Below are positions 1 to 32,000 of a DNA stretch of 32,000 bases, one piece after another. The notes below the pieces were generated by a model, which saw nothing but the letters and a program-made list of their open reading frames with translations, made no database searches and had not been told where the DNA came from. Each line of letters begins with the position of its first letter. The first letter of the stretch is position 1. Source of the stretch: Ilumatobacteraceae bacterium (GTDB lineage: Bacteria > Actinomycetota > Acidimicrobiia > Acidimicrobiales > Ilumatobacteraceae); the NCBI GenBank assembly GCA_963695475.1, contig CAVOHA010000007.1, positions 426,549 to 458,548 on the forward strand. Direction: 5' to 3'. Both the position numbers and the translations under genes were made by a program.

Positions 1-1156
1 TCGGACCGATCCGCTGACCGAGGAGGACCCGGGAAGGATCCTGCACGAGGTGCGTTTCGACCGGTTGAGTGCGCGCCTGCTCGGCGGGTCGGGCCGCTAC
101 TACGGCTCCGTCGATGCCACGCCGTTGTTCGTCATGCTCGTGGCGGAGTTGACCCGGTGGACCGGTGCGAGCGAGCGCACCGCGCGGTTCCTCCCTGCGG
201 TCGATCGCGCACTCGACTGGGCCGAGCGCACGGGGGATCTCGACGGCGACGGATTCATCGAGTACCTGCGGCGTGACGAGAGCGGTCTCGAGCATCAGGG
301 CTGGAAGGATTCATGGGACGCGATCCGTCACCGCGACGGACGAGTCGCAACTCCCCCGATCGCGCTGTGCGAGGTCCAGGCGTACCACTACGCCGCGCTG
401 CGTGGGCGCGCCGAACTCGCCCGTGCGCACGGGGAACGTGACGAGGTCGTCCGGACGTTCGAGGAGCGCGCAACGGCGCTTCGCGAGCGATTCGACGACG
501 CGTTCTGGATGGATGACCTCGGGTGGTACGCCGTGGGCCTCGACGATCGCAAGCGACCGATCCGGTCCTTGACGTCGAACATCGGCCATCTGCTCTGGAC
601 CGGCATCGTCCCCGAGGCGCGCGCCCTGCGTCTCGCCGAGTTGCTCGCCGGCGACGACCTCTTCAGTGGGTGGGGCGTGCGCACCCTGGCGGCGTCGGCC
701 GCCGGGTTCAATCCGCTCTCGTACCACTGCGGTTCGGTGTGGCCCCACGACACGGCAATCGCGATCGCCGGGCTCGCGCGGTACGGCTGTGACGACGCGG
801 CCCAGCGGGTCGGCCGCGGGCTGCTGGAGACGGCAGCGTTCTCGGGTGGTCGCCTCCCCGAGCTGTTCGCGGGGTTCGACCGCTCGGACGTCGCGGTCCC
901 GGTGCCGTATCCGGCGTCGTGCTCACCGCAGGCCTGGGCGGCGGGCGCACCACTGCTCGTGGTGCGGGCGTTGCTCGGGCTCGAACCCGACGTTCCCCGC
1001 AGGCGGTTGACGCTGCGACCACGGATACCCGACGACTTCGGCAAGCTGTCGCTGCTCGACCTCCCGTTGGGGGACGCCGTCGTCGACATCGAAGCCGCAG
1101 GCAGCCAGGCGTCGGTCGACGTGAAGCAGGGCGTCCTCGACGTCGTCGTGCTCTGA
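1..1156 (+). CDS. Glycogen debranching enzyme-like protein (amylo-alpha-1,6-glucosidase / GDE_C family), 5' end outside the window
   Basis: The frame-2 ORF stays open to position 2, translating as RTDPLTEEDPGRILHEVRFD. It carries the GRILHE, GWKDSWD and YHCGSVWPHD motifs typical of bacterial GDE_C (alpha/alpha)6-barrel glucosidases. Stop at 1154-1156. Confidence 0.75.
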   Translation, partial: RTDPLTEEDPGRILHEVRFDRLSARLLGGSGRYYGSVDATPLFVMLVAELTRWTGASERTARFLPAVDRALDWAERTGDLDGDGFIEYLRRDESGLEHQGWKDSWDAIRHRDGRVATPPIALCEVQAYHYAALRGRAELARAHGERDEVVRTFEERATALRERFDDAFWMDDLGWYAVGLDDRKRPIRSLTSNIGHLLWTGIVPEARALRLAELLAGDDLFSGWGVRTLAASAAGFNPLSYHCGSVWPHDTAIAIAGLARYGCDDAAQRVGRGLLETAAFSGGRLPELFAGFDRSDVAVPVPYPASCSPQAWAAGAPLLVVRALLGLEPDVPRRRLTLRPRIPDDFGKLSLLDLPLGDAVVDIEAAGSQASVDVKQGVLDVVVL

Positions 1157-1166
1157 TCCGGACCGA

Positions 1167-1574
1167 TCAGACCAGGTAGGCGGTCAGGAGGTCGCGCATC
1201 GAGACGACCCCGAGCAGGCCGCCGTCGTCGGTCCCGACCAGCACGTGACGGAGGTAGTTCTCGAGCATCTCCTCGGCGACGTCATCGACCGTCGAGTCGG
1301 CGGTGGCCCACTTGAGATCTTCGGCTTCGATCGTCTCGACCGCGGTCGCGTCGAGGTCCAGCCCGAGTGCGACCGCGCCGACGATGTCACGCTCGGAGAC
1401 GACGCCGTAGATCTGTGTGTCGTCGGCGACCACCGCGAGGCTCACGTCGGTGGTGCGCAGCGCCTCGGCCACCTGTCGCAGCGAGGTGCCCGGTGCAATA
1501 CGCGTCGTCTCCTCGGAGACGAATCCGACGACGGCTCGTCGCCCGCCGATCGCTCCCACGTCGTCGTCGCCCAT
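1167..1574 (-). CDS. CBS domain-pair protein (about 135 aa)
   Basis: The C-terminal part of ORF 1167..1871 shows two CBS repeats (GVVSERDIVGAV and GVVSMRDLLTAYL). The ATG at 1574-1572 starts MGDDDV. The upstream part of the ORF is Arg/Pro-rich and looks non-coding. An alternative GTG start lies at 1601. Confidence 0.75.
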   Translation of the reverse strand: MGDDDVGAIGGRRAVVGFVSEETTRIAPGTSLRQVAEALRTTDVSLAVVADDTQIYGVVSERDIVGAVALGLDLDATAVETIEAEDLKWATADSTVDDVAEEMLENYLRHVLVGTDDGGLLGVVSMRDLLTAYLV

Positions 1575-1744
1575 CTCGAAAACCTCGTCGTCGCTGTTCA
1601 CGCCCCCAGACTTCCACTCAACGCGCGCAATGTCGAAGGGGAAAAGGTCCCGAGTCGCGTCGGGAGGGCCGTCGCGAAGTCGGGACCTGGGACCCTGGGG
1701 CGACGGCGATCGCGTGATCAGGATGACGAGCAGGAGGATCGGCG

Positions 1745-2656
1745 ATGTCGATGCGCGAACTCGTGATACTCGGCACGGCGGGTCTGGCGCCGACCGAGCA
1801 ACGCAACCACAACGGCTACCTGCTCCGATGGGACGGACAGGGCGTGCTCTTCGACCCGGGTGAAGGCACACAGCGACAATTCGCCAGAGCCGGCGTGTCT
1901 CCTGCCGCTGTCTCGCGGATCTGCATCAGCCACTTCCACGGCGACCACTGCCTCGGGCTCCCGGGCATGATCATGCGCCTCGCGATCGACGAAGGACACC
2001 TGCCCGTCCCGATCCACTACCCGGCCAGTGGTGAGGCGTTCTTCCAACGTCTCCGATTCGCGACTTCGGGTCAGGAGCTCGTTCCGGTCGACGCTCGCCC
2101 GATCGCCGAGCCCGGGATCATCCATCAGGACGAGGTGTTCACCCTCCGTTGCCGGCGGCTGGCGCACAGCATCGAGACGATGGGGTACCGACTCGAAGAA
2201 CCCGACGGGCGGCGGTTCGTGCCGGAACGGCTGGAGGCGCTCGGCATCGAGGGAGCCGCCAGGGGGCGACTCCGGTCCGATGGGTCGATCGTCCACCGCG
2301 GTCGTCGTATCGACCTGGAGGAGGTGACCGACCATCGACCCGGTCAAGCGGTCGCGATCATCATGGACACCGGGTGGTGCGACGCGGCGCTGGAACTCGC
2401 CGCCGGCGCAGACCTGGTCGTGTGCGAGTCGACGTTCCTGTCGAGCGACGAACAGCTCGCCGCCGAGTACGGGCACATGACGGCACGTCAGGCCGGGCGC
2501 CTGGCCCGGGAGGCGGGCGCACGTCGCCTGGTGCTCACGCACTTCTCGCGGCGCTACGACGACCCCGATGCGTTCGCCCGTGAGGCGCGGTGCGAGTTCG
2601 ACGACGTGGTCGTTGCCGACGACTTCGACCGCATCGCCGTGCCGGTCCGGCGTTGA
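1745..2656 (+). CDS. rnz: Ribonuclease Z (metallo-beta-lactamase fold tRNA 3' endonuclease)
   Basis: N-terminus LVILGTAGLAPTEQRNHNGYLL, an HxHxDH motif (SHFHGDHCLG) and C-terminal LVLTHFS. About 300 aa, as expected for short-form RNase Z. AGGAGGA Shine-Dalgarno 7 nt upstream of the ATG at 1745. Confidence 0.75.
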   Translation: MSMRELVILGTAGLAPTEQRNHNGYLLRWDGQGVLFDPGEGTQRQFARAGVSPAAVSRICISHFHGDHCLGLPGMIMRLAIDEGHLPVPIHYPASGEAFFQRLRFATSGQELVPVDARPIAEPGIIHQDEVFTLRCRRLAHSIETMGYRLEEPDGRRFVPERLEALGIEGAARGRLRSDGSIVHRGRRIDLEEVTDHRPGQAVAIIMDTGWCDAALELAAGADLVVCESTFLSSDEQLAAEYGHMTARQAGRLAREAGARRLVLTHFSRRYDDPDAFAREARCEFDDVVVADDFDRIAVPVRR

Positions 2657-2659
2657 CCG

Positions 2660-2704
2660 TCACGACGTCACGCAATCTCACGCAACTCACGCAACGTCAC
2701 GCGA
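2660..2704. repeat. Five direct copies of TCACG(C/A)(A/G/C)A at 8-10 bp spacing
   Basis: The TCACG cores begin at 2660, 2668, 2678, 2687 and 2697. Three copies are exactly TCACGCAA. The array lies between the convergent stops of rnz (2654-2656) and the GT4 gene (2697-2699), and the last copy overlaps the GT4 stop. Confidence 0.5.
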
Positions 2705-3758
2705 CGTCGTCGTGCAGCACCGGCCCGGCGTGGCACCACCGCCGATAGAAGCGGGAGTAGTCCGCGGCCATCCGGTCGGAGGAGAAGCGGTCGACCACCG
2801 CCTGTCGACACGCGTGCCGGCTGATGCGCTCGACCCGGTCGAGGCCGTCGACGAGCGATGCGACGTCGTCCGCGAGGAAACCGGTCACGCCGTGGTCGAC
2901 GATTTCGGACGCGGCACCGAGTGATCCGCCCACCACGGGCGTCCCGCACGCCAGCGATTCGGTCATCACGAGCCCGAACGGCTCGGGCCAACGGATCGGG
3001 TTCACGAGTGCGGCGGCGCTCGTGAGCAATCGGATCTTCTCGTCGAAGTCCGCTTCGCCCACGAAGGTGGCGTCCCGACCGAGGCGCGGCTCGATGGCCC
3101 GGTGGAAGTATTCGATCTCACCTGGCTCGCGCAGCTTGGCGGCGATGAGCAGGGGGCGCCCAGCGCGACGTGCGACGTCGATGGCGTCCTCGACGCCCTT
3201 GTCGGGCGACATCCGCCCGAGGAACAGCACGTGCTCGCCGGGTTCGTCCGAGAACGGATATCGCTCGAGCTCGATGCCGTGATGGATCACGTCGGCGACG
3301 CGGATCGTGGACGGCGCCCGGTGGGCCTGGTCGTGCGAGATCGCGACGATCGGTATCTGGTCGCTCACCCGTGCGTACAGATCGCTCAGGCCCTCGTCGA
3401 ACGGCCCGTGCATCGTGGTCACGATCGGGACGCGACTGCGGGCGGGTCCGACGAACATGCCCGCCACGGTGTGGTCGTGGATGATGTCGACATCGGTGAG
3501 CGCGTCGTACGCGGCGAGGGTGTGGCGGAATTCCTCGACGGCCGCGCCCATCCGGTCGGGGTTCATCGCGTCGAACAGCCAGCGGCGCTCCACCGGGGTC
3601 GTCGAGGTCCCGAGCGTGAACAGGACGACCTCGTGGCCGAGCCTCCGCAAGCCCAGGCACAACGCATCGATCATCAGCTCGGTGCCTCCGTAGCCCGGCG
3701 GGGGCACGGGCAGCCATGGCGGAGCCACGACACCGACTCGCAGTGATGGCGTGTTCAT
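2697..3758 (-). CDS. Glycosyltransferase family 4 (GT-B, group 1)
   Basis: The start MNTPSLRVGVVAPPWLPVPPPGYGGTELMIDAL is a typical GT4 N-terminus. The C-terminal half has the EPFGLVMTESLACGTPVV (EX7E-type) motif. GGAGAGAGGAG Shine-Dalgarno immediately upstream of the ATG at 3758. The remaining 5' part of the 601-aa ORF is Arg/Ser-rich junk. Confidence 0.8.
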   Translation of the reverse strand: MNTPSLRVGVVAPPWLPVPPPGYGGTELMIDALCLGLRRLGHEVVLFTLGTSTTPVERRWLFDAMNPDRMGAAVEEFRHTLAAYDALTDVDIIHDHTVAGMFVGPARSRVPIVTTMHGPFDEGLSDLYARVSDQIPIVAISHDQAHRAPSTIRVADVIHHGIELERYPFSDEPGEHVLFLGRMSPDKGVEDAIDVARRAGRPLLIAAKLREPGEIEYFHRAIEPRLGRDATFVGEADFDEKIRLLTSAAALVNPIRWPEPFGLVMTESLACGTPVVGGSLGAASEIVDHGVTGFLADDVASLVDGLDRVERISRHACRQAVVDRFSSDRMAADYSRFYRRWCHAGPVLHDDVA

Positions 3759-3951
3759 GATGCTCTCCTCTCTCCGCCGCGGATCGAGTGGCTTCGGACC
3801 CCATGGTTCTCGTCGGAGACGGTGGTCACCATGGTCATTGGTCCCTTGTTCGGGGTCGTCGGACCCTGGTGCACCGGATGTCGCGGGGAGGACGATGACC
3901 GTGCGGCGGTTTCGCCGCCGCATCAGCACGATCGACACAGAGGAGGAGACG

Positions 3952-4245
3952 ATGAGTACGAATGCCGTGAGGGACGCCTGGCTGGACGTCGGCGACGAAC
4001 TCGAAGCGGTTGCGTTGAAGCTGAAACTGCACCTCGAGCAGGAGCGCTCCGAGAGTGACGACTTCGAGGAGCTGCTGGAGCGGCTGGCGGAGCGCATCGA
4101 CGACGCCTTCGACGCCGCCGGGAACGCGGCAGCCGACCAGGCGGTGCGTGACGATCTTCGAGAGACCGGGCGCCGGCTCGTCGATGCCATGGGCACGACG
4201 GTGCGCGAGGCCATGCGGGCGGTCCGGTCGATGACCGGCACGTGA
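3952..4245 (+). CDS. Hypothetical small acidic, predicted all-helical protein (97 aa)
   Basis: AGGAGGAG Shine-Dalgarno at 3941-3948, then ATG at 3952 (MSTNAVRDAWLDVGDELEAV...). Coding-like composition. The gene ends 19 nt before the downstream USP start, so the two are likely co-transcribed. I recognise no family. Confidence 0.45.
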   Translation: MSTNAVRDAWLDVGDELEAVALKLKLHLEQERSESDDFEELLERLAERIDDAFDAAGNAAADQAVRDDLRETGRRLVDAMGTTVREAMRAVRSMTGT

Positions 4246-4264
4246 CGCCGGTGGGAGGAGCGAA

Positions 4265-5161
4265 ATGAGAAACATGGTGGTCGGTGTCGACGGGTCGGAG
4301 TCCGCGCTGGCGGCGCTCGACTGGGCCGCGGAAACGGTCGGGAGCGCCGGTCGGATCCACGCGGTCGTCGGTCTGAACCCCTGGACTCGCTACGTCGCCG
4401 ACGCCGTCGGTGGACACGAGGTGTCGTTTCGGGAGGTGCTCGAACGCGATCTCGTCGACCGCTGGACGGCCGAGACCGGATTCCGTGTGGGTGAGCTTGC
4501 AACCACCGTCAGCGACTCGACGGCTGCCAAGGCACTCGACGAGATCGCCACCGATGATCGCGCCGACGCGATCGTCGTCGGAGCACACACGTCGATCGTG
4601 GGCGCACCCGCCCGGGTCGGGCGCACGATCAACCACCTGATCCGCACCACCGACCATCCCGTCGTCGTCGTCCCCGGGCGACCACCGCTCGGTGTGGACG
4701 ACGGCGTCGTGGTGGTCGGCATCGGGCACGGCAACGCCACGCGTGCAGCGGTTCGGTGGGCGGCACATCTCGCACGCGAGCGCAGCCTCACCGTCGAGCT
4801 GTTGCACGCGACCGGCGACGCACCCGTGTTCCAGGCCGACGGAGTGCTCGAACTCGTTCGCTACGAGGTCGGGCGAGAGGATCCGGACGAATTCGAGCGC
4901 GGGTCGATCGAGCACTTCGCGGAGCTGATGCAGACGCTCGCCGGCCCCGAGCTCGATCTGGTCGTGTCGACCCCGCCGGGCCTTCCCGCACTGCGCCTCG
5001 ACGAGGCCAGTGAACGGTCGTCCCTGCTCGTGCTCGGTCGGCATCGCTCGGTGTGGGACCGGGGGCACCACACCGCACAGCCGCTCCGTCATGCGTTGAC
5101 GCACGCCCGCTGTCCCGTGGTGGTGATCGCCGATCACCCGGATTGGCTGACCGACGACTGA
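4265..5161 (+). CDS. Universal stress protein, tandem UspA domains
   Basis: N-terminus MVVGVDGSESALAALDWAA. The first domain ends in DAIVVGAHTS...HPVVVVP. The second domain runs VVVGIGHGNATRAAVRWAA ... LLVLGRHRS...CPVVVI. GGGAGGAG Shine-Dalgarno upstream. Confidence 0.8.
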   Translation: MRNMVVGVDGSESALAALDWAAETVGSAGRIHAVVGLNPWTRYVADAVGGHEVSFREVLERDLVDRWTAETGFRVGELATTVSDSTAAKALDEIATDDRADAIVVGAHTSIVGAPARVGRTINHLIRTTDHPVVVVPGRPPLGVDDGVVVVGIGHGNATRAAVRWAAHLARERSLTVELLHATGDAPVFQADGVLELVRYEVGREDPDEFERGSIEHFAELMQTLAGPELDLVVSTPPGLPALRLDEASERSSLLVLGRHRSVWDRGHHTAQPLRHALTHARCPVVVIADHPDWLTDD

Positions 5162-6597
5162 GCGACGCGCGGAGTCGCGCGCTCACCGAGCCGGATCACG
5201 GGGATGTCCCAGCGGCGGGCGAGTTCGACCAGGACGTCGTCGTGGTCGCCGTAGACCACGCCGAGATGGTGCTCGACACCCGCACCGAAGATCGTGGCCG
5301 CCACGTCGCGGACGGGCCGATCCCAGTGGATCGTGCCGCACGTCCCGCGGTACGCGCGCGGCCGATCGAGCATCTCGCCGCCGGCGATCACGAGACCGAG
5401 TCGCCCCGAACACTGCGAAATGCGAGCGACGGTCACTCGACCGGGCTTGAGCGCGAATTCGTTGACCAGCGCCACTCGTCGATTCGGGTGCACCGTGCCG
5501 CGCACCGAGTCATCGGGGTGCGCCAGTCGCGACGACGCCACGCCGCAGTGCCACAGCACCGACGTGTCGTCGGACTCGTCGACGTCGACGAGATCCGCGA
5601 TGAACGGATCGGCCCCGGCCACGAGCTGCAGCACGAGTGCCGTGATCGAGCCGAGGACGTCGGCTTCGCAGACACCCGGCACACGATCCTCGGTCAGCAT
5701 GGCGTGCGGCGTGCAGGCGGCGCCGCCGAACCGGTCCATGCACTCGGGCCAGCAGCGCGTCGCGACTGCGGCCAGCCCGCGACCGTCGACGAAGTGGCGC
5801 ATCCCGCAGTACAGACGGGCGCTCGGCTCGAGATCGTCTCGGGTCAGTCCGGCGTCGAGCGACAGCGTGGACGAGACGCGCCCGAGCACGTGGTCGACGT
5901 CGATGCGTTCGGCGTCGGTCGCCCGATCGAACAGGTCGTCGAGCATCAGCCGGTCGACCTGCACCCCGAACATCCACTCGATGAGGTGGTCGTTCCCCTC
6001 ACACGGTTCGAAACCCGTCGGTGGCTCGCCGATGATCCCCACCCGGCTGCGATGCAGTCGCTCGATCACGCGGTCGGCCGCCCGGGCGACGTGCGGATCG
6101 AACACGGCGGGACGCGCCGCGATCGTGGCCGCCCGCACGCTCGGTGATGCGCAGGCGTCGGCGATCGCCTGCGCGACGCGCTCGCCGCTGTCGGGTTGTG
6201 CCGGGTCGACGTGGACGAACGCGCATCGGTGGCGTCGCCGACGCAGCGAGTAGGCCGCGAGGTTCGCGCCACACAGCGAGTTCAACCGCAGGCGTTCGCC
6301 GTGCCGGGCCTCGGGAAACGACCAGACGACGATCGGTACGTCCGAGGCGTCGGCGATCGAGATCACCGTCGAGGCATCGGTGAAGGTCGCTTGGAGGACG
6401 ATCACGGCGTCGACTCGCTGATCGACCGCTGACCCGACGGCCGTGGCCATCGAGACGGCATCGGTGCAGACATCGCCCTCGCCGACCATCGTGACGCCGA
6501 TGCCGGCCAACACCTGTCGGGCAGCCGACGCCAGCACGGTGCCGAGCGGTACGTCGAAGGTGGGGCGACCGAGGGTCAACACCGCTGCGGTCGTCAT
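5134..6597 (-). CDS. L-fucose / L-arabinose isomerase-like family protein
   Basis: From MTTAAVLTLGRPTFDV (ATG 6597-6595). It has an N-terminal Rossmann-like segment, LNSLCGANL, WHCGVAS and a C-terminal HHLGVVYGDH, as in FucI/AraA-like sugar isomerases. The upstream 112 codons of the ORF look non-coding. An alternative ATG lies at 6615. The 3' end overlaps the convergent USP gene by 28 nt. Confidence 0.55.
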   Translation of the reverse strand: MTTAAVLTLGRPTFDVPLGTVLASAARQVLAGIGVTMVGEGDVCTDAVSMATAVGSAVDQRVDAVIVLQATFTDASTVISIADASDVPIVVWSFPEARHGERLRLNSLCGANLAAYSLRRRRHRCAFVHVDPAQPDSGERVAQAIADACASPSVRAATIAARPAVFDPHVARAADRVIERLHRSRVGIIGEPPTGFEPCEGNDHLIEWMFGVQVDRLMLDDLFDRATDAERIDVDHVLGRVSSTLSLDAGLTRDDLEPSARLYCGMRHFVDGRGLAAVATRCWPECMDRFGGAACTPHAMLTEDRVPGVCEADVLGSITALVLQLVAGADPFIADLVDVDESDDTSVLWHCGVASSRLAHPDDSVRGTVHPNRRVALVNEFALKPGRVTVARISQCSGRLGLVIAGGEMLDRPRAYRGTCGTIHWDRPVRDVAATIFGAGVEHHLGVVYGDHDDVLVELARRWDIPVIRLGERATPRVAQSSVSQSG

Positions 6598-6795
6598 CGC
6601 GCCGCCATCCAGCATCGAACGTCGTCCACATCTCCACGATGGGCGCATGCGGCCTGCGTCGACAGTGCCGAAAGCCCCACCGGAGTGCATGTGACCGAGG
6701 ACCCTGGGCGAGCACGCGGTGGCGGTGAACCATGGATGTTCTCGACGAGCGAGACGCCGTCTTGCTGCCGACACGACTGGTGAAAGGACTGCATC

Positions 6796-7008
6796 ATGAA
6801 GGCGCACACGGGTGACACACTCGTCATTTCGGGCCACGAGGTCGGCCGCCCCAAGCGAGTCGGCAGGATCGAGGAGGTCCGTGGCGACGACGGTGGGCCT
6901 CCCTACCGCGTGCGGTGGCGCGAGGACGACCACGTCACGCTGCTGTTCCCCGGCCCCGACTGCACGATCGAACCGATGGGTTCCGACGACGAGAAGGGAG
7001 CGGAGTGA
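6796..7008 (+). CDS. DUF1918 domain protein (70 aa)
   Basis: MKAHTGDTLVISGHEVGRPKRVGRIEEVRGDDGGPPYRVRWREDDHVTLLFPGPD matches the characteristic DUF1918 pattern (GD.L...G......R.G.I.EVRG.DG.PPY.VRW). GAAAGGA Shine-Dalgarno upstream. Confidence 0.7.
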   Translation: MKAHTGDTLVISGHEVGRPKRVGRIEEVRGDDGGPPYRVRWREDDHVTLLFPGPDCTIEPMGSDDEKGAE

Positions 7009-7466
7009 TGAAGGTCAGTGACTTCACCTGGCGCGACCCGGTGACGATCTCAGTGTCCGACACGATCCAGGCCGCGGCGCAGTTGCTCGCCGACGCCGGT
7101 GTCGGTTCGTTGGTCGTGGTGGACGGCGATCGCCCGGTGGGCGTCGTCACCGATCGGGACCTGGTGGTCCGGGCGATGGCGCGGGGCCTCGGGCCCGACG
7201 GCCGGGTCGACGGCGTCATGTCGATGGGCGTCGTCGCACTGGATGCCGACGACGACGTCGAGGAGCTGTACGCCGTGTTCGGTCGTCATGCGATCCGGCG
7301 GGTTCCGGTCGTCGACCGCGACCGAGTGGTCGGCGTGATCAGCCTCGACGACGCGCTCGTCTCGACCGCGAGCCAGCTGGCGGTGCTGTCCGGCGTGCTC
7401 TCCACCCAGATCGACTACCCGCACGTCCGGGACGAAGCCGAGCCCCCGGCGGTGATCCCCTCCTGA
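7008..7466 (+). CDS. CBS domain-pair protein (152 aa)
   Basis: The ATG at 7008 overlaps the DUF1918 TGA (TGATG). Two CBS repeats are present (GVVTDRDLVVRAM and GVISLDDALV). Confidence 0.8.
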   Translation: MKVSDFTWRDPVTISVSDTIQAAAQLLADAGVGSLVVVDGDRPVGVVTDRDLVVRAMARGLGPDGRVDGVMSMGVVALDADDDVEELYAVFGRHAIRRVPVVDRDRVVGVISLDDALVSTASQLAVLSGVLSTQIDYPHVRDEAEPPAVIPS

Positions 7467-7481
7467 CCGCGCGGTCCTTGG

Positions 7482-7506
7482 CCTCTGGCGCTGCACGGCG
7501 CAGAGG
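7482..7506 (+). terminator. GC-rich hairpin downstream of the CBS gene (possible terminator or attenuator before ppsA)
   Basis: CCTCTGGCG (7482-7490), loop CTGCACGG, then CGCAGAGG (7499-7506). This gives an 8-bp stem with one bulged G and no U-tract. Confidence 0.25.
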
Positions 7507-7544
7507 TCGACGATGGGAGTTGGGCCTCACGAAAGGATCCGGTC

Positions 7545-9866
7545 ATGGCGACCGCCGACATTCAGACAGTTCCTCGTTCCGACTCGCCGAGTGCCGCCGA
7601 GCCCTCGACGATTGCGCTCTCCGAGGTCGGATCGTCCGATGTCCTCCTCGTGGGAGGCAAGGGCGCCAACCTGGGAGAGATGCTCGCGAGCGGCTTTCCC
7701 GTTCCCGACGGCTTCGTCGTGACCGCGGCCGCGTACCGACGGGTGGTCGACGAGTCGGGGATCCGACAGCGCCTCGCCGACATCACCGCAGCCGCGGCGA
7801 CGGCGGATGCCGGTGAGCTGACCGAACTGGCGCGCACGGCCCGCGACCTGCTGGGCGAGGTGTCGCTGCCCGATGACCTCATCGCCGAAGTGACGCGTAT
7901 GTACGCAGCCCATTGCGCCGGCGCGCTGGTCGCCGTGCGATCGTCCGCAACGGCCGAGGACACCGCGGAGACCTCCTTCGCGGGGATGAACGAGTCGTTC
8001 ACCAACGTCACCGCCGTCGACCTCCTCGATCGGCTGATCGACTGCTGGATCTCGCTGTTCGGTGAGCGTGTCGTGTCCTATCGAGCCGAACGCGGGCTGG
8101 CCGACGAGCCGGCGATCGCCGTGGTCGTCCAGCAGATGGTGAGTTCGGACCGCTCGGGCGTCATGTTCACCGCTGATCCGGCCCGCCGTGACCAGGTGAT
8201 GATCGAGGGTGCCTTCGGGCTGGGCGAGATCGTCGTGTCCGGCGCCGTCGAACCCGACACCTACCGCGTCGATCGGGAGTCGGTCGGCGTCCGTGAGATC
8301 CGCATCGGGCACAAGGCGGCGCGGATCGTGAGCGGTCCCGACGGCGATCGTCACGAGGTCGTCGAGGGGAGCGAAGCCTGGAGCCGGGTGCTGTCCGACG
8401 AGGAGATCCGGGCCGTCGCCTCGATCGGCCTCGACATCGAGCGGCACTACGGTGTCCCCCAGGACATCGAGTGGTCCTACGTCGGCGATCGTTTGTACAT
8501 CGTGCAGTCGCGGCCGATCACCACGCTCGACATGGAGGCCGACGTCGACGACGAGCCGCTGCTTCGCGGCCTGGGGGTCGGTACCCGATCCGGTGTCGGT
8601 GCGGTGCGGATCCTCACGTCCCCGGCCGACGGCCACCTGCTGGCCGACGGTGACGTGTTGGTGGCCGAGATGACATCGCCCGACTGGGTGCCGACCATGC
8701 GCCGTGCTGCGGCCCTCATCACCGATGCCGGGGGCAGCACGTGCCATGCGGCGATCGTCAGCCGCGAGCTGGGCCTCCCCGCTGTCGTCGGCACACGCTC
8801 GGCCACCGCCGACCTGCGCGACGGCGATGTGGTCACGGTCGACGCCCGCCGGGGCATGGTGTTCGCCGGTGGACAGCATGTCGCTGTCCCCACCGTGGTC
8901 GAGCGCAGCGCGCAGACCGTGACGACGGGTGCCGAGCCCCTCGCCACGCGGTTGTACGTGAACCTGGCGATCGCCGACCGGGCCGAGGAGATCGCGGCGC
9001 TCGATGTCGACGGCGTGGGCCTGCTGCGCGGCGAGTTCATGGTGACCGAAGCGCTTGCCGGCCGTCATCCACGTGCGCTGATCGCGAGCGGTGGACAGGG
9101 CGAGTTCGTCGACCGCATGTCGTCGCAGCTCGGTCGCATCGCGTCGGCGTTCGCGCCGCGGCCGGTCGTGTACCGGACGATGGACTTCCGGTCCAACGAG
9201 TTCCGGGGGCTCGAGGGCGGTGAGCAGTACGAACCGCTCGAACAGAACCCGATGATCGGCTACCGCGGGTGCTATCGCTACCTCCACGACACCGAGACCT
9301 TCGCGCTCGAACTCGAGACGCTCGCTCGGGTCCGCGAGGCGTCGCCCAACCTGCACGTGATGATCCCGTTCGTCCGCACGAAGTGGGAGCTCGAAGCGTG
9401 TCTCGAAGCGATGGCGCAGAGCCGACTCGGTCGCCAAACCGGTCTGCGGACCTGGGTCATGGCCGAGGTGCCGTCGGTCATCCCACGGATCGCGGAGTAC
9501 GCGGCGCTCGGGATCGACGGCGTGTCGATCGGGTCCAACGACCTCACGCAACTGATGCTCGGCGTCGATCGTGACTCCGAGGTGCTGGCCGAGCTGTTCG
9601 ACGCTCGCGACACCGCGGTGCTGTGGGCGATCGAGCAGATCATCTCGGCGTGCCATCGTGCCGGGATCACGTCGTCGCTGTGCGGCTTGGCGCCGTCGTC
9701 CGATCCGGAGTTCGCGGAACTCCTGGTGCGGATGGGGATCACGTCGATTTCGGTCGACGCCGACGCGGTCGGGCCGGCCCGACGAGTCCTCGCGTCCGCT
9801 GAACGGCGAATCCTGCTCGAGCACGCGAGATCCCGGCCGATCACCGGCGACGGGAGCAGTGGGTGA
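7545..9866 (+). CDS. ppsA: Phosphoenolpyruvate synthase (pyruvate, water dikinase)
   Basis: N-terminal ATP-grasp region ([23 protein letters not shown]). Phosphohistidine swivel motif [22 protein letters not shown]-terminal PEP/pyruvate TIM barrel (IGSNDLTQL, catalytic-Cys loop SSLCGLAPS). 773 aa. Confidence 0.9.
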
Positions 9867-12664
9867 TGACCACCGAGGTCTGGCAGGTGGCGCGTGGCGA
9901 ACTCGGGCTCGCATCGGACGCGAACGACGTGAACATCGCGGACCTGGCCGTGTCGCGCCACGTGCGCGCCGGCCGCGGGGAGCAGACCGCCCTGCGGTGG
10001 TTCTCGCGCGACGACCTCGACACCGAGCGCCCGGTCGACATCACGTACGCGATGCTCGAACACCGCATCAACCGATTCGCCGGTGGGCTGCACCGCCACG
10101 GCTTCGACCCCGGGTCCGGTGTGGCAACGCTCGCCGGGCGCATTCCGGAGCTGTACGTCGCGGCGCTCGGCACGCTGCGCGCCCAGTGCGTGTACTCGCC
10201 GTTGTTCAGCGCGTTCGGCCCGGAGCCGATCGCGCAGCGGCTCGCGATCGGCAAGATCCGCGTCCTGGTCACGACGCCGGTGCAGTACCGACGCAAGGTG
10301 ACGAAGATCCTCGACCGCCTCCCCAGCCTCGAGCTCGTGTTGATCATCGGCGCCGACGAGGGCTCGTTGCCCGATCCCCCCGACACCCGAACGACCGTGA
10401 TGTCGTTCGGTCGCTTCGTCGGCGAGGGCCACGATGTGTACGCCGCCGCCGCCACTGCCCCCGACACGCCGTCGCTCCTGCACTTCACGAGCGGCACGAC
10501 GGGGGCGCCGAAGGGAGCGGTCCACGTGCACGAAGCGGCGGTTGCGCACTACGCCACGGCGCGGTCGGTGCTCGACCTGCACAACGGTGACGTGTACTGG
10601 TGCACCGCCGACCCCGGATGGGTGACCGGTACCTCGTACGGCATCGTCGCCCCGCTGCTGCACGGCGTCACGTCGATCATCGACGAAGCCGACTTCGATG
10701 CGGCGCGGTGGTATCGGATCCTGCGGGACCAGGCCGTCAACGTGTTCTACACCGCACCGACCGCGATCAGGATGCTCGAACGCGTCGGCGACGACGCGCA
10801 ACCCGGCGACTTCCCGGCGTTGCGGCTGGTGGCGAGCGTCGGTGAGCCACTCGACGCGGAGTCGGTGCTCTGGGCGCAGCAGGTGTTCCGGGTGCCCGTG
10901 CTCGACACGTGGTGGCAGACCGAGACGGGAGCGATCATGATCGCCAACCGCAAGGATGACGAGGTCCGGCCCGGGTCGATGGGCCGTCCGGTCGACGGGA
11001 TCACGGCGACGCTGCTCGAACGAGATGCGCAGGGCGAGTTGATCCTCGGTCCGGAGGGGGCGGCGCGCGAGGTGGTCGAGCCGGGAGCGACCGGCGAGAT
11101 CGCCGTGCGCGCCGGGTGGCCGTCGATGTTCCGCGGCTACCTCGACCGTGACGAGAAGTACCGGTCCTGCTTCGTCGAGGCGGGTGATGGTGCCGACGGG
11201 GATTGGTACCGATCGGGCGACCTCGCCCGACGTGACGAGGACGGCTACTTCTGGTTCGTCGGCCGCGGTGACGACGTGATCAAGACCGCCGGACACCTGA
11301 TCGGGCCGTTCGAGGTCGAGGCGGTGCTGGACGAGCACCCCGCAGTGGTCGAATCCGGGGTGATCGGCAAACCCGACCCGACGGCGGGAGCGGTGATCAA
11401 GGCGTTCGTCGTCCTCCACCGCGGTCACGAACCGAGCGCGGAGTTGCACACCGATCTCATGGCGCACTGTCGGCGTCGTCTCGGCGCGGCGGTGTCGCCG
11501 CGCGAGATCGAGTTCGCCGACTCGCTCCCGCACACCCGCAGCGGCAAGATCATGCGGCGGGTCCTGCGGGCCCGCGAGCTGGGCGAAGACGAAGGCGACA
11601 CGTCGACACTCGAGACCGTCCCGTCCACGACGGGGGCCCGAACGATGACGCGCTTTCGACTCGACGGTGTCACCGCAGACGAAGCCCGCGGATTGCTCGG
11701 TGACATGATCCGAGTCCGGGTGTTCGAAGAACGGTGCGCCGAGTTGTACGCCGAGTCGAAGATCCGGGGGTTCTTGCATCTCTACATCGGCGAGGAGGCG
11801 GTGGCGGCCGGCGTGATCGGTGCGCTCGATCCGGCGGACAACGTCCTCGCCACGTACCGCGAGCACGCGCACGCCCTGCTGCGTGGTGTCCCCGCCGAAT
11901 CGATCATGTCCGAGATGTTCGGCAGGGCGACCGGGTGCTCGGGCGGGCGGGGTGGCTCGATGCACCTGTTCGACGAGTCGACCCGCTTCTACGGCGGCAA
12001 TGCGATCGTCGGCGGGCACCTCCCACTCGCCGTCGGCCTGGCGTTGGCCGATCAGATGCTGCACCGTCGAGCCGCCACCGTGTGCTTCTTCGGCGAGGGT
12101 GCGATGGCCGAGGGGGAATTCCACGAGGCGATCAACCTCGCCGCGCTGTGGAACCTCCCGGTCCTGTTCTGCTGCGAGAACAATCGTTACGCGATGGGCA
12201 CATCGCTCGAATCCAGTGAGTCGCAGGTCGACCTCGCGCTCAAGGCGGCGGCCTACGCGATTCCGGCCTGGGTGGTCGACGGGATGGATCCGTTGGAGGT
12301 CCGTCGCGCGGCGCGCCGCGCGCTGGCGACGATCGAGGCGGGCGGAGGCCCGGTGTTCATCGAGTTCCAGACGTATCGGTTCCGGGCGCACTCGATGTTC
12401 GACCCCGATCTGTACCGGGACCCCGCCGAGATCGAGTACTGGAAGCAACGGGACCCGATCGACGTCCTCGGCCGGTGGCTCGCCGCCGAGGAGCTGGTCA
12501 CGACCGCCGAGGTCGACGCACTGTGGGAACGGGCACGATCCGAGACCGATCAGGCGGTGGTCGCGGCCGACGCTGCGCCACTCGAACCCGTCGAGGGGCT
12601 GCTCGAACACGTCACCGCGGCTCGTGCCGGCCGACACGGAGAGGAGCGGAACGATGTCCACTGA
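9866..12664 (+). CDS. In-frame fusion: AcsA-type AMP-forming acetyl/acyl-CoA synthetase (N-terminal, about 9866-11614) joined to the TPP-dependent 2-oxoacid (pyruvate/acetoin-type) dehydrogenase E1 alpha subunit (C-terminal, 11645-12664)
   Basis: Synthetase motifs: [64 protein letters not shown] 10-aa linker [10 protein letters not shown] follows with no in-frame stop. E1alpha motifs then appear: [54 protein letters not shown]. The start ATG at 9866 (or GTG at 9863) overlaps the ppsA TGA. Confidence 0.8.
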
Positions 12665-13679
12665 CACGGCCTCCGACGTCGTCGAGACAGGGCCGGTTCT
12701 GGAAACGACGTACCGCGAGGCGATGCGGCTGGCGATCCGTGAGGCACTGGAGACCGACGACCGTGTGATCGTGCTCGGTGAGGACGTCGCCGACTACGGC
12801 GGCACGTATGCGGTGACCAAGGGCCTCCACGAGGAATTCGGACGCGACCGCGTGCGCAACACACCGCTGTCCGAGTCCGGCTTCGTCGGTGCCGGCATCG
12901 GCGCAGCGCTCGGCGGGCTCCGGCCGATCGTCGAGATCATGACCGTCAACTTCAGCCTGTTGGCGCTCGACCAGATCGTCAACACGGCGGCCACGCTGCT
13001 CCACATGTCGGGCGGGCAGTTCAACGTCCCGGTCGTGATTCGGATGACCACCGGCGCGGGTCGGCAGTTGGCGGCGCAGCATTCTCACAGCCTCGAGGGC
13101 TGGTACGCACACGTTCCCGGGTTGAAGGTCGTCGCCCCGGCGACCGTTGCAGACGCACGGTGGATGTTGCCGACGGCGCTGGCCGACCCGAACCCCGTGA
13201 TCATCTTCGAGCACAACGCGCTGTACGGCATGAAGGGAACGCTCGATCCGGACGGATCGCCCGTCGACCTCGAGACGGCCGCGATTCGTCGCCGGGGCGA
13301 CGATGTCACCCTGGTGGCGAGCGGCGGCATGGTCCCCAAGGCGCTCGCCGCCGCGGCGACGCTCGCCGAACGCGGCGTGTCGGCCGAGGTGGTCGATCTC
13401 CGATCGCTGCGCCCACTCGATGTCGCGACGCTCGAGACGTCGGTGACCAGGACACACCATGCGGTCGTCGTCGACGAGGGCTGGCGGACCGGTGGGTTGA
13501 GCGCGGAACTGTCCGCCGTGATCACCGAGGCGTGCTTCTGGACGCTCGACGCTCCGGTGCGCCGGGTGGCGGCCGCCGAAGTACCGATCCCGTACGCCAA
13601 GCACTTGGAGGACCACGCGATTCCCCAAGCGGACGACATCGTGGTCGCGGCCGTCGAACTCCTCGAGGAGGGCGCGTGA
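12654..13679 (+). CDS. 2-oxoacid dehydrogenase E1 component beta subunit
   Basis: [65 protein letters not shown] is the canonical PdhB/AcoB N-terminus, and a transketolase C-terminal-like region follows. GGAGAGGAG Shine-Dalgarno. The start overlaps the upstream gene by 11 nt. Confidence 0.9.
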
Positions 13680-14854
13680 GCGACGCAGGGGTCACGACCG
13701 CCGCGGCGGCGACCGCGACGTCCGAAACCGAGTCGTCGATCGAGTACGCGATGCCGTCCCTCGGCGCGGACATGGAGGAGGGTGCGGTCGTCGAGTGGCT
13801 GGTCGCCGTCGGCGATCACGTCGAGCGAGGACAGGTGGTCGCACGCGTCGAGACCGAGAAGTCCGACATCGACATCGAGATCTGGCACGAGGGGATCGTC
13901 GACGAGATCCTCGTGCCGACGCACCGCACGGTCCCCGTCGGGACCCCCCTCCTGCGGTTCCACGCCGCCGGAGCAGCCGTGGACCGGCCCGCGACGCTCG
14001 ACCCGGTCTCCTCCGGCGTCATCCGCGCCACACCGTTCGCACGCCGGCTCGCTGCGGATCGCGGCGTCGAACTGCGTGACATCGCCGGCACCGGGCCCGG
14101 TGGCGCGGTGCGTGCGCGCGACGTGCCCGATGTGTCCGTGCCCGTGGCGAGTCCGGCGCCGACGCCCGCCGTGCCGCGGGAGCACCGCGGCGAGCGGATG
14201 CGAACGGTCATCGCGCAGCGGATGGACCGGTCGAATCGTGACATCCCGCAGTATCGGTTGGAACGGACGGTCGACCTCGATGCGCTGCTCCGTCACCTCG
14301 CCGCCATCAACGAGGACCGCCCGGTGGCGGAGCGGATCGTGCCGGCCGCAGCATTCGTTCGAGCTGTCGCCCTGGCCGCCGGACGTCATCGAGCGCTCAA
14401 CGGGACGTGGATCGACGACGGCTTCCAGCCCGGACCCGCCGTGAACGTGTCGATCGCGATCTCGCTGCGCACCGGTGGACTCGTCACGCCGACGATCCCC
14501 GATGCCGACCGCCTGTCGCTCGACGACACGATGGCACGGATCCGCGAGTACACGACGGCGGCGAGGTCCGGGACGCTGCGATCCGAGTGGACGCGTGCCG
14601 ACAGCACGATCACCGTGACCAACCTCGGCGACCGCGGCGCCGACCTCGTGCACGGGTTGATCTCACCACCGGAGGTGGCGCTCGTGGGGTTCGGACGGAT
14701 CCTCGAACGTCCGTGGGTGGTCGACGGCGCGGTCGTCCCGAGACCCGTCGTCCACGTCACCCTCGCTGCCGACCACCGCGCAACCGACGGCGCGGTCGGC
14801 AGCCGCTTCTTGTCCACTCTCACCCGCATCCTGGAGGAGCCCGATCAGACATGA
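13676..14854 (+). CDS. Dihydrolipoamide acyltransferase (E2) with one lipoyl domain
   Basis: The GTG start overlaps the E1beta stop (GTGA). Lipoyl domain [18 protein letters not shown]...[11 protein letters not shown], with a lipoyl-lysine context. Peripheral subunit-binding domain [33 protein letters not shown]. Catalytic domain with DHRATDG. Confidence 0.85.
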
Positions 14855-15111
14855 GCAACGACACCGCGACCATCCGACTGCGGCGCGCGATCGACGATGC
14901 GATCTCGGCCGTCGCGCCCGACGTGACCGACGAACTCGCCGACCTCGATCCGGATGTCGACCTGTTCGAGGAGTTCGGACTCGACTCGATGGACCGCCTC
15001 AACATCATGACAGCGCTCGCGCAGTCGACCGGCGTCGAGATCTCCGACGACCGGTATCCCTGGCTGACGTCGATCAACCGCCTGCTGGCCGAGTTGTCGT
15101 CGGCCCGGTGA
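14851..15111 (+). CDS. Acyl carrier protein-like (phosphopantetheine-binding) protein, 86 aa
   Basis: The ATG overlaps the E2 TGA (ATGA). An acidic four-helix-sized protein with the carrier-protein serine motif LFEEFGLDSMDRLNIMTAL. Confidence 0.7.
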   Translation: MSNDTATIRLRRAIDDAISAVAPDVTDELADLDPDVDLFEEFGLDSMDRLNIMTALAQSTGVEISDDRYPWLTSINRLLAELSSAR

Positions 15112-15937
15112 TCACGAAGGCGACACCCGGGGCGGGTGCGGGAGGCGGAAGACGAGCACGGGGCACGGCGCGTGGCGAACGAAACCGGATGTGACGCTGC
15201 CCATCGTCAGCCGGGACAGACCGCTGCGCCCGTGGGACGACGCAACGATCAGCGACGCGTGGTGTCGCTGCGCGTAGGCGCACACCGCAGCGACCGGGTG
15301 CCCATCGTGCAACTCGTCGAACTCGACCGAGTGGTCGGACGCCTCGCGTAGCTCGCTGGCCAGTCGGGCGAGGTAGACGGCGTCGGTCGCCTCCCCACCG
15401 TCACCCGGTGTGGACGAGCCCGTCGCGTGGACGATCCACGGTGTGGTCCCCAGCTCGACCGCCCAGGCCACACCCAGTGGCACGGCCGCCTCTGACGCCT
15501 CCGAACCGTCGACCGTGATCACGAGGGGGCCGCAGAAGTCGTCGGGTTCGGCCTGCGGGCCCACCAGGACGATCGGGCCGAACGAGTGCCGAAGGATCTG
15601 ATCGGCGACGCTTCCGACCACTGCGGCGGAGCGCCCCTTTCCGTGCGACGCCATCACGACGAGAACGTCGGGCACCGACTCGACCAGCGCGCTGATCGTT
15701 TCGCCGACGGACCTCGCGCTCGAGCTGGACGTTCGTCGTCACCGGGACGTCCATCGGCGCGCGTCGATCGATGTCCACCGCCAACTGCTCGCGAGCGAGG
15801 TCTGCATCGACGGGATCCGACTCGACCTGCACCACCTCGACCTTGGCGTCGAACCGCCGCGCCAACGCGATGGCGACGTCGAAGCCGCGCCACGAAGCAG
15901 CCGATCCATCGATCGGCACGATGATGTGCGTGGCCAT
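15112..15937 (-). pseudogene. Tandem universal stress protein interrupted by a frameshift near 15709-15738
   Basis: After a GGAGGGGAG Shine-Dalgarno, ATG 15937-15935 starts MATHIIVPIDGSAASWRGFDVAIALARR...VTTNVQLERE. That frame then turns into Arg-rich nonsense. The USP sequence continues in the adjacent frame as SVGETISALVESVPDVLVVMASHGKGRS...LVGP, followed by a complete second USP domain that ends CPVLVF. This could be a real frameshift or a sequencing indel. Confidence 0.6.
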
Positions 15938-16142
15938 GTCGCTCCCCTCCGATACTCGGGCGTTCCGCGGGTCCACATCCAGATACGCGCGTTCGAGGTC
16001 GTGCCGCCAGGTCCGTTGGTCACTTCGGCGTCGTTTCGGCGTCACGACGCAGGGACATTCGGCCCTTGCCGTCGACGTCGCGTCGCGCGATCAATCGAGA
16101 CAGAGCCGACACGTCGCATGTCGGCAGGAAGGTGACCGAACG

Positions 16143-16391
16143 ATGTGTTTCACCGAGCCCGGATGTGTGCAGTCGATCGACGGTTCCATGGTTCGCGTCG
16201 ACACCGTGCACGGAGTGTGCGACGCATCGACACGGATGGTCGAGGCCGCCGGCACGACCGTCACGCCCGGCGACTGGGTGCTGATGTCGCTCGGCCTGGT
16301 CGTCGACGTCGTCGACGAAGCCGAAGGACGTGCGCTGCTCGAGCAGATGCGCGAACTGCACATGGGGGTCGAGCCATGGCCGATTCCGTGA
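16143..16391 (+). CDS. hypC: HypC/HybG/HupF-family [NiFe]-hydrogenase maturation chaperone
   Basis: The N-terminus begins with the obligatory Met-Cys: MCFTEPGCVQSIDGSMVRVD. It is followed by GDWVLMSLGLVVDVVDEAEG, matching the HypC pattern MC.(G/A).PG....(I/V)D ... GD(W/Y)VL.H.G.A. 82 aa. Confidence 0.75.
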   Translation: MCFTEPGCVQSIDGSMVRVDTVHGVCDASTRMVEAAGTTVTPGDWVLMSLGLVVDVVDEAEGRALLEQMRELHMGVEPWPIP

Positions 16392-17308
16392 GTGGGCTCC
16401 GCCTGGCGCTCGTCGCCGCGGGTGTATCGGGCGTGGCGGTGTACGTGAACGGGGAGGCGGTCGGACGGTTCTCCTCGGCAACGGTCTACACCACCGGAAA
16501 GAACCTCGTCGCGGGGCTGCTGCTGGTGACACTCGCGATCGCCCTGCCGCGCGCCGGGGGATCGCCTGCGCCCGCCGCCGGTCGGATGTGGTCCACCCGG
16601 GAGCGGCTCGGTCTCGCCGCCGTGGCGTTGATCGGCGGTGCGGTGCCGTTCGTCCTGTTCTTCGAGGGGCTCGCCCGTGCGACGTCGAGCGATGCCGCCT
16701 TCCTGCACAAGACCCTCGTCGTCTGGGTGGCCGTCTTTGCCGTCGCGCTGCTCGGTGAGCGACTCACGGCCCTCCATGTCGGCGCCATCGCACTGCTGAT
16801 CGCCGGGCAGGTCGCTCTCGCCGGAGGGATCAGCTCGCTGCACGTCGGGGCCGGCGAGGCGATGATCCTGGCGGCGACGATCTGCTGGGCAGCCGAGTTG
16901 ATCCTGGTGAAGCGTCTCGTCGAACGGCTGCCATCGACGACGGTCGGTGCGGCTCGGATCGGGGGCGGTGCGGTGCTGCTCGTCGTGTGGCTGGCGTTGT
17001 CCGGACGCCTCGACGAACTCGTGTCGCTGTCCATGTCGCAGTGGGCGTGGCTCCTCGTCACCGGAGGCATCCTCTCGATGTTCGTGACGGTGTGGTTCGC
17101 GGCGGTCGCCCGGGCGCCGGTCATCGACGTTGCGGCGTTGCTCGTGCCGGCTGCGGTGATCACCGGGCTCATTCGGCTCGCGGCCGAAGGAAACACTGCG
17201 CCGATCCAGGTGGTCGGCTGGTCGCTGATGCTGCTCGGGGTGGCTGCGGTGATCGCAGGGCGCCGCGCCGATCAGCGCGATCACGGTGTGATCGGGGCGG
17301 TGACGTGA
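16376..17308 (+). CDS. DMT-superfamily (EamA-like) permease, about 10 TM segments
   Basis: Two EamA-like halves of hydrophobic helices are separated by ERLTALH. The gene overlaps the hypC 3' end. An alternative GTG start at 16388 would form a GTGA overlap with the hypC stop. Confidence 0.7.
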   Translation: MADSVSGLRLALVAAGVSGVAVYVNGEAVGRFSSATVYTTGKNLVAGLLLVTLAIALPRAGGSPAPAAGRMWSTRERLGLAAVALIGGAVPFVLFFEGLARATSSDAAFLHKTLVVWVAVFAVALLGERLTALHVGAIALLIAGQVALAGGISSLHVGAGEAMILAATICWAAELILVKRLVERLPSTTVGAARIGGGAVLLVVWLALSGRLDELVSLSMSQWAWLLVTGGILSMFVTVWFAAVARAPVIDVAALLVPAAVITGLIRLAAEGNTAPIQVVGWSLMLLGVAAVIAGRRADQRDHGVIGAVT

Positions 17309-18027
17309 ACGACCCGATCGGCGTGGCTCGCTTCATGCGGTACGCCGCCCCGCCCAATCAGCGCGGATTCTGCGGGCCGTCGGGGTTCGGATCGCTCGAC
17401 CCGACGATGCCGGAGGCCCACGCGGAGGCCCGCCACCGGGCGAAGGAGTTCCTGGGTGCGTATCCGTATCTCGAGCTGTTGGCGGGCGCGGCCGGACTCG
17501 AGGACCCGCTCGCCGACGTCGCGGTCGAGGCGTACTGGCTCGGCAATCGGATGGCCGCCCGCGTCTCGACCGGCGATTTCGGGCGGTCGCTCGCCGATCG
17601 GTTCCGTGTGCGGAGCGGTCGCAACTGGGCGCCCGTGGAGTCGGCCGTGCCGGGTGCTGTCTGCAATCACGCGTTCCATGTGCTCGTCGCCTCCCCGTGG
17701 GTCGGGCTGATGCGCAGTGGCGTGGTCGACGAACCGCTCGCGATCGTCGACGAGTGTCGAGTCAGCTGGGGCAAGGTCGTGTCGATCGACGACGCGCCGC
17801 GTCACTCGGTCGAGCGCACGCCACTCGAGTGGCACAACGGCCGTCTCCTTCCCGGCCGCCTCGAGACGGTCGAGGTGTTCAGCGAGCTCCCGCTGTCGCT
17901 CGGCGATCACGTCGCCCTCCACTGGGGGTGTGTGTGCGACGTCCTGTCTCAGCGTCAACTCGCGTGGCTGCGCTCCGTGACGGCGTCGCAACTCGCCCTG
18001 TCCCACTCGATCGGACGGCCCTGCTGA
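17305..18027 (+). CDS. Conserved hypothetical protein with an N-terminal YAAPPN.RGFCGP domain and a C-terminal HypC-like segment
   Basis: The GTG at 17305 overlaps the permease stop (GTGA), and the gene's own stop overlaps the hyhB ATG (TGATG). The C-terminal CRVSWGKVVSIDD...GDHVALHWGCVCDVLSQRQ parallels the HypC motifs. I recall similar actinobacterial DUF proteins but cannot verify the family here. Confidence 0.55.
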   Translation: MNDPIGVARFMRYAAPPNQRGFCGPSGFGSLDPTMPEAHAEARHRAKEFLGAYPYLELLAGAAGLEDPLADVAVEAYWLGNRMAARVSTGDFGRSLADRFRVRSGRNWAPVESAVPGAVCNHAFHVLVASPWVGLMRSGVVDEPLAIVDECRVSWGKVVSIDDAPRHSVERTPLEWHNGRLLPGRLETVEVFSELPLSLGDHVALHWGCVCDVLSQRQLAWLRSVTASQLALSHSIGRPC

Positions 18028-19208
18028 TGAGCCCGCGTGCCGCTACACCACCCATCGTGACCGGTCCGGATGGGCTGACCGGCATCGTCGACGAACTCGA
18101 TCGCGCCGGCTTCGACGTCTGGGGGCCGGCCGTGCGCGACGGCGTCATCGTCACGCGTCGCATCGACGGGAGTGACGAGTTGCCGCTCGGATACCGCGTG
18201 GAGCAGTCGCCGGGTTCGTCTCGCCTGCTCCAGACCGGCGACCGCTCACGCTTCGGGTGGGCGGTCGGCCCGCAACCGTGGAAGCCGCTGCTCCATCCGC
18301 CATCGGTCACCACGATGCACATCACCCAGCGGTCCGCCGCGCAACCCGTGACCGTGAGCCTGCGTGGCCGGCCGCCACGACCGCTGGCGCTGTTCGGGAT
18401 GCGGCCCTGCGATCTCGCCGCACTCGAGACATTGGATCGCGTCCTCATCGATGCGCCGCCGGTCGCCGAGCCCACCTACGACGGTCGTCGCACCGACGCG
18501 TTCCTCGTGGTGGTCAACTGCGCCGTTCCCGCGTCGACGTGCGCCTGTACGTCGTTCGGGACGGGACCCCACGTCGGCGAGCCCGACGGCGATCATGCCG
18601 GCCACGATCTGGAGATCACCGAACTCCTTCCGTCCGATCCCGCCGAGGATCCCGAGTACGTCGTCGCCGCGATGAGCGAGCGAGGCGCTTCGCTGATGGC
18701 CCGTGTCGCCGAGCGCGTCGCGGTCGACCAACTCCGAGATCGACACGTCGCGGCAATCGCCGATCAACGGGCGGCCGCGGCGACGGCGATCTCGCGCCGT
18801 GCGCCCACCGATCGCGTGCGCGGCGCCTTGGCAGATGCCCACGATCTGCACCGCTGGAGCGAGCTCGAAGGGCAGTGTGTCGCGTGCGGCAACTGCACCG
18901 CGGTGTGTCCCACGTGCTTCTGCACGACCGTCAACGACATCGGCGACCTGACGGGAACGCAGGTCGAGCGACACCGTGACTGGGAGTCGTGCTTCTCGCT
19001 CGAGTTCAGCCGTCTGGGTGACCACTCCGTTCGCTCGTCGGTTGCGTCTCGCTACCGCCAGTGGATGACACACAAGCTCGGAACGTGGCACGACCAGTTC
19101 GGCGAGTCGGGCTGCGTCGGGTGCGGTCGGTGCACGACGTGGTGTCCGGTCGGTATCGACTTCTTCGCTGTTGCCGATGGCATCGTCGATGCAGTGGAGG
19201 CGCGGTGA
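18027..19208 (+). CDS. hyhB: Group 3b [NiFe]-hydrogenase beta subunit (AsrA-like 4Fe-4S dicluster protein)
   Basis: Two ferredoxin-type cluster motifs are present, CVACGNCTAVCPTCFC and CVGCGRCTTWCPVG. The architecture and position upstream of the gamma, small and large subunits match sulfhydrogenase/Hyh operons. Confidence 0.8.
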   Translation: MSPRAATPPIVTGPDGLTGIVDELDRAGFDVWGPAVRDGVIVTRRIDGSDELPLGYRVEQSPGSSRLLQTGDRSRFGWAVGPQPWKPLLHPPSVTTMHITQRSAAQPVTVSLRGRPPRPLALFGMRPCDLAALETLDRVLIDAPPVAEPTYDGRRTDAFLVVVNCAVPASTCACTSFGTGPHVGEPDGDHAGHDLEITELLPSDPAEDPEYVVAAMSERGASLMARVAERVAVDQLRDRHVAAIADQRAAAATAISRRAPTDRVRGALADAHDLHRWSELEGQCVACGNCTAVCPTCFCTTVNDIGDLTGTQVERHRDWESCFSLEFSRLGDHSVRSSVASRYRQWMTHKLGTWHDQFGESGCVGCGRCTTWCPVGIDFFAVADGIVDAVEAR

Positions 19209-20056
19209 TGTCCGCTGCCGAGCTCGTCGACATGCCCGTTCCCCACCGCATCGTCGCGCGTCACGAGGAGACCGTCGACGTGGTGACCCTGCGCGTGCAG
19301 CCGGTCGCGACGCAGCTCCCGGACTTCCAGCCGGCTCAGTTCTCGATGATCGGGGTGGTGGGTGTCGGCGAGGTCCCGATCTCGATCAGTTCGACCTGCG
19401 ACGACCGGACGGCCCACGACTACACGCTGCGCCGCGCCGGCGCGGTCACCAACGCACTGTGGAATCGCCGAGTCGGTGACGTGGTGACCGTGCGCGGACC
19501 GTTCGGCCGACCCTGGGACCTGCAACGCGCCGACGGTCGTCACGCGGTGTTCATCGCCGGCGGCATCGGGATCGCGCCGCTGCGCGCCGCGATCGTCGAA
19601 CTTGCCACCCACCGGGCGGCCACCCCGAGCCGCCTCTCCGTCCTGGTCGGCGCAGCGACGCCGAGTGACCACCTCTACGAACCGTGGCTGGCCGACCTCG
19701 CGGCCGGCGGCGTCGAGGTGCTGCGGTCGGTGGATCGAACGGGTGACGTCGATGACTGGCCACATGCGATCGGATTCGTGACCGAGCTGATTCCCCCGGT
19801 CGTCGCGGAGTGGACCGGGAACGTTGCGGTCAGCGCCTACGTGTGCGGCCCGGACGCGATGATGTCTGCTGCCATCGACACCCTGCGTCGGTGCCGTGTT
19901 GCACCCGCCGATGTCGAGGTGACCCTCGAGCGCAACATGCAGTGTGCCAACGGTTGGTGTGGGCACTGCCAGCTGGGGCCACTGCTGGTGTGCCGAGACG
20001 GCCCGGTTGCAAGCGCAGTCGAACTCGGCGACCTGCTCGAACGGAGCGAGTTGTGA
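19208..20056 (+). CDS. hyhG: Group 3b [NiFe]-hydrogenase gamma subunit (FAD/NAD(P)-binding, 2Fe-2S; AsrB/PyrK-like)
   Basis: Ferredoxin-reductase-type fold ([19 protein letters not shown]). C-terminal cluster motif [22 protein letters not shown]. The ATG overlaps the hyhB stop (TGATG). Confidence 0.8.
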
Positions 20057-20832
20057 ACCGGCCCGTGACGCTCGGTCGCCCCGAGGCCGTTCCCACGCTC
20101 GCCGTCTGGAAGTTCGCGTCGTGCGACGGATGCCAGTTGTCGCTGCTCGACTGCGAGGACGAGCTGTTGGCGATCGGCAATTCGATCCGCATCGCGTCGT
20201 TTCCCGAGGCCTCGAGTGCGATCGTCGACGGCCCGTACGACCTCTCGCTCGTCGAAGGCTCGGTCACCACGCCGGACGATGTCGAACGGATCCGGGCGAT
20301 CCGTGCCGCGTCGACGACCCTGGTGACGATCGGTGCGTGCGCGACGGGAGGTGGGATCCAGGCGCTGCGCAACGGTGCCGACATCGAGGAGTATCTCTCG
20401 ATCGTGTACGCCCACCCCGCGTACATCTCGACGCTGGCGACCTCGACGCCGATCGCCGACCACGTGGACGTCGACTTCGAACTCCGCGGATGCCCGATCG
20501 ATCGGCGACAACTCGTCGAGGTCGTCGCGGCCTACCTGACCGGCCGTCCGCCACGCATCGCATCGACGAGCGTGTGTACCGAGTGCAAGGCTCGTCGAGT
20601 CGCGTGCGTCATGGTCGTCGACGGCGAACCGTGCCTGGGTCCGGTCACGCACGCCGGGTGCGGCGCGCTGTGCCCCTCGTTCCGCCGCGGCTGCTACGGG
20701 TGTTTCGGGCCGGCCGAGACCGCTGACACGGCAACCCTCGATCGTCAGCTCGAACGACTCGGACTCGACGAGCGCGACCGGGAACGCCTGTGGCGGGGGT
20801 TCAGCGGGTGGAAGCTCGGAGGCCCGCGATGA
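20053..20832 (+). CDS. hyhS: Group 3b [NiFe]-hydrogenase small (delta) subunit
   Basis: NuoB/hydrogenase-small-subunit pattern [23 protein letters not shown], plus a C-terminal Cys-rich region ([27 protein letters not shown]). The GTG start overlaps the hyhG stop (GTGA). Confidence 0.85.
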
Positions 20833-22139
20833 CCCACAAACACGTCGACTTCCGCGTGCCGACGCTCGCCCGTGTCGAAGGTGAGGGTGCCCTGCACGTC
20901 GAAGTGCGTGACGACGTCATCACCGACCTTCGCCTGGAGATCTACGAGCCGCCCCGCTTCTTCGAGGCGTTCCTGCGCGGACGGGGATTCGGCGAACCGG
21001 TCGACATCACCGCTCGTATCTGCGGGATCTGCCCCGTCGCCTACCAGATGTCGGCGGCGGCGGCACTCGAGCAGATCGCCGGCGTGACCGTCGACGGCCA
21101 ACGCCACCAACTCCGTCGACTGCTGTATGCGGGCGAGTGGATCGAGAGCCACGTGCTCCACATCGGCTTCCTCCACGCTCCGGACTTCCTCGGTGCCAGT
21201 TCGGGCTTGGAGCTCGCTGCCAGCGACCCCGAGCTGATCACGAACGTGCTGCGCCTCAAGAAGATCGGCAACGACGTGATGGAGGTGGTCGGCGGCCGGC
21301 CGATCCACCCGGTCAACGTCCGGCTCGGAGGATTCCACCGAGCGCCGGACCGAGAGGCCATCGCGGCGCTTGCCGAGCCCCTCGAATGGGCGCACGGAGC
21401 GGCGGTCGACCTGGTCCGCTGGGTCGCCGGATTCGACTTCCCCGAGCTCGAGGTCGACCACGAACTGGTGTCGCTGCGCGGGGTCGACTGCTACCCGGTC
21501 CTGGGTCGCAGGATCGTGTCCGATCGCGGGCTCGACCTCGACGTCACCGAGTTCGACCGCGAGTTCTCCGAGGAGCACGTTGCACACTCCACGGCACTCC
21601 ACGGGCGTCGTCGAACCGGTGACATCTACCTCACCGGTCCGCTGGCCCGGTGGGCCAACAACCGTGACCTCGTGCCCACCGAGGTCGACGCGCTCGCAAT
21701 CGAACTCGGTGTGGCGACGGTCGAACGCAATCCGTTTCGCAGCATCGTGATCCGTGCCCTCGAAGTGCTGATCGCCGTGATCCAGGCCGAAGAGATCGTC
21801 GCTGCGTATGCGGAGCCGGAACCGTCGGCGGTCGACGTGATCCCGTCGGCAGGTGTCGGTTGGGGGGTGACCGAAGCACCGCGGGGAATCCTCGTCCATC
21901 GCTACGAAACCGACGCGGCGGGCACGATTCTCGACGCCCGCATCATCCCGCCGACCGCGCAGAACCAACCGGCGATCGAAGCCGACGTTCGCCGAGTGGT
22001 CGAAGATCACCTGGCCCACGATCGCACCGACGCCGAGCTCCAGCACCGGTGTGAGACGGCGGTACGAAACCACGACCCGTGCATCTCGTGCGCCACCCAC
22101 TTCTTGTCCGTCGACGTCCGACGGGTGGACGGGCGATGA
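20829..22139 (+). CDS. hyhL: Group 3b [NiFe]-hydrogenase large (alpha) subunit
   Basis: N-terminal Ni-Fe ligand motif [10 protein letters not shown] and C-terminal DPCISCATH, followed by a 12-aa tail of the kind removed by the endopeptidase. 436 aa, the size typical of group 3 enzymes. The ATG overlaps the hyhS stop (ATGA). Confidence 0.9.
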
Positions 22140-22687
22140 ACGCCGCCCGTCCGGCGGTGGTGATCGGCGTGGGTCATCGCGACCGTGCCGACGACGGCAT
22201 CGGCCCCGCGGTGGCAGAGGCACTCGGCGAGCGCAGCGACCAGGTGCGCACGATCGTGCGCGAAGGCGACCTCGCGGTGCTGCCGCTGCTGTGGGACGGC
22301 GACGACGACGTCGTGATCGTCGATGCGTTGGCCGGCGTCGGGTCGCTCGGACAACTCGTCGAGCTCGACCCCGACGACCTGACCGCGGGTGCCGGGCTGT
22401 CGACGCACGGGCTGAACATCGCCGACGGCATCGAGCTGGCCCGTCGGCTGCACCGGTTGCCGGCCCAACTGCGGGTGTTCGGCGTGACGGGACAGGACTT
22501 CGGGTACGGGCCGATGTCGAGCAGCCTGCGTCGGCGCGTCGACCCACTGGTCGAGGAGCTGATGCTCGAACTCGGAGTTGCGGAGGTTCAGGTCGTCGCC
22601 GGGGAGGGCGGCGTGCGACGATCGACCGATGCCGACCAATCGCCGTGTAGCCCTGACCCGCCGTCCGATCGGTCAGGCCACCCCTGA
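22136..22687 (+). CDS. Hydrogenase maturation endopeptidase (HycI/HoxW-like)
   Basis: VVIGVGHRDRADDGIGPAVAEAL ... VVIVDA ... LSTHGL is the conserved protease pattern (GN..R.DDG.G; D; H). The ATG overlaps the hyhL stop (ATGA). A low-complexity C-terminal tail of about 35 aa overlaps the next gene by 59 nt. Confidence 0.75.
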   Translation: MNAARPAVVIGVGHRDRADDGIGPAVAEALGERSDQVRTIVREGDLAVLPLLWDGDDDVVIVDALAGVGSLGQLVELDPDDLTAGAGLSTHGLNIADGIELARRLHRLPAQLRVFGVTGQDFGYGPMSSSLRRRVDPLVEELMLELGVAEVQVVAGEGGVRRSTDADQSPCSPDPPSDRSGHP

Positions 22688-23627
22688 CTGCTTCGAGGTG
22701 GAGGACGTCGAGCTCGCTCCGCTCGAAGCGGGAGAGGTGCGAGTGGCGGTCGAGTTCATCTCGGTCGACGCGGGAACACGAACGATGTTGCGCGGCGAGG
22801 GCTTCCACATGCAGGTCGGTCTCGGCGAGACCGTGCTGGCCGGCGGCGTCGGGAGGATCATCGAGACCGCCGCCGATGAGTGGAACGTCGGCGATGCGGT
22901 GATCGGAGGGCTCGGTGCCCAGACCATTGCGACGCTGCCCGCCACGGCAGTCCTGCCGGTCGACGACTCGCTCGGTCCGCTCAGCCTCCACCTCGGTGTC
23001 CTCGGTGGGTCGACGGGGGTCACGGCGTGGATCGGGATCCGCGAGGTCGCCAAACCCGGGCCCGGCGACAACTTCGTGGTGTCGGCGGCCGCCGGCGCCG
23101 TCGGATCGATCGCCGGTCAGATCGCGAAGCGCGATGGCGCGCGGGTGATCGGGATCGCCGGTGGTCCGGTGAAGACCGCACACCTCGTCGACACGCTCGG
23201 ATTCGACGAGGCGATCGACTACAAGAACGACGACGTCAACGCCCGACTGCGCGAGCTCTGTCCCGACGGTGTGAACGTCTTCTTCGACAACGTTGGCGGT
23301 CCGGTCCTCGATGCGGTCCTGGACAACATCGCCATGCGCGCTCGGGTGATCATCTGCGGGGCGGTGTCGCAGTACGACGACATGGACGACATCACCGGTC
23401 CGTCGATGTATCTGCGCCTCGCGGAGCGCCAGTCCCGGATGGAGGGATTCGCGTACTTCCACTTTCCGGAGCGGATCGGTGCGGCGATGGAGGAACTCGC
23501 CGAGTGGGTCGCCGAGGGGTCGATCGTGCTCCCCGAAACGGTGCTCGAGGGCATCGACCGCTATCCCGAGGCGCTTCAGTTCATGTTCGAGGGCGGCAAC
23601 ATCGGCAAGCTGCTCGTCTCCGCGTAG
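22629..23627 (+). CDS. NADP-dependent oxidoreductase, MDR superfamily (YncB/CurA / alkenal-one reductase-like)
   Basis: N-terminus RRVALTRRPIGQATPDCFEVEDVELAPLEAGEVRV. Cofactor loop VSAAAGAVGSIAGQIAK. C-terminal NIGKLLV. About 332 aa. Confidence 0.8.
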   Translation: MPTNRRVALTRRPIGQATPDCFEVEDVELAPLEAGEVRVAVEFISVDAGTRTMLRGEGFHMQVGLGETVLAGGVGRIIETAADEWNVGDAVIGGLGAQTIATLPATAVLPVDDSLGPLSLHLGVLGGSTGVTAWIGIREVAKPGPGDNFVVSAAAGAVGSIAGQIAKRDGARVIGIAGGPVKTAHLVDTLGFDEAIDYKNDDVNARLRELCPDGVNVFFDNVGGPVLDAVLDNIAMRARVIICGAVSQYDDMDDITGPSMYLRLAERQSRMEGFAYFHFPERIGAAMEELAEWVAEGSIVLPETVLEGIDRYPEALQFMFEGGNIGKLLVSA

Positions 23628-23657
23628 CGGAGTGGGTCAGACCCACCCCGCTACGCG
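23621..23657. terminator. Strong hairpin between convergent genes (likely bidirectional intrinsic terminator)
   Basis: CGCGTAGCGGAGTGGGT (23621-23637), loop CAG, then ACCCACCCCGCTACGCG (23641-23657). This forms a 17-bp stem with a single A/C mismatch. It includes the TAG stop of the oxidoreductase and ends 6 nt before the stop of the minus-strand gene. Confidence 0.55.
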
Positions 23658-23662
23658 GGTCG

Positions 23663-24091
23663 TCAGGTCGCTGGTTCGAGCACCACAACCGGGATCTCCC
23701 GGTCGGTCTTCTTCTGATAGTCGGCGTAGTTGGTGTACTTGGTCGAGATCTGCTCCCACAGCTCGGCTCGCTCCTGCCCGGTCGCCGTGCGAGCGGTCAT
23801 GGGACGCTCGCCGTCCCGTGTCCTGACGGTCACCATCGGATCGGCCTCCAGGTTCAGATACCAGGAGGGATGGGTGTCGTTGCCGCCGGCAGACGCGACG
23901 ATGGCCATCGAGTCCCCGTCCCGCCAGGGTGTCGTGAGCATCGTCGAACGCGGCTCGCCGCTCTTGCGACCGGTGGTCGTGAGCTCGAGGACGGGCATGT
24001 TTCCCGCAGTCCATCCGATCCGTCCGCCGGTGACGGTCATTGCGGTGCGATGCAACGTGTTCATCGTCTTCATGACGAGGGCTGAGGGCAT
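23663..24091 (-). CDS. Deazaflavin (F420)-dependent nitroreductase family protein (Ddn-like)
   Basis: GGRIGWTAGNMPVLELTTTGRKSGEPRSTML...GGNDTHPSWYLNLEADP.V.V...ERAELW....YADYQKKTDREIPVVVLE is the characteristic split-barrel Ddn/PF04075-type pattern. GAAAGG Shine-Dalgarno upstream. Confidence 0.75.
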   Translation of the reverse strand: MPSALVMKTMNTLHRTAMTVTGGRIGWTAGNMPVLELTTTGRKSGEPRSTMLTTPWRDGDSMAIVASAGGNDTHPSWYLNLEADPMVTVRTRDGERPMTARTATGQERAELWEQISTKYTNYADYQKKTDREIPVVVLEPAT

Positions 24092-24178
24092 GGCTGCCTT
24101 TCGGTGGGATGAGTTCGTTCGGTGCTATGCATTGCGAACGGCTCGCCGAGATGCTCTCGCAACGCGAGCCACACGCTC

Positions 24179-25198
24179 ATGAAGTTGCCACCGTACATCG
24201 TCCGCCGCGTGGTGATCGCGCCGTTGGTCGTCGTGTCGGTGGTGCTCGCGCTCGGGCTGCTGCCGCTGTGGTTGCCGGTGGCCGCCTTCGCGTCGCGCTA
24301 CGTGCCCGGTCGATGGCGGATTCTCCGCGTCGCCTGGTTCCTGTTCGTCTACCTGGCGCTCGAGGTGCTCGGTCTGCTCGTGCTGTTCGCGATCTGGATC
24401 GCGTCCGGGTTCGGGTGGAAGCTGCGCTCGCCGTCGTTTCGTGAGGCGCACTATCGGTTCATGGCCTGGTGGCTGCGCCGGGTGATGGGCGCGGCTCGGC
24501 GCACCTTTCGGATCTCGATCGACATCGAGCCGCCCCATGTGCCGCCAGATCCGGAGCGTCCCCTGCTCGTGCTCAGCCGACACGCCGGGCCCGGCGACTC
24601 GTTCCTGCTGGTCGATGGGCTGCTCAACGGCGATCACGCTCGACGACGGCCGCGCATCGTGCTCAAGGACCTGTTGCAGTGGGATCCGTGCGTCGACGTC
24701 CTCGTCAACCGGCTGCCGAACCGTTTCGTGCCCGCCGACGGAGGCGGGGGAGACGACGCGATCGCTGCCATCGCAGATCTGACGTCGACGATGAGCGGTG
24801 GGGACGCGTTCGTGATCTTCCCCGAGGGCGGCAACTTCACGCCCCGGCGTCGGGAGCGTGCGATCGAGAAGCTCGACGAGATCGGGCGCCCGGGGCTTGC
24901 CGAACGGGCGCGCTCCATGGAGCACGTGCTCCCACCGAAGCCGGCCGGCACCCTGGCGGCCATCGACGCCGCGCCGGGCGCCGACGTCTTGTTCGTCGGC
25001 CACGTGGGGCTCGAAGGTCTGTCGACGATGCGCGACCTGTGGCGCGGGATTCCGATGGACGCAGCGGTCGTCGTTCGATATTGGGTGACCCCCGCCGACC
25101 AGCTGCCACCTCCCGAGGAGCGTGAACGATGGCTCTATGATCGCTGGGCGGATCTGGATGTGTGGATCGACGGCGTCGTCGACGCGCGCGACACGTGA
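24179..25198 (+). CDS. Membrane-anchored lysophospholipid/glycerolipid acyltransferase (PlsC-like)
   Basis: Starting at MKLPPYIV, the protein has N-terminal TM helices. The acyltransferase blocks follow: LSRHAGPGDS (an HX4D-like block) and FVIFPEGGNFTP (the FPEG block). Confidence 0.7.
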   Translation: MKLPPYIVRRVVIAPLVVVSVVLALGLLPLWLPVAAFASRYVPGRWRILRVAWFLFVYLALEVLGLLVLFAIWIASGFGWKLRSPSFREAHYRFMAWWLRRVMGAARRTFRISIDIEPPHVPPDPERPLLVLSRHAGPGDSFLLVDGLLNGDHARRRPRIVLKDLLQWDPCVDVLVNRLPNRFVPADGGGGDDAIAAIADLTSTMSGGDAFVIFPEGGNFTPRRRERAIEKLDEIGRPGLAERARSMEHVLPPKPAGTLAAIDAAPGADVLFVGHVGLEGLSTMRDLWRGIPMDAAVVVRYWVTPADQLPPPEERERWLYDRWADLDVWIDGVVDARDT

Positions 25199-25205
25199 CC
25201 TGACG

Positions 25206-26309
25206 TCACGACGTGGATTGAGCCGGACCGTCGGTCGTCGCAACGGCGCCCGCGAGCTTGGCGGTCGAGCGCTTGCGCCACGCGACGAACGACGCCGAGC
25301 CGAGTGCCATGCCGGGGAGGAACGTCAGGGCACGCCAGATCAGCACCGCAGCCAATGCGTCGGTTGCCGACGCGTTGCCGGCGCTGACGAGCAGGGCGGC
25401 GAGCACGCCGTCGACGGTGCCCAGACCTCCTGGCGAGATCGGGATGAACGTGCCGAGTCGGCTCACACCGAACGCGAAGAGCGCGGTGGCGAAACTGGTC
25501 GAGGTGGCCGAATCTCGCTGGACCGCCGCCAACGCCACCTCCAGGACCGCGAATTGGGACAGCTGGACACCGACCTGCGCGATGCTGATCTGTGCCCACC
25601 TGGCCGACAGCAGCTCATGCGTCGACTCTCGGAACGACACCAGCGCATCGCCCCAGTGCAGCGGTCGATCACGGTGGAAGATCCGCAACGCCCGGTTGGC
25701 CACGCGTTCGGCGCGTGCGCCGACGCTGCGTGCCACCTCCCCACTGCGAACGAGCGCACGCAGCAGCAGGCCCACGATGGTGAACCCGGCGACGCCGCCG
25801 ATGATCGTCCACCACCATGTCGGCGTGTTGTCGCCGGTCCCGACCAGGAAGCAGACCCCGACCAGCGGTACCAGCAGTGTGGCGAGCACGTTCCACAGCG
25901 CGGTGACGCCGGTGGCGGCCGTCGCCCGTGCCCGCCGGACCCCCTCGTCGGCCAGCATCGAATACTGCGTCGGGAGGACGAGCGCTCCACCACCGGGAAT
26001 GCCGTTGCTCACCATGAACGATGTGTTGGCGATCCGAAACGACGCGGGATAGGTCAGCTCGGGTAGGGGTGCGCGCCACTGGAGTCCGTAGACCCCGACG
26101 CTGAGCAGTGTTGCGCCGCCGAGCGCGATCAGCCACAGCGCAGGGAGCCCGCGTGCTGCCGACAGGGCGTCGCGGTAGTCGGCGAACTGCGGCAGGATCC
26201 CGAAGAACACGACCGCCAGCGCGGTGATGGTGATCATGCCGAGCAGCACCTGCCGCTTCCGGCTGGGGCCGGTTTCGGCGGCCGATGCGTCGCTCAACGA
26301 ACTGTCCAC
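25206..26309 (-). CDS. Lysylphosphatidylglycerol-synthase-TM / flippase-like (UPF0104) integral membrane protein
   Basis: Multi-TM protein with a Gly-rich P-G-G-.G segment (SNGIPGGGALVLP and ISPGGLGTVDG) typical of the LPG_synthase_TM family. The start is uncertain. I chose the GTG at 26309 because the longer ORF would overlap the upstream patatin gene. Confidence 0.5.
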   Translation of the reverse strand: MDSSLSDASAAETGPSRKRQVLLGMITITALAVVFFGILPQFADYRDALSAARGLPALWLIALGGATLLSVGVYGLQWRAPLPELTYPASFRIANTSFMVSNGIPGGGALVLPTQYSMLADEGVRRARATAATGVTALWNVLATLLVPLVGVCFLVGTGDNTPTWWWTIIGGVAGFTIVGLLLRALVRSGEVARSVGARAERVANRALRIFHRDRPLHWGDALVSFRESTHELLSARWAQISIAQVGVQLSQFAVLEVALAAVQRDSATSTSFATALFAFGVSRLGTFIPISPGGLGTVDGVLAALLVSAGNASATDALAAVLIWRALTFLPGMALGSASFVAWRKRSTAKLAGAVATTDGPAQSTS

Positions 26310-26322
26310 GCCGAGGTCCCCG

Positions 26323-27159
26323 TCATCCGCCCGCGTGCTCGAGATAGTCCACCGTGGCCTCGCGTGCCCCGCCGATGAGCTCGTCGCTGTCGGTGAAGTC
26401 GCTCCACTTGAGTTGGCGCCGGTCGTCGGGTGCCAACGTGTGTCCGCTCGGCAACAGGTGCAGCTCGACATCGGTGGGGAGGTTCTCGTTGACCGTTGCG
26501 AACCGATGGCGGCGCGAGATCTCCAATGCGACGATGCCCGCCTCGTACCAGCGCTTCGGAACGGTCAGCTGCTGCTCGACTCGCCCCACCTGGAGCACGT
26601 AGATCGTGGTCGCGCCGAGTTCGATGGCGCGGCTGATCGGTACCGAGTTGACGAGGCCGCCGTCGTAGAAGTGCTCGCCGTCGATCTCGACGGGCGGAAA
26701 CACGCCGGGGATCGACGCCGACGCCAGGAGCGCCGGCACGAGTGGCCCCGAGCGGAACCAGGTCTCCGCGGCGCGTTCGATCGATGCGGCGACGCATTCG
26801 AACGGAACGACGGCTTCGTCGAAACGGCTGATCGGGAGTCGGTCGCGGAGCCAGTGCTCGAACGGGCCGTGGCCGACCAGTGACGGGGCGAGCCGCACCA
26901 GGTTCCGCAGCTGGTCACGTTTGCGTGGAACCAAGACGTCGTTGTCGGCCAGGTCGCGCCACGCCCGCTCGAGACGGGCGATGCCTGCACGTGTCGGATC
27001 GGCGGCGAACATCGCCCCGTTCACTGCGCCGATCGAGGTCCCCACGATGACGTCGGGTGCGATGTCGGCGTCGACGAGCGCGGCGAGCATGCCGACCTCG
27101 ACGGCTCCCCAACGGCCGCCGCCACCGAGTACGAACGCGACCGACATCGCATCGACCAT
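26323..27159 (-). CDS. Patatin-like phospholipase
   Basis: Oxyanion-hole motif FVLGGGGRWGAVEVG, nucleophile elbow GTSIGA (GXSXG) and a downstream D-G dyad region (YDGGLVNSVP). Confidence 0.85.
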   Translation of the reverse strand: MVDAMSVAFVLGGGGRWGAVEVGMLAALVDADIAPDVIVGTSIGAVNGAMFAADPTRAGIARLERAWRDLADNDVLVPRKRDQLRNLVRLAPSLVGHGPFEHWLRDRLPISRFDEAVVPFECVAASIERAAETWFRSGPLVPALLASASIPGVFPPVEIDGEHFYDGGLVNSVPISRAIELGATTIYVLQVGRVEQQLTVPKRWYEAGIVALEISRRHRFATVNENLPTDVELHLLPSGHTLAPDDRRQLKWSDFTDSDELIGGAREATVDYLEHAGG

Positions 27160-27199
27160 ACTTCCTGGTCGACATCTCCGCCGTGGAGATCGGAACGGC

Positions 27200-28057
27200 T
27201 CAGTAGAGCTGGTCGACGAAGGTCTGGTCGATGAGCGGCGGTCGGATGTAGGGCACGTTCTCCCGTTCGGGGATCTCGACGGGGTCGGGTGCGCTCTTCT
27301 CGTACGGGATCGAGTCGAGGATGTGACCGATGCAGTTGAGGCGAGCCCGGCGCTTGCAGTCGGAGGGGACGACGTACCACGGCGCCTGCTTGATGTCGGT
27401 GTACTGGAAGGTCGTGTCCTTCGCCATCGAGTACCGCACGTACCGGCGGTGTTCCTCGAGGTCCATGTCCGAGAGTTTCCAGCGTTTGAGCGGCTCCTCG
27501 TTGCGGGCTCGAAAGCGGCGTTCCTGCTCCTCGTAGCTCACCGAGAACCAGTACTTGAGCAGGATGATGCCCGACCGCACCAGCATCCGCTCGAACTCGG
27601 GGCACGTGCGCAGGAACTCGGCGTGTTGTTTCTCGTTGCAGAACCCCATGACCCACTCGACGTTCGAGCGGTTGTACCAGCTTCGGTCGAAGAGGACGAT
27701 CTCACCGCCGGCCGGCAACAGCGGCACGTAGCGCTGGAAGTACCACTGGGTCTTCTCGCGCTCGGTCGGCTTCGGGAGTGCCTCGGTGCGTACGATGCGC
27801 GGGCTGGTGCGCTCGCTGATCCGCTTGATCACCCCGCCCTTGCCGGCCGAGCCCCGGCCCTCGAAGATGATCAGGACCCGCAGGCCCTCCTGCTGCACCC
27901 AGTGCTGGAGCTGGACGAGCTCTTCTTGCATCTCGGCGAGGCGGTGCTCGTAGAACCTCTTCCGGAGTCGACCGTCGGCGTGGTAGTTCTCGTCGCCGGC
28001 CGGCTTCGGCCAGTGGGCGAGATCCGGTGTCTCCAGTTCGTGTTCCACGTGGTCCAT
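27200..28057 (-). CDS. ppk2: Polyphosphate kinase 2 (single-domain PPK2)
   Basis: Walker A-like FEGRGSAGKGG, then FDRSWYNR and a lid region (KRWKLSDMDLE), with PWYVVPSDCKRRARLN at the C-terminus. The ATG at 28057 starts MDHVEHE. Confidence 0.85.
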   Translation of the reverse strand: MDHVEHELETPDLAHWPKPAGDENYHADGRLRKRFYEHRLAEMQEELVQLQHWVQQEGLRVLIIFEGRGSAGKGGVIKRISERTSPRIVRTEALPKPTEREKTQWYFQRYVPLLPAGGEIVLFDRSWYNRSNVEWVMGFCNEKQHAEFLRTCPEFERMLVRSGIILLKYWFSVSYEEQERRFRARNEEPLKRWKLSDMDLEEHRRYVRYSMAKDTTFQYTDIKQAPWYVVPSDCKRRARLNCIGHILDSIPYEKSAPDPVEIPERENVPYIRPPLIDQTFVDQLY

Positions 28058-28118
28058 CCGCCCATCATCCCATCCCCACGGGGGCGGTCGTTCACTCGGA
28101 GGAGACGGTGGTGCGTGG

Positions 28119-28805
28119 TCAGGCCGTGACGAGGCGGAACAGGCCGTCGGCGACCAGTGCCACTCCGAACGCGATGGCCAACCAGACGCTGAACAACGCT
28201 CGGTTGGTCTCCATCCACGACTGGCATCGGGCGATGATCTCGGCGGCTCGGCGGCCCGCAATGAGCACGAAGAGGACGGTCACGGAGACGAGCGCCGTCG
28301 ACACCGTCACGTAGAGCACGAGCAGCGTGAGGTCCGCCACGTCGCCGAGGTCGGCTTCACTGATCGAGGCCATTGCCAACAGCGTCAGAACGAGACGTTT
28401 GGGGCCCCCGAACCCGAGCAGGCCGGCCATCGACACGGCAGCGCCCGGTCCGACTCGTTCCAGACCCGCCAGGATGGCCGCCATACGACCGGATTCGGGC
28501 GTGCCGACCGGTGCCGATGGCGTGCGGCGTTCGCGCAGCCCGACCCCGATGAGCGCGATGCCGAGCAGCAACGCCAAGAGGCCCTGGACGGTCTGGTGTG
28601 AGTCGACCCGCGTGACGATCGCTTCACCGACGATCAGACCCAGGATGGCTGCCAGGCTCGTCCCGACGACGAAACCGCTCAGGAACGCGACGCCGTTCGC
28701 ACGCGGGCGCCCACTGCGCAGCACGATCACGGTGGCGGTGAACACGACCGGGCTGATGGCCGCGACCAGGGCGTAGAACAGGACGTAGGCGGTCGCGGAT
28801 GTCAT
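28119..28805 (-). CDS. GAP-family / LysE-like small-molecule exporter-type membrane protein
   Basis: Starts at MTSATAYVLFYALVAAISPVV (ATG 28805). It has six predicted hydrophobic segments and resembles actinobacterial GAP (Sap-like) family proteins. The assignment is tentative. Confidence 0.45.
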   Translation of the reverse strand: MTSATAYVLFYALVAAISPVVFTATVIVLRSGRPRANGVAFLSGFVVGTSLAAILGLIVGEAIVTRVDSHQTVQGLLALLLGIALIGVGLRERRTPSAPVGTPESGRMAAILAGLERVGPGAAVSMAGLLGFGGPKRLVLTLLAMASISEADLGDVADLTLLVLYVTVSTALVSVTVLFVLIAGRRAAEIIARCQSWMETNRALFSVWLAIAFGVALVADGLFRLVTA

Positions 28806-28828
28806 CGAGAAAGGGGGCGGGGATTCGG

Positions 28829-29590
28829 TTACTTCGGGGCGAAGCGCGTTCCCGCGTCCAATCGTATGGTGTCGCCGTTGAGCATGGCGTTCTCGATCAT
28901 CGCCACGGCAAGTTTGGCGTACTCGTCCGGACGGCCGAGGCGACGCGGGAAGGCCGCGTCCTTGGTCAGGTGGGCGGCGATCTCGTCGGTCACGCCGGCG
29001 GTGAGGCCGGTCGCGAAGAGGCTTGGTGCGATCGTGTTGACTCGGATCCCGAGCGAACCGAGGTCGCGCGCCATGGTCAGCGTCATCCCGGCGATACCGG
29101 CCTTCGCTGCGGTGTAGGCAACTTGACCGATCTGGCCCTCGAACGCCGCGATCGACGCCGTGTTGATGAGCACGCCCCGCTCGTCGTCCTCGTTGGGATC
29201 GTTCTTCGCCATGTGTACCGCGCACAGCCGGTTGGTGTTGAACGTGCCGATCAGGTTGAGATCGATCACCGCACGGAAGTCATCCAGGTCGAACGGCCCG
29301 GAGCGCCCGAGGGTTCGCCCGGCCTTGCCGCCGCCGGCGGTGTTGACCGCGACGTCGAGACCGCCGAGCGCCTCGACGGCCTCGTCGATGACCACGGCGA
29401 TGCCGTCGAAGTCGAGCACGTCCGTGGGGTGCCACGTTCCGCCGAGTGCTTCGGCCACCTCCGCGCCTGCCGACTCTGCGCGGTCGAGGATGGCCACCGA
29501 GCCGCCGCCGGCGACGATGCGTTCAGCGGTGGCGCGGGCGAAGCCGGAGGCGCCGCCGATGATGATCGCTCTGAGTCCTTCGATGTCCAT
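28829..29590 (-). CDS. Short-chain dehydrogenase/reductase (3-hydroxyacyl-CoA dehydrogenase type II-like)
   Basis: Starts at MDIEGLRAIIIGGASGFA, the Rossmann TGxxxGxG variant. NTAG motif (VNTAGGG) and catalytic Ser ... YTAAKAG (YxxxK). AGAGGGAG Shine-Dalgarno upstream of the ATG at 29590. Confidence 0.8.
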   Translation of the reverse strand: MDIEGLRAIIIGGASGFARATAERIVAGGGSVAILDRAESAGAEVAEALGGTWHPTDVLDFDGIAVVIDEAVEALGGLDVAVNTAGGGKAGRTLGRSGPFDLDDFRAVIDLNLIGTFNTNRLCAVHMAKNDPNEDDERGVLINTASIAAFEGQIGQVAYTAAKAGIAGMTLTMARDLGSLGIRVNTIAPSLFATGLTAGVTDEIAAHLTKDAAFPRRLGRPDEYAKLAVAMIENAMLNGDTIRLDAGTRFAPK

Positions 29591-29762
29591 GACGTGTACT
29601 CCCTCTGATTCTCCGTCGGTTCGATGCGTGGTGTCAGGTCGGACCGTAGCCACACGGGCTGGGACGATGGCGATCAGAGTGCGCTGACCTCGTCTCCGGC
29701 AACTCGATCGGTCGGGGCGATGGTCGGCGACGTGGTCATCTCCGATCGGAATAGCCGTTCGG

Positions 29763-29791
29763 TTGCACATGAATACAAACACCTGTACGAT
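29763..29791 (+). promoter_or_regulatory. Putative sigma70/SigA-type promoter driving a leaderless DUF222/HNH transcript
   Basis: TTGCAC (29763-29768), a 17-nt spacer, then TACGAT (29786-29791), in the most AT-rich stretch of the window. The ATG at 29798 lies 6 nt after the -10 hexamer and has no Shine-Dalgarno. Confidence 0.35.
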
Positions 29792-29797
29792 CTGTGT

Positions 29798-31195
29798 ATG
29801 GATGGGGACACCATCAATCCGAACATCAACCCGGACAGTGTCGACGCGTTGCTCGACGACGTCGCCGGACACCTCAATGCCCAACACGGCCGCCTGATCG
29901 ATCTCACCGTGTGGTTGCTGGCCAACCCGTTCGAGTGGCAAGGCGACGGTGTGTGGACCGCGGCGCAGTTCCTTGCGTGGCGCTGTGGTGTGTCGGCGTC
30001 GACGGCGCGCAGCGTCGTGGAGGCAGCGGAGCGGGCGAGCGAGCTTCCCGAGTCGATCGAGCTGGTGCGGCGTGGTGAGCTGTCGCTCGACCAGTTGACG
30101 CCGATCGTGCGCGCGGTCCCGGCGTGGGGAGACGCACAGGTGGCGTCGCTCGCGCCGCGTTTGACCGTGGCCCAGCTCCGGCGGGTCTGTCGCGACACCT
30201 CGTGGAACTGGAGTCCCGGCGGCATCGACGCGGAAGAGGTCCCGGCGGCCGAGGAGTCTGCGCCGGGGGCGGACACGAAGGATGCTGCGGCGATCCCGAC
30301 CGATCCGTTCGCCGAGGCGGCGCCGCTCGATGACGAGAACCGCGTGAGCTCGGGGTGGGGACCCGATGGTCGGTGGTGGTTGCACGCTGATCTCGACGCG
30401 GACCTCGGTGCGCAGATCGAGGCGTCGCTGAATGACGCCCGCGACCGGTTGTTCCGCGATCTGAATCACGGTGGCGAACAGGCTCCGTTGACACTCGTGA
30501 GCGATGTGGACGCGTTCGTCGCGGTCGCTCAGGCGGCGGTCGACGTCGCAGTTCGTCGCGATCGACGGGATCGTTTCCGGGTGAATCTGTTCATGGATCC
30601 GACGGGTGCTCTGTTGACGACCCAGCACGTGGCGGTGCCCGACTCGATCAAGCGGCTGATCACCTGTGACGGGCGGATCGATCCGGTGTTCGTCGACGGG
30701 TCGATCCCGGTGTCGGTGGGCCGTTCGCAGCGGATCATTCCCGATCGGCTTCGTCGTGTCGTGCTGTTCCGCGACGAGCATCGTTGCCAGGTGCCCGGGT
30801 GCACCGCGACGCGCGGGCTCGATCTGCATCACATCATTCACTGGTCCGACGACGGGCCGACCGATTCGTGGAATCTGATCACGATCTGCTCGCGGCATCA
30901 TCGGATGCATCACACACACCGACTCGGGATCTCCGGAAACGCGGACCGACCCGACACGCTGCGCTTCGTCAACGCCCACGGGGTCGAGATCCGAAGATCC
31001 GGGGCGAAACCCACCGCGCCGAGCGCGCCACCGTCACCGATCGCGGGTGAGTATCAACATCCCATCGGAGAACGCCTCGACGGCCGCTGGATCACCTTCG
31101 TCCCACCCGACGACCGCGAGCCGCCCCACACCCGACACGACCAGGATCCCGAACACGGCGAGCCGCCCGACGGCGAGCCCGACGTCGCATGCTGA
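29798..31195 (+). CDS. DUF222 domain / HNH endonuclease protein (REP13E12-like family)
   Basis: The N-terminal DUF222-type region (AAQFLAWRCGVSASTARSVV, GELSLDQL) resembles the mycobacterial 13E12-repeat proteins. C-terminal HNH motif HRCQVPGCTATRGLDLHHIIHWSDDGPTDSWNLITICSRHHRMHH. Confidence 0.8.
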   Translation: MDGDTINPNINPDSVDALLDDVAGHLNAQHGRLIDLTVWLLANPFEWQGDGVWTAAQFLAWRCGVSASTARSVVEAAERASELPESIELVRRGELSLDQLTPIVRAVPAWGDAQVASLAPRLTVAQLRRVCRDTSWNWSPGGIDAEEVPAAEESAPGADTKDAAAIPTDPFAEAAPLDDENRVSSGWGPDGRWWLHADLDADLGAQIEASLNDARDRLFRDLNHGGEQAPLTLVSDVDAFVAVAQAAVDVAVRRDRRDRFRVNLFMDPTGALLTTQHVAVPDSIKRLITCDGRIDPVFVDGSIPVSVGRSQRIIPDRLRRVVLFRDEHRCQVPGCTATRGLDLHHIIHWSDDGPTDSWNLITICSRHHRMHHTHRLGISGNADRPDTLRFVNAHGVEIRRSGAKPTAPSAPPSPIAGEYQHPIGERLDGRWITFVPPDDREPPHTRHDQDPEHGEPPDGEPDVAC

Positions 31196-31307
31196 ACACC
31201 AGGTCGGCACCGGGGGTGCGGCCCGGCGTCGAGAACGCGGGTCTCGACGGGTTGTCGACGTGGTGAACGTTGTACTCGAGTGGCCCGCGTCGGCGTCTTC
31301 GCGATCA

Positions 31308-32000
31308 CTACGCGGGGAGCTGGATGGCTTTGGTTTCGAGGAACTCGTCGAGCCCGGACCGGCCGAGCTCACGCCCGTTGCCGGACGTCTTGTACCCGCC
31401 GAAGGGCGCCAACGGGTTGAACCGGCCGCCGTTGACCATCACCTGGCCGGTTCGCAAGCGGCGGGCCGCTGCGACGGCGCGATCGTCGGTGTCGGCCCAC
31501 ACCGCGCCCGACAGGCCGAACGGTGAGTCGTTGGCGACGGCAATCGCCTCGTCGTCGCTGTCGACCGGGATGATGCAGAGCACCGGTCCGAAGATCTCCT
31601 CCTGAGCGATCACCATCGAGTTGTCGACGTCGGCGAAGATCGTCGGCTGGACGTAGAACCCGGTGTCGTATCCTTCGGGGTCGTCGGGTCCCCCCGCCAC
31701 GAGCCGTGCCCCTTCTTCGATACCCGTGCGGATGTAGCCCTGGACGGTCGACTTCTGTGATGCAGACACCAGTGGTCCGAGGAAGTTGTCGTCGCTCGTC
31801 GGGTCGCCCATCGACAGCGAGGCGAGCGCGCCGACGGCCAGATCGACCACTTCGTCCTGCTTGCTGCGCGGCACGATCATGCGGGTGAGCGCGGTGCAGG
31901 TCTGACCGCAGTTCAGCATCATCCCGGTGATCCCGGCGGGAACCGCCTTGTTCAGGTCGGCGCCGTCGAGGATCACGTTCGCCGACTTGCCACCGAGCTC
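31308..32000 (-). CDS. NAD(P)-dependent aldehyde dehydrogenase, 5' end outside the window
   Basis: ELGGKSA (reverse complement of 31977-32000), the catalytic-Cys motif NCGQTCTA, and EEIFGPV and PFGGYK.SG motifs. Stop at 31308-31310. Confidence 0.85.

Follow-up and report, generated by a model that had tools for sequence, protein, structure and literature searches.

The question raised by this locus is whether a PEP synthase (PpsA), an AMP-forming acetate ligase (Acs), the E1 and E2 components of a pyruvate-dehydrogenase-type complex and a small acyl carrier protein (ACP), encoded one after the other in a 32,000-nucleotide stretch of an Ilumatobacteraceae genome (the window), act as one unit, and what such a unit would do. 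A sequence-only reading had described them as a five-gene, fully coupled string in which Acs is fused to E1alpha. All five plus-strand genes translate cleanly, and a profile search found every domain that had been named (Table 1). PpsA scores 759.4 against TIGR01418 (cut-off 739.75), the Acs::E1alpha frame 738 against NF003313 (cut-off 729) and E1alpha 405.8 against TIGR03182 (cut-off 393.85). The 86-aa product is a carrier protein, as had been supposed: it scores 32.9 against PF00550 (cut-off 20.8), its family profile matches AcpP/ACPM structures (E about 1e-13) and its Ser is invariant in 81 sequences.

Table 1. Features of the locus, in window coordinates.
Feature	Position	Strand	Basis or remark
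DUF1918 protein gene	6796-7008	+	Pfam match; upstream of and co-oriented with ppsA
CBS-pair protein gene	7005-7466	+	Pfam match; 4-nt overlap with DUF1918 gene
PEP synthase PpsA, 773 aa	7545-9866	+	PF01326, PF00391, PF02896; phospho-His motif
Acs::E1alpha open reading frame	9866-12664	+	PF00501, PF13193, PF00676
Acs part, AMP-forming acetate ligase, B. subtilis AcsA/PRK04319 type	9866-11644	+	motifs, family scores
Acs/E1alpha junction	11632-11648	+	run GGGGGCCC, then AACG ATGA
E1alpha part, TPP-binding subunit, pyruvate-dehydrogenase type	11645-12664	+	family score, structure match
E1beta	12654-13679	+	PF02779, PF02780
E2 acyltransferase	13676-14854	+	PF00364, PF02817, PF00198
Acyl carrier protein, 86 aa	14851-15111	+	PF00550; phosphopantetheine Ser in GLDSMD
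Universal stress protein gene	15112-15675	-	convergent to ACP gene
HypC, EamA transporter, DUF6390, [NiFe]-hydrogenase and HycI protease genes	16143-22687	+	profile matches
Four-subunit NAD(P)-linked [NiFe]-hydrogenase genes	18057-22139	+	best match of all four subunits to Pyrococcus sulfhydrogenase (group 3b) models, all below cut-off

The four coupling overlaps reported earlier are all present: TGATG at 9864-9868 between ppsA and Acs, an 11-nt overlap between E1alpha and E1beta (ATG at 12654, stop at 12662-12664), GTGA at 13676-13679 between E1beta and E2, and ATGA at 14851-14854 between E2 and ACP, the last three preceded by GGAGG-like motifs. Such overlaps are not peculiar to the window's strain. 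With the start codon taken as the one closest to the upstream stop, a choice that biases toward overlaps, the commonest state across related loci is a 4-nt overlap for Acs to E1alpha (53/72), E1alpha to E1beta (45/75) and E2 to ACP (75/84), and an 8- or 4-nt overlap for E1beta to E2 (58/78).

The true conserved unit is Acs-E1alpha-E1beta-E2-ACP. Each of the 85 related loci whose flanks were long enough has all of it, in unchanged order. This module is spread over more than 10 bacterial phyla and was found in Acidimicrobiia, Acidobacteriota, Gemmatimonadota, Proteobacteria, Desulfobacterota, Chloroflexota, Cyanobacteria and Bacteroidota; its type of E2 is encoded in at least 561 genome stretches counted at species level. 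It is plasmid-borne in cultured Rhodococcus, Desulfotalea, Burkholderia, Methylocystis, Cupriavidus and Leisingera, in one case accompanied by a lipoate-protein ligase gene. The adjacency is thus not limited to one strain, and the synteny and coupling conserved in 85/85 loci of many phyla bear out the proposal that the genes form one functional unit. ACP is integral to it, following E2 in every related locus. PpsA, in contrast, lies within 10 kb in only about 20 of 84 loci, either upstream of the module or directly after ACP, in several phyla (also in Rhodococcus DK17 and Leisingera); direct coupling is confined to the window's sub-clade. It is a recurrent but optional accessory partner outside the invariant core, and not a member of the unit as had been proposed. 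A literature search found no published description of an Acs-PDH-ACP module, and the four- or five-gene module appears uncharacterised.

The fusion of Acs to E1alpha is likewise no family property, and traces to a single base of the window sequence. The G5C3 run (11632-11639), which sits 6-13 nt before the E1alpha ATG (11645), has one extra base compared to the close relatives L001 and L006, and this base brings the Acs frame into register with the E1alpha ATG. In the relatives, the ATGA at this junction is a stop/start overlap, and in its seven nearest homologues (81-93% identity) Acs ends there as a protein of its own, about 590 aa long. True Acs::E1alpha fusions, which arose independently and keep the Acs C-terminal motif, were found in a distant clade (P0008, P0011, P0012, P0014 and P0015), and an E1alpha::E1beta fusion also occurs. 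These independent fusions argue for a single complex.

The E1 and E2 components of the module are of pyruvate dehydrogenase (PDH) type. The nearest solved relative of E1alpha is human PDH E1alpha (1ni4, E = 3e-66) and that of E2 is mitochondrial PDH E2. All E1alpha, E1beta and E2 catalytic motifs are shared with the canonical PDH complex with heterotetrameric E1 (pdhA-pdhB-pdhC-lpd), and E2 likewise has a single lipoyl domain, its Lys lying in VETEKSD, besides a peripheral subunit-binding domain; its catalytic domain carries DHRATDG and TVTNLG. The module departs from this complex in that ACP and Acs are obligatory, E2 scores far under the cut-off of each curated E2 equivalog (best 191 bits, cut-off 445) and lpd is missing from the locus in 87 of 88 cases. 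The window holds no E3 homologue, as noted before, and E3 is linked to the module in 1 of the 88 loci, a systematic absence across relatives. Because E2 retains the E3/E1-binding domain, the complex probably turns over in the ordinary NAD-linked way with an E3 encoded elsewhere, and would here be indistinguishable from a normal PDH. The sequence-only interpretation as a whole therefore stands in part: the unit, the carrier protein and the absence of E3 hold, whereas PpsA in the core and the fusion do not.

The Acs part carries the acetate pocket DTWWQTETG and its catalytic Lys in RSGKIMRR; this Trp-Trp type pocket and the Lys are invariant in 70 sequences. The family signature is GH[L/M][I/V]GP, at a place where canonical Acs carries Arg. 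The equivalent of S. enterica R584, which we take from the Acs studies of the Gulick laboratory to be the Arg that binds the 3'-phosphate of CoA, is invariant in the same 70 sequences, and the R194 equivalent is basic in 63 of them. In its other features Acs is a canonical CoA ligase and it keeps this CoA-contacting Arg, so that free CoA may still be its thiol substrate.

In mirror-tree correlations, which are noisy and whose pairs are not independent, the divergence of ACP tracks that of Acs most closely (partial r 0.40, bootstrap 0.23-0.52, 0/500 permutations; 0.50 without the window's own clade), which equals the level of the E1alpha-E1beta control; the E2 lipoyl domain comes next (0.20), Acs and the E2 catalytic domain reach 0.33, and ACP and the E2 catalytic domain are weakly correlated (0.10; -0.05 without the window's clade), so that this test gives no support for direct E2-to-ACP transfer.

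It is conceivable that an ordinary alternative PDH and an ordinary Acs both make acetyl-CoA, with PpsA for gluconeogenesis, as a node of pyruvate and acetate assimilation in which the part of ACP is minor, regulatory or linked to lipoylation. The scores of all the enzymes are those of canonical PDH, Acs and PpsA, PGAP labels genes acsA and pdhA, and both the CoA-contacting Arg residues of Acs and the E3-binding domain of E2 are retained. This explanation is nevertheless judged unlikely: it leaves unexplained an invariant-Ser ACP coupled to E2 in 85/85 loci, ACP-Acs co-variation as high as that of E1alpha and E1beta, the near-absence of a linked E3, the Acs-E1alpha fusions, the plasmid spread into strict anaerobes and the siting in stress islands instead of among central-metabolism genes.

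The preferred reading, to which about an even chance is given, is that the core may be a self-contained acetyl-handling machine that works by a relay via ACP under oxygen or energy limitation, preferably in the catabolic direction. PDH-type E1alpha-beta would decarboxylate pyruvate and acetylate the E2 lipoyl arm, the acetyl group would pass to the phosphopantetheine thiol of ACP instead of, or besides, free CoA, and a complex-bound acetate-specific ligase would catalyse acetyl-S-ACP + AMP + PPi <-> acetate + ATP. Together these steps would form a relay TPP -> lipoyl -> phosphopantetheine <-> acyl-AMP, which the ACP-Acs co-variation fits. Catabolic flux would run PEP -> pyruvate -> acetyl-ACP -> acetate, with AMP salvaged to ATP at PpsA and Acs; an E3 encoded elsewhere would re-oxidise lipoamide, and reductant could be disposed of as H2. 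Gene content, conserved order and coupling, intact catalytic motifs, the setting among stress genes and the ACP-Acs co-variation are observations; we infer that ACP is the acetyl acceptor, that Acs physically associates with the complex, what the substrate is and, most of all, which way flux runs. Driving Acs in reverse is uphill in standard conditions and requires a source of PPi, which speaks against the catabolic proposal. A precedent comes from citrate lyase, whose AMP-forming acetate:SH-ACP ligase CitC transfers acetyl to the thiol of a carrier protein of its own, the acyl carrier subunit, within a multienzyme complex; CitC belongs to an unrelated ligase family, and its system has a different prosthetic group and no TPP or lipoyl chemistry.

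A carrier-protein-tethered oxidation module had been the first of two functions proposed earlier, and is the better supported half, with ACP co-varying with Acs and then with the lipoyl domain; it is not unprecedented, since priming of carrier proteins by E1/E2 without an E3 gene is known (PMC5384830, PMC6335953). QncN/QncL/QncM of quinocarcin and naphthyridinomycin, SclQ1-4 of scleric acid and the Photorhabdus pepteridine system encode a TPP E1, a lipoyl E2 and a small carrier protein together, and acyl transfer from lipoyl to phosphopantetheine, not CoA, has been proposed or shown (PMC5384830, PMC6335953). As at nearly all module loci, their clusters lack E3 (PMC5384830, PMC6335953). These are NRPS or other biosynthetic clusters that use ketose phosphate or other donors and have no Acs, whereas the module has no assembly line, PDH-type E1/E2, an invariant acetate-specific AMP-forming ligase, a stress and energy context and a distribution across many phyla.

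Such precedents, in which PDH-like E1/E2/carrier systems supply assembly lines (PMC5384830, PMC6335953), lend something to an anabolic role: pyruvate through E1/E2 and acetate through Acs would both yield acetyl-ACP for an unlinked consumer, e.g. a ketosynthase for storage-lipid, fatty-acid or polyketide synthesis in growth arrest. The ACP-Acs co-variation is consistent with Acs loading ACP, an AMP-binding/PP-binding/acyltransferase gene lies near the module in 9 loci, the window has an acyltransferase gene at 24179-25198, and hypoxic M. smegmatis channels carbon to triacylglycerol (10.1101/2023.09.11.557286). Yet in the 85 loci the module has no conserved neighbour that would serve as consumer, be it a ketosynthase, a condensation domain or another; the genes around it are those of stress and energy, not of lipids, and spending ATP to AMP would be costly during energy stress, which makes this role quite unlikely.

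Low-oxygen stress genes are the usual neighbours of the module. The neighbourhood is enriched in genes for Usp (25 loci), PAS kinases (24), PpsA (about 20) and Hsp20 (13) and, with lower counts, CMD (12), CBS (11), GerE response regulators (10), BON (8) and PRTase (8), as well as in oxygen-type regulators and a group-3b-like hydrogenase. DosS/R-like pairs occur near the module in L005 and Rhodococcus and a Crp/Fnr regulator in Leisingera. In Actinomycetota, PEP synthase and the hydrogenase often join the module, and the hydrogenase block also adjoins it in L001, L003, L004, L006 and L015. With two islands of hypoxia and dormancy genes, the mycobacterial DosR regulon and the Burkholderia cenocepacia lxa locus, the module loci share Usp, Hsp20/alpha-crystallin, CBS, BON, PfkB, phosphoribosyltransferase, cation ATPase, metallo-beta-lactamase RNase, PEP synthase, group 3b hydrogenase and DosS/R-like or Crp/Fnr regulators (PMC3721108; 10.1101/2023.09.11.557286). 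In M. smegmatis, a DosR-induced PEP synthase lies beside Hyh and PEP drops in hypoxia (10.1101/2023.09.11.557286), and in the lxa locus AckA-Pta occupies the equivalent metabolic position (PMC3721108); a text search found no mention of the Acs-PDH-ACP module in either paper. Membership of low-oxygen or energy-stress islands, and use under oxygen or energy limitation, would fit this gene context.

The second function proposed earlier, an AMP-linked fermentation from PEP to acetate and H2, agrees with the stress and hydrogenase context; PpsA and the hydrogenase are, however, missing from most loci, which rules the full scheme out as the universal function. The hydrogenase had been placed 1 kb downstream, which holds for hypC, whereas the structural genes begin 3 kb away, at 18057. 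For ATP formation the closest parallel is Acs1 of S. aciditrophicus, an organism in which reverse operation of Acs is established (PMC4992975). ATP would arise there from AMP, PPi and an acetyl thioester where Pta-AckA is lacking, an altered CoA-binding loop setting the catalytic bias (PMC4992975, PMC13404658). SaAcs1 is a class-I Acs that acts on free acetyl-CoA and is encoded outside PDH/ACP operons; the module Acs is of the shorter AcsA type, with a CoA loop without Glu-Gly and Leu/Met at the S. enterica R526 equivalent.

Strict anaerobes with PDH-like complexes often employ them for acetoin. In the module, the substrate of E1 might be acetoin or a different 2-oxoacid, or the chemistry might run reductively (acetate + ATP -> acetyl-ACP -> acetyl-dihydrolipoyl -> hydroxyethyl-TPP -> aldehyde/acyloin) as an NADH sink like carboxylic acid reductases. 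E2 fits no curated equivalog, E1alpha clears TIGR03182 narrowly, and an electron sink would be sensible in the stress context. Both variants are considered very improbable, as E1alpha and E2 are nearest to true PDH components, the Acs pocket is the invariant acetate type, the recurring link to PpsA indicates pyruvate and, judging from established redox potentials, reversing reductive acetylation would be thermodynamically unfavourable.

Upstream of ppsA, the DUF1918 and CBS-pair genes, which are also found upstream in L001, are context genes, and the transcription unit possibly starts there. The 78-nt gap between the CBS-pair gene and ppsA holds a hairpin (fold z = -1.7, not significant). At the other end, the stop codons of the Usp and ACP genes abut with 0 intergenic bases.

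The five uninterrupted plus-strand reading frames that the sequence-only reading had described as a translationally coupled operon were recovered with all predicted domains in Pfam searches, and their junctions lie where it had placed them (Table). GGAGG-like motifs precede the last three junctions (the 11-nt overlap, GTGA and ATGA). NCBIfam models back PpsA (TIGR01418, 759.4 with a cut-off of 739.75; NF005057, 793 with a cut-off of 598), which has its three domains and the phospho-His motif, the AMP-forming acetate ligase Acs (NF003313, 738, cut-off 729; AcsA/PRK04319 type), E1alpha (PF00676; TIGR03182, 405.8, cut-off 393.85) and E1beta (PF02779 and PF02780; NF006667, 390, cut-off 321). E2 carries lipoyl, subunit-binding and catalytic domains and scores below every curated E2 equivalog cut-off. 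The 86-aa product, read earlier as a carrier protein (ACP), matches PF00550 with a score of 32.9 (cut-off 20.8). The closest relatives are loci from metagenome-assembled genomes of Ilumatobacteraceae (Acidimicrobiia), L001 and L006, with 88-95% and 74-88% amino-acid identity, respectively. Exact-sequence look-ups returned no record for the window's PpsA and fusion protein. No sigma-70-like promoter or convincing terminator was found within 6700-16400, a result that is uninformative at the GC content of about 69% of this window. Between the ACP gene and the convergent universal stress protein gene there is no space for a terminator, since the two are separated by zero intergenic bases.

Table. 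Positions of genes, junctions and further features in the window and in related loci
Sequence	Position (strand)	Feature	Observation
Window	1638-1695	DosR-box-like half-palindrome	GGGACCTGGGACCC, between CBS and metallo-beta-lactamase genes
Window	5134-6615 (-)	493-aa protein	Partial match to sulfoquinovose isomerase model (280 bits, cut-off 700) and fucose-isomerase C-terminal domain; same position in L001
Window	7467-7544	78-nt gap between CBS gene and ppsA	GC-rich hairpin GGCCUCUGGCGC...GCGCAGAGGUC; folding energy not significantly beyond shuffles (z = -1.7)
Window	7545-9866 (+)	ppsA	
Window	9864-9868	Junction PpsA/Acs	TGATG
Window	9866-15111 (+)	Acs-E1alpha-E1beta-E2-ACP module	
Window	11632-11639	GGGGGCCC	One additional base compared with L001 and L006, immediately 5' of AACGATGA
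Window	12654-12664	Junction E1alpha/E1beta	11-nt overlap
Window	13676-13679	Junction E1beta/E2	GTGA
Window	14851-14854	Junction E2/ACP	ATGA
Window	15109-15111	ACP stop	TGA, abuts the convergent stop
Window	15112-15114	Stop of convergent universal stress protein gene	TCA on + strand
Window	16052-16065	DosR-box-like half-palindrome	GGGACATTCGGCCC, upstream of hypC
Window	17305-18027	DUF6390 protein	Between EamA transporter and hydrogenase genes; same position in L001, L003, L012
Window	27200-28057 (-)	Class-I polyphosphate kinase 2	12 kb downstream; TIGR03707 343 (cut-off 302); nucleotide-phosphorylating, near AMP-forming PpsA and Acs
L001 (600-kb ENA assembly)	7661-10004	PpsA	In fragments
L001 (600-kb ENA assembly)	12785-13812	E1beta	In fragments
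L087 (Desulfotalea psychrophila LSv54, conjugative plasmid)	10520-11530	Lipoate-protein ligase	Immediately after module
L091 (Leisingera methylohalidivorans plasmid)	4993-6990	E1alpha and E1beta	Annotated as a single 665-aa protein

The adjacency is not strain-specific, and module order is kept across many phyla. Acs, E1alpha, E1beta, E2 and a small PP-binding protein stand in the same order in every context opened (related loci L001-L005), and a scan with an E2 alignment, one genome per species, returned at least 561 confirmed stretches. The best 80 of these include Ilumatobacteraceae, other Acidimicrobiia and Cellulomonas, Alpha- and Betaproteobacteria, Acidobacteriota, Gemmatimonadota, Desulfobacterota, Myxococcota, Chloroflexota, Cyanobacteria, Sericytochromatia, Bacteroidota, Verrucomicrobiota and Binatia. 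Wherever the flank is long enough, tblastn places Acs, E1alpha and E1beta in the same order upstream of E2, and an iterated ACP profile detects a carrier-protein ORF with the motif (I/L)DS(M/F/V/L)D directly 3' of E2 in 85/85 loci. The commonest overlap is -4 nt for Acs>E1alpha (53/72 loci), E1alpha>E1beta (45/75) and E2>ACP (75/84), and -8 or -4 nt for E1beta>E2 (58/78), as counted with a start-codon picking rule that is biased towards overlaps. The proposed five-gene unit therefore holds from Acs to ACP, whereas PpsA turned out to be a recurrent but optional neighbour. It lies within 10 kb of the module in about 20 of 84 loci by tblastn (18 by ORF clustering), directly upstream in the window and L006, directly after ACP in L053, L056, L061, L070 and L077, and also nearby in Rhodococcus and Leisingera. 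The module is annotated on plasmids of the cultured bacteria Rhodococcus sp. DK17, Desulfotalea psychrophila LSv54, Burkholderia savannae, Methylocystis rosea, Cupriavidus sp. and Leisingera methylohalidivorans, and the core is thus a module of four or five genes that is mobile by horizontal transfer.

The Acs::E1alpha fusion noted earlier is indeed a single reading frame in the window, but it depends on one base, and the nearest relatives are unfused. In L001 and L006, which lack the additional base, the ATGA 3' of this site holds both the stop of Acs and, overlapping with it, the start of E1alpha. The seven Acs homologues most similar to that of the window (81-93% identity) end at the same point, each as a separate product of about 590 aa. 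Hence the fusion in the window either arose very recently by a single-base event or reflects an indel error in a homopolymer run. The fragmented PpsA and E1beta of L001 suggest frameshift errors of that assembly and call for caution on single-base frame differences between assemblies, including the one that creates the window's fusion. A more distant clade, with about 56% identity, also has Acs::E1alpha proteins, of 814-931 aa; P0008, P0011, P0012, P0014 and P0015, five in number, retain the Acs C-terminal motif and differ in linker length, and two (P0009 and P0010) have an apparent frameshift at the Acs/E1alpha junction. Judged from these proteins, the fusion elsewhere is biologically real. 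The module of Leisingera shows a different fusion, E1alpha::E1beta.

Clustering of all flanking ORFs of 85 loci and identification of the largest families revealed universal stress proteins (25 loci), PAS sensor kinases (24), Hsp20/alpha-crystallin (13), CMD (12), CBS-pair proteins (11), GerE-type response regulators (10), PolX (10), Aas-like AMP-binding/PP-binding/acyltransferase proteins (9), phosphoribosyltransferases (8), BON proteins (8) and Glu/Leu dehydrogenases (7). In the window, L001, L003, L004, L006 and L015 the module adjoins genes of a hydrogenase with four subunits (beta Fe-S, gamma FAD/NAD, delta small and alpha large); the Pyrococcus sulfhydrogenase (group 3b) is the best NCBIfam match of all four, with scores far below the cut-offs (for example 219 vs 880 for alpha). 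By gene content, these surroundings are the repertoire of oxygen-limitation islands of the DosR/lxa type. In Mycobacterium smegmatis, the DosR regulon includes PfkB, the group 3b hydrogenase Hyh and a PEP synthase without an assigned role that is induced 70-fold, and PEP drops in hypoxia (10.1101/2023.09.11.557286). In the lxa locus of Burkholderia cenocepacia, acetate kinase and phosphotransacetylase accompany Usp, alpha-crystallin, BON proteins, a cation ATPase and a metallo-RNase (PMC3721108). Pta-AckA there takes the place in metabolism that would fall to Acs in the module. The texts of both papers contain no mention of the module (10.1101/2023.09.11.557286; PMC3721108).

Regulatory genes adjoin the module at several loci. 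A sensor kinase/GerE-type response-regulator pair is found in L005, where the kinase is of the PAS type, and in Rhodococcus DK17, where it is of the GAF type and DosS-like. On the Leisingera plasmid a Crp/Fnr regulator adjoins the module, in the vicinity of a divergent ppsA and of Usp, Hsp20 and CBS genes. The DosR-box-like palindrome GGGACnnnnGTCCC, with up to two mismatches, is not enriched in the window (25 matches vs 49 expected); two of the three one-mismatch sites lie in divergent intergenic regions. An 8-mer comparison of intergenic regions found nothing.

The E1 and E2 subunits resemble the pyruvate dehydrogenase (PDH) complex in the TPP, pyrimidine-binding and transketolase-C domains of E1alpha/E1beta and in the lipoyl-Lys, subunit-binding domain and DHRxxDG plus Ser/Thr of E2. 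The lipoyl Lys, subunit-binding domain and DHRxxDG are kept in 6/6 aligned sequences, and the nearest structures of E1alpha and E2 are mitochondrial-type PDH components (1ni4, E = 3e-66; 8x03, E = 2e-45). Unlike in the PDH complex, where E3 (dihydrolipoamide dehydrogenase) is usually co-encoded, E3 is almost never linked to the module: as reported earlier, a homologue is missing from the window, and one occurs within 10 kb in 1/88 loci. Both results come from tblastn searches of the locus with Lpd of E. coli as the query, and the rest of each genome may encode E3.

Acs is similar to AMP-forming acetyl-CoA synthetases in its ANL fold, acetate-pocket Trp and adenylation Lys, and its nearest structure is a 572-aa AcsA (9g79, E = 6e-132). 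The acetate-pocket motif D(N/T)WWQTETG and SGKIMRR with the catalytic Lys are invariant in 70 module Acs sequences. Processing of other substrates by the module, or its operation in the reductive direction, is very unlikely next to this invariant pocket. In comparison with the Salmonella enterica enzyme, the equivalent of R584 is an invariant Arg and that of R526 (A8 motif) is always Leu/Met within a signature GH[L/M][I/V]GP. The equivalent of R194 is basic in 63/70, E188-G189 at the start of the CoA loop is absent, and R191 is replaced by Leu/Gln, with the roles of the loop residues in S. enterica numbering taken from PMC13404658. In Syntrophus aciditrophicus Acs1, this loop determines whether the enzyme is biased towards the AMP-forming or the ATP-forming direction (2026 preprint, PMC13404658); the loop of the module enzymes is too different for this rule to be transferable. 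Whether CoA or ACP would be the thiol substrate is ambiguous as judged from the Acs residues.

The predicted phosphopantetheine-attachment Ser of ACP (DSx motif) is invariant in an alignment of 81 sequences, and the family profile matches structures of the four-helix ACP family, AcpP and mitochondrial ACP (ACPM), with E ~1e-13. This ACP type forms at least 5225 clusters in a large protein collection, and among the best 120 of these matches all are stand-alone proteins of 79-93 aa, with no fusion to other domains.

The relationship between the parts was addressed with pairwise distance matrices of six parts from 54 loci, from which the partial correlation of each pair given all others was calculated. 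The known physical partners E1alpha and E1beta served as a positive control (partial r 0.40). The same value was obtained for ACP and Acs (bootstrap 0.23-0.52; reached in 0/500 permutations), and it rose to 0.50 when the window's clade was left out. For ACP and the E2 lipoyl domain it was 0.20 (0/500), for ACP and the E2 catalytic domain 0.10 (22/500; -0.05 without the window's clade), and it was about zero for ACP with E1alpha (-0.02) and E1beta (0.03). Acs and the E2 catalytic domain gave 0.33. Although the method is crude, this points to Acs as the closest partner of ACP and to a tie between Acs and the E2 core, in agreement with the Acs::E1alpha fusions.

An acetyl relay is the best-supported reading of the module's function. 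E1 would decarboxylate pyruvate and thereby charge the lipoyl arm, the phosphopantetheine of ACP would next receive the acetyl group, and the AMP-forming ligase would couple acetyl-S-ACP to acetate via acetyl-AMP. The E2/CAT fold is common to NRPS condensation domains, which take carrier-bound thioesters. In the QncN/L/M, SclQ1-4 and pepteridine systems, PDH-like E1/E2 pairs without an E3 gene are documented or proposed to prime a carrier protein instead of CoA (PMC6335953, PMC5384830). The shared fold and these precedents make the chemistry of the relay plausible. Loading of a carrier protein by a PDH-like complex is thus already known from a few secondary-metabolite pathways, and by published description (PMC5384830, PMC6335953) the module shares with the QncNLM/pepteridine type the combination of a TPP-dependent E1, a lipoyl E2 and a carrier protein without E3. 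Unlike in these systems, no NRPS, PKS or condensation consumer is present in the window or among the families enriched at the 85 loci. An anabolic supply of acetyl-ACP, for which the same precedents could be cited, is quite unlikely alongside such surroundings.

For the acetyl relay, the ATP-yielding direction is tentatively favoured, at clearly less than even chances, because of the surrounding stress and energy genes, the recurring link to PpsA and H2 evolution, the analogy to Pta-AckA of the lxa locus and the precedent of S. aciditrophicus (PMC4992975). A tethered substrate would favour the uphill reaction. It is conceivable, if somewhat doubtful, that the module as a whole is a hitherto unrecognised substrate-level phosphorylation machine, in which a PDH-type E2 would charge a private ACP arm and a complex-bound AMP-forming ligase would free acetate while converting AMP and PPi to ATP. 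Three swinging arms (TPP, lipoyl and phosphopantetheine) would then yield ATP from pyruvate without Pta-AckA in oxygen or energy limitation, in aerobes and anaerobes of many phyla and, in Actinomycetota, together with reverse PEP synthase and H2 evolution. Against an ATP-yielding relay stand the conserved CoA-contacting Arg residues of Acs, the lack of an identified PPi source and the weak evidence for direct transfer from E2 to ACP. An ordinary PDH and Acs with ACP as an accessory is unlikely, considered together with those Arg residues on the one side and the ubiquitous carrier gene and its co-variation with Acs on the other.

A full-text literature search found no description of the module. 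The obligate pairing with an acetate-specific AMP-forming ligase, the occurrence of such a complex without any assembly line, and the association with oxygen-limitation islands combined with a very wide distribution appear to be undescribed in the literature searched. If ACP is the acetyl acceptor of the relay, the module would be a widespread exception to the textbook rule by which complexes of the PDH type in central metabolism deliver only to free CoA. It would also be a candidate for making or saving ATP and for pyruvate disposal during hypoxic persistence, both in obligate aerobes and in many of the uncultured bacteria of soil and sediment, and its conserved five-gene signature could be used as a genomic marker of such physiology. 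The hypothesis is directly testable, since plasmids of the tractable Rhodococcus sp. DK17, L. methylohalidivorans, D. psychrophila and B. savannae carry the module.

A role of ACP in lipoylation was considered and is unlikely. Lipoate-protein ligases use free lipoate, and such a gene adjoins the module only in the sulfate reducer D. psychrophila, where the module is therefore self-sufficient for E2 lipoylation.

Follow-up and report, generated by a model that had tools for sequence, protein, structure and literature searches.

The open reading frame (ORF) that joins an acetyl-CoA synthetase (Acs) to the E1alpha subunit of a pyruvate dehydrogenase (PDH)-type complex in the window, the whole 32-kb stretch of DNA that was analysed, is best read as two genes whose frames have been merged by one base, and not as an evolved fusion of this lineage (probability about 0.82). 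Whether that base is present in the organism, as a very young allele, or in the assembly only is a roughly balanced question, tilting slightly toward the assembly.

The ORF itself is plainly present. As claimed in the original prediction, Acs continues into E1alpha in frame without a stop and both halves are complete, as seen in the translation, the Pfam domains, and the GC3 frame plot. From the ATG at 9866, translation through 12664 gives 932 aa that are stop-free across the junction, with the domains AMP-binding (residues 37-426), AMP-binding_C (483-561), and E1_dh (614-907), and a single unbroken coding phase passes through the junction in the GC3 plot. The Acs half scores 740.4 bits against NCBIfam NF003313 (cutoff 729; residues 6-583 covered), contains the catalytic-lysine motif SGKIMRR, and has an acetyl-CoA synthetase (9g79) as its best PDB match. 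The E1alpha half scores 409.5 bits against TIGR03182 (cutoff 393.85), carries the TPP motif G-E-G...ENN, and is best matched in the PDB by human PDH E1alpha (PDHA1; 1ni4). AlphaFold predicts two folded halves with a disordered junction (pLDDT <50 at 575-597, no secondary structure at 573-603), a model that speaks to junction disorder only and does not discriminate between a real and an artefactual fusion.

The ORF lies in an operon headed by a PEP synthase (NF005057, 793 bits, cutoff 598; TIGR01418, 759 bits, cutoff 740) and continued by E1beta, E2, and an acyl carrier protein (ACP)-like gene (Table 1). E2 contains the DHRATDG motif and scores under every NCBIfam E2 cutoff. The order acs-E1alpha-E1beta-E2-ACP on one strand was found in the window and in most of approximately 57 loci spread over at least eight phyla, often with a PEP synthase nearby; among 46 related loci, 42 have an ACP-like ORF after E2. 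The cassette stands beside a group-3b-like hydrogenase in the window's clade (L002) and at locus L091. The neighbourhood of the cassette also encodes USP and CBS proteins.

Table 1. Features of the window around the joined ORF.
Feature	Position	Strand	Basis or remark
PEP synthase (pyruvate, water dikinase), first operon gene	7545-9866	+	Pfam PPDK_N, PEP-utilizers, PEP-utilizers_C
Acs::E1alpha ORF	9863-12664	+	933 aa from GTG (ORF listing)
acs, short-type (AcsA-like) AMP-forming acetate-CoA ligase, complete to C-terminal GDTSTLE	9866-11614	+	Pfam AMP-binding, AMP-binding_C
Ten-codon "linker": normal variable Acs tail, last codons one base out of register	11615-11644	+	Tails of relatives
GGGGGCCC run (G5C3), one base longer than in every close relative	11632-11639		Alignments A1, A3
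E1alpha, complete, PDH-type TPP-binding subunit	11645-12664	+	Pfam E1_dh
ATGA, E1alpha start codon overlapping ancestral Acs stop	11645-11648	+	Acs stop site in 8/8 distinct relative junctions
E1beta, 11-nt overlap with 3′ end of E1alpha	12654-13679	+	Pfam Transket_pyr, Transketolase_C; NF006667, 390 bits (cutoff 321)
E2 (lipoyl, E3-binding, acyltransferase domains), GTGA overlap with E1beta	13676-14854	+	Pfam Biotin_lipoyl, E3_binding, 2-oxoacid_dh
ACP-like carrier, 86 aa, ATGA overlap with E2	14851-15111	+	Pfam PP-binding; LDSMD serine motif
Four-subunit group-3b-like NiFe hydrogenase	18048-22139	+	Pfam Fer4_22, NAD_binding_1/DHODB_Fe-S_bind, Oxidored_q6, NiFeSe_Hases; domain set suggests Fe-S, NAD(P)-binding, small, and large subunits

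The relatives of the window point consistently to two genes. The 30 homologues that share 71% identity or more with the Acs half are without exception unfused, with lengths of 551-618 aa and AMP-binding domains only. At three syntenic loci (L001, L002, and L003), acs and E1alpha are distinct genes that overlap by 4 nt, and each of the eight distinct junction DNAs of the clade terminates Acs at ATGA. Among the eight is an unfused relative from an independent JGI sample (P0286/L094), with 99% identity across the aligned part of the Acs C-terminus. An alignment of orthologues had been proposed with the original prediction, and in it close relatives uniformly carry separate ATGA-coupled genes; for this clade, that outcome is one of the two that the prediction had jointly named as a refutation. 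Since all close relatives have two genes, the fusion reflects either an error in the sequence or a mutation of very recent date.

The junction reads aacgATGAcg (11641-11650). Its TGA (11646-11648) had been predicted to lie out of the Acs frame, and it does lie in the +1 frame, where no stop precedes it from 11615 on. Stop/start overlaps of the same type, likewise predicted, recur in the operon between E2 and ACP (ATGA, 14851-14854) and between E1beta and E2 (GTGA, 13676-13679). In alignments A1 and A3, ACGGGGGCCCGAACGATGA of the window stands opposite GCGAGGA-GCGAACGATGA in the relatives; this one extra base is the sole indel not divisible by three over 940 nt, and 4-5 substitutions besides it distinguish the junction from those of the two nearest relatives. 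The Acs tails of relatives end in ...TVPSVARSER (L001) or ...TVPSPARSER (L094) immediately before the stop. The caveat that a single-base indel within the approximately 30 nt past GDTSTLE would create the fusion is therefore borne out, as one base separates the window from the ATGA-coupled pair of its relatives. The description of the GGGGG ahead of the internal ATG as weak did not hold. Pairing of this Shine-Dalgarno (SD) sequence with the anti-SD is predicted at -8.6 kcal/mol with a 7-nt spacer, the same strength as in unfused relatives (-7.5 to -9.5 kcal/mol), which rules out a degraded internal SD as the sign of an old fusion. Thus, the window retains an ATGA at the gene boundary and an SD within the upstream gene, as in an ATGA-coupled pair, with the TGA out of the upstream frame.

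These features suggest a simple origin for the ORF. In the Ilumatobacteraceae-like clade of the window, acs and E1alpha are separate, translationally coupled genes, with the TGA of Acs embedded in the start of E1alpha. The ATGA overlap places E1alpha exactly one base off the Acs frame, and any +1 base in the last approximately 30 nt of acs consequently gives read-through into E1alpha. The extra base within GGGGGCCC merges the frames in this way, while a normal-strength SD, the ATG, and the ATGA remain, which is all that is needed for two separate proteins. If the extra base is real, Acs would be carried on an approximately 30-residue disordered linker at the N-terminus of E1alpha and brought into the α2β2/E2 complex, and initiation at the internal SD and ATG could probably still yield free E1alpha.

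An insertion introduced during assembly or consensus calling has about an even chance of being the source of the extra base. The organism would then contain GGGGGCC or GGGGCCC, Acs would end in ...TTGAER or ...TTGPER followed by the stop at ATGA, and two proteins would be made. The position of the base agrees with this, as the 32 kb contain just two adjacent G5+/C3+ sites, the G5C3 run among them, and deletion of one C recovers the ...ER ending common to L001 and L094. The intact SD, ATG, and ATGA also fit an assembly error. Neither the fused allele nor the strain has an independent record: exact-protein look-ups with the fused protein and the window's E1beta gave no match, and a search centred on the junction, run against 5.8 billion proteins, returned only unfused (P0286, P0293, P0311, and P0314) or frameshift-noisy (P0271) relatives. 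Moreover, public long-read assemblies repeatedly pseudo-fuse acs and E1alpha through indel errors, including in this clade. However, 18 syntenic genes each align with relatives in one frame with no other frameshifted gene among them, and the remaining 39 homopolymers of at least 5 bases break no gene visibly. These genes speak against a generally noisy assembly, so a real allele stays plausible. The 4-5 substitutions likewise make the junction more than a relative's sequence with one homopolymer error added.

A real but very recent fusion, in which slippage in the G5C3 run inserted a base and produced a tolerated Acs::E1alpha within the E1/E2 complex, Acs being held beside E2 and ACP, is a serious prospect, at somewhat below even odds. 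The otherwise clean sequence, junction substitutions that resemble genuine divergence, and a linker predicted to be disordered are all consistent with it. True Acs::E1alpha fusions elsewhere, both the maintained Chloroflexia fusion (P0011, P0014, and L051) and clean singletons (P0008, P0012/L091, and P0015), indicate that a fused product is likely tolerated, and the fusion of E1alpha with E1beta in Vibrio albus suggests that neighbours in the cassette fuse readily. Weighing against a recent fusion are the absence of fusion in all 30 close relatives, the retention of every separate-gene signal, and the single occurrence of the allele. Of the marks of a maintained fusion, the window has the single ORF; sharing by diverged relatives, loss of start signals, and occurrence in independent assemblies were not found. 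The original prediction also took such a fusion to imply channelling of substrate or carrier. An evolved, selected channelling fusion typical of the lineage is very improbable, given its absence from all relatives at 71-93% identity, the undegraded internal start signals, and a junction for which one base accounts. The wider coupling of the two enzymes is nevertheless not baseless, as acs and E1alpha are functionally linked across phyla by conserved adjacency and are truly fused in other lineages, including Chloroflexia. Least probable of all, and barely credible, is programmed +1 ribosomal frameshifting or recoding at the G/C run, through which Acs would end at ATGA despite the extra base. 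Only the G5C3 run and a CGA codon directly upstream hint at such an event, whereas the relatives are all in frame with TGA and need no frameshift, and a recognised +1 shift site was not found at the junction. The merger of two frames by one base is the preferred reading.

Acs::E1alpha fusions of better standing occur in a Chloroflexia clade known from metagenomes. Its members P0011, P0014, and L051 come from three datasets, share 81-84% identity, and maintain an in-frame fusion with a common junction lacking Met; the L091 singleton junction also lacks Met, as do those of L051 and P0011. In a census of the approximately 57 species-level genome loci with acs->E1alpha adjacency, L051 was the only cleanly fused locus. 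The Chloroflexia fusions and the singletons P0008, P0012, and P0015 have the same two domains, order, and cassette as the window. They differ in lacking an internal Met or SD, whereas the window junction, present in a single sequence, keeps both ATGA and SD. The Chloroflexia clade conserves a short linker (STLET[AS]V[DE]K[DE]HG) that persists over 16-19% protein divergence. The genuine Chloroflexia fusion makes a functional link between Acs and E1alpha credible, though the window fusion is poor evidence for that link. Pseudo-fusions arising from indel noise are also common (P0009, P0010, P0271, and approximately 20 frameshift-riddled representatives). P0009 and P0010 were rejected as natural fusions, being probable long-read indel artefacts (Flye-type contigs, loss of GDxSTLE, and other split genes in L093). 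An exhaustive search of representatives was dropped as a count of independent fusions because most junction-spanning representatives have obvious out-of-frame stretches. Literature searches gave no relevant match for a described Acs-E1alpha fusion or acs-E1-E2-ACP cassette.

From gene content and neighbourhood, we infer that the cassette may oxidise pyruvate, forming an acetyl thioester with ACP and/or CoA that is interconverted with acetate and ATP under oxygen limitation; Acs may use either CoA or the ACP of the cassette as acetyl acceptor. A more elaborate and rather unlikely proposal is that the extra base is real, that a 100-kDa Acs::E1alpha is made, and that the cassette in general is an undescribed carrier-protein-dependent pyruvate-to-acetate module. 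In hypoxia, E2 would transfer acetyl to ACP and the complex-tethered Acs would run in reverse, converting AMP to ATP, together with PEP synthase, which also turns AMP into ATP, and a 3b hydrogenase venting reductant as H2. If this module exists, the recurrent Acs::E1alpha of Chloroflexia and the E1alpha::E1beta of Vibrio albus would constitute Rosetta-stone evidence for a metabolon.

As a fusion, the window ORF carries little weight, since it is one base from the ordinary two-gene layout and may be absent in the cell. It serves as a warning for high-GC genomes with ATGA overlaps, in which a single indel silently yields a plausible "multidomain enzyme"; public protein sets already hold many acs/E1alpha pseudo-fusions. 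Of more lasting value is its setting, in which the five genes of an acs-PDH(E1/E2)-ACP cassette are conserved in at least eight phyla, adjoined by a 3b-like hydrogenase in two distant lineages, with Acs and E1alpha truly fused in one clade. Should the cassette serve to regenerate ATP in hypoxia, it would be relevant to the persistence of aerobes without oxygen.

The two halves of the ORF are each close to well-known enzymes. The N-terminal 583 residues match AcsA-type synthetases (NF003313/PRK04319; 9g79) over the full length and above the curated cutoff, with the same adenylation fold, C-terminal domain, and SGKIMRR lysine motif. In contrast to these synthetases, the window Acs runs in frame into E1alpha, and its subfamily, which has a conserved GDxSTLE C-terminal tail, is always followed by a PDH-like E1/E2/ACP set. 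The C-terminal 339 residues exceed the equivalog cutoff for the E1alpha of heterotetrameric PDH (TIGR03182; 1ni4) and keep the TPP motif, and E1beta and lipoyl-E2 adjoin as in E1alpha-beta/E2 complexes. The cassette differs from the PDH complex in having no E3 gene, an E2 under all curated E2 cutoffs, and a dedicated ACP after E2.

Among other systems, QncN/L/M and SclQ1-4 use a ThDP-dependent E1-like enzyme and a lipoyl-E2 to pass an acyl unit to ACP (PMC6335953). The QncN/QncL/QncM systems are built, like the window cassette, from an E1, a lipoyl-acyltransferase, and a small ACP. However, their E1s are transketolase-like, take ketose phosphate substrates, and feed NRPS, whereas the window E1 is PDH-type and partnered by an acetate-CoA ligase, and transfer to ACP is only putative here. 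In Syntrophus aciditrophicus, an AMP-forming Acs makes ATP from acetyl-CoA, AMP, and PPi (PMC4992975), a precedent for ATP synthesis by an Acs running in reverse, the direction that the window enzyme may take. Hypoxia and dormancy islands with fermentative modules include the M. smegmatis DosR regulon (PEPS MSMEG_3934, PfkB, and the Hyh 3b hydrogenase) and the B. cenocepacia lxa locus (USPs and AckA-Pta). The acs-E1-E2-ACP cassette is reported in neither, and the Burkholderia lxa locus was ruled out as a described instance of it, as AckA-Pta is used in its place. What the window neighbourhood shares with these islands is the presence of USP/CBS proteins, a PEP synthase, a 3b-like hydrogenase, and an enzyme linking acetate to ATP.

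In the window, which has a G+C content of about 69%, the AMP-forming acetate-CoA ligase (Acs) and the TPP-binding E1alpha subunit are read as a single open reading frame (ORF). Its translation is free of stops from the Acs C-terminus through a 10-residue linker into the MTRFRLDG of E1alpha, and the GC phase at third codon positions is unbroken over the junction. Translation, Pfam domains, and the frame plot thus confirm the stop-free ORF of the original prediction, and the junction sequence, with its out-of-frame TGA at 11646-11648, was found as described there. Both halves are complete with their catalytic motifs, and each is a regular member of its own family. The N-terminal half is a short-type acetate-CoA ligase (NCBIfam NF003313, 740 bits against a curated cutoff of 729), and the C-terminal half is a PDH E1alpha (TIGR03182, 409.5 bits against 393.85). 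Their closest solved structures are the AcsA-type synthetase 9g79 and human PDH E1alpha 1ni4, respectively; PDB comparison found no chain covering both. AlphaFold models two confident domains (mean pLDDT 83.6) separated by a region consistent with a flexible tether, with pLDDT below 50 at residues 575-597 and no secondary structure over residues 573-603.

This fusion has no evolutionary history in its own lineage, whether the base that creates it is real or an artefact. In a search of 5.8 billion proteins, 30 homologues match the Acs half at 71% identity or more; every one of them is 551-618 aa long and carries AMP-binding domains only. Their C-termini stop a few residues past GDTSTLE, as in P0001 (93% identity), which ends ...TVPSVARSER. 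The related loci L001 and L002/L003 share the gene order of the window, and there Acs and E1alpha are called as separate genes with a 4-nt overlap. Acs terminates at an ATGA in all metagenome contigs recovered by a pattern scan (L084-L090). A junction-centred protein search recovered P0286 (locus L094) from an independent JGI sample; it is 99% identical across the aligned Acs C-terminal stretch and ends ...TVPSPARSER and a stop, followed by a separate E1alpha gene. The nearest named relatives of the window are Ilumatobacteraceae/Acidimicrobiia.

The E1alpha start lies inside the Acs stop in an ATGA overlap, which offsets the E1alpha frame from that of Acs by exactly one base, so that one inserted base is enough to join them. 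DNA alignments of the window (...ACGACGGGGGCCCGAACGATGA) with its relatives (...GCGAGGA-GCGAACGATGA) show one extra base in the window inside GGGGGCCC. A 940-nt three-way alignment (mean column identity 96%) has no other frame-shifting indel. With one C removed, the window would read ...TTGAER and a stop, and so share the ...ER terminus of its two nearest relatives. The caveat attached to the original prediction, that a single indel could turn an ATGA-coupled pair into a fusion, is thus the explanation. An evolved fusion in this lineage is not upheld, as the relatives are unfused, the internal start signals are kept, and the fusion has not been observed independently. The locus has every property of an ATGA-coupled pair except an in-frame stop, its TGA being out of frame with Acs.

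The extra base is about as likely to be real as to be an artefact, the latter being marginally favoured. Adjacent G5+/C3+ runs occur just twice in 32 kb, one of them at this site, and this gene pair is repeatedly pseudo-fused in public long-read assemblies. For example, P0009 and P0010 come from Flye-style contigs in the ENA series that also includes L001 and have lost GDxSTLE through a frameshift, the pseudo-fused P0271 belongs to the window's own clade, and out-of-frame stretches abound in about 20 representatives that span the junction. In addition, the Shine-Dalgarno-type signal ahead of E1alpha (-8.6 kcal/mol, 7-nt spacer) lies within the range of the relatives (-7.5 to -9.5), the ATG and the ATGA are also intact, and neither database look-ups nor the junction-centred search found an independent record of the fused allele or strain. 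However, the rest of the window is clean. The 18 genes that the window shares in synteny with L002, a MEGAHIT-style (k141) contig, align in one frame each, and the frame plot of the window has no phase switch without explanation. The junction also differs from the two nearest relatives by 4-5 substitutions besides the indel, so it is not merely their sequence with a homopolymer slip. A real allele is nearly as probable.

Frameshifts are plentiful in public contigs and proteins derived from long reads (L001, L010, L076, L092, L093; P0121-P0130, P0271), where the split genes include PpsA, E1beta, E2, and KdpA; L093 has split KdpA, E1beta, and E2 genes. Such errors leave protein databases with "AMP-binding + E1_dh" architectures that are spurious.

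Features of the window and of the compared fusion loci
Feature	Position	Strand	Remark
AMP-binding	residues 37-426 of fused ORF		Pfam
AMP-binding_C	residues 483-561 of fused ORF		Pfam
E1_dh	residues 614-907 of fused ORF		Pfam
CBS protein	6915-7466	+	first listed gene of operon
PEP synthase	7545-9866		operon
Acs::E1alpha	9866-12664	+	operon; start 9863 (GTG) or 9866 (ATG)
E1beta	12654-13679		operon
E2	13676-14854		operon
86-aa ACP	14851-15111		operon
Four-subunit 3b-type NiFe hydrogenase	18048-22139		
PPK2/CBS/USP genes of island	27200-28261 (-), 1167-1871 (-), 4265-5161 (+), 6915-7466 (+), 15112-15675 (-)		
Second adjacent G/C homopolymer composite	28401-28410		ggggccccc; just upstream of minus-strand PPK2; only other one
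Acs::E1alpha fusion ORF	L051:5923-8580		
E1alpha::E1beta fusion	L047:7641-9656		Vibrio albus NZ_QFWT01000003.1; E1_dh, Transket_pyr, Transketolase_C

Acs and E1alpha are probably functionally linked as a gene pair. When one genome per species was scanned, this Acs subfamily was found directly upstream of E1alpha in about 57 loci, among them Proteobacteria (including Vibrio albus, Microbulbifer, Ciceribacter, and Burkholderiales), Actinomycetota (Cellulomonas soli, Agromyces tardus, Actinacidiphila), Chloroflexota, Nitrospira, Planctomycetota, Gemmatimonadota, and Campylobacterota. E1beta and E2 come next in nearly all of them, often with PEP synthase in the vicinity. Across phyla, E2 is succeeded by an ACP-like ORF bearing a D-x-DS-[MFIL]-D motif in 42 of 46 informative loci (from the set L001-L076), as it is in the window. 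The E2 of the window scores below every curated NCBIfam E2 cutoff, which, together with the conserved ACP, hints from sequence that ACP, besides CoA, may serve as acyl acceptor. Literature searches found no description of the fusion or of the cassette.

Only one clean Acs::E1alpha fusion occurs among these genome loci, in L051. L051, P0011, and P0014 make up a Chloroflexia group from three datasets, with 81-84% mutual identity and a common in-frame junction that lacks Met, STLET[AS]V[DE]K[DE]HG; the Chloroflexia fusion is genuine and maintained. P0008, P0012 (locus L091), and P0015 are clean fusion singletons with unrelated linkers, the L091 junction having no in-frame ATG. In the Vibrio albus cassette, E1alpha and E1beta are instead fused in a 671-aa ORF. 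Upstream there is a Rep_trans replication-initiator gene, a sign that a mobile element may carry this cassette. The promising leads are the conserved cassette and the Chloroflexia fusion; the window fusion, which may be an artefact, is of low interest as a fusion.

Within the window operon, stop/start overlaps (GTGA and ATGA) mark the E1beta/E2 and E2/ACP boundaries. The surroundings encode USPs, further CBS proteins, DUF1918, a HypC-like protein, EamA, DUF6390, the NiFe hydrogenase, and PPK2. Directly downstream of the cassette (16145-22139) lie the HypC-like gene, the EamA transporter, DUF6390, and then the group-3b-type hydrogenase. L002 and L091, which represent distant lineages, likewise have a 3b hydrogenase next to the cassette, in L091 in divergent orientation. 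Beyond the hydrogenase (24122-27159) are an acyltransferase, an LPG_synthase_TM protein, and a patatin-like phospholipase, which could be a lipid-remodelling link.

Gene content would most economically fit a four-step model of the cassette, in which the direction of Acs, the role of the ACP, and the source of PPi are hypothetical. PEP synthase would run towards pyruvate (PEP + AMP + Pi -> pyruvate + ATP), which E1 and E2 would oxidise to an acetyl thioester. The acetyl group would pass to the dedicated ACP and/or CoA, and Acs would then interconvert the acetyl thioester with acetate and ATP, while the 3b hydrogenase would reoxidise NAD(P)H. If made as one chain, Acs would be carried on the E1alpha N-terminus at the outer edge of the alpha2beta2/E2 assembly, and the internal Shine-Dalgarno-type signal and ATG could still allow E1alpha to be produced on its own. 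Hand-off from E1/lipoyl-E2 to ACP has a precedent in QncN/L/M (PMC6335953), as does reverse Acs activity in Syntrophus (PMC4992975). In hypoxic M. smegmatis, NAD(P)H reoxidation via a 3b hydrogenase has been proposed, and DosR induces a PEP synthase along with Hyh (bioRxiv 10.1101/2023.09.11.557286). The window island encodes many adenylate-related and stress proteins (PPK2, two CBS-domain proteins, two USPs) and is similar to DosR-type hypoxia islands. An analogue, the Burkholderia lxa hypoxia locus, uses AckA-Pta.

Follow-up and report, generated by a model that had tools for sequence, protein, structure and literature searches.

The question raised by this locus is whether the E2 component of a 2-oxoacid dehydrogenase can hand its acyl group to a dedicated carrier protein instead of to free CoA. 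The 2-oxoacid dehydrogenase complexes are CoA-dependent and built on large E2 cores, and to our knowledge E2-to-carrier loading is confined to a few cases in rare natural-product pathways. In the window, by which we mean the whole 32,000-nucleotide stretch of Ilumatobacteraceae DNA that was analysed, the E2 gene belongs to a five-gene cassette in the order AcsA-type acetate ligase, pyruvate dehydrogenase (PDH)-type E1alpha, E1beta, E2 and acyl carrier protein (ACP) (Table 1).

Table 1. Features of the cassette and its neighbours, in positions of the window.
Feature	Position	Strand	Basis and remarks
PEP synthase (pyruvate, water dikinase)	7545..9866	+	PPDK_N, PEP-utilizers, PEP-utilizers_C; first operon gene in the window
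AcsA-type AMP-forming acetate ligase	9863..11644	+	AMP-binding and AMP-binding_C; N-terminal half of a 933-aa ORF
G5C3 run with one extra base, joining the ligase and E1alpha frames	11632..11644	+	DNA alignment with L006, L007 and L008
PDH-type E1alpha (ThDP-binding)	11645..12664	+	E1_dh, E 4.7e-79; ancestral start ATG 11645
PDH-type E1beta	12654..13679	+	Transket_pyr and Transketolase_C; start confirmed at 12654
E2 dihydrolipoyl acyltransferase, 392 aa	13676..14854	+	lipoyl, PSBD and catalytic domains (Pfam)
ACP, 86 aa	14851..15111	+	PF00550; predicted phosphopantetheine attachment at Ser46 (nt 14986)
Universal stress protein, convergent with ACP	15112..15675	-	Usp, E 4.4e-28
EamA transporter, DUF6390, four-subunit NiFe hydrogenase and HycI protease	16145..22687	+	Pfam

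Judged by its sequence and its modelled structure, the 86-aa protein is the dedicated acyl carrier of the cassette, with a predicted phosphopantetheine site. The original prediction had recognised a carrier-protein serine motif in it and proposed a search against phosphopantetheine-binding models and a check of the conserved serine; both bear it out, as the protein scores 32.9 bits against PF00550 (Pfam cut-off 20.8) and the motif LDSMDRL with Ser46 is invariant in the ACP family, the serine being kept in all 76 sequences. The AlphaFold2 model (pLDDT 88.6) has the four-helix ACP fold, helix II beginning at Ser46, and matches many solved type II ACPs with TM-scores of 0.77-0.82. The protein is below the cut-off of all NCBIfam ACP equivalogs and thus falls into no named ACP subfamily. 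Its family nevertheless comprises more than 2,000 protein clusters, across which the ACP is seldom found away from an E2 or a ligase.

The cassette was seen again in about 100 loci, the named ones being metagenome-assembled genomes (MAGs) of Ilumatobacteraceae/Acidimicrobiia. All five genes are present at every informative locus of the window's own ACP sub-family, in three of three look-ups of an out-group ACP family (at least 1,901 clusters) and in almost every one of 80 metagenome loci, whose ACPs are as little as 41% identical, and the association between ACP and E2 holds over about 100 loci and three ACP sub-families. That the ACP is real and a member of the cassette is close to certain. 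The original prediction laid weight on the ATGA coupling of E2 and ACP. This overlap is indeed there (ACP ATG at 14851-14853, E2 stop TGA at 14852-14854) and recurs as a 4-nt overlap in 78 of 84 E2 genes, but it is not special to this pair, since every operon junction in the window overlaps (9863-9866, where the PEP synthase stop overlaps the ligase start, 12654-12664, 13676-13679 and 14851-14854).

The E2 has all the parts that had been ascribed to it. Its Pfam matches cover a lipoyl domain (Biotin_lipoyl, E 2.7e-17), a peripheral-subunit-binding domain (PSBD; E3_binding, PF02817, E 2.2e-11, residues 116-150) and a catalytic domain (2-oxoacid_dh, PF00198, E 1.3e-52). The lipoyl Lys62 (nt 13859-13861) lies within VETEKS, aligned to ETDKA of human E2p, and the catalytic His367 (nt 14774) lies within DHRATDG; all 64 cassette E2s have the catalytic His, Asp and Thr. 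Its closest solved relatives are PDH E2s, and its best equivalog is the PDH E2 model TIGR01349, whose cut-off of 445 it misses with 190.7 bits; its scores for the other E2 models are likewise below cut-off.

Two features of the family are nevertheless lost. The Arg paired with CoA's 3'-phosphate through a salt bridge is Arg450 in A. vinelandii and Arg480 in C. glutamicum E2 (Arg480: bioRxiv 10.1101/2020.07.24.212647). Leu208 (nt 14297) occupies this column in the window E2, and among the 64 cassette E2s the residue is Leu in 62, Ile in one, Ala in one and Arg in none, whereas it is Arg in four of four solved CoA-dependent E2 controls (1EAA, 8X03, 3DUF and 1C4T). In addition, the window E2 ends in ...LEEPDQT and the hydrophobic helix that joins trimer to trimer is missing; the cassette E2s all end 3-4 residues past a conserved Pro, and the solved E2s have longer hydrophobic ends such as PELLLMEA, PTRLLLDV or IRAILL. 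The cassette E2 is therefore predicted to be a free trimer that forms no 24- or 60-mer core. Loss of both the CoA-binding Arg and the core-forming helix is what would be expected if a protein-borne phosphopantetheine had replaced CoA and, given a real and conserved ACP, makes a lipoyl-to-phosphopantetheine acetyl transfer plausible. On this comparison of sequences, we consider E2-to-ACP acetyl transfer reasonably probable.

Both E1 subunits type as pyruvate dehydrogenase, which argues for pyruvate as the substrate: E1alpha scores 405.8 against TIGR03182 (PDH_E1_alph_y, cut-off 393.85) and E1beta 390.5 against PRK09212 (PDH E1 beta, cut-off 321). A Qnc-like ketose-phosphate E1 was also considered, and these two passed cut-offs speak against it. 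E1alpha is 72-90% identical to its orthologues in L001-L015 and 61-78% in a wider set, and E1beta, with a mean Kimura distance of 0.29, is conserved better than any other cassette gene.

In the window, the ligase and E1alpha appear as a single fused ORF. Alignment with the three relatives in Table 1 places a one-base gap in their DNA just 5' of the ancestral ATGA stop/start overlap, the ligase stop codon is present in all other loci, and the two are separate genes with a 4-nt overlap in the closest relative, L104. The fusion is thus probably a one-base indel unique to the window. One use suggested for the ACP was coupling to the "fused adenylation domain"; the fusion drops out of this suggestion, resting on one extra base and recurring in none of 40 related loci, but a link between ACP and ligase survives. 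ACP distances correlate best with those of the ligase (r = 0.88, partial r = 0.65-0.76, 10 loci), the ligase is followed directly by the ACP in L035, and in P0138 the ligase C-terminus is fused to an ACP of the same family.

The ligase itself passes the NCBIfam acetate--CoA ligase equivalog PRK04319 (738.6, cut-off 729; 794.4 for the L022 orthologue), and its best PDB match is 9g79 (444 bits). It keeps the acetate pocket aligned to S. enterica V310, T311, V386 and W414 (identical in the 2P2F alignment), as well as A357, G524, the Arg584 equivalent and, as Lys562 in SGKIMRR, the equivalent of the catalytic Lys609; TWWQTETG or [NS]WWQTETG together with SGK is found in every cassette ligase with this region on the contig. 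In the A8 motif, GHLIG, Leu479 replaces Arg526, and each of 40 cassette ligases has Leu here; Arg stands at this position in the four closest solved Acs, and carrier-protein-loading adenylation domains typically keep this Arg. An equivalent of Arg584, a contact to the CoA 3'-phosphate, occurs in 39 of 39 cassette ligases; this and the passed acetate--CoA ligase equivalog mean that the ligase may still use CoA. The alignment around Arg191 is ambiguous, with a gap beside YRRK.

The window holds neither a Pyr_redox-type gene nor a CxNxGC(I/V)P redox motif, and a search of 104 sequences totalling 940 kb also turned up no such motif. The remark that no E3 is encoded thus stands for the window but loses its force as an argument: the PSBD of the E2 is retained and actinobacteria ordinarily have unlinked lpd genes, so the missing linked E3 is weak evidence.

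The surroundings of the cassette in the window consist of PEP synthase, hydrogenase, universal stress protein (USP), CBS and PPK2 genes. The PEP synthase passes two NCBIfam equivalogs (793.5, cut-off 598; 759.4, cut-off 739.75) and is directly upstream of the ligase in six related loci, L104 among them. The USP gene has an orthologue at the same place in five loci. The hydrogenase comprises Fer4_22, NAD-binding/FeS, small and large subunits, from which it looks like a group 3b type; the block from EamA to hydrogenase lies 3' of the ACP in seven loci and is convergent with it in L004. Related loci carry neighbours resembling the DosR regulon, namely a PAS-HisKA_3/GerE two-component pair, USP, an Rv2632c-like gene, HSP20 and a hibernation factor. 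In many relatives, an AhpD-like CxxC protein adjoins the cassette.

In the mechanism that we propose, E1 would, as its family membership suggests, decarboxylate pyruvate and reductively acetylate the E2 lipoyl arm, and the E2 catalytic domain would then load acetyl onto the ACP's phosphopantetheine thiol, not onto free CoA. This second step is suggested by the lost CoA 3'-phosphate Arg, the lost core helix and the invariant pairing with the ACP; in a free trimer, the side of the channel by which CoA normally enters is predicted to be exposed. In the most speculative step, the ligase would work in reverse, turning acetyl-ACP, AMP and PPi into acetate, ATP and holo-ACP, and the outcome would be a self-contained, CoA-independent and ATP-conserving branch from pyruvate to acetate. 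AMP-forming ligases normally run toward the thioester, and it is somewhat doubtful that this one works toward ATP. E1, by the PDH cut-offs that it passes, and the ligase, by its retained pocket and its acetate--CoA ligase equivalog, point to acetyl chemistry at either end. Neither the ligase nor E1/E2 is lost without the other in the cassettes seen, which suggests that they act in series and not as redundant loaders. The conserved core includes no thioesterase, ketosynthase or condensation gene. Re-oxidation of the dihydrolipoyl arm would fall to an unlinked housekeeping E3 docked on the PSBD that E2 has kept or, in many relatives, perhaps to the neighbouring AhpD-like protein.

The position of the cassette between PEP synthase and an NAD(P)-linked NiFe hydrogenase, among universal stress proteins, suggests use under hypoxia or energy stress, where carbon might flow from PEP through pyruvate to acetate and reducing equivalents leave as H2. 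Many cassette loci, L017, L019 and L021-L023 among them, lack hydrogenase and PEP synthase, so that this fermentation story may hold only for the window's sub-family. We put forward a CoA-independent acetyl machine, with the ligase discharging acetyl-ACP, as a tentative explanation whose chances are a little under even. The complete scheme of CoA-independent substrate-level phosphorylation, from free-trimer E2 through a private ACP to a reversed ligase, with electrons leaving via E3 to the hydrogenase or via the AhpD-like protein, is possible but rather unlikely. Against discharge, the reverse ligase reaction needs a supply of PPi, which the locus does not explain; against a closed cycle, a GNAT-like protein beside or fused to the ACP in some relatives hints at a downstream consumer of acetyl-ACP.

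This protein may also have a part in a different explanation, in which E2 (from pyruvate) and ligase (from acetate and ATP) would both acetylate the ACP, and acetyl-S-ACP would be used outside the core, in many relatives possibly by the GNAT-like acetyltransferase. Here the ligase runs in its usual direction, the P0138 fusion is arranged like an adenylation domain with its carrier domain behind it, there are proposed precedents of 2-oxoacid-dehydrogenase-like complexes priming carriers that feed acyltransferases, and the E2 changes speak for E2-to-ACP transfer. The GNAT-like, Cys-rich protein (about 310 aa) lies 0.1-3 kb from the ACP in some 35 related loci and is fused to it in P0152, but neither the window nor any of the 16 loci of the sub-family (L001-L015 and L104) has its gene, no consumer gene of acetyl-ACP was found to be conserved over the whole family, and one would not expect every cassette seen to retain two redundant loaders. 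We regard such double loading as rather unlikely. Conventional enzymes, that is, a stress-induced PDH isoenzyme making acetyl-CoA with a housekeeping E3 next to an ordinary acetyl-CoA synthetase, would account for the retained PSBD and catalytic residues of E2, for E1alpha, E1beta and ligase scoring above curated cut-offs and for the ligase's Arg584 equivalent; unlinked E3 and the overlaps at every junction would be equally ordinary. The ACP would then be loaded by the ligase only, or be unrelated (serving lipid remodelling, for example) and merely co-transcribed. This seems improbable in view of the CoA 3'-phosphate Arg, missing from every cassette E2 and present in every solved control, of an E2 far below the PDH E2 equivalog cut-off, and of an ACP rarely found apart from E2 or ligase and accompanied by no conserved lipid-synthesis gene.

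Two further readings both appear very improbable. In a Qnc/Nap/Scl-type supply, a C2 unit from a ketose phosphate would become glycolyl-S-ACP for an assembly line encoded elsewhere; its set of parts matches (ThDP-dependent E1, lipoyl E2, discrete ACP), and an E1beta-E2 fusion in L022 resembles QncL. The gene listing agrees with the original prediction that the window holds no NRPS or PKS gene, and the window and those related loci for which genes were listed contain neither these nor condensation-domain or PPTase genes; E1 types as PDH, the acetate-specific ligase is always present and the neighbours are stress and energy genes. Alternatively, ligase and ACP would make octanoyl- or lipoyl-ACP to lipoylate the adjoining E2, and it is true that the ACP gene lies beside that of a lipoyl protein and that LipB lipoylation begins from octanoyl-ACP. 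Such a cofactor supply is hard to reconcile with the small acetate pocket of the ligase, including the Trp414 equivalent in TWWQTETG, or with the absence of lipB, lipA and lplA from the window and the listed related loci, and it leaves the changes in the E2 catalytic domain unexplained.

If the E2-to-ACP relay is real, a complex of central metabolism has been rewired so that an acetyl pool is kept off the CoA pool, and the cassette may reveal a new ATP-conserving or acetyl-supply route in hypoxia or dormancy. Ilumatobacteraceae and related Acidimicrobiia are common in soils, sediments and waters, and should the CoA-independent route hold true, it would be a self-contained pyruvate-to-acetate survival module of the uncultured members of this group. 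Leu at the CoA-Arg column, a C-terminus in PExL and GHLIG in the ligase provide sequence markers for finding similar E2s elsewhere.

The nearest known systems, QncN/QncL/QncM (quinocarcin, naphthyridinomycin) and SclQ1-4 (scleric acid), are sets of E1, E2 and ACP from which glycolyl-S-ACP is made; beside them, the cassette would be a version that is spread through a lineage and handles acetyl units. Like them, it encodes a ThDP-dependent E1, a lipoyl E2 and a discrete ACP together, and in the known sets the lipoyl arm is taken to give up the acyl group to the carrier protein and not to CoA; the Scl cluster genes quoted in the source include no E3, as in the cassette. It differs in its PDH-type E1 and its obligatory AcsA-type ligase, in having stress, PEP synthase and hydrogenase genes as neighbours, with no NRPS, condensation domain or PPTase in the window or the listed related loci, and in being spread throughout a lineage of uncultured Acidimicrobiia-type bacteria instead of in sporadic biosynthetic clusters. 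The Qnc type was originally named as the only known precedent for E2-to-ACP transfer, which is too narrow, since carrier priming by PDH- or BCKDH-like complexes has also been proposed for the pepteridine cluster of Photorhabdus and the N-acyl amide and pristinamycin IIa pathways (cited in PMC5384830). These are secondary-metabolite pathways with condensation or acyltransferase partners and no acetyl-CoA-synthetase-type ligase, and loss of the CoA-binding Arg or core-forming helix is not reported for their E2s.

With the canonical E1alpha-beta/E2/E3 PDH complex of the Geobacillus or mitochondrial type, the cassette shares its domain set, its catalytic residues and its best sequence matches, but it lacks a linked E3, the CoA 3'-phosphate Arg and the C-terminal helix, its E2 is far below the PDH E2 cut-off, and ACP and ligase are obligatory partners. 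Loss of C-terminal residues or of the whole helix is known from some actinobacterial E2s (Bruch et al., bioRxiv 10.1101/2020.07.24.212647), and like the trimeric E2p of Corynebacterium and Mycobacterium, the cassette E2 is expected to remain without a 24- or 60-mer core. Those enzymes keep Arg480, bind CoA in crystals and owe their trimeric state to a Phe-containing insertion of three residues, by which the helix is folded back (bioRxiv 10.1101/2020.07.24.212647). The cassette E2, in contrast, has no such insertion and the helix is simply missing.

For the ligase, the closest parallel is Acs1 of Syntrophus aciditrophicus, an acetyl-CoA synthetase that works in reverse for ATP synthesis, with free acetyl-CoA. 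The acetate:ACP ligases of citrate lyase and malonate decarboxylase provide ATP-dependent acetylation of a dedicated carrier thiol, the citrate-lyase ligase being no member of the ANL family and its carrier bearing a different prosthetic group. Like Syntrophus Acs1, the cassette ligase is proposed to be an AMP-forming acetate ligase that conserves the energy of an acetyl thioester; neither Acs1 nor the citrate-lyase ligase is known to be coupled to a 2-oxoacid dehydrogenase, as the cassette ligase would be.

The E2 and carrier protein pair on which the original prediction centred is part of a larger unit, a five-gene cassette encoding an AcsA-type acetate ligase, PDH-type E1alpha and E1beta, E2 and a carrier protein (ACP). 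In the window (G+C ~69%), these genes belong to a tightly packed operon on the + strand (see table). The order ligase, E1alpha, E1beta, E2, ACP is kept in every locus of the window's own ACP sub-family with enough sequence, including the most distant members listed (45-49% ACP identity), whose surroundings differ (Clp/DisA genes around one, an N-type ATPase operon around the second). In the wider ACP family, the cassette was found again in three out of three look-ups and in nearly all of 80 metagenome loci, and the E2 stop codon overlaps the ACP start by 4 nt in 78 of the 84 E2 genes from all loci. The exceptions are L035 (3-709), where the ACP gene directly follows that of the ligase with no E1/E2 between them; P0138, a protein from a 767-nt contig in which an AcsA-type ligase C-terminus is fused to an ACP of the same family, again with no E1/E2 between; L066 and L081, where the ACP lies 4-8 kb from E2; and L061 and L068, where it follows hydrogenase genes. 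The cassette is thus real, conserved and widespread; its function we infer from sequence.

Features of the window operon and of accessory genes in related loci
Feature	Sequence	Positions	Strand	Basis
PEP synthase	window	7545-9866	+	domain and equivalog matches
AcsA-type AMP-forming acetate ligase then PDH-type E1alpha, one 933-aa ORF	window	9863-12664	+	domain and equivalog matches
E1beta	window	12654-13679	+	domain and equivalog matches; start checked
E2	window	13676-14854	+	Pfam domains
86-aa PP-binding protein (ACP)	window	14851-15111	+	PF00550
AhpD-like protein	L001	4453-4794		
AhpD-like protein	L008	4398-4733		
AhpD-like protein	L013	1636-1971		
GNAT-like protein	L035	1637-2575	-	
GNAT-like protein	L022	8473-9432	-	
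GNAT-like protein	L017	10180-11082	-	
GNAT-like protein	L066	2838-3812		

The overlap between the TGA of E2 and the ATG of the 86-aa ORF, from which a coupling of the two proteins had been proposed, is present as described, but stop/start overlaps occur at all operon junctions (9863-9866, 12654-12664, 13676-13679 and 14851-14854); the ATGA therefore reflects operon membership and carries less weight as evidence for a special E2-ACP link. The fused adenylation domain of the original prediction is not shared by relatives. The fusion ORF, found only in the window, arises from a single additional base in the G5C3 run at 11632-11644, immediately 5' of the position where relatives have another ATGA overlap (ligase stop/E1alpha start); the ligase ends in a stop codon in all other loci compared (about 40), including the closest relative, L104 (88% ACP identity), where ligase and E1alpha are two genes. 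For these reasons, we rejected the fusion as a sign of a physical complex. Indel-type frameshifts are also seen in several related assemblies, and the fusion is either specific to this strain or the product of an indel in the assembly. In the related locus L021 (2775-4674), the ligase gene looks broken, with an AMP-binding_C fragment alone called and an antisense ORF over the N-terminal part; both halves are still matched by tblastn, and the cause is either gene decay or assembly error. At L022 (5749-8004), E1beta and E2 are read as a single 751-aa protein, through a real fusion or a frameshift.

The small ORF had been singled out for its carrier serine motif, and its identity as an ACP is now well supported: it matches PF00550 with 32.9 bits (cut-off 20.8), Ser46 within LDSMDRL is conserved without exception in 76 relatives, and the AlphaFold2 model (pLDDT 88.6) has four helices, the second of them (helix II) beginning at Ser46, and a TM-score of 0.77-0.82 to many solved type II ACPs. 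A first search recovered 86 relatives, nearly all metagenomic, and 10 of the 11 genome loci found came from Ilumatobacteraceae or Ilumatobacter MAGs or from an unclassified Actinomycetota MAG. When 1.8 billion representatives were searched with a profile, a much larger ACP set with the motifs LDSMDH or IDSMDF emerged, and a search seeded with these ACPs reached at least 1,901 clusters.

The E2 has all of the canonical parts ascribed to it, namely a PSBD, a lipoyl domain with Lys62 in VETEKS and a catalytic domain with His367 in DHRATDG. Its scores against the curated E2 equivalogs all fall far short of the cut-offs (best 190.7 vs 445). We aligned the cassette E2s with four CoA-dependent controls (the PDB sequences 1EAA, 1C4T and 3DUF, and human E2p); A. 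vinelandii numbering in this alignment reproduces R450, S558, H610, N614 and L637. The arginine that forms a salt bridge with the 3'-phosphate of CoA (A. vinelandii Arg450, C. glutamicum Arg480; Bruch et al., bioRxiv 10.1101/2020.07.24.212647) falls in a single column across the four controls. Among 64 cassette E2s, this column holds Leu in 62 (Leu208 in the window), Ile in one and Ala in one. All 64 keep the catalytic His, Asp and Thr. All cassette E2s also end 3-4 residues past a conserved Pro (e.g. PDQT, PE[DE]L, PEDLL), where solved E2s continue into a longer hydrophobic tail, the trimer-trimer 'knob' (e.g. PELLLMEA, PTRLLLDV, IRAILL). The missing knob suggests that the cassette E2 stays a free trimer. 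According to Mattevi et al., CoA reportedly enters the active-site channel of canonical cores from the inside of the core; in a free trimer, the channel entrance would be open to a 10-kDa carrier protein.

That no E3 is encoded was upheld for the window by domain and motif searches, and a crude motif search likewise found no E3 motif in 940 kb of cassette loci. Because the E2 retains its PSBD, the housekeeping E3 would be the default oxidant of the lipoyl arm. A 113-aa AhpD-like protein of the CMD family, with a CxxCxxxH motif and 52 bits against TIGR00778 (cut-off 27.8), is encoded beside the cassette in about 17 loci, often directly upstream of the ligase or just past the ACP, and is absent from the window; besides the loci in the table, it occurs at L021-L023, L025, L028, L029, L040, L042, L047, L049, L065-L067, L072, L081, L087 and L093. 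If it worked like AhpD of the mycobacterial AhpD-DlaT-Lpd system, this protein could draw electrons from the dihydrolipoyl arm, which makes it a candidate substitute for E3 as the oxidant.

E1alpha and E1beta pass the NCBIfam pyruvate dehydrogenase cut-offs (405.8 vs 393.85 and 390.5 vs 321, respectively), and the ligase passes that of the acetate--CoA ligase equivalog (738.6 vs 729; 794 for the L022 orthologue) and shares ~50% identity with 9g79, a 572-aa Acs of known structure. In an alignment with S. enterica Acs (2P2F), the ligase retains the acetate-pocket residues V310, T311, V386 and W414, together with A357, G524, the Arg584 equivalent and the catalytic Lys, from which the acyl group handled is predicted to be acetate, or propionate at most; the alignment is ambiguous at the Arg191 position. 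The Arg584 equivalent is present in 39/39 cassette ligases. The Arg526 position of the A8 motif, a highly conserved residue important for the CoA-dependent step (PMC10455477), is Arg in the four closest solved Acs and Leu, reading GHLIG, in 40/40 cassette ligases (Leu479 of the window's 933-aa ORF, nt 11297).

PDH-type decarboxylation is effectively irreversible with reductant at the lipoamide level. We therefore rejected a reverse, pyruvate-forming E1/E2 fed by the ligase, which thermodynamics forbids; flow must start at pyruvate and would pass through acetyl-dihydrolipoyl-E2 to an acceptor. With the CoA clamp lost and the ACP obligatory, acetyl-S-ACP is probably the product of E2. Invariant adjacency, the lost CoA arginine, the lost C-terminal helix and published precedents would all make E2 the partner of the ACP. 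The P0138 fusion, the gene order at L035 and a co-variation ('mirror tree') test point to the ligase: over 10 loci (45 non-independent pairs), ACP distances correlated with those of the ligase (r = 0.88, partial r = 0.65-0.76), against a partial r of -0.04 to 0.35 with those of the E2 catalytic domain, a hint that would put the ligase ahead. Most simply, the ACP would interact with both enzymes.

The ligase might then either discharge the ACP (acetyl-ACP + AMP + PPi -> acetate + ATP) or act as a second loader, working from acetate. We favour discharge, since in the cassettes seen neither the ligase nor E1/E2 is ever lost alone, a pattern that suggests action in series, and no gene of the conserved core encodes an acetyl-ACP consumer. 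The window setting argues in the same direction, with the cassette placed between PEP synthase, which when running towards pyruvate can form ATP from AMP, and a NiFe hydrogenase (Fe-S and NAD-binding subunits), amid USP, CBS and PPK2 genes. Against discharge, the direction is unusual for an AMP-forming acetate ligase, no PPi source is accounted for and the Arg584 equivalent is retained. A GNAT-like protein of ~310 aa, whose GNAT acetyltransferase domain is weak and whose C-terminal part contains Cys, further hints at an acetyl-ACP consumer: its gene lies 0.1-3 kb from the ACP in about 35 out-group loci, and in the protein P0152 it is fused to an ACP. Neither the window nor its sub-family yielded this protein, which could be either an acetyl-ACP consumer or a regulator of the ligase. 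With discharge as the preferred role of the ligase, the whole cassette might be an ACP-based module that turns pyruvate into acetate independently of CoA and with a yield of ATP, a tentative and still doubtful reading.

The related loci carry a PAS-HisKA_3/GerE two-component pair, USP, Rv2632c-like and HSP20 proteins and a hibernation factor nearby, neighbours that are typical of a dormancy regulon. The window itself resembles a stress or dormancy island at 1-7500 and 22500-27200, with three more USP-type ORFs (one weak, 15401-16045), two CBS-pair proteins, a metallo-beta-lactamase-fold protein, a GT4 glycosyltransferase, an MGH1-like glycoside hydrolase, a zinc-ADH-like reductase, an F420H2-dependent quinone reductase, an acyltransferase, an LPG-synthase-like membrane protein and a patatin-like lipase. 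Genes for an EamA-family transporter and a DUF6390 protein (16145-18027) are kept between the ACP and the hydrogenase genes, and the same block occurs in L001, L002, L006, L010 and L104, with a HypC-like gene added in some loci; the C-terminal end of the window ORF at 15771-16391 looks HypC-like (begins MCFTEPGC...). A PPK2 gene lies at 27200-28261 (- strand, E 2.6e-94). Some PPK2 enzymes phosphorylate AMP or ADP using polyphosphate, and such an activity would fit an AMP-recycling theme with PEP synthase and the AMP-forming ligase. A DUF222/HNH endonuclease gene, of a type common in actinobacteria, is found at 29624-31195, beside a stretch without a clear gene (28300-29600).

Our literature searches on the cassette, on Ilumatobacter hydrogenases and on group 3b hydrogenase with PDH and ACS found no description of the cassette among the papers covered. 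The Qnc/Nap/Scl systems have the same three parts (E1, E2 and ACP) and the same proposed lipoyl-to-carrier transfer, and the E1beta-E2 single ORF of L022 would be the same fusion as QncL. These systems are located in NRPS clusters and use ketose phosphates, whereas the cassette E1 types as pyruvate dehydrogenase and, in keeping with the original prediction, domain searches found no NRPS or PKS genes in the window; no PPTase gene was found there either. The Qnc type, the one precedent cited for E2-to-ACP transfer in the original prediction, is joined by further proposed cases of a carrier protein primed in place of CoA (PMC5384830). All of these systems, Qnc/Nap/Scl and the further cases alike, are without an acetate ligase, which the cassette always has, and the changes in the cassette's E2 are not reported for any of them.

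What the first reader, a model, noticed from the sequence alone, without database searches (positions are those of the whole stretch)
17305..18027. Conserved protein with an internal HypC-like fold embedded in the hydrogenase operon
The 240-aa product begins with a conserved-looking Cys-containing segment (FMRYAAPPNQRGFCGPSGF). It ends with a stretch that mirrors both signature blocks of HypC. CRVSWGKVVSIDD corresponds to HypC MC.G.PG.V..ID, and GDHVALHWGCVCDVLSQRQ corresponds to GD(W/Y)VLVH.GFA...D..EA. In genuine HypC the Cys must be the free N-terminal residue to carry the Fe(CN)2CO unit. Here the equivalent Cys is about 150 residues into the protein. A bona fide HypC (MCFTEPG...) is encoded two genes upstream in the same operon. 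This suggests either a decoy or scaffold paralogue, or a new maturation or insertion factor specific to group 3b enzymes.
Basis: inference. Interest (0 to 1): 0.6.

Follow-up and report, generated by a model that had tools for sequence, protein, structure and literature searches.

The report
DUF6390: HypC-like hydrogenase assembly factor
This gene encodes an unstudied protein (family DUF6390) whose rear third is a copy of the iron chaperone HypC; with hypC and a membrane transporter it accompanies nickel-iron hydrogenases in many bacteria, this one included, that lack the HypA/B/D/E/F proteins thought indispensable for building the enzyme's metal centre.

Summary
The ORF at 17305-18027 is real and is a clear member of Pfam DUF6390, a family of unknown function with no paper in the searched library. 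The C-terminal ~90 residues are significantly HypC-like (hhalign P about 1e-6, far above 300 shuffles). They are predicted to form a beta-barrel plus helix, with the invariant Cys151 and His206 aligned to the HypC residues usually numbered Cys2 and His51. The N-terminal 150 residues form a confident helical domain with no solved-structure relative.

The family is not specific to group 3b enzymes. It also sits in 1h-like clusters and directly after hypD in Mycobacterium.

The main result is about context. hypC-eamA-DUF6390 is a conserved, translationally coupled module (54 of the 80 loci nearest to the window's clade). Another 18 loci have DUF6390 beside an ABC importer. Genomes carrying these modules almost always lack HypD: 8 in the phylum sample, 5 of 5 more genomes including four isolates, and 49 of 50 others. 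Wherever tested they also lack HypE and HypF, and the type I genomes lack HypA and HypB.

A congener has the orthologous hydrogenase (HyhL 83% identical) with a full hyp cluster and no module. In the window's genome that hyp cluster is missing at the syntenic site, and the module is a 3-kb insertion.

The same module was noted before by this scan on other DNA. Function is inferred, not shown.

The parts
15081..18071 (.). About 3.0 kb present in the window but absent from the congener G391, which has about 165 bp here. It holds a split tandem Usp gene (- strand), hypC*, eamA and DUF6390.
   Evidence: blastn synteny: window 6997-15080 matches L160 1-8051, and window 18072-22543 matches L160 8216-12729. 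Usp domains by Pfam.
16143..16391 (+). Divergent HypC-family gene (hypC*, 82 aa). It starts MCFTEPG, and the conserved His of the GDxVLVHxG block is replaced (it reads GDWVLMSLG).
   Evidence: PF01455: 34.3 bits and 39.6 bits, cut-off 28.5. Alignment with 21 canonical HypC proteins.
16376..17308 (+). EamA/DMT-family permease. Its ATG lies 16 nt inside the end of hypC*.
   Evidence: PF00892 E 1.7e-21, two stretches. Start codon checked. EamA lies directly upstream of DUF6390 in 54 of 80 related loci.
17305..18027 (+). DUF6390 protein, 240 aa (the finding).
   Evidence: PF19927 E 5.7e-64. 600 homologues. 1629 representative clusters.
17305..17754 (+). N-terminal helical domain (residues 1-150) with invariant C23 (17371-17373), H122 (17668-17670) and H125 (17677-17679). 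No known relative.
   Evidence: AF2 pLDDT 85-92. Foldseek against PDB: best E 3.9, TM below 0.26. PDB and Pfam sequence searches found nothing. hhalign against HypD: E 0.41.
17755..18024 (+). C-terminal HypC-like domain (residues 151-240), a beta-barrel plus helix. It has C151 (17755-17757), H206 (17920-17922) and C211 (17935-17937), and an insertion of about 15 residues relative to HypC.
   Evidence: hhalign and shuffles. Foldseek hit to 2z1c_B at TM 0.66. PDB HMM hit to HypC 3vyr/2z1c, E 1.2, in the same register.
18027..19208 (+). hyhB-like Fe-S subunit of the group 3b-type hydrogenase.
   Evidence: PF17179 Fer4_22 E 1.1e-30.
19208..20056 (+). hyhG-like NAD(P)/FAD-binding subunit.
   Evidence: PF00175 and PF10418.
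20053..20832 (+). Hydrogenase small subunit (hyhS).
   Evidence: PF01058 E 5.3e-21.
20829..22139 (+). [NiFe]-hydrogenase large subunit (hyhL) with intact [10 protein letters not shown] and DPCISCATH motifs and a short C-terminal extension.
   Evidence: PF00374. Motifs read and compared across loci.
22136..22687 (+). HycI-type maturation endopeptidase.
   Evidence: PF01750 E 1.3e-6.

Best explanation
The gene encodes a hydrogenase assembly factor of the DUF6390 family. It has two domains: a new helical domain fused to a HypC-type beta-barrel that keeps the HypC iron-site pair (Cys151 and His206).

I propose that it works with the small HypC encoded two genes upstream and with a dedicated membrane transporter (EamA here, an ABC importer in other lineages). 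Together they would obtain, hold and hand over the iron unit of the [NiFe] site to the apo-large subunit HyhL. In this genome, which has no HypA, B, D, E or F, the three-gene module would then be the only accessory machinery for the hydrogenase besides the endopeptidase.

Shown here:
- family membership;
- the HypC-like domain and its invariant Cys and His residues;
- the conserved gene order;
- co-occurrence with hydrogenases;
- near-exclusive pairing of the module with absence of HypD/E/F.

Inferred, not shown:
- metal binding by C23/H122/H125/C151/H206/C211;
- contact with HypC or HyhL;
- what the transporter carries;
- how, or whether, CN and CO ligands are made.
For: 1. HypC homology of the C-terminal domain, with the Cys and His conserved.

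2. Co-occurrence. 19 of 19 DUF6390-positive genomes have HypC, against 227 of 401 overall. The same 19 of 19 have a large-subunit match.

3. Conserved, overlapping gene order hypC-eamA-DUF6390 beside hyhBGSL-hycI at 44-75% protein identity and in three different orientations.
- 54 of 80 loci have EamA directly upstream of DUF6390, and 50 of those 54 also have HypC.
- 18 of 80 have DUF6390 next to an SBP/fused-permease ABC system, and 11 of those also have HypC.
- In Mycobacterium paraense DUF6390 overlaps hypD by 4 bp.

4. Missing Hyp proteins.
- In the 401-genome sample, 10 genomes have HypC but no HypD. Eight of them carry DUF6390, against 11 of 217 HypC+HypD+ genomes (Fisher P 2e-8, but kin are not independent).
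- Those eight also lack HypF and true HypE.
- Type I genomes lack HypA and HypB too.
- 5 of 5 further genomes lack HypD and HypF_C. They are Fodinibacter luteus, Pedococcus cremeus, Nocardioides aquiterrae, Cellulomonas sp. APG4 and a closed MAG chromosome.
- 49 of 50 more module genomes lack HypD.

5. A natural swap.
- Congener G391 has the orthologous operon (HyhL 83% identical) with hypBA-hypFCDE and no module.
- The window has the module as a 3-kb insertion.
- The hyp cluster is missing between retained flanks on the same contig of the window's genome, and tblastn finds no HypD/E/F anywhere in the assembly.

6. The large-subunit tree needs at least 3 switches between Hyp-type and DUF6390-type genomes. 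The Ni-Fe cysteine motifs are identical in both types.
Against: - There is no experiment on any member and no paper in the searched library.
- DUF6390 also coexists with full Hyp sets (11 of 19 carriers in the sample; Mycobacterium). So it is not simply a HypD substitute.
- The N-terminal domain has no recognisable catalytic motif or known fold. Nothing in the module explains cyanide or CO synthesis.
- The HypC-like Cys is internal, so it cannot act as the free N-terminal residue that HypC uses.
- The Pfam HypC model itself does not hit the domain.
- Foldseek ranks generic OB folds (ribosomal protein uS17) slightly above HypC.
- The window's own genome is only 83% complete. The syntenic-site evidence eases this but does not remove it.
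- Absence calls for the genomes reached through loci carry no completeness figures.
- The 80 loci are the ones most similar to the window's clade, so they are a biased sample.
Confidence: 0.6

Rival explanations
1. Iron (or other metal) supply chaperone only. DUF6390 takes the metal from its partner transporter and passes it to HypC. It has no part in ligand synthesis. The HypD/E/F-less carriers would then depend on unrecognised genes elsewhere, or have a large subunit whose iron lacks CN/CO.
For: - DUF6390 is constantly adjacent to a transporter: EamA in 54 loci and an ABC system in 18 loci. That ABC system has an SBP_bac_11/SBP_bac_6 binding protein and a fused permease.
- It has invariant Cys and His residues.
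- It coexists with complete Hyp sets in Mycobacterium.
- The source of the cofactor iron is described as unresolved in E. coli (PMC10847431, abstract).
Against: - It does not explain why the module pairs so strictly with loss of HypD/E/F, and of HypA/B as well.
- The transporter's substrate is unknown. The best NCBIfam matches for the ABC system are the 2-aminoethylphosphonate-type PhnS2/T2/U2 models, far below their cut-offs.
- EamA proteins are often exporters (my own knowledge).
Confidence: 0.2
2. Holdase, decoy or quality-control factor. The HypC-like domain binds the apo-large subunit (as HupF and HoxL do) to protect it or regulate it, without carrying iron.
For: - The domain is HypC-like and its Cys is internal.
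- Extra HypC-type proteins with protective or scaffold roles are known, for example HupF, HoxL and HoxV/HupK (PMC12134894, section 12).
- A second fusion with an internal HypC domain exists in mycobacterial clusters: SIS_2-HypC, 239 aa.
Against: - The Cys and His that are invariant are the ones aligned with the HypC iron-site residues, and three more invariant Cys/His residues lie in the N-terminal domain. That fits metal binding better than mere docking.
- A holdase does not explain the transporter partner or the absence of HypD/E/F.
Confidence: 0.1
3. Not a hydrogenase factor. It would be a transporter-coupled metabolic or sensing protein that merely sits near hydrogenase genes, and the hydrogenases of HypD/E/F-less genomes would be decaying relics.
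For: - In some genomes DUF6390 and its transporter lie with no hydrogenase gene within 10 kb (L067/G186, L077, L130).
- In Mycobacterium paraense the genes after DUF6390 are Phosphodiest and PEP_mutase family members.
Against: - 19 of 19 carriers have both a hydrogenase and a HypC.
- The genes overlap with hypC, hypD and hyhB.
- The domain is HypC-homologous.
- In 44 related 3b-type (hyhL) loci the large subunit keeps both Cys motifs and a cleavable C-terminal tail, identical to those of Hyp-bearing relatives. This holds across Acidimicrobiia, Micrococcales, Nocardioidaceae and others, which is not what decay looks like.
Confidence: 0.07

Closest known systems
HypC / HybG / HupF / HoxL chaperones (PF01455, TIGR00074; structures 2z1c, 3vyr)
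   Same: - The C-terminal domain aligns with the whole of HypC (hhalign probability 86-90%).
- It has the same beta-barrel plus C-terminal helix.
- The Cys and His aligned with the HypC iron-site pair are conserved.
- It is encoded in hydrogenase and hyp operons.
   Different: - The domain is the rear part of a 240-aa protein, so the Cys is residue 151 and not the free N-terminus.
- There is an extra hairpin of about 15 residues.
- The motif is HW..VC rather than H.GFA.
- The Pfam HypC model does not detect it.
- A separate small HypC is always encoded alongside.
HypD (PF01924), the Fe-S scaffold partner of HypC
   Same: DUF6390 occupies the gene slot next to hypC, and it is present where HypD is absent in most carriers.
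   Different: - No sequence or profile similarity (hhalign E 0.41 for the N-terminal domain and 0.13 for the whole protein).
- No 4Fe-4S cysteine set, no CGxHxH motif and no GPGCPVC motif.
- In Mycobacterium it coexists with HypD.
HoxV / HupK intermediate scaffolds and other group-specific accessory proteins
   Same: They are extra, lineage-restricted assembly proteins that hold the Fe unit between HypCD and the large subunit (PMC12134894).
   Different: Those proteins resemble large subunits and act downstream of HypCDEF. DUF6390 resembles HypC and occurs without HypDEF.
SIS_2-HypC fusion protein of the mycobacterial hydrogenase cluster (L074 6080-6799)
   Same: It is another protein with a HypC-like domain at its C-terminus and an internal Cys. 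It lies in the same cluster as DUF6390 in M. paraense.
   Different: - Its N-terminal domain is different (a sugar-isomerase fold).
- No profile similarity to DUF6390 beyond the GDxVxxH block.

Membership tests
DUF6390 (PF19927) | Match to the family HMM above the gathering score over most of its length. | tested here: met
   216.3 bits against a cut-off of 25. Residues 5-233 match profile positions 4-237 of 244. The same result came from the whole-genome scan.
DUF6390 (PF19927) | Two-domain stand-alone protein of about 240-270 aa with the invariant C23, H122, C151, H206 and W207. | tested here: met
   60-sequence alignment. Most of the 150 best representatives are 230-290 aa long.
HypC/HupF (PF01455, TIGR00074) | Match to the family HMM above the cut-off. 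| tested here: not met
   Residues 141-240 scanned alone at E up to 10 gave only PF19927.
HypC/HupF (PF01455, TIGR00074) | Profile-profile homology to HypC. | tested here: met
   hhalign probability 86-90%, P 1.5e-6 to 5e-6. None of 300 shuffles reached the score.
HypC/HupF (PF01455, TIGR00074) | OB-type beta-barrel followed by a C-terminal helix. | tested here: inconclusive
   The AF2 model has this layout, and Foldseek TM to 2z1c_B is 0.66. But E is 0.023, and uS17 OB folds score slightly better.
HypC/HupF (PF01455, TIGR00074) | Cys is the first residue of the mature protein (free N-terminal Cys). | tested here: not met
   The aligned Cys is residue 151.
HypC/HupF (PF01455, TIGR00074) | Conserved His in the GDxVLVHxG block. 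| tested here: met
   H206 is invariant in 60 sequences and aligned to that His.
HypD (PF01924) | Sequence or profile similarity to HypD. | tested here: not met
   hhalign E 0.41 (N-terminal domain) and 0.13 (whole protein).
Canonical Hyp-dependent [NiFe] maturation system | HypA, HypB, HypD, HypE and HypF are encoded in the genome that holds the hydrogenase. | tested here: not met
   None is found in G000 or in the other type I genomes tested. The congener G391 has all of them. G000 is 83% complete, but the syntenic hyp site is empty.
Group 3b [NiFe]-hydrogenase operon (context) | Four structural genes (Fe-S subunit, NAD(P)-binding subunit, small subunit, large subunit with both CxxC motifs) plus an endopeptidase. 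| tested here: met
   Pfam domains. Motifs [10 protein letters not shown] and DPCISCATH. No formal HydDB classification was run.

The most novel reading that the evidence does not exclude
hypC-transporter-DUF6390 is a self-sufficient alternative to HypA/B/D/E/F. On this reading, a widespread set of Actinomycetota (and some Chloroflexota) builds or acquires the iron centre of otherwise ordinary [NiFe]-hydrogenases by a route that uses neither the HypCD scaffold nor HypEF cyanide synthesis. DUF6390 would act as the scaffold or acceptor, and the transporter would supply the metal or a precursor.
Probability: 0.35. Interest if true: 0.92.

Novelty: new variant of a known kind. Interest (0 to 1): 0.8.

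Why it matters
Current reviews state that the NiFe(CN)2CO cofactor is found in all [NiFe]-hydrogenases and that the six Hyp proteins are necessary to make it (PMC12134894 and PMC12130793, abstracts). Here an ordinary-looking group 3b-type enzyme, with identical metal-site motifs, occurs in two kinds of close relatives. One kind has the full Hyp set. The other has only hypC, a permease and DUF6390.

If those enzymes are active, one of two things follows. Either there is an unknown way to make or obtain the Fe(CN)2CO unit, or there is a hydrogenase-like enzyme with a different iron site. Either outcome would change how hydrogenase genes are scored in genomes and metagenomes. It could also shorten the gene set needed for heterologous production.

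Cultured carriers exist (Fodinibacter luteus, Pedococcus cremeus, Nocardioides aquiterrae), so the question can be tested directly. The result also gives a first functional lead for a family of about 1,600 sequence clusters.

Tried and rejected
- Pfam and NCBIfam scans of the two halves found nothing beyond DUF6390.
- PDB sequence searches with the family profiles gave only a weak HypC hit at E 1.2, and nothing for the N-terminal domain.
- Foldseek with a model of the N-terminal domain alone found no relative: best E 3.9.
- The idea that the N-terminal domain is a HypD remnant was rejected.
- No relation was found between DUF6390 and the mycobacterial SIS-HypC fusion beyond the shared HypC block.
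- 'Specific to group 3b' was rejected.
- 'Loss of the HypC His is a hallmark of module HypCs' was rejected. Only the window's lineage lacks it, and many type I HypCs keep GDWVVVHSG.
- My own GC3-based gene caller for neighbourhood maps was unreliable in these high-GC loci. I replaced it with tblastn/HMM mapping and with the pre-computed gene calls of the look-up of encoding contigs.
- The look-up of encoding contigs had no record for the window's own protein.
- Literature searches for DUF6390, for PF19927 and for hypC+EamA+hydrogenase returned nothing. Searches on hydrogenases without hyp genes returned nothing relevant.
- I could not inspect model coordinates. Whether the six invariant Cys/His residues form one site is therefore untested.
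Full report
**1. The gene**

The ORF at 17305-18027 (+) is the third of eight overlapping genes:
- hypC* 16143-16391
- eamA 16376-17308
- DUF6390 17305-18027
- hyhB 18027-19208
- hyhG 19208-20056
- hyhS 20053-20832
- hyhL 20829-22139
- hycI 22136-22687

The product matches Pfam DUF6390 (PF19927) at E 5.7e-64. NCBIfam has no model for it. No paper in the searched library mentions DUF6390 or PF19927.

The family is large. It has 1629 clusters at 50% identity with E up to 1e-3, and 393 with E up to 1e-30. At least 582 species genomes encode a relative. The 80 nearest loci come mostly from Actinomycetota, with some from Chloroflexota.

**2. Anatomy**

In a 60-sequence alignment C23, H122, C151, H206 and W207 are invariant. 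H125 and C211 are each present in 59 of 60.

AlphaFold2 on a 37-sequence alignment gives pLDDT 92 and pTM 0.91. The model has helices over residues 1-151, a beta-barrel over 154-213 and a helix over 216-236.

The N-terminal domain was also modelled alone (pLDDT 85). It has no relative among solved structures: the best Foldseek E is 3.9. No sequence-level relative turned up either, and it is unrelated to HypD.

**3. The HypC resemblance**

- The family profile weakly finds T. kodakarensis HypC in the PDB, in the right register (E 1.2).
- Foldseek with the full model finds HypC 2z1c_B over 79 columns with TM 0.66 normalised to HypC. However, E is only 0.023, and ribosomal uS17 OB folds score slightly better.
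- The decisive test was profile against profile. I built a HypC profile from 21 canonical HypC genes taken from other Actinomycetota and 9 of the window's type.
  - The C-terminal domain scores hhalign probability 86-90% with P 1.5e-6 to 5e-6.
  - Three hundred column-shuffled HypC profiles gave 10.1 +/- 2.1, maximum 18.3, against the real score of 35.8.
  - The reversed profile gave 16.8 and the N-terminal domain 14.0.
- The extended alignment pairs C151 with the HypC N-terminal Cys, and H206 with the His of the GDxVLxHxG block. It also shows an insertion of about 15 residues in DUF6390.
- The N-terminal Cys of HypC (C2) is described as essential for holding Fe(CN)2CO together with HypD C41 (PMC12134894, section 7). 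The role of the HypC His is from my own knowledge of the E. coli work.

**4. Association with hydrogenases**

I sampled 401 Actinomycetota genomes (at least 90% complete, plus the window's own).
- 19 carry DUF6390.
- All 19 have a large-subunit match (282 of 401 overall).
- All 19 have a HypC (227 of 401 overall).

Neighbourhoods fall into three kinds:
- **Type I**: hyhBGSL-hycI with hypC-eamA-DUF6390, in three different relative orientations, at 44-75% identity to the window protein. Of the 80 loci nearest to the window's clade, 54 have EamA directly upstream of DUF6390, and 50 of those also have a HypC.
- **Type II**: 18 loci have DUF6390 next to an ABC system. That system comprises an SBP_bac_11/SBP_bac_6 binding protein, a fused double permease and an ATPase with a TOBE domain. 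Eleven of these loci also have HypC, and several have HycI and a 1h-like large subunit. NCBIfam places the ABC system nearest the PhnS2/T2/U2 models, far below their cut-offs, so its substrate is open.
- **Mycobacterium type**: in M. paraense the order is hypE-hypC-hypD-DUF6390 with a 4-bp overlap. It lies in a cluster that also holds NifU, hycI and hypF, and is followed by Phosphodiest and PEP_mutase family genes.

The family is therefore hydrogenase-linked but not specific to group 3b.

**5. Missing Hyp proteins**

Five type I genomes (G000, G326, G351, G125 and the closed G067) have no HypD, no zf-HYPF, no HypF_C, no HypE above cut-off, no HypA and no HypB. Controls behaved as expected. Relatives G391, G249 and G370 have the same kind of hydrogenase, a canonical HypC and no DUF6390, and they have HypD at E about 1e-150.

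Across the 401 genomes, 220 have HypD. Ten have HypC but no HypD.
- Eight of these ten carry DUF6390: G000, G326, G017, G009, G067, G116, G125 and G351. They come from seven families.
- The other two are fragmented assemblies. One of them, G108, has a true HypE.
- By contrast, 11 of 217 HypC+HypD+ genomes carry DUF6390.
- A naive Fisher test gives P 2e-8. Kin are not independent, so this overstates the case.

G017, G009 and G116 have 1h-like large subunits, G116 and G017 (with G067) beside the ABC system and G009 beside a different binding protein (Peripla_BP_2). These three keep HypA but lack HypD/E/F. G009 also has HypB.

Outside the sample:
- Five more genomes have neither HypD nor HypF_C: the isolates Fodinibacter luteus JCM 17809, Pedococcus cremeus CGMCC 1.6963, Nocardioides aquiterrae JCM 11813 and Cellulomonas sp. 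APG4, and the closed MAG chromosome OY969694. In Cellulomonas sp. APG4, eamA-DUF6390 lies without hyh genes within 10 kb.
- 49 of 50 further module genomes have no HypD.
- These genomes carry no completeness figures, and the 80 loci are a biased sample because they are the ones nearest to the window's clade.

**6. A natural swap inside the genus**

G391 is in the same genus and is 99% complete. Its HyhL is 83% identical to the window's. DNA synteny runs through both flanks of the operon.
- The window has about 3.0 kb (15081-18071: a split Usp gene, hypC*, eamA, DUF6390) where G391 has about 165 bp.
- G391 carries hypB, hypA and hypF-hypC-hypD-hypE about 80 kb downstream on the same contig.
- In the window's genome the flanks of that cluster are present in the same order on contig C7. 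They lie 2.6 kb apart instead of 8.9 kb, with a Rieske/glutamate-synthase-like gene between them.
- tblastn with HypD, HypE and HypF over the whole assembly finds nothing.

So the absence in this 83%-complete genome is not just an assembly gap.

A maximum-likelihood tree of 54 large subunits places the Hyp-type genomes inside the DUF6390-type ones. These are G391, the G249/G293/G370 clade, and G158 paired with G067. Well-supported branches force at least three switches. Both types share the motifs [10 protein letters not shown] and DPCISCA[TA]H and a short cleavable tail.

**7. Reading**

The best-supported explanation is that DUF6390 is a HypC-related, probably metal-binding assembly factor. 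It would act with HypC and a dedicated transporter. In many lineages, including this one, that module stands where HypA/B/D/E/F stand elsewhere.

What the transporter carries, whether the six invariant Cys/His residues form one site, and how diatomic ligands would arise are all unknown. The fact that DUF6390 also lives beside complete Hyp sets warns against calling it a plain HypD replacement.

The rivals are a pure metal-supply chaperone, a holdase or decoy, and an unrelated transporter-coupled protein next to relic hydrogenases. Each is weighed in its own section above.

**8. Earlier notes of this scan**

After reaching this reading I looked up earlier notes. The same module, the HypC-like domain and the lack of HypD/E/F were noted before on other DNA, including CPR bacteria. 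New here are the within-genus swap with the empty syntenic hyp site, the large-subunit tree, the shuffle-calibrated HypC test, and the orphan status of the N-terminal fold.

Noticed in passing
window 15112-16045 (- strand): A tandem universal-stress-protein gene appears split over two frames (ORFs 15401-16045 and 15112-15675, both with Usp hits). This is either a frameshift or an assembly error. It lies inside the 3-kb insertion, divergent from hypC*.
   Followed up: partly
window 9863-12664 (+): One 933-aa ORF joins an AMP-binding (acyl-CoA synthetase-like) enzyme to a 2-oxoacid dehydrogenase E1 alpha component. In the related contig L053 these are two genes overlapping by 4 bp.
   Followed up: partly
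window 16143-16391: The window-lineage HypC has Ser where HypC proteins carry the conserved His (GDWVLMSLG), and it starts MCFTEPG. Most other module HypCs keep the His, so this is a lineage quirk, possibly compensated by His206 of DUF6390.
   Followed up: partly
L144 (uncultured Acidimicrobiales MAG), large-subunit ORF: The hydrogenase large subunit reads through without a stop into the HycI-type endopeptidase domain (596-aa ORF). This is a possible substrate-protease fusion.
   Followed up: no
L074 6080-6799 (Mycobacterium paraense): A 239-aa protein fuses a SIS_2-like domain to a C-terminal HypC-like domain (hhalign probability 95% to HypC). It is a second example of an internal HypC domain in the same gene cluster as DUF6390.
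   Followed up: partly
L022 / G231:C1:2956004-2956123: A closed Mycobacterium genome keeps only a 40-residue remnant of DUF6390 (profile positions 11-51) directly after hypD. This suggests recent loss.
   Followed up: no
G000 C7:519350-523099 and C42:431-4373: The end of contig C7 is duplicated on contig C42. Both match the same stretches of G391 (L161 3835-4099 and about 13030-14072). This looks like assembly redundancy at a contig end.
   Followed up: no
L059 (G017) 4539-5316 and 7573-9896: Three consecutive genes of 85-88 aa with no Pfam match, and three CbiA/ParA/NUBPL-like P-loop NTPase genes, lie between a 1h-like hydrogenase and DUF6390 in a genome that lacks HypD/E/F.
   Followed up: partly
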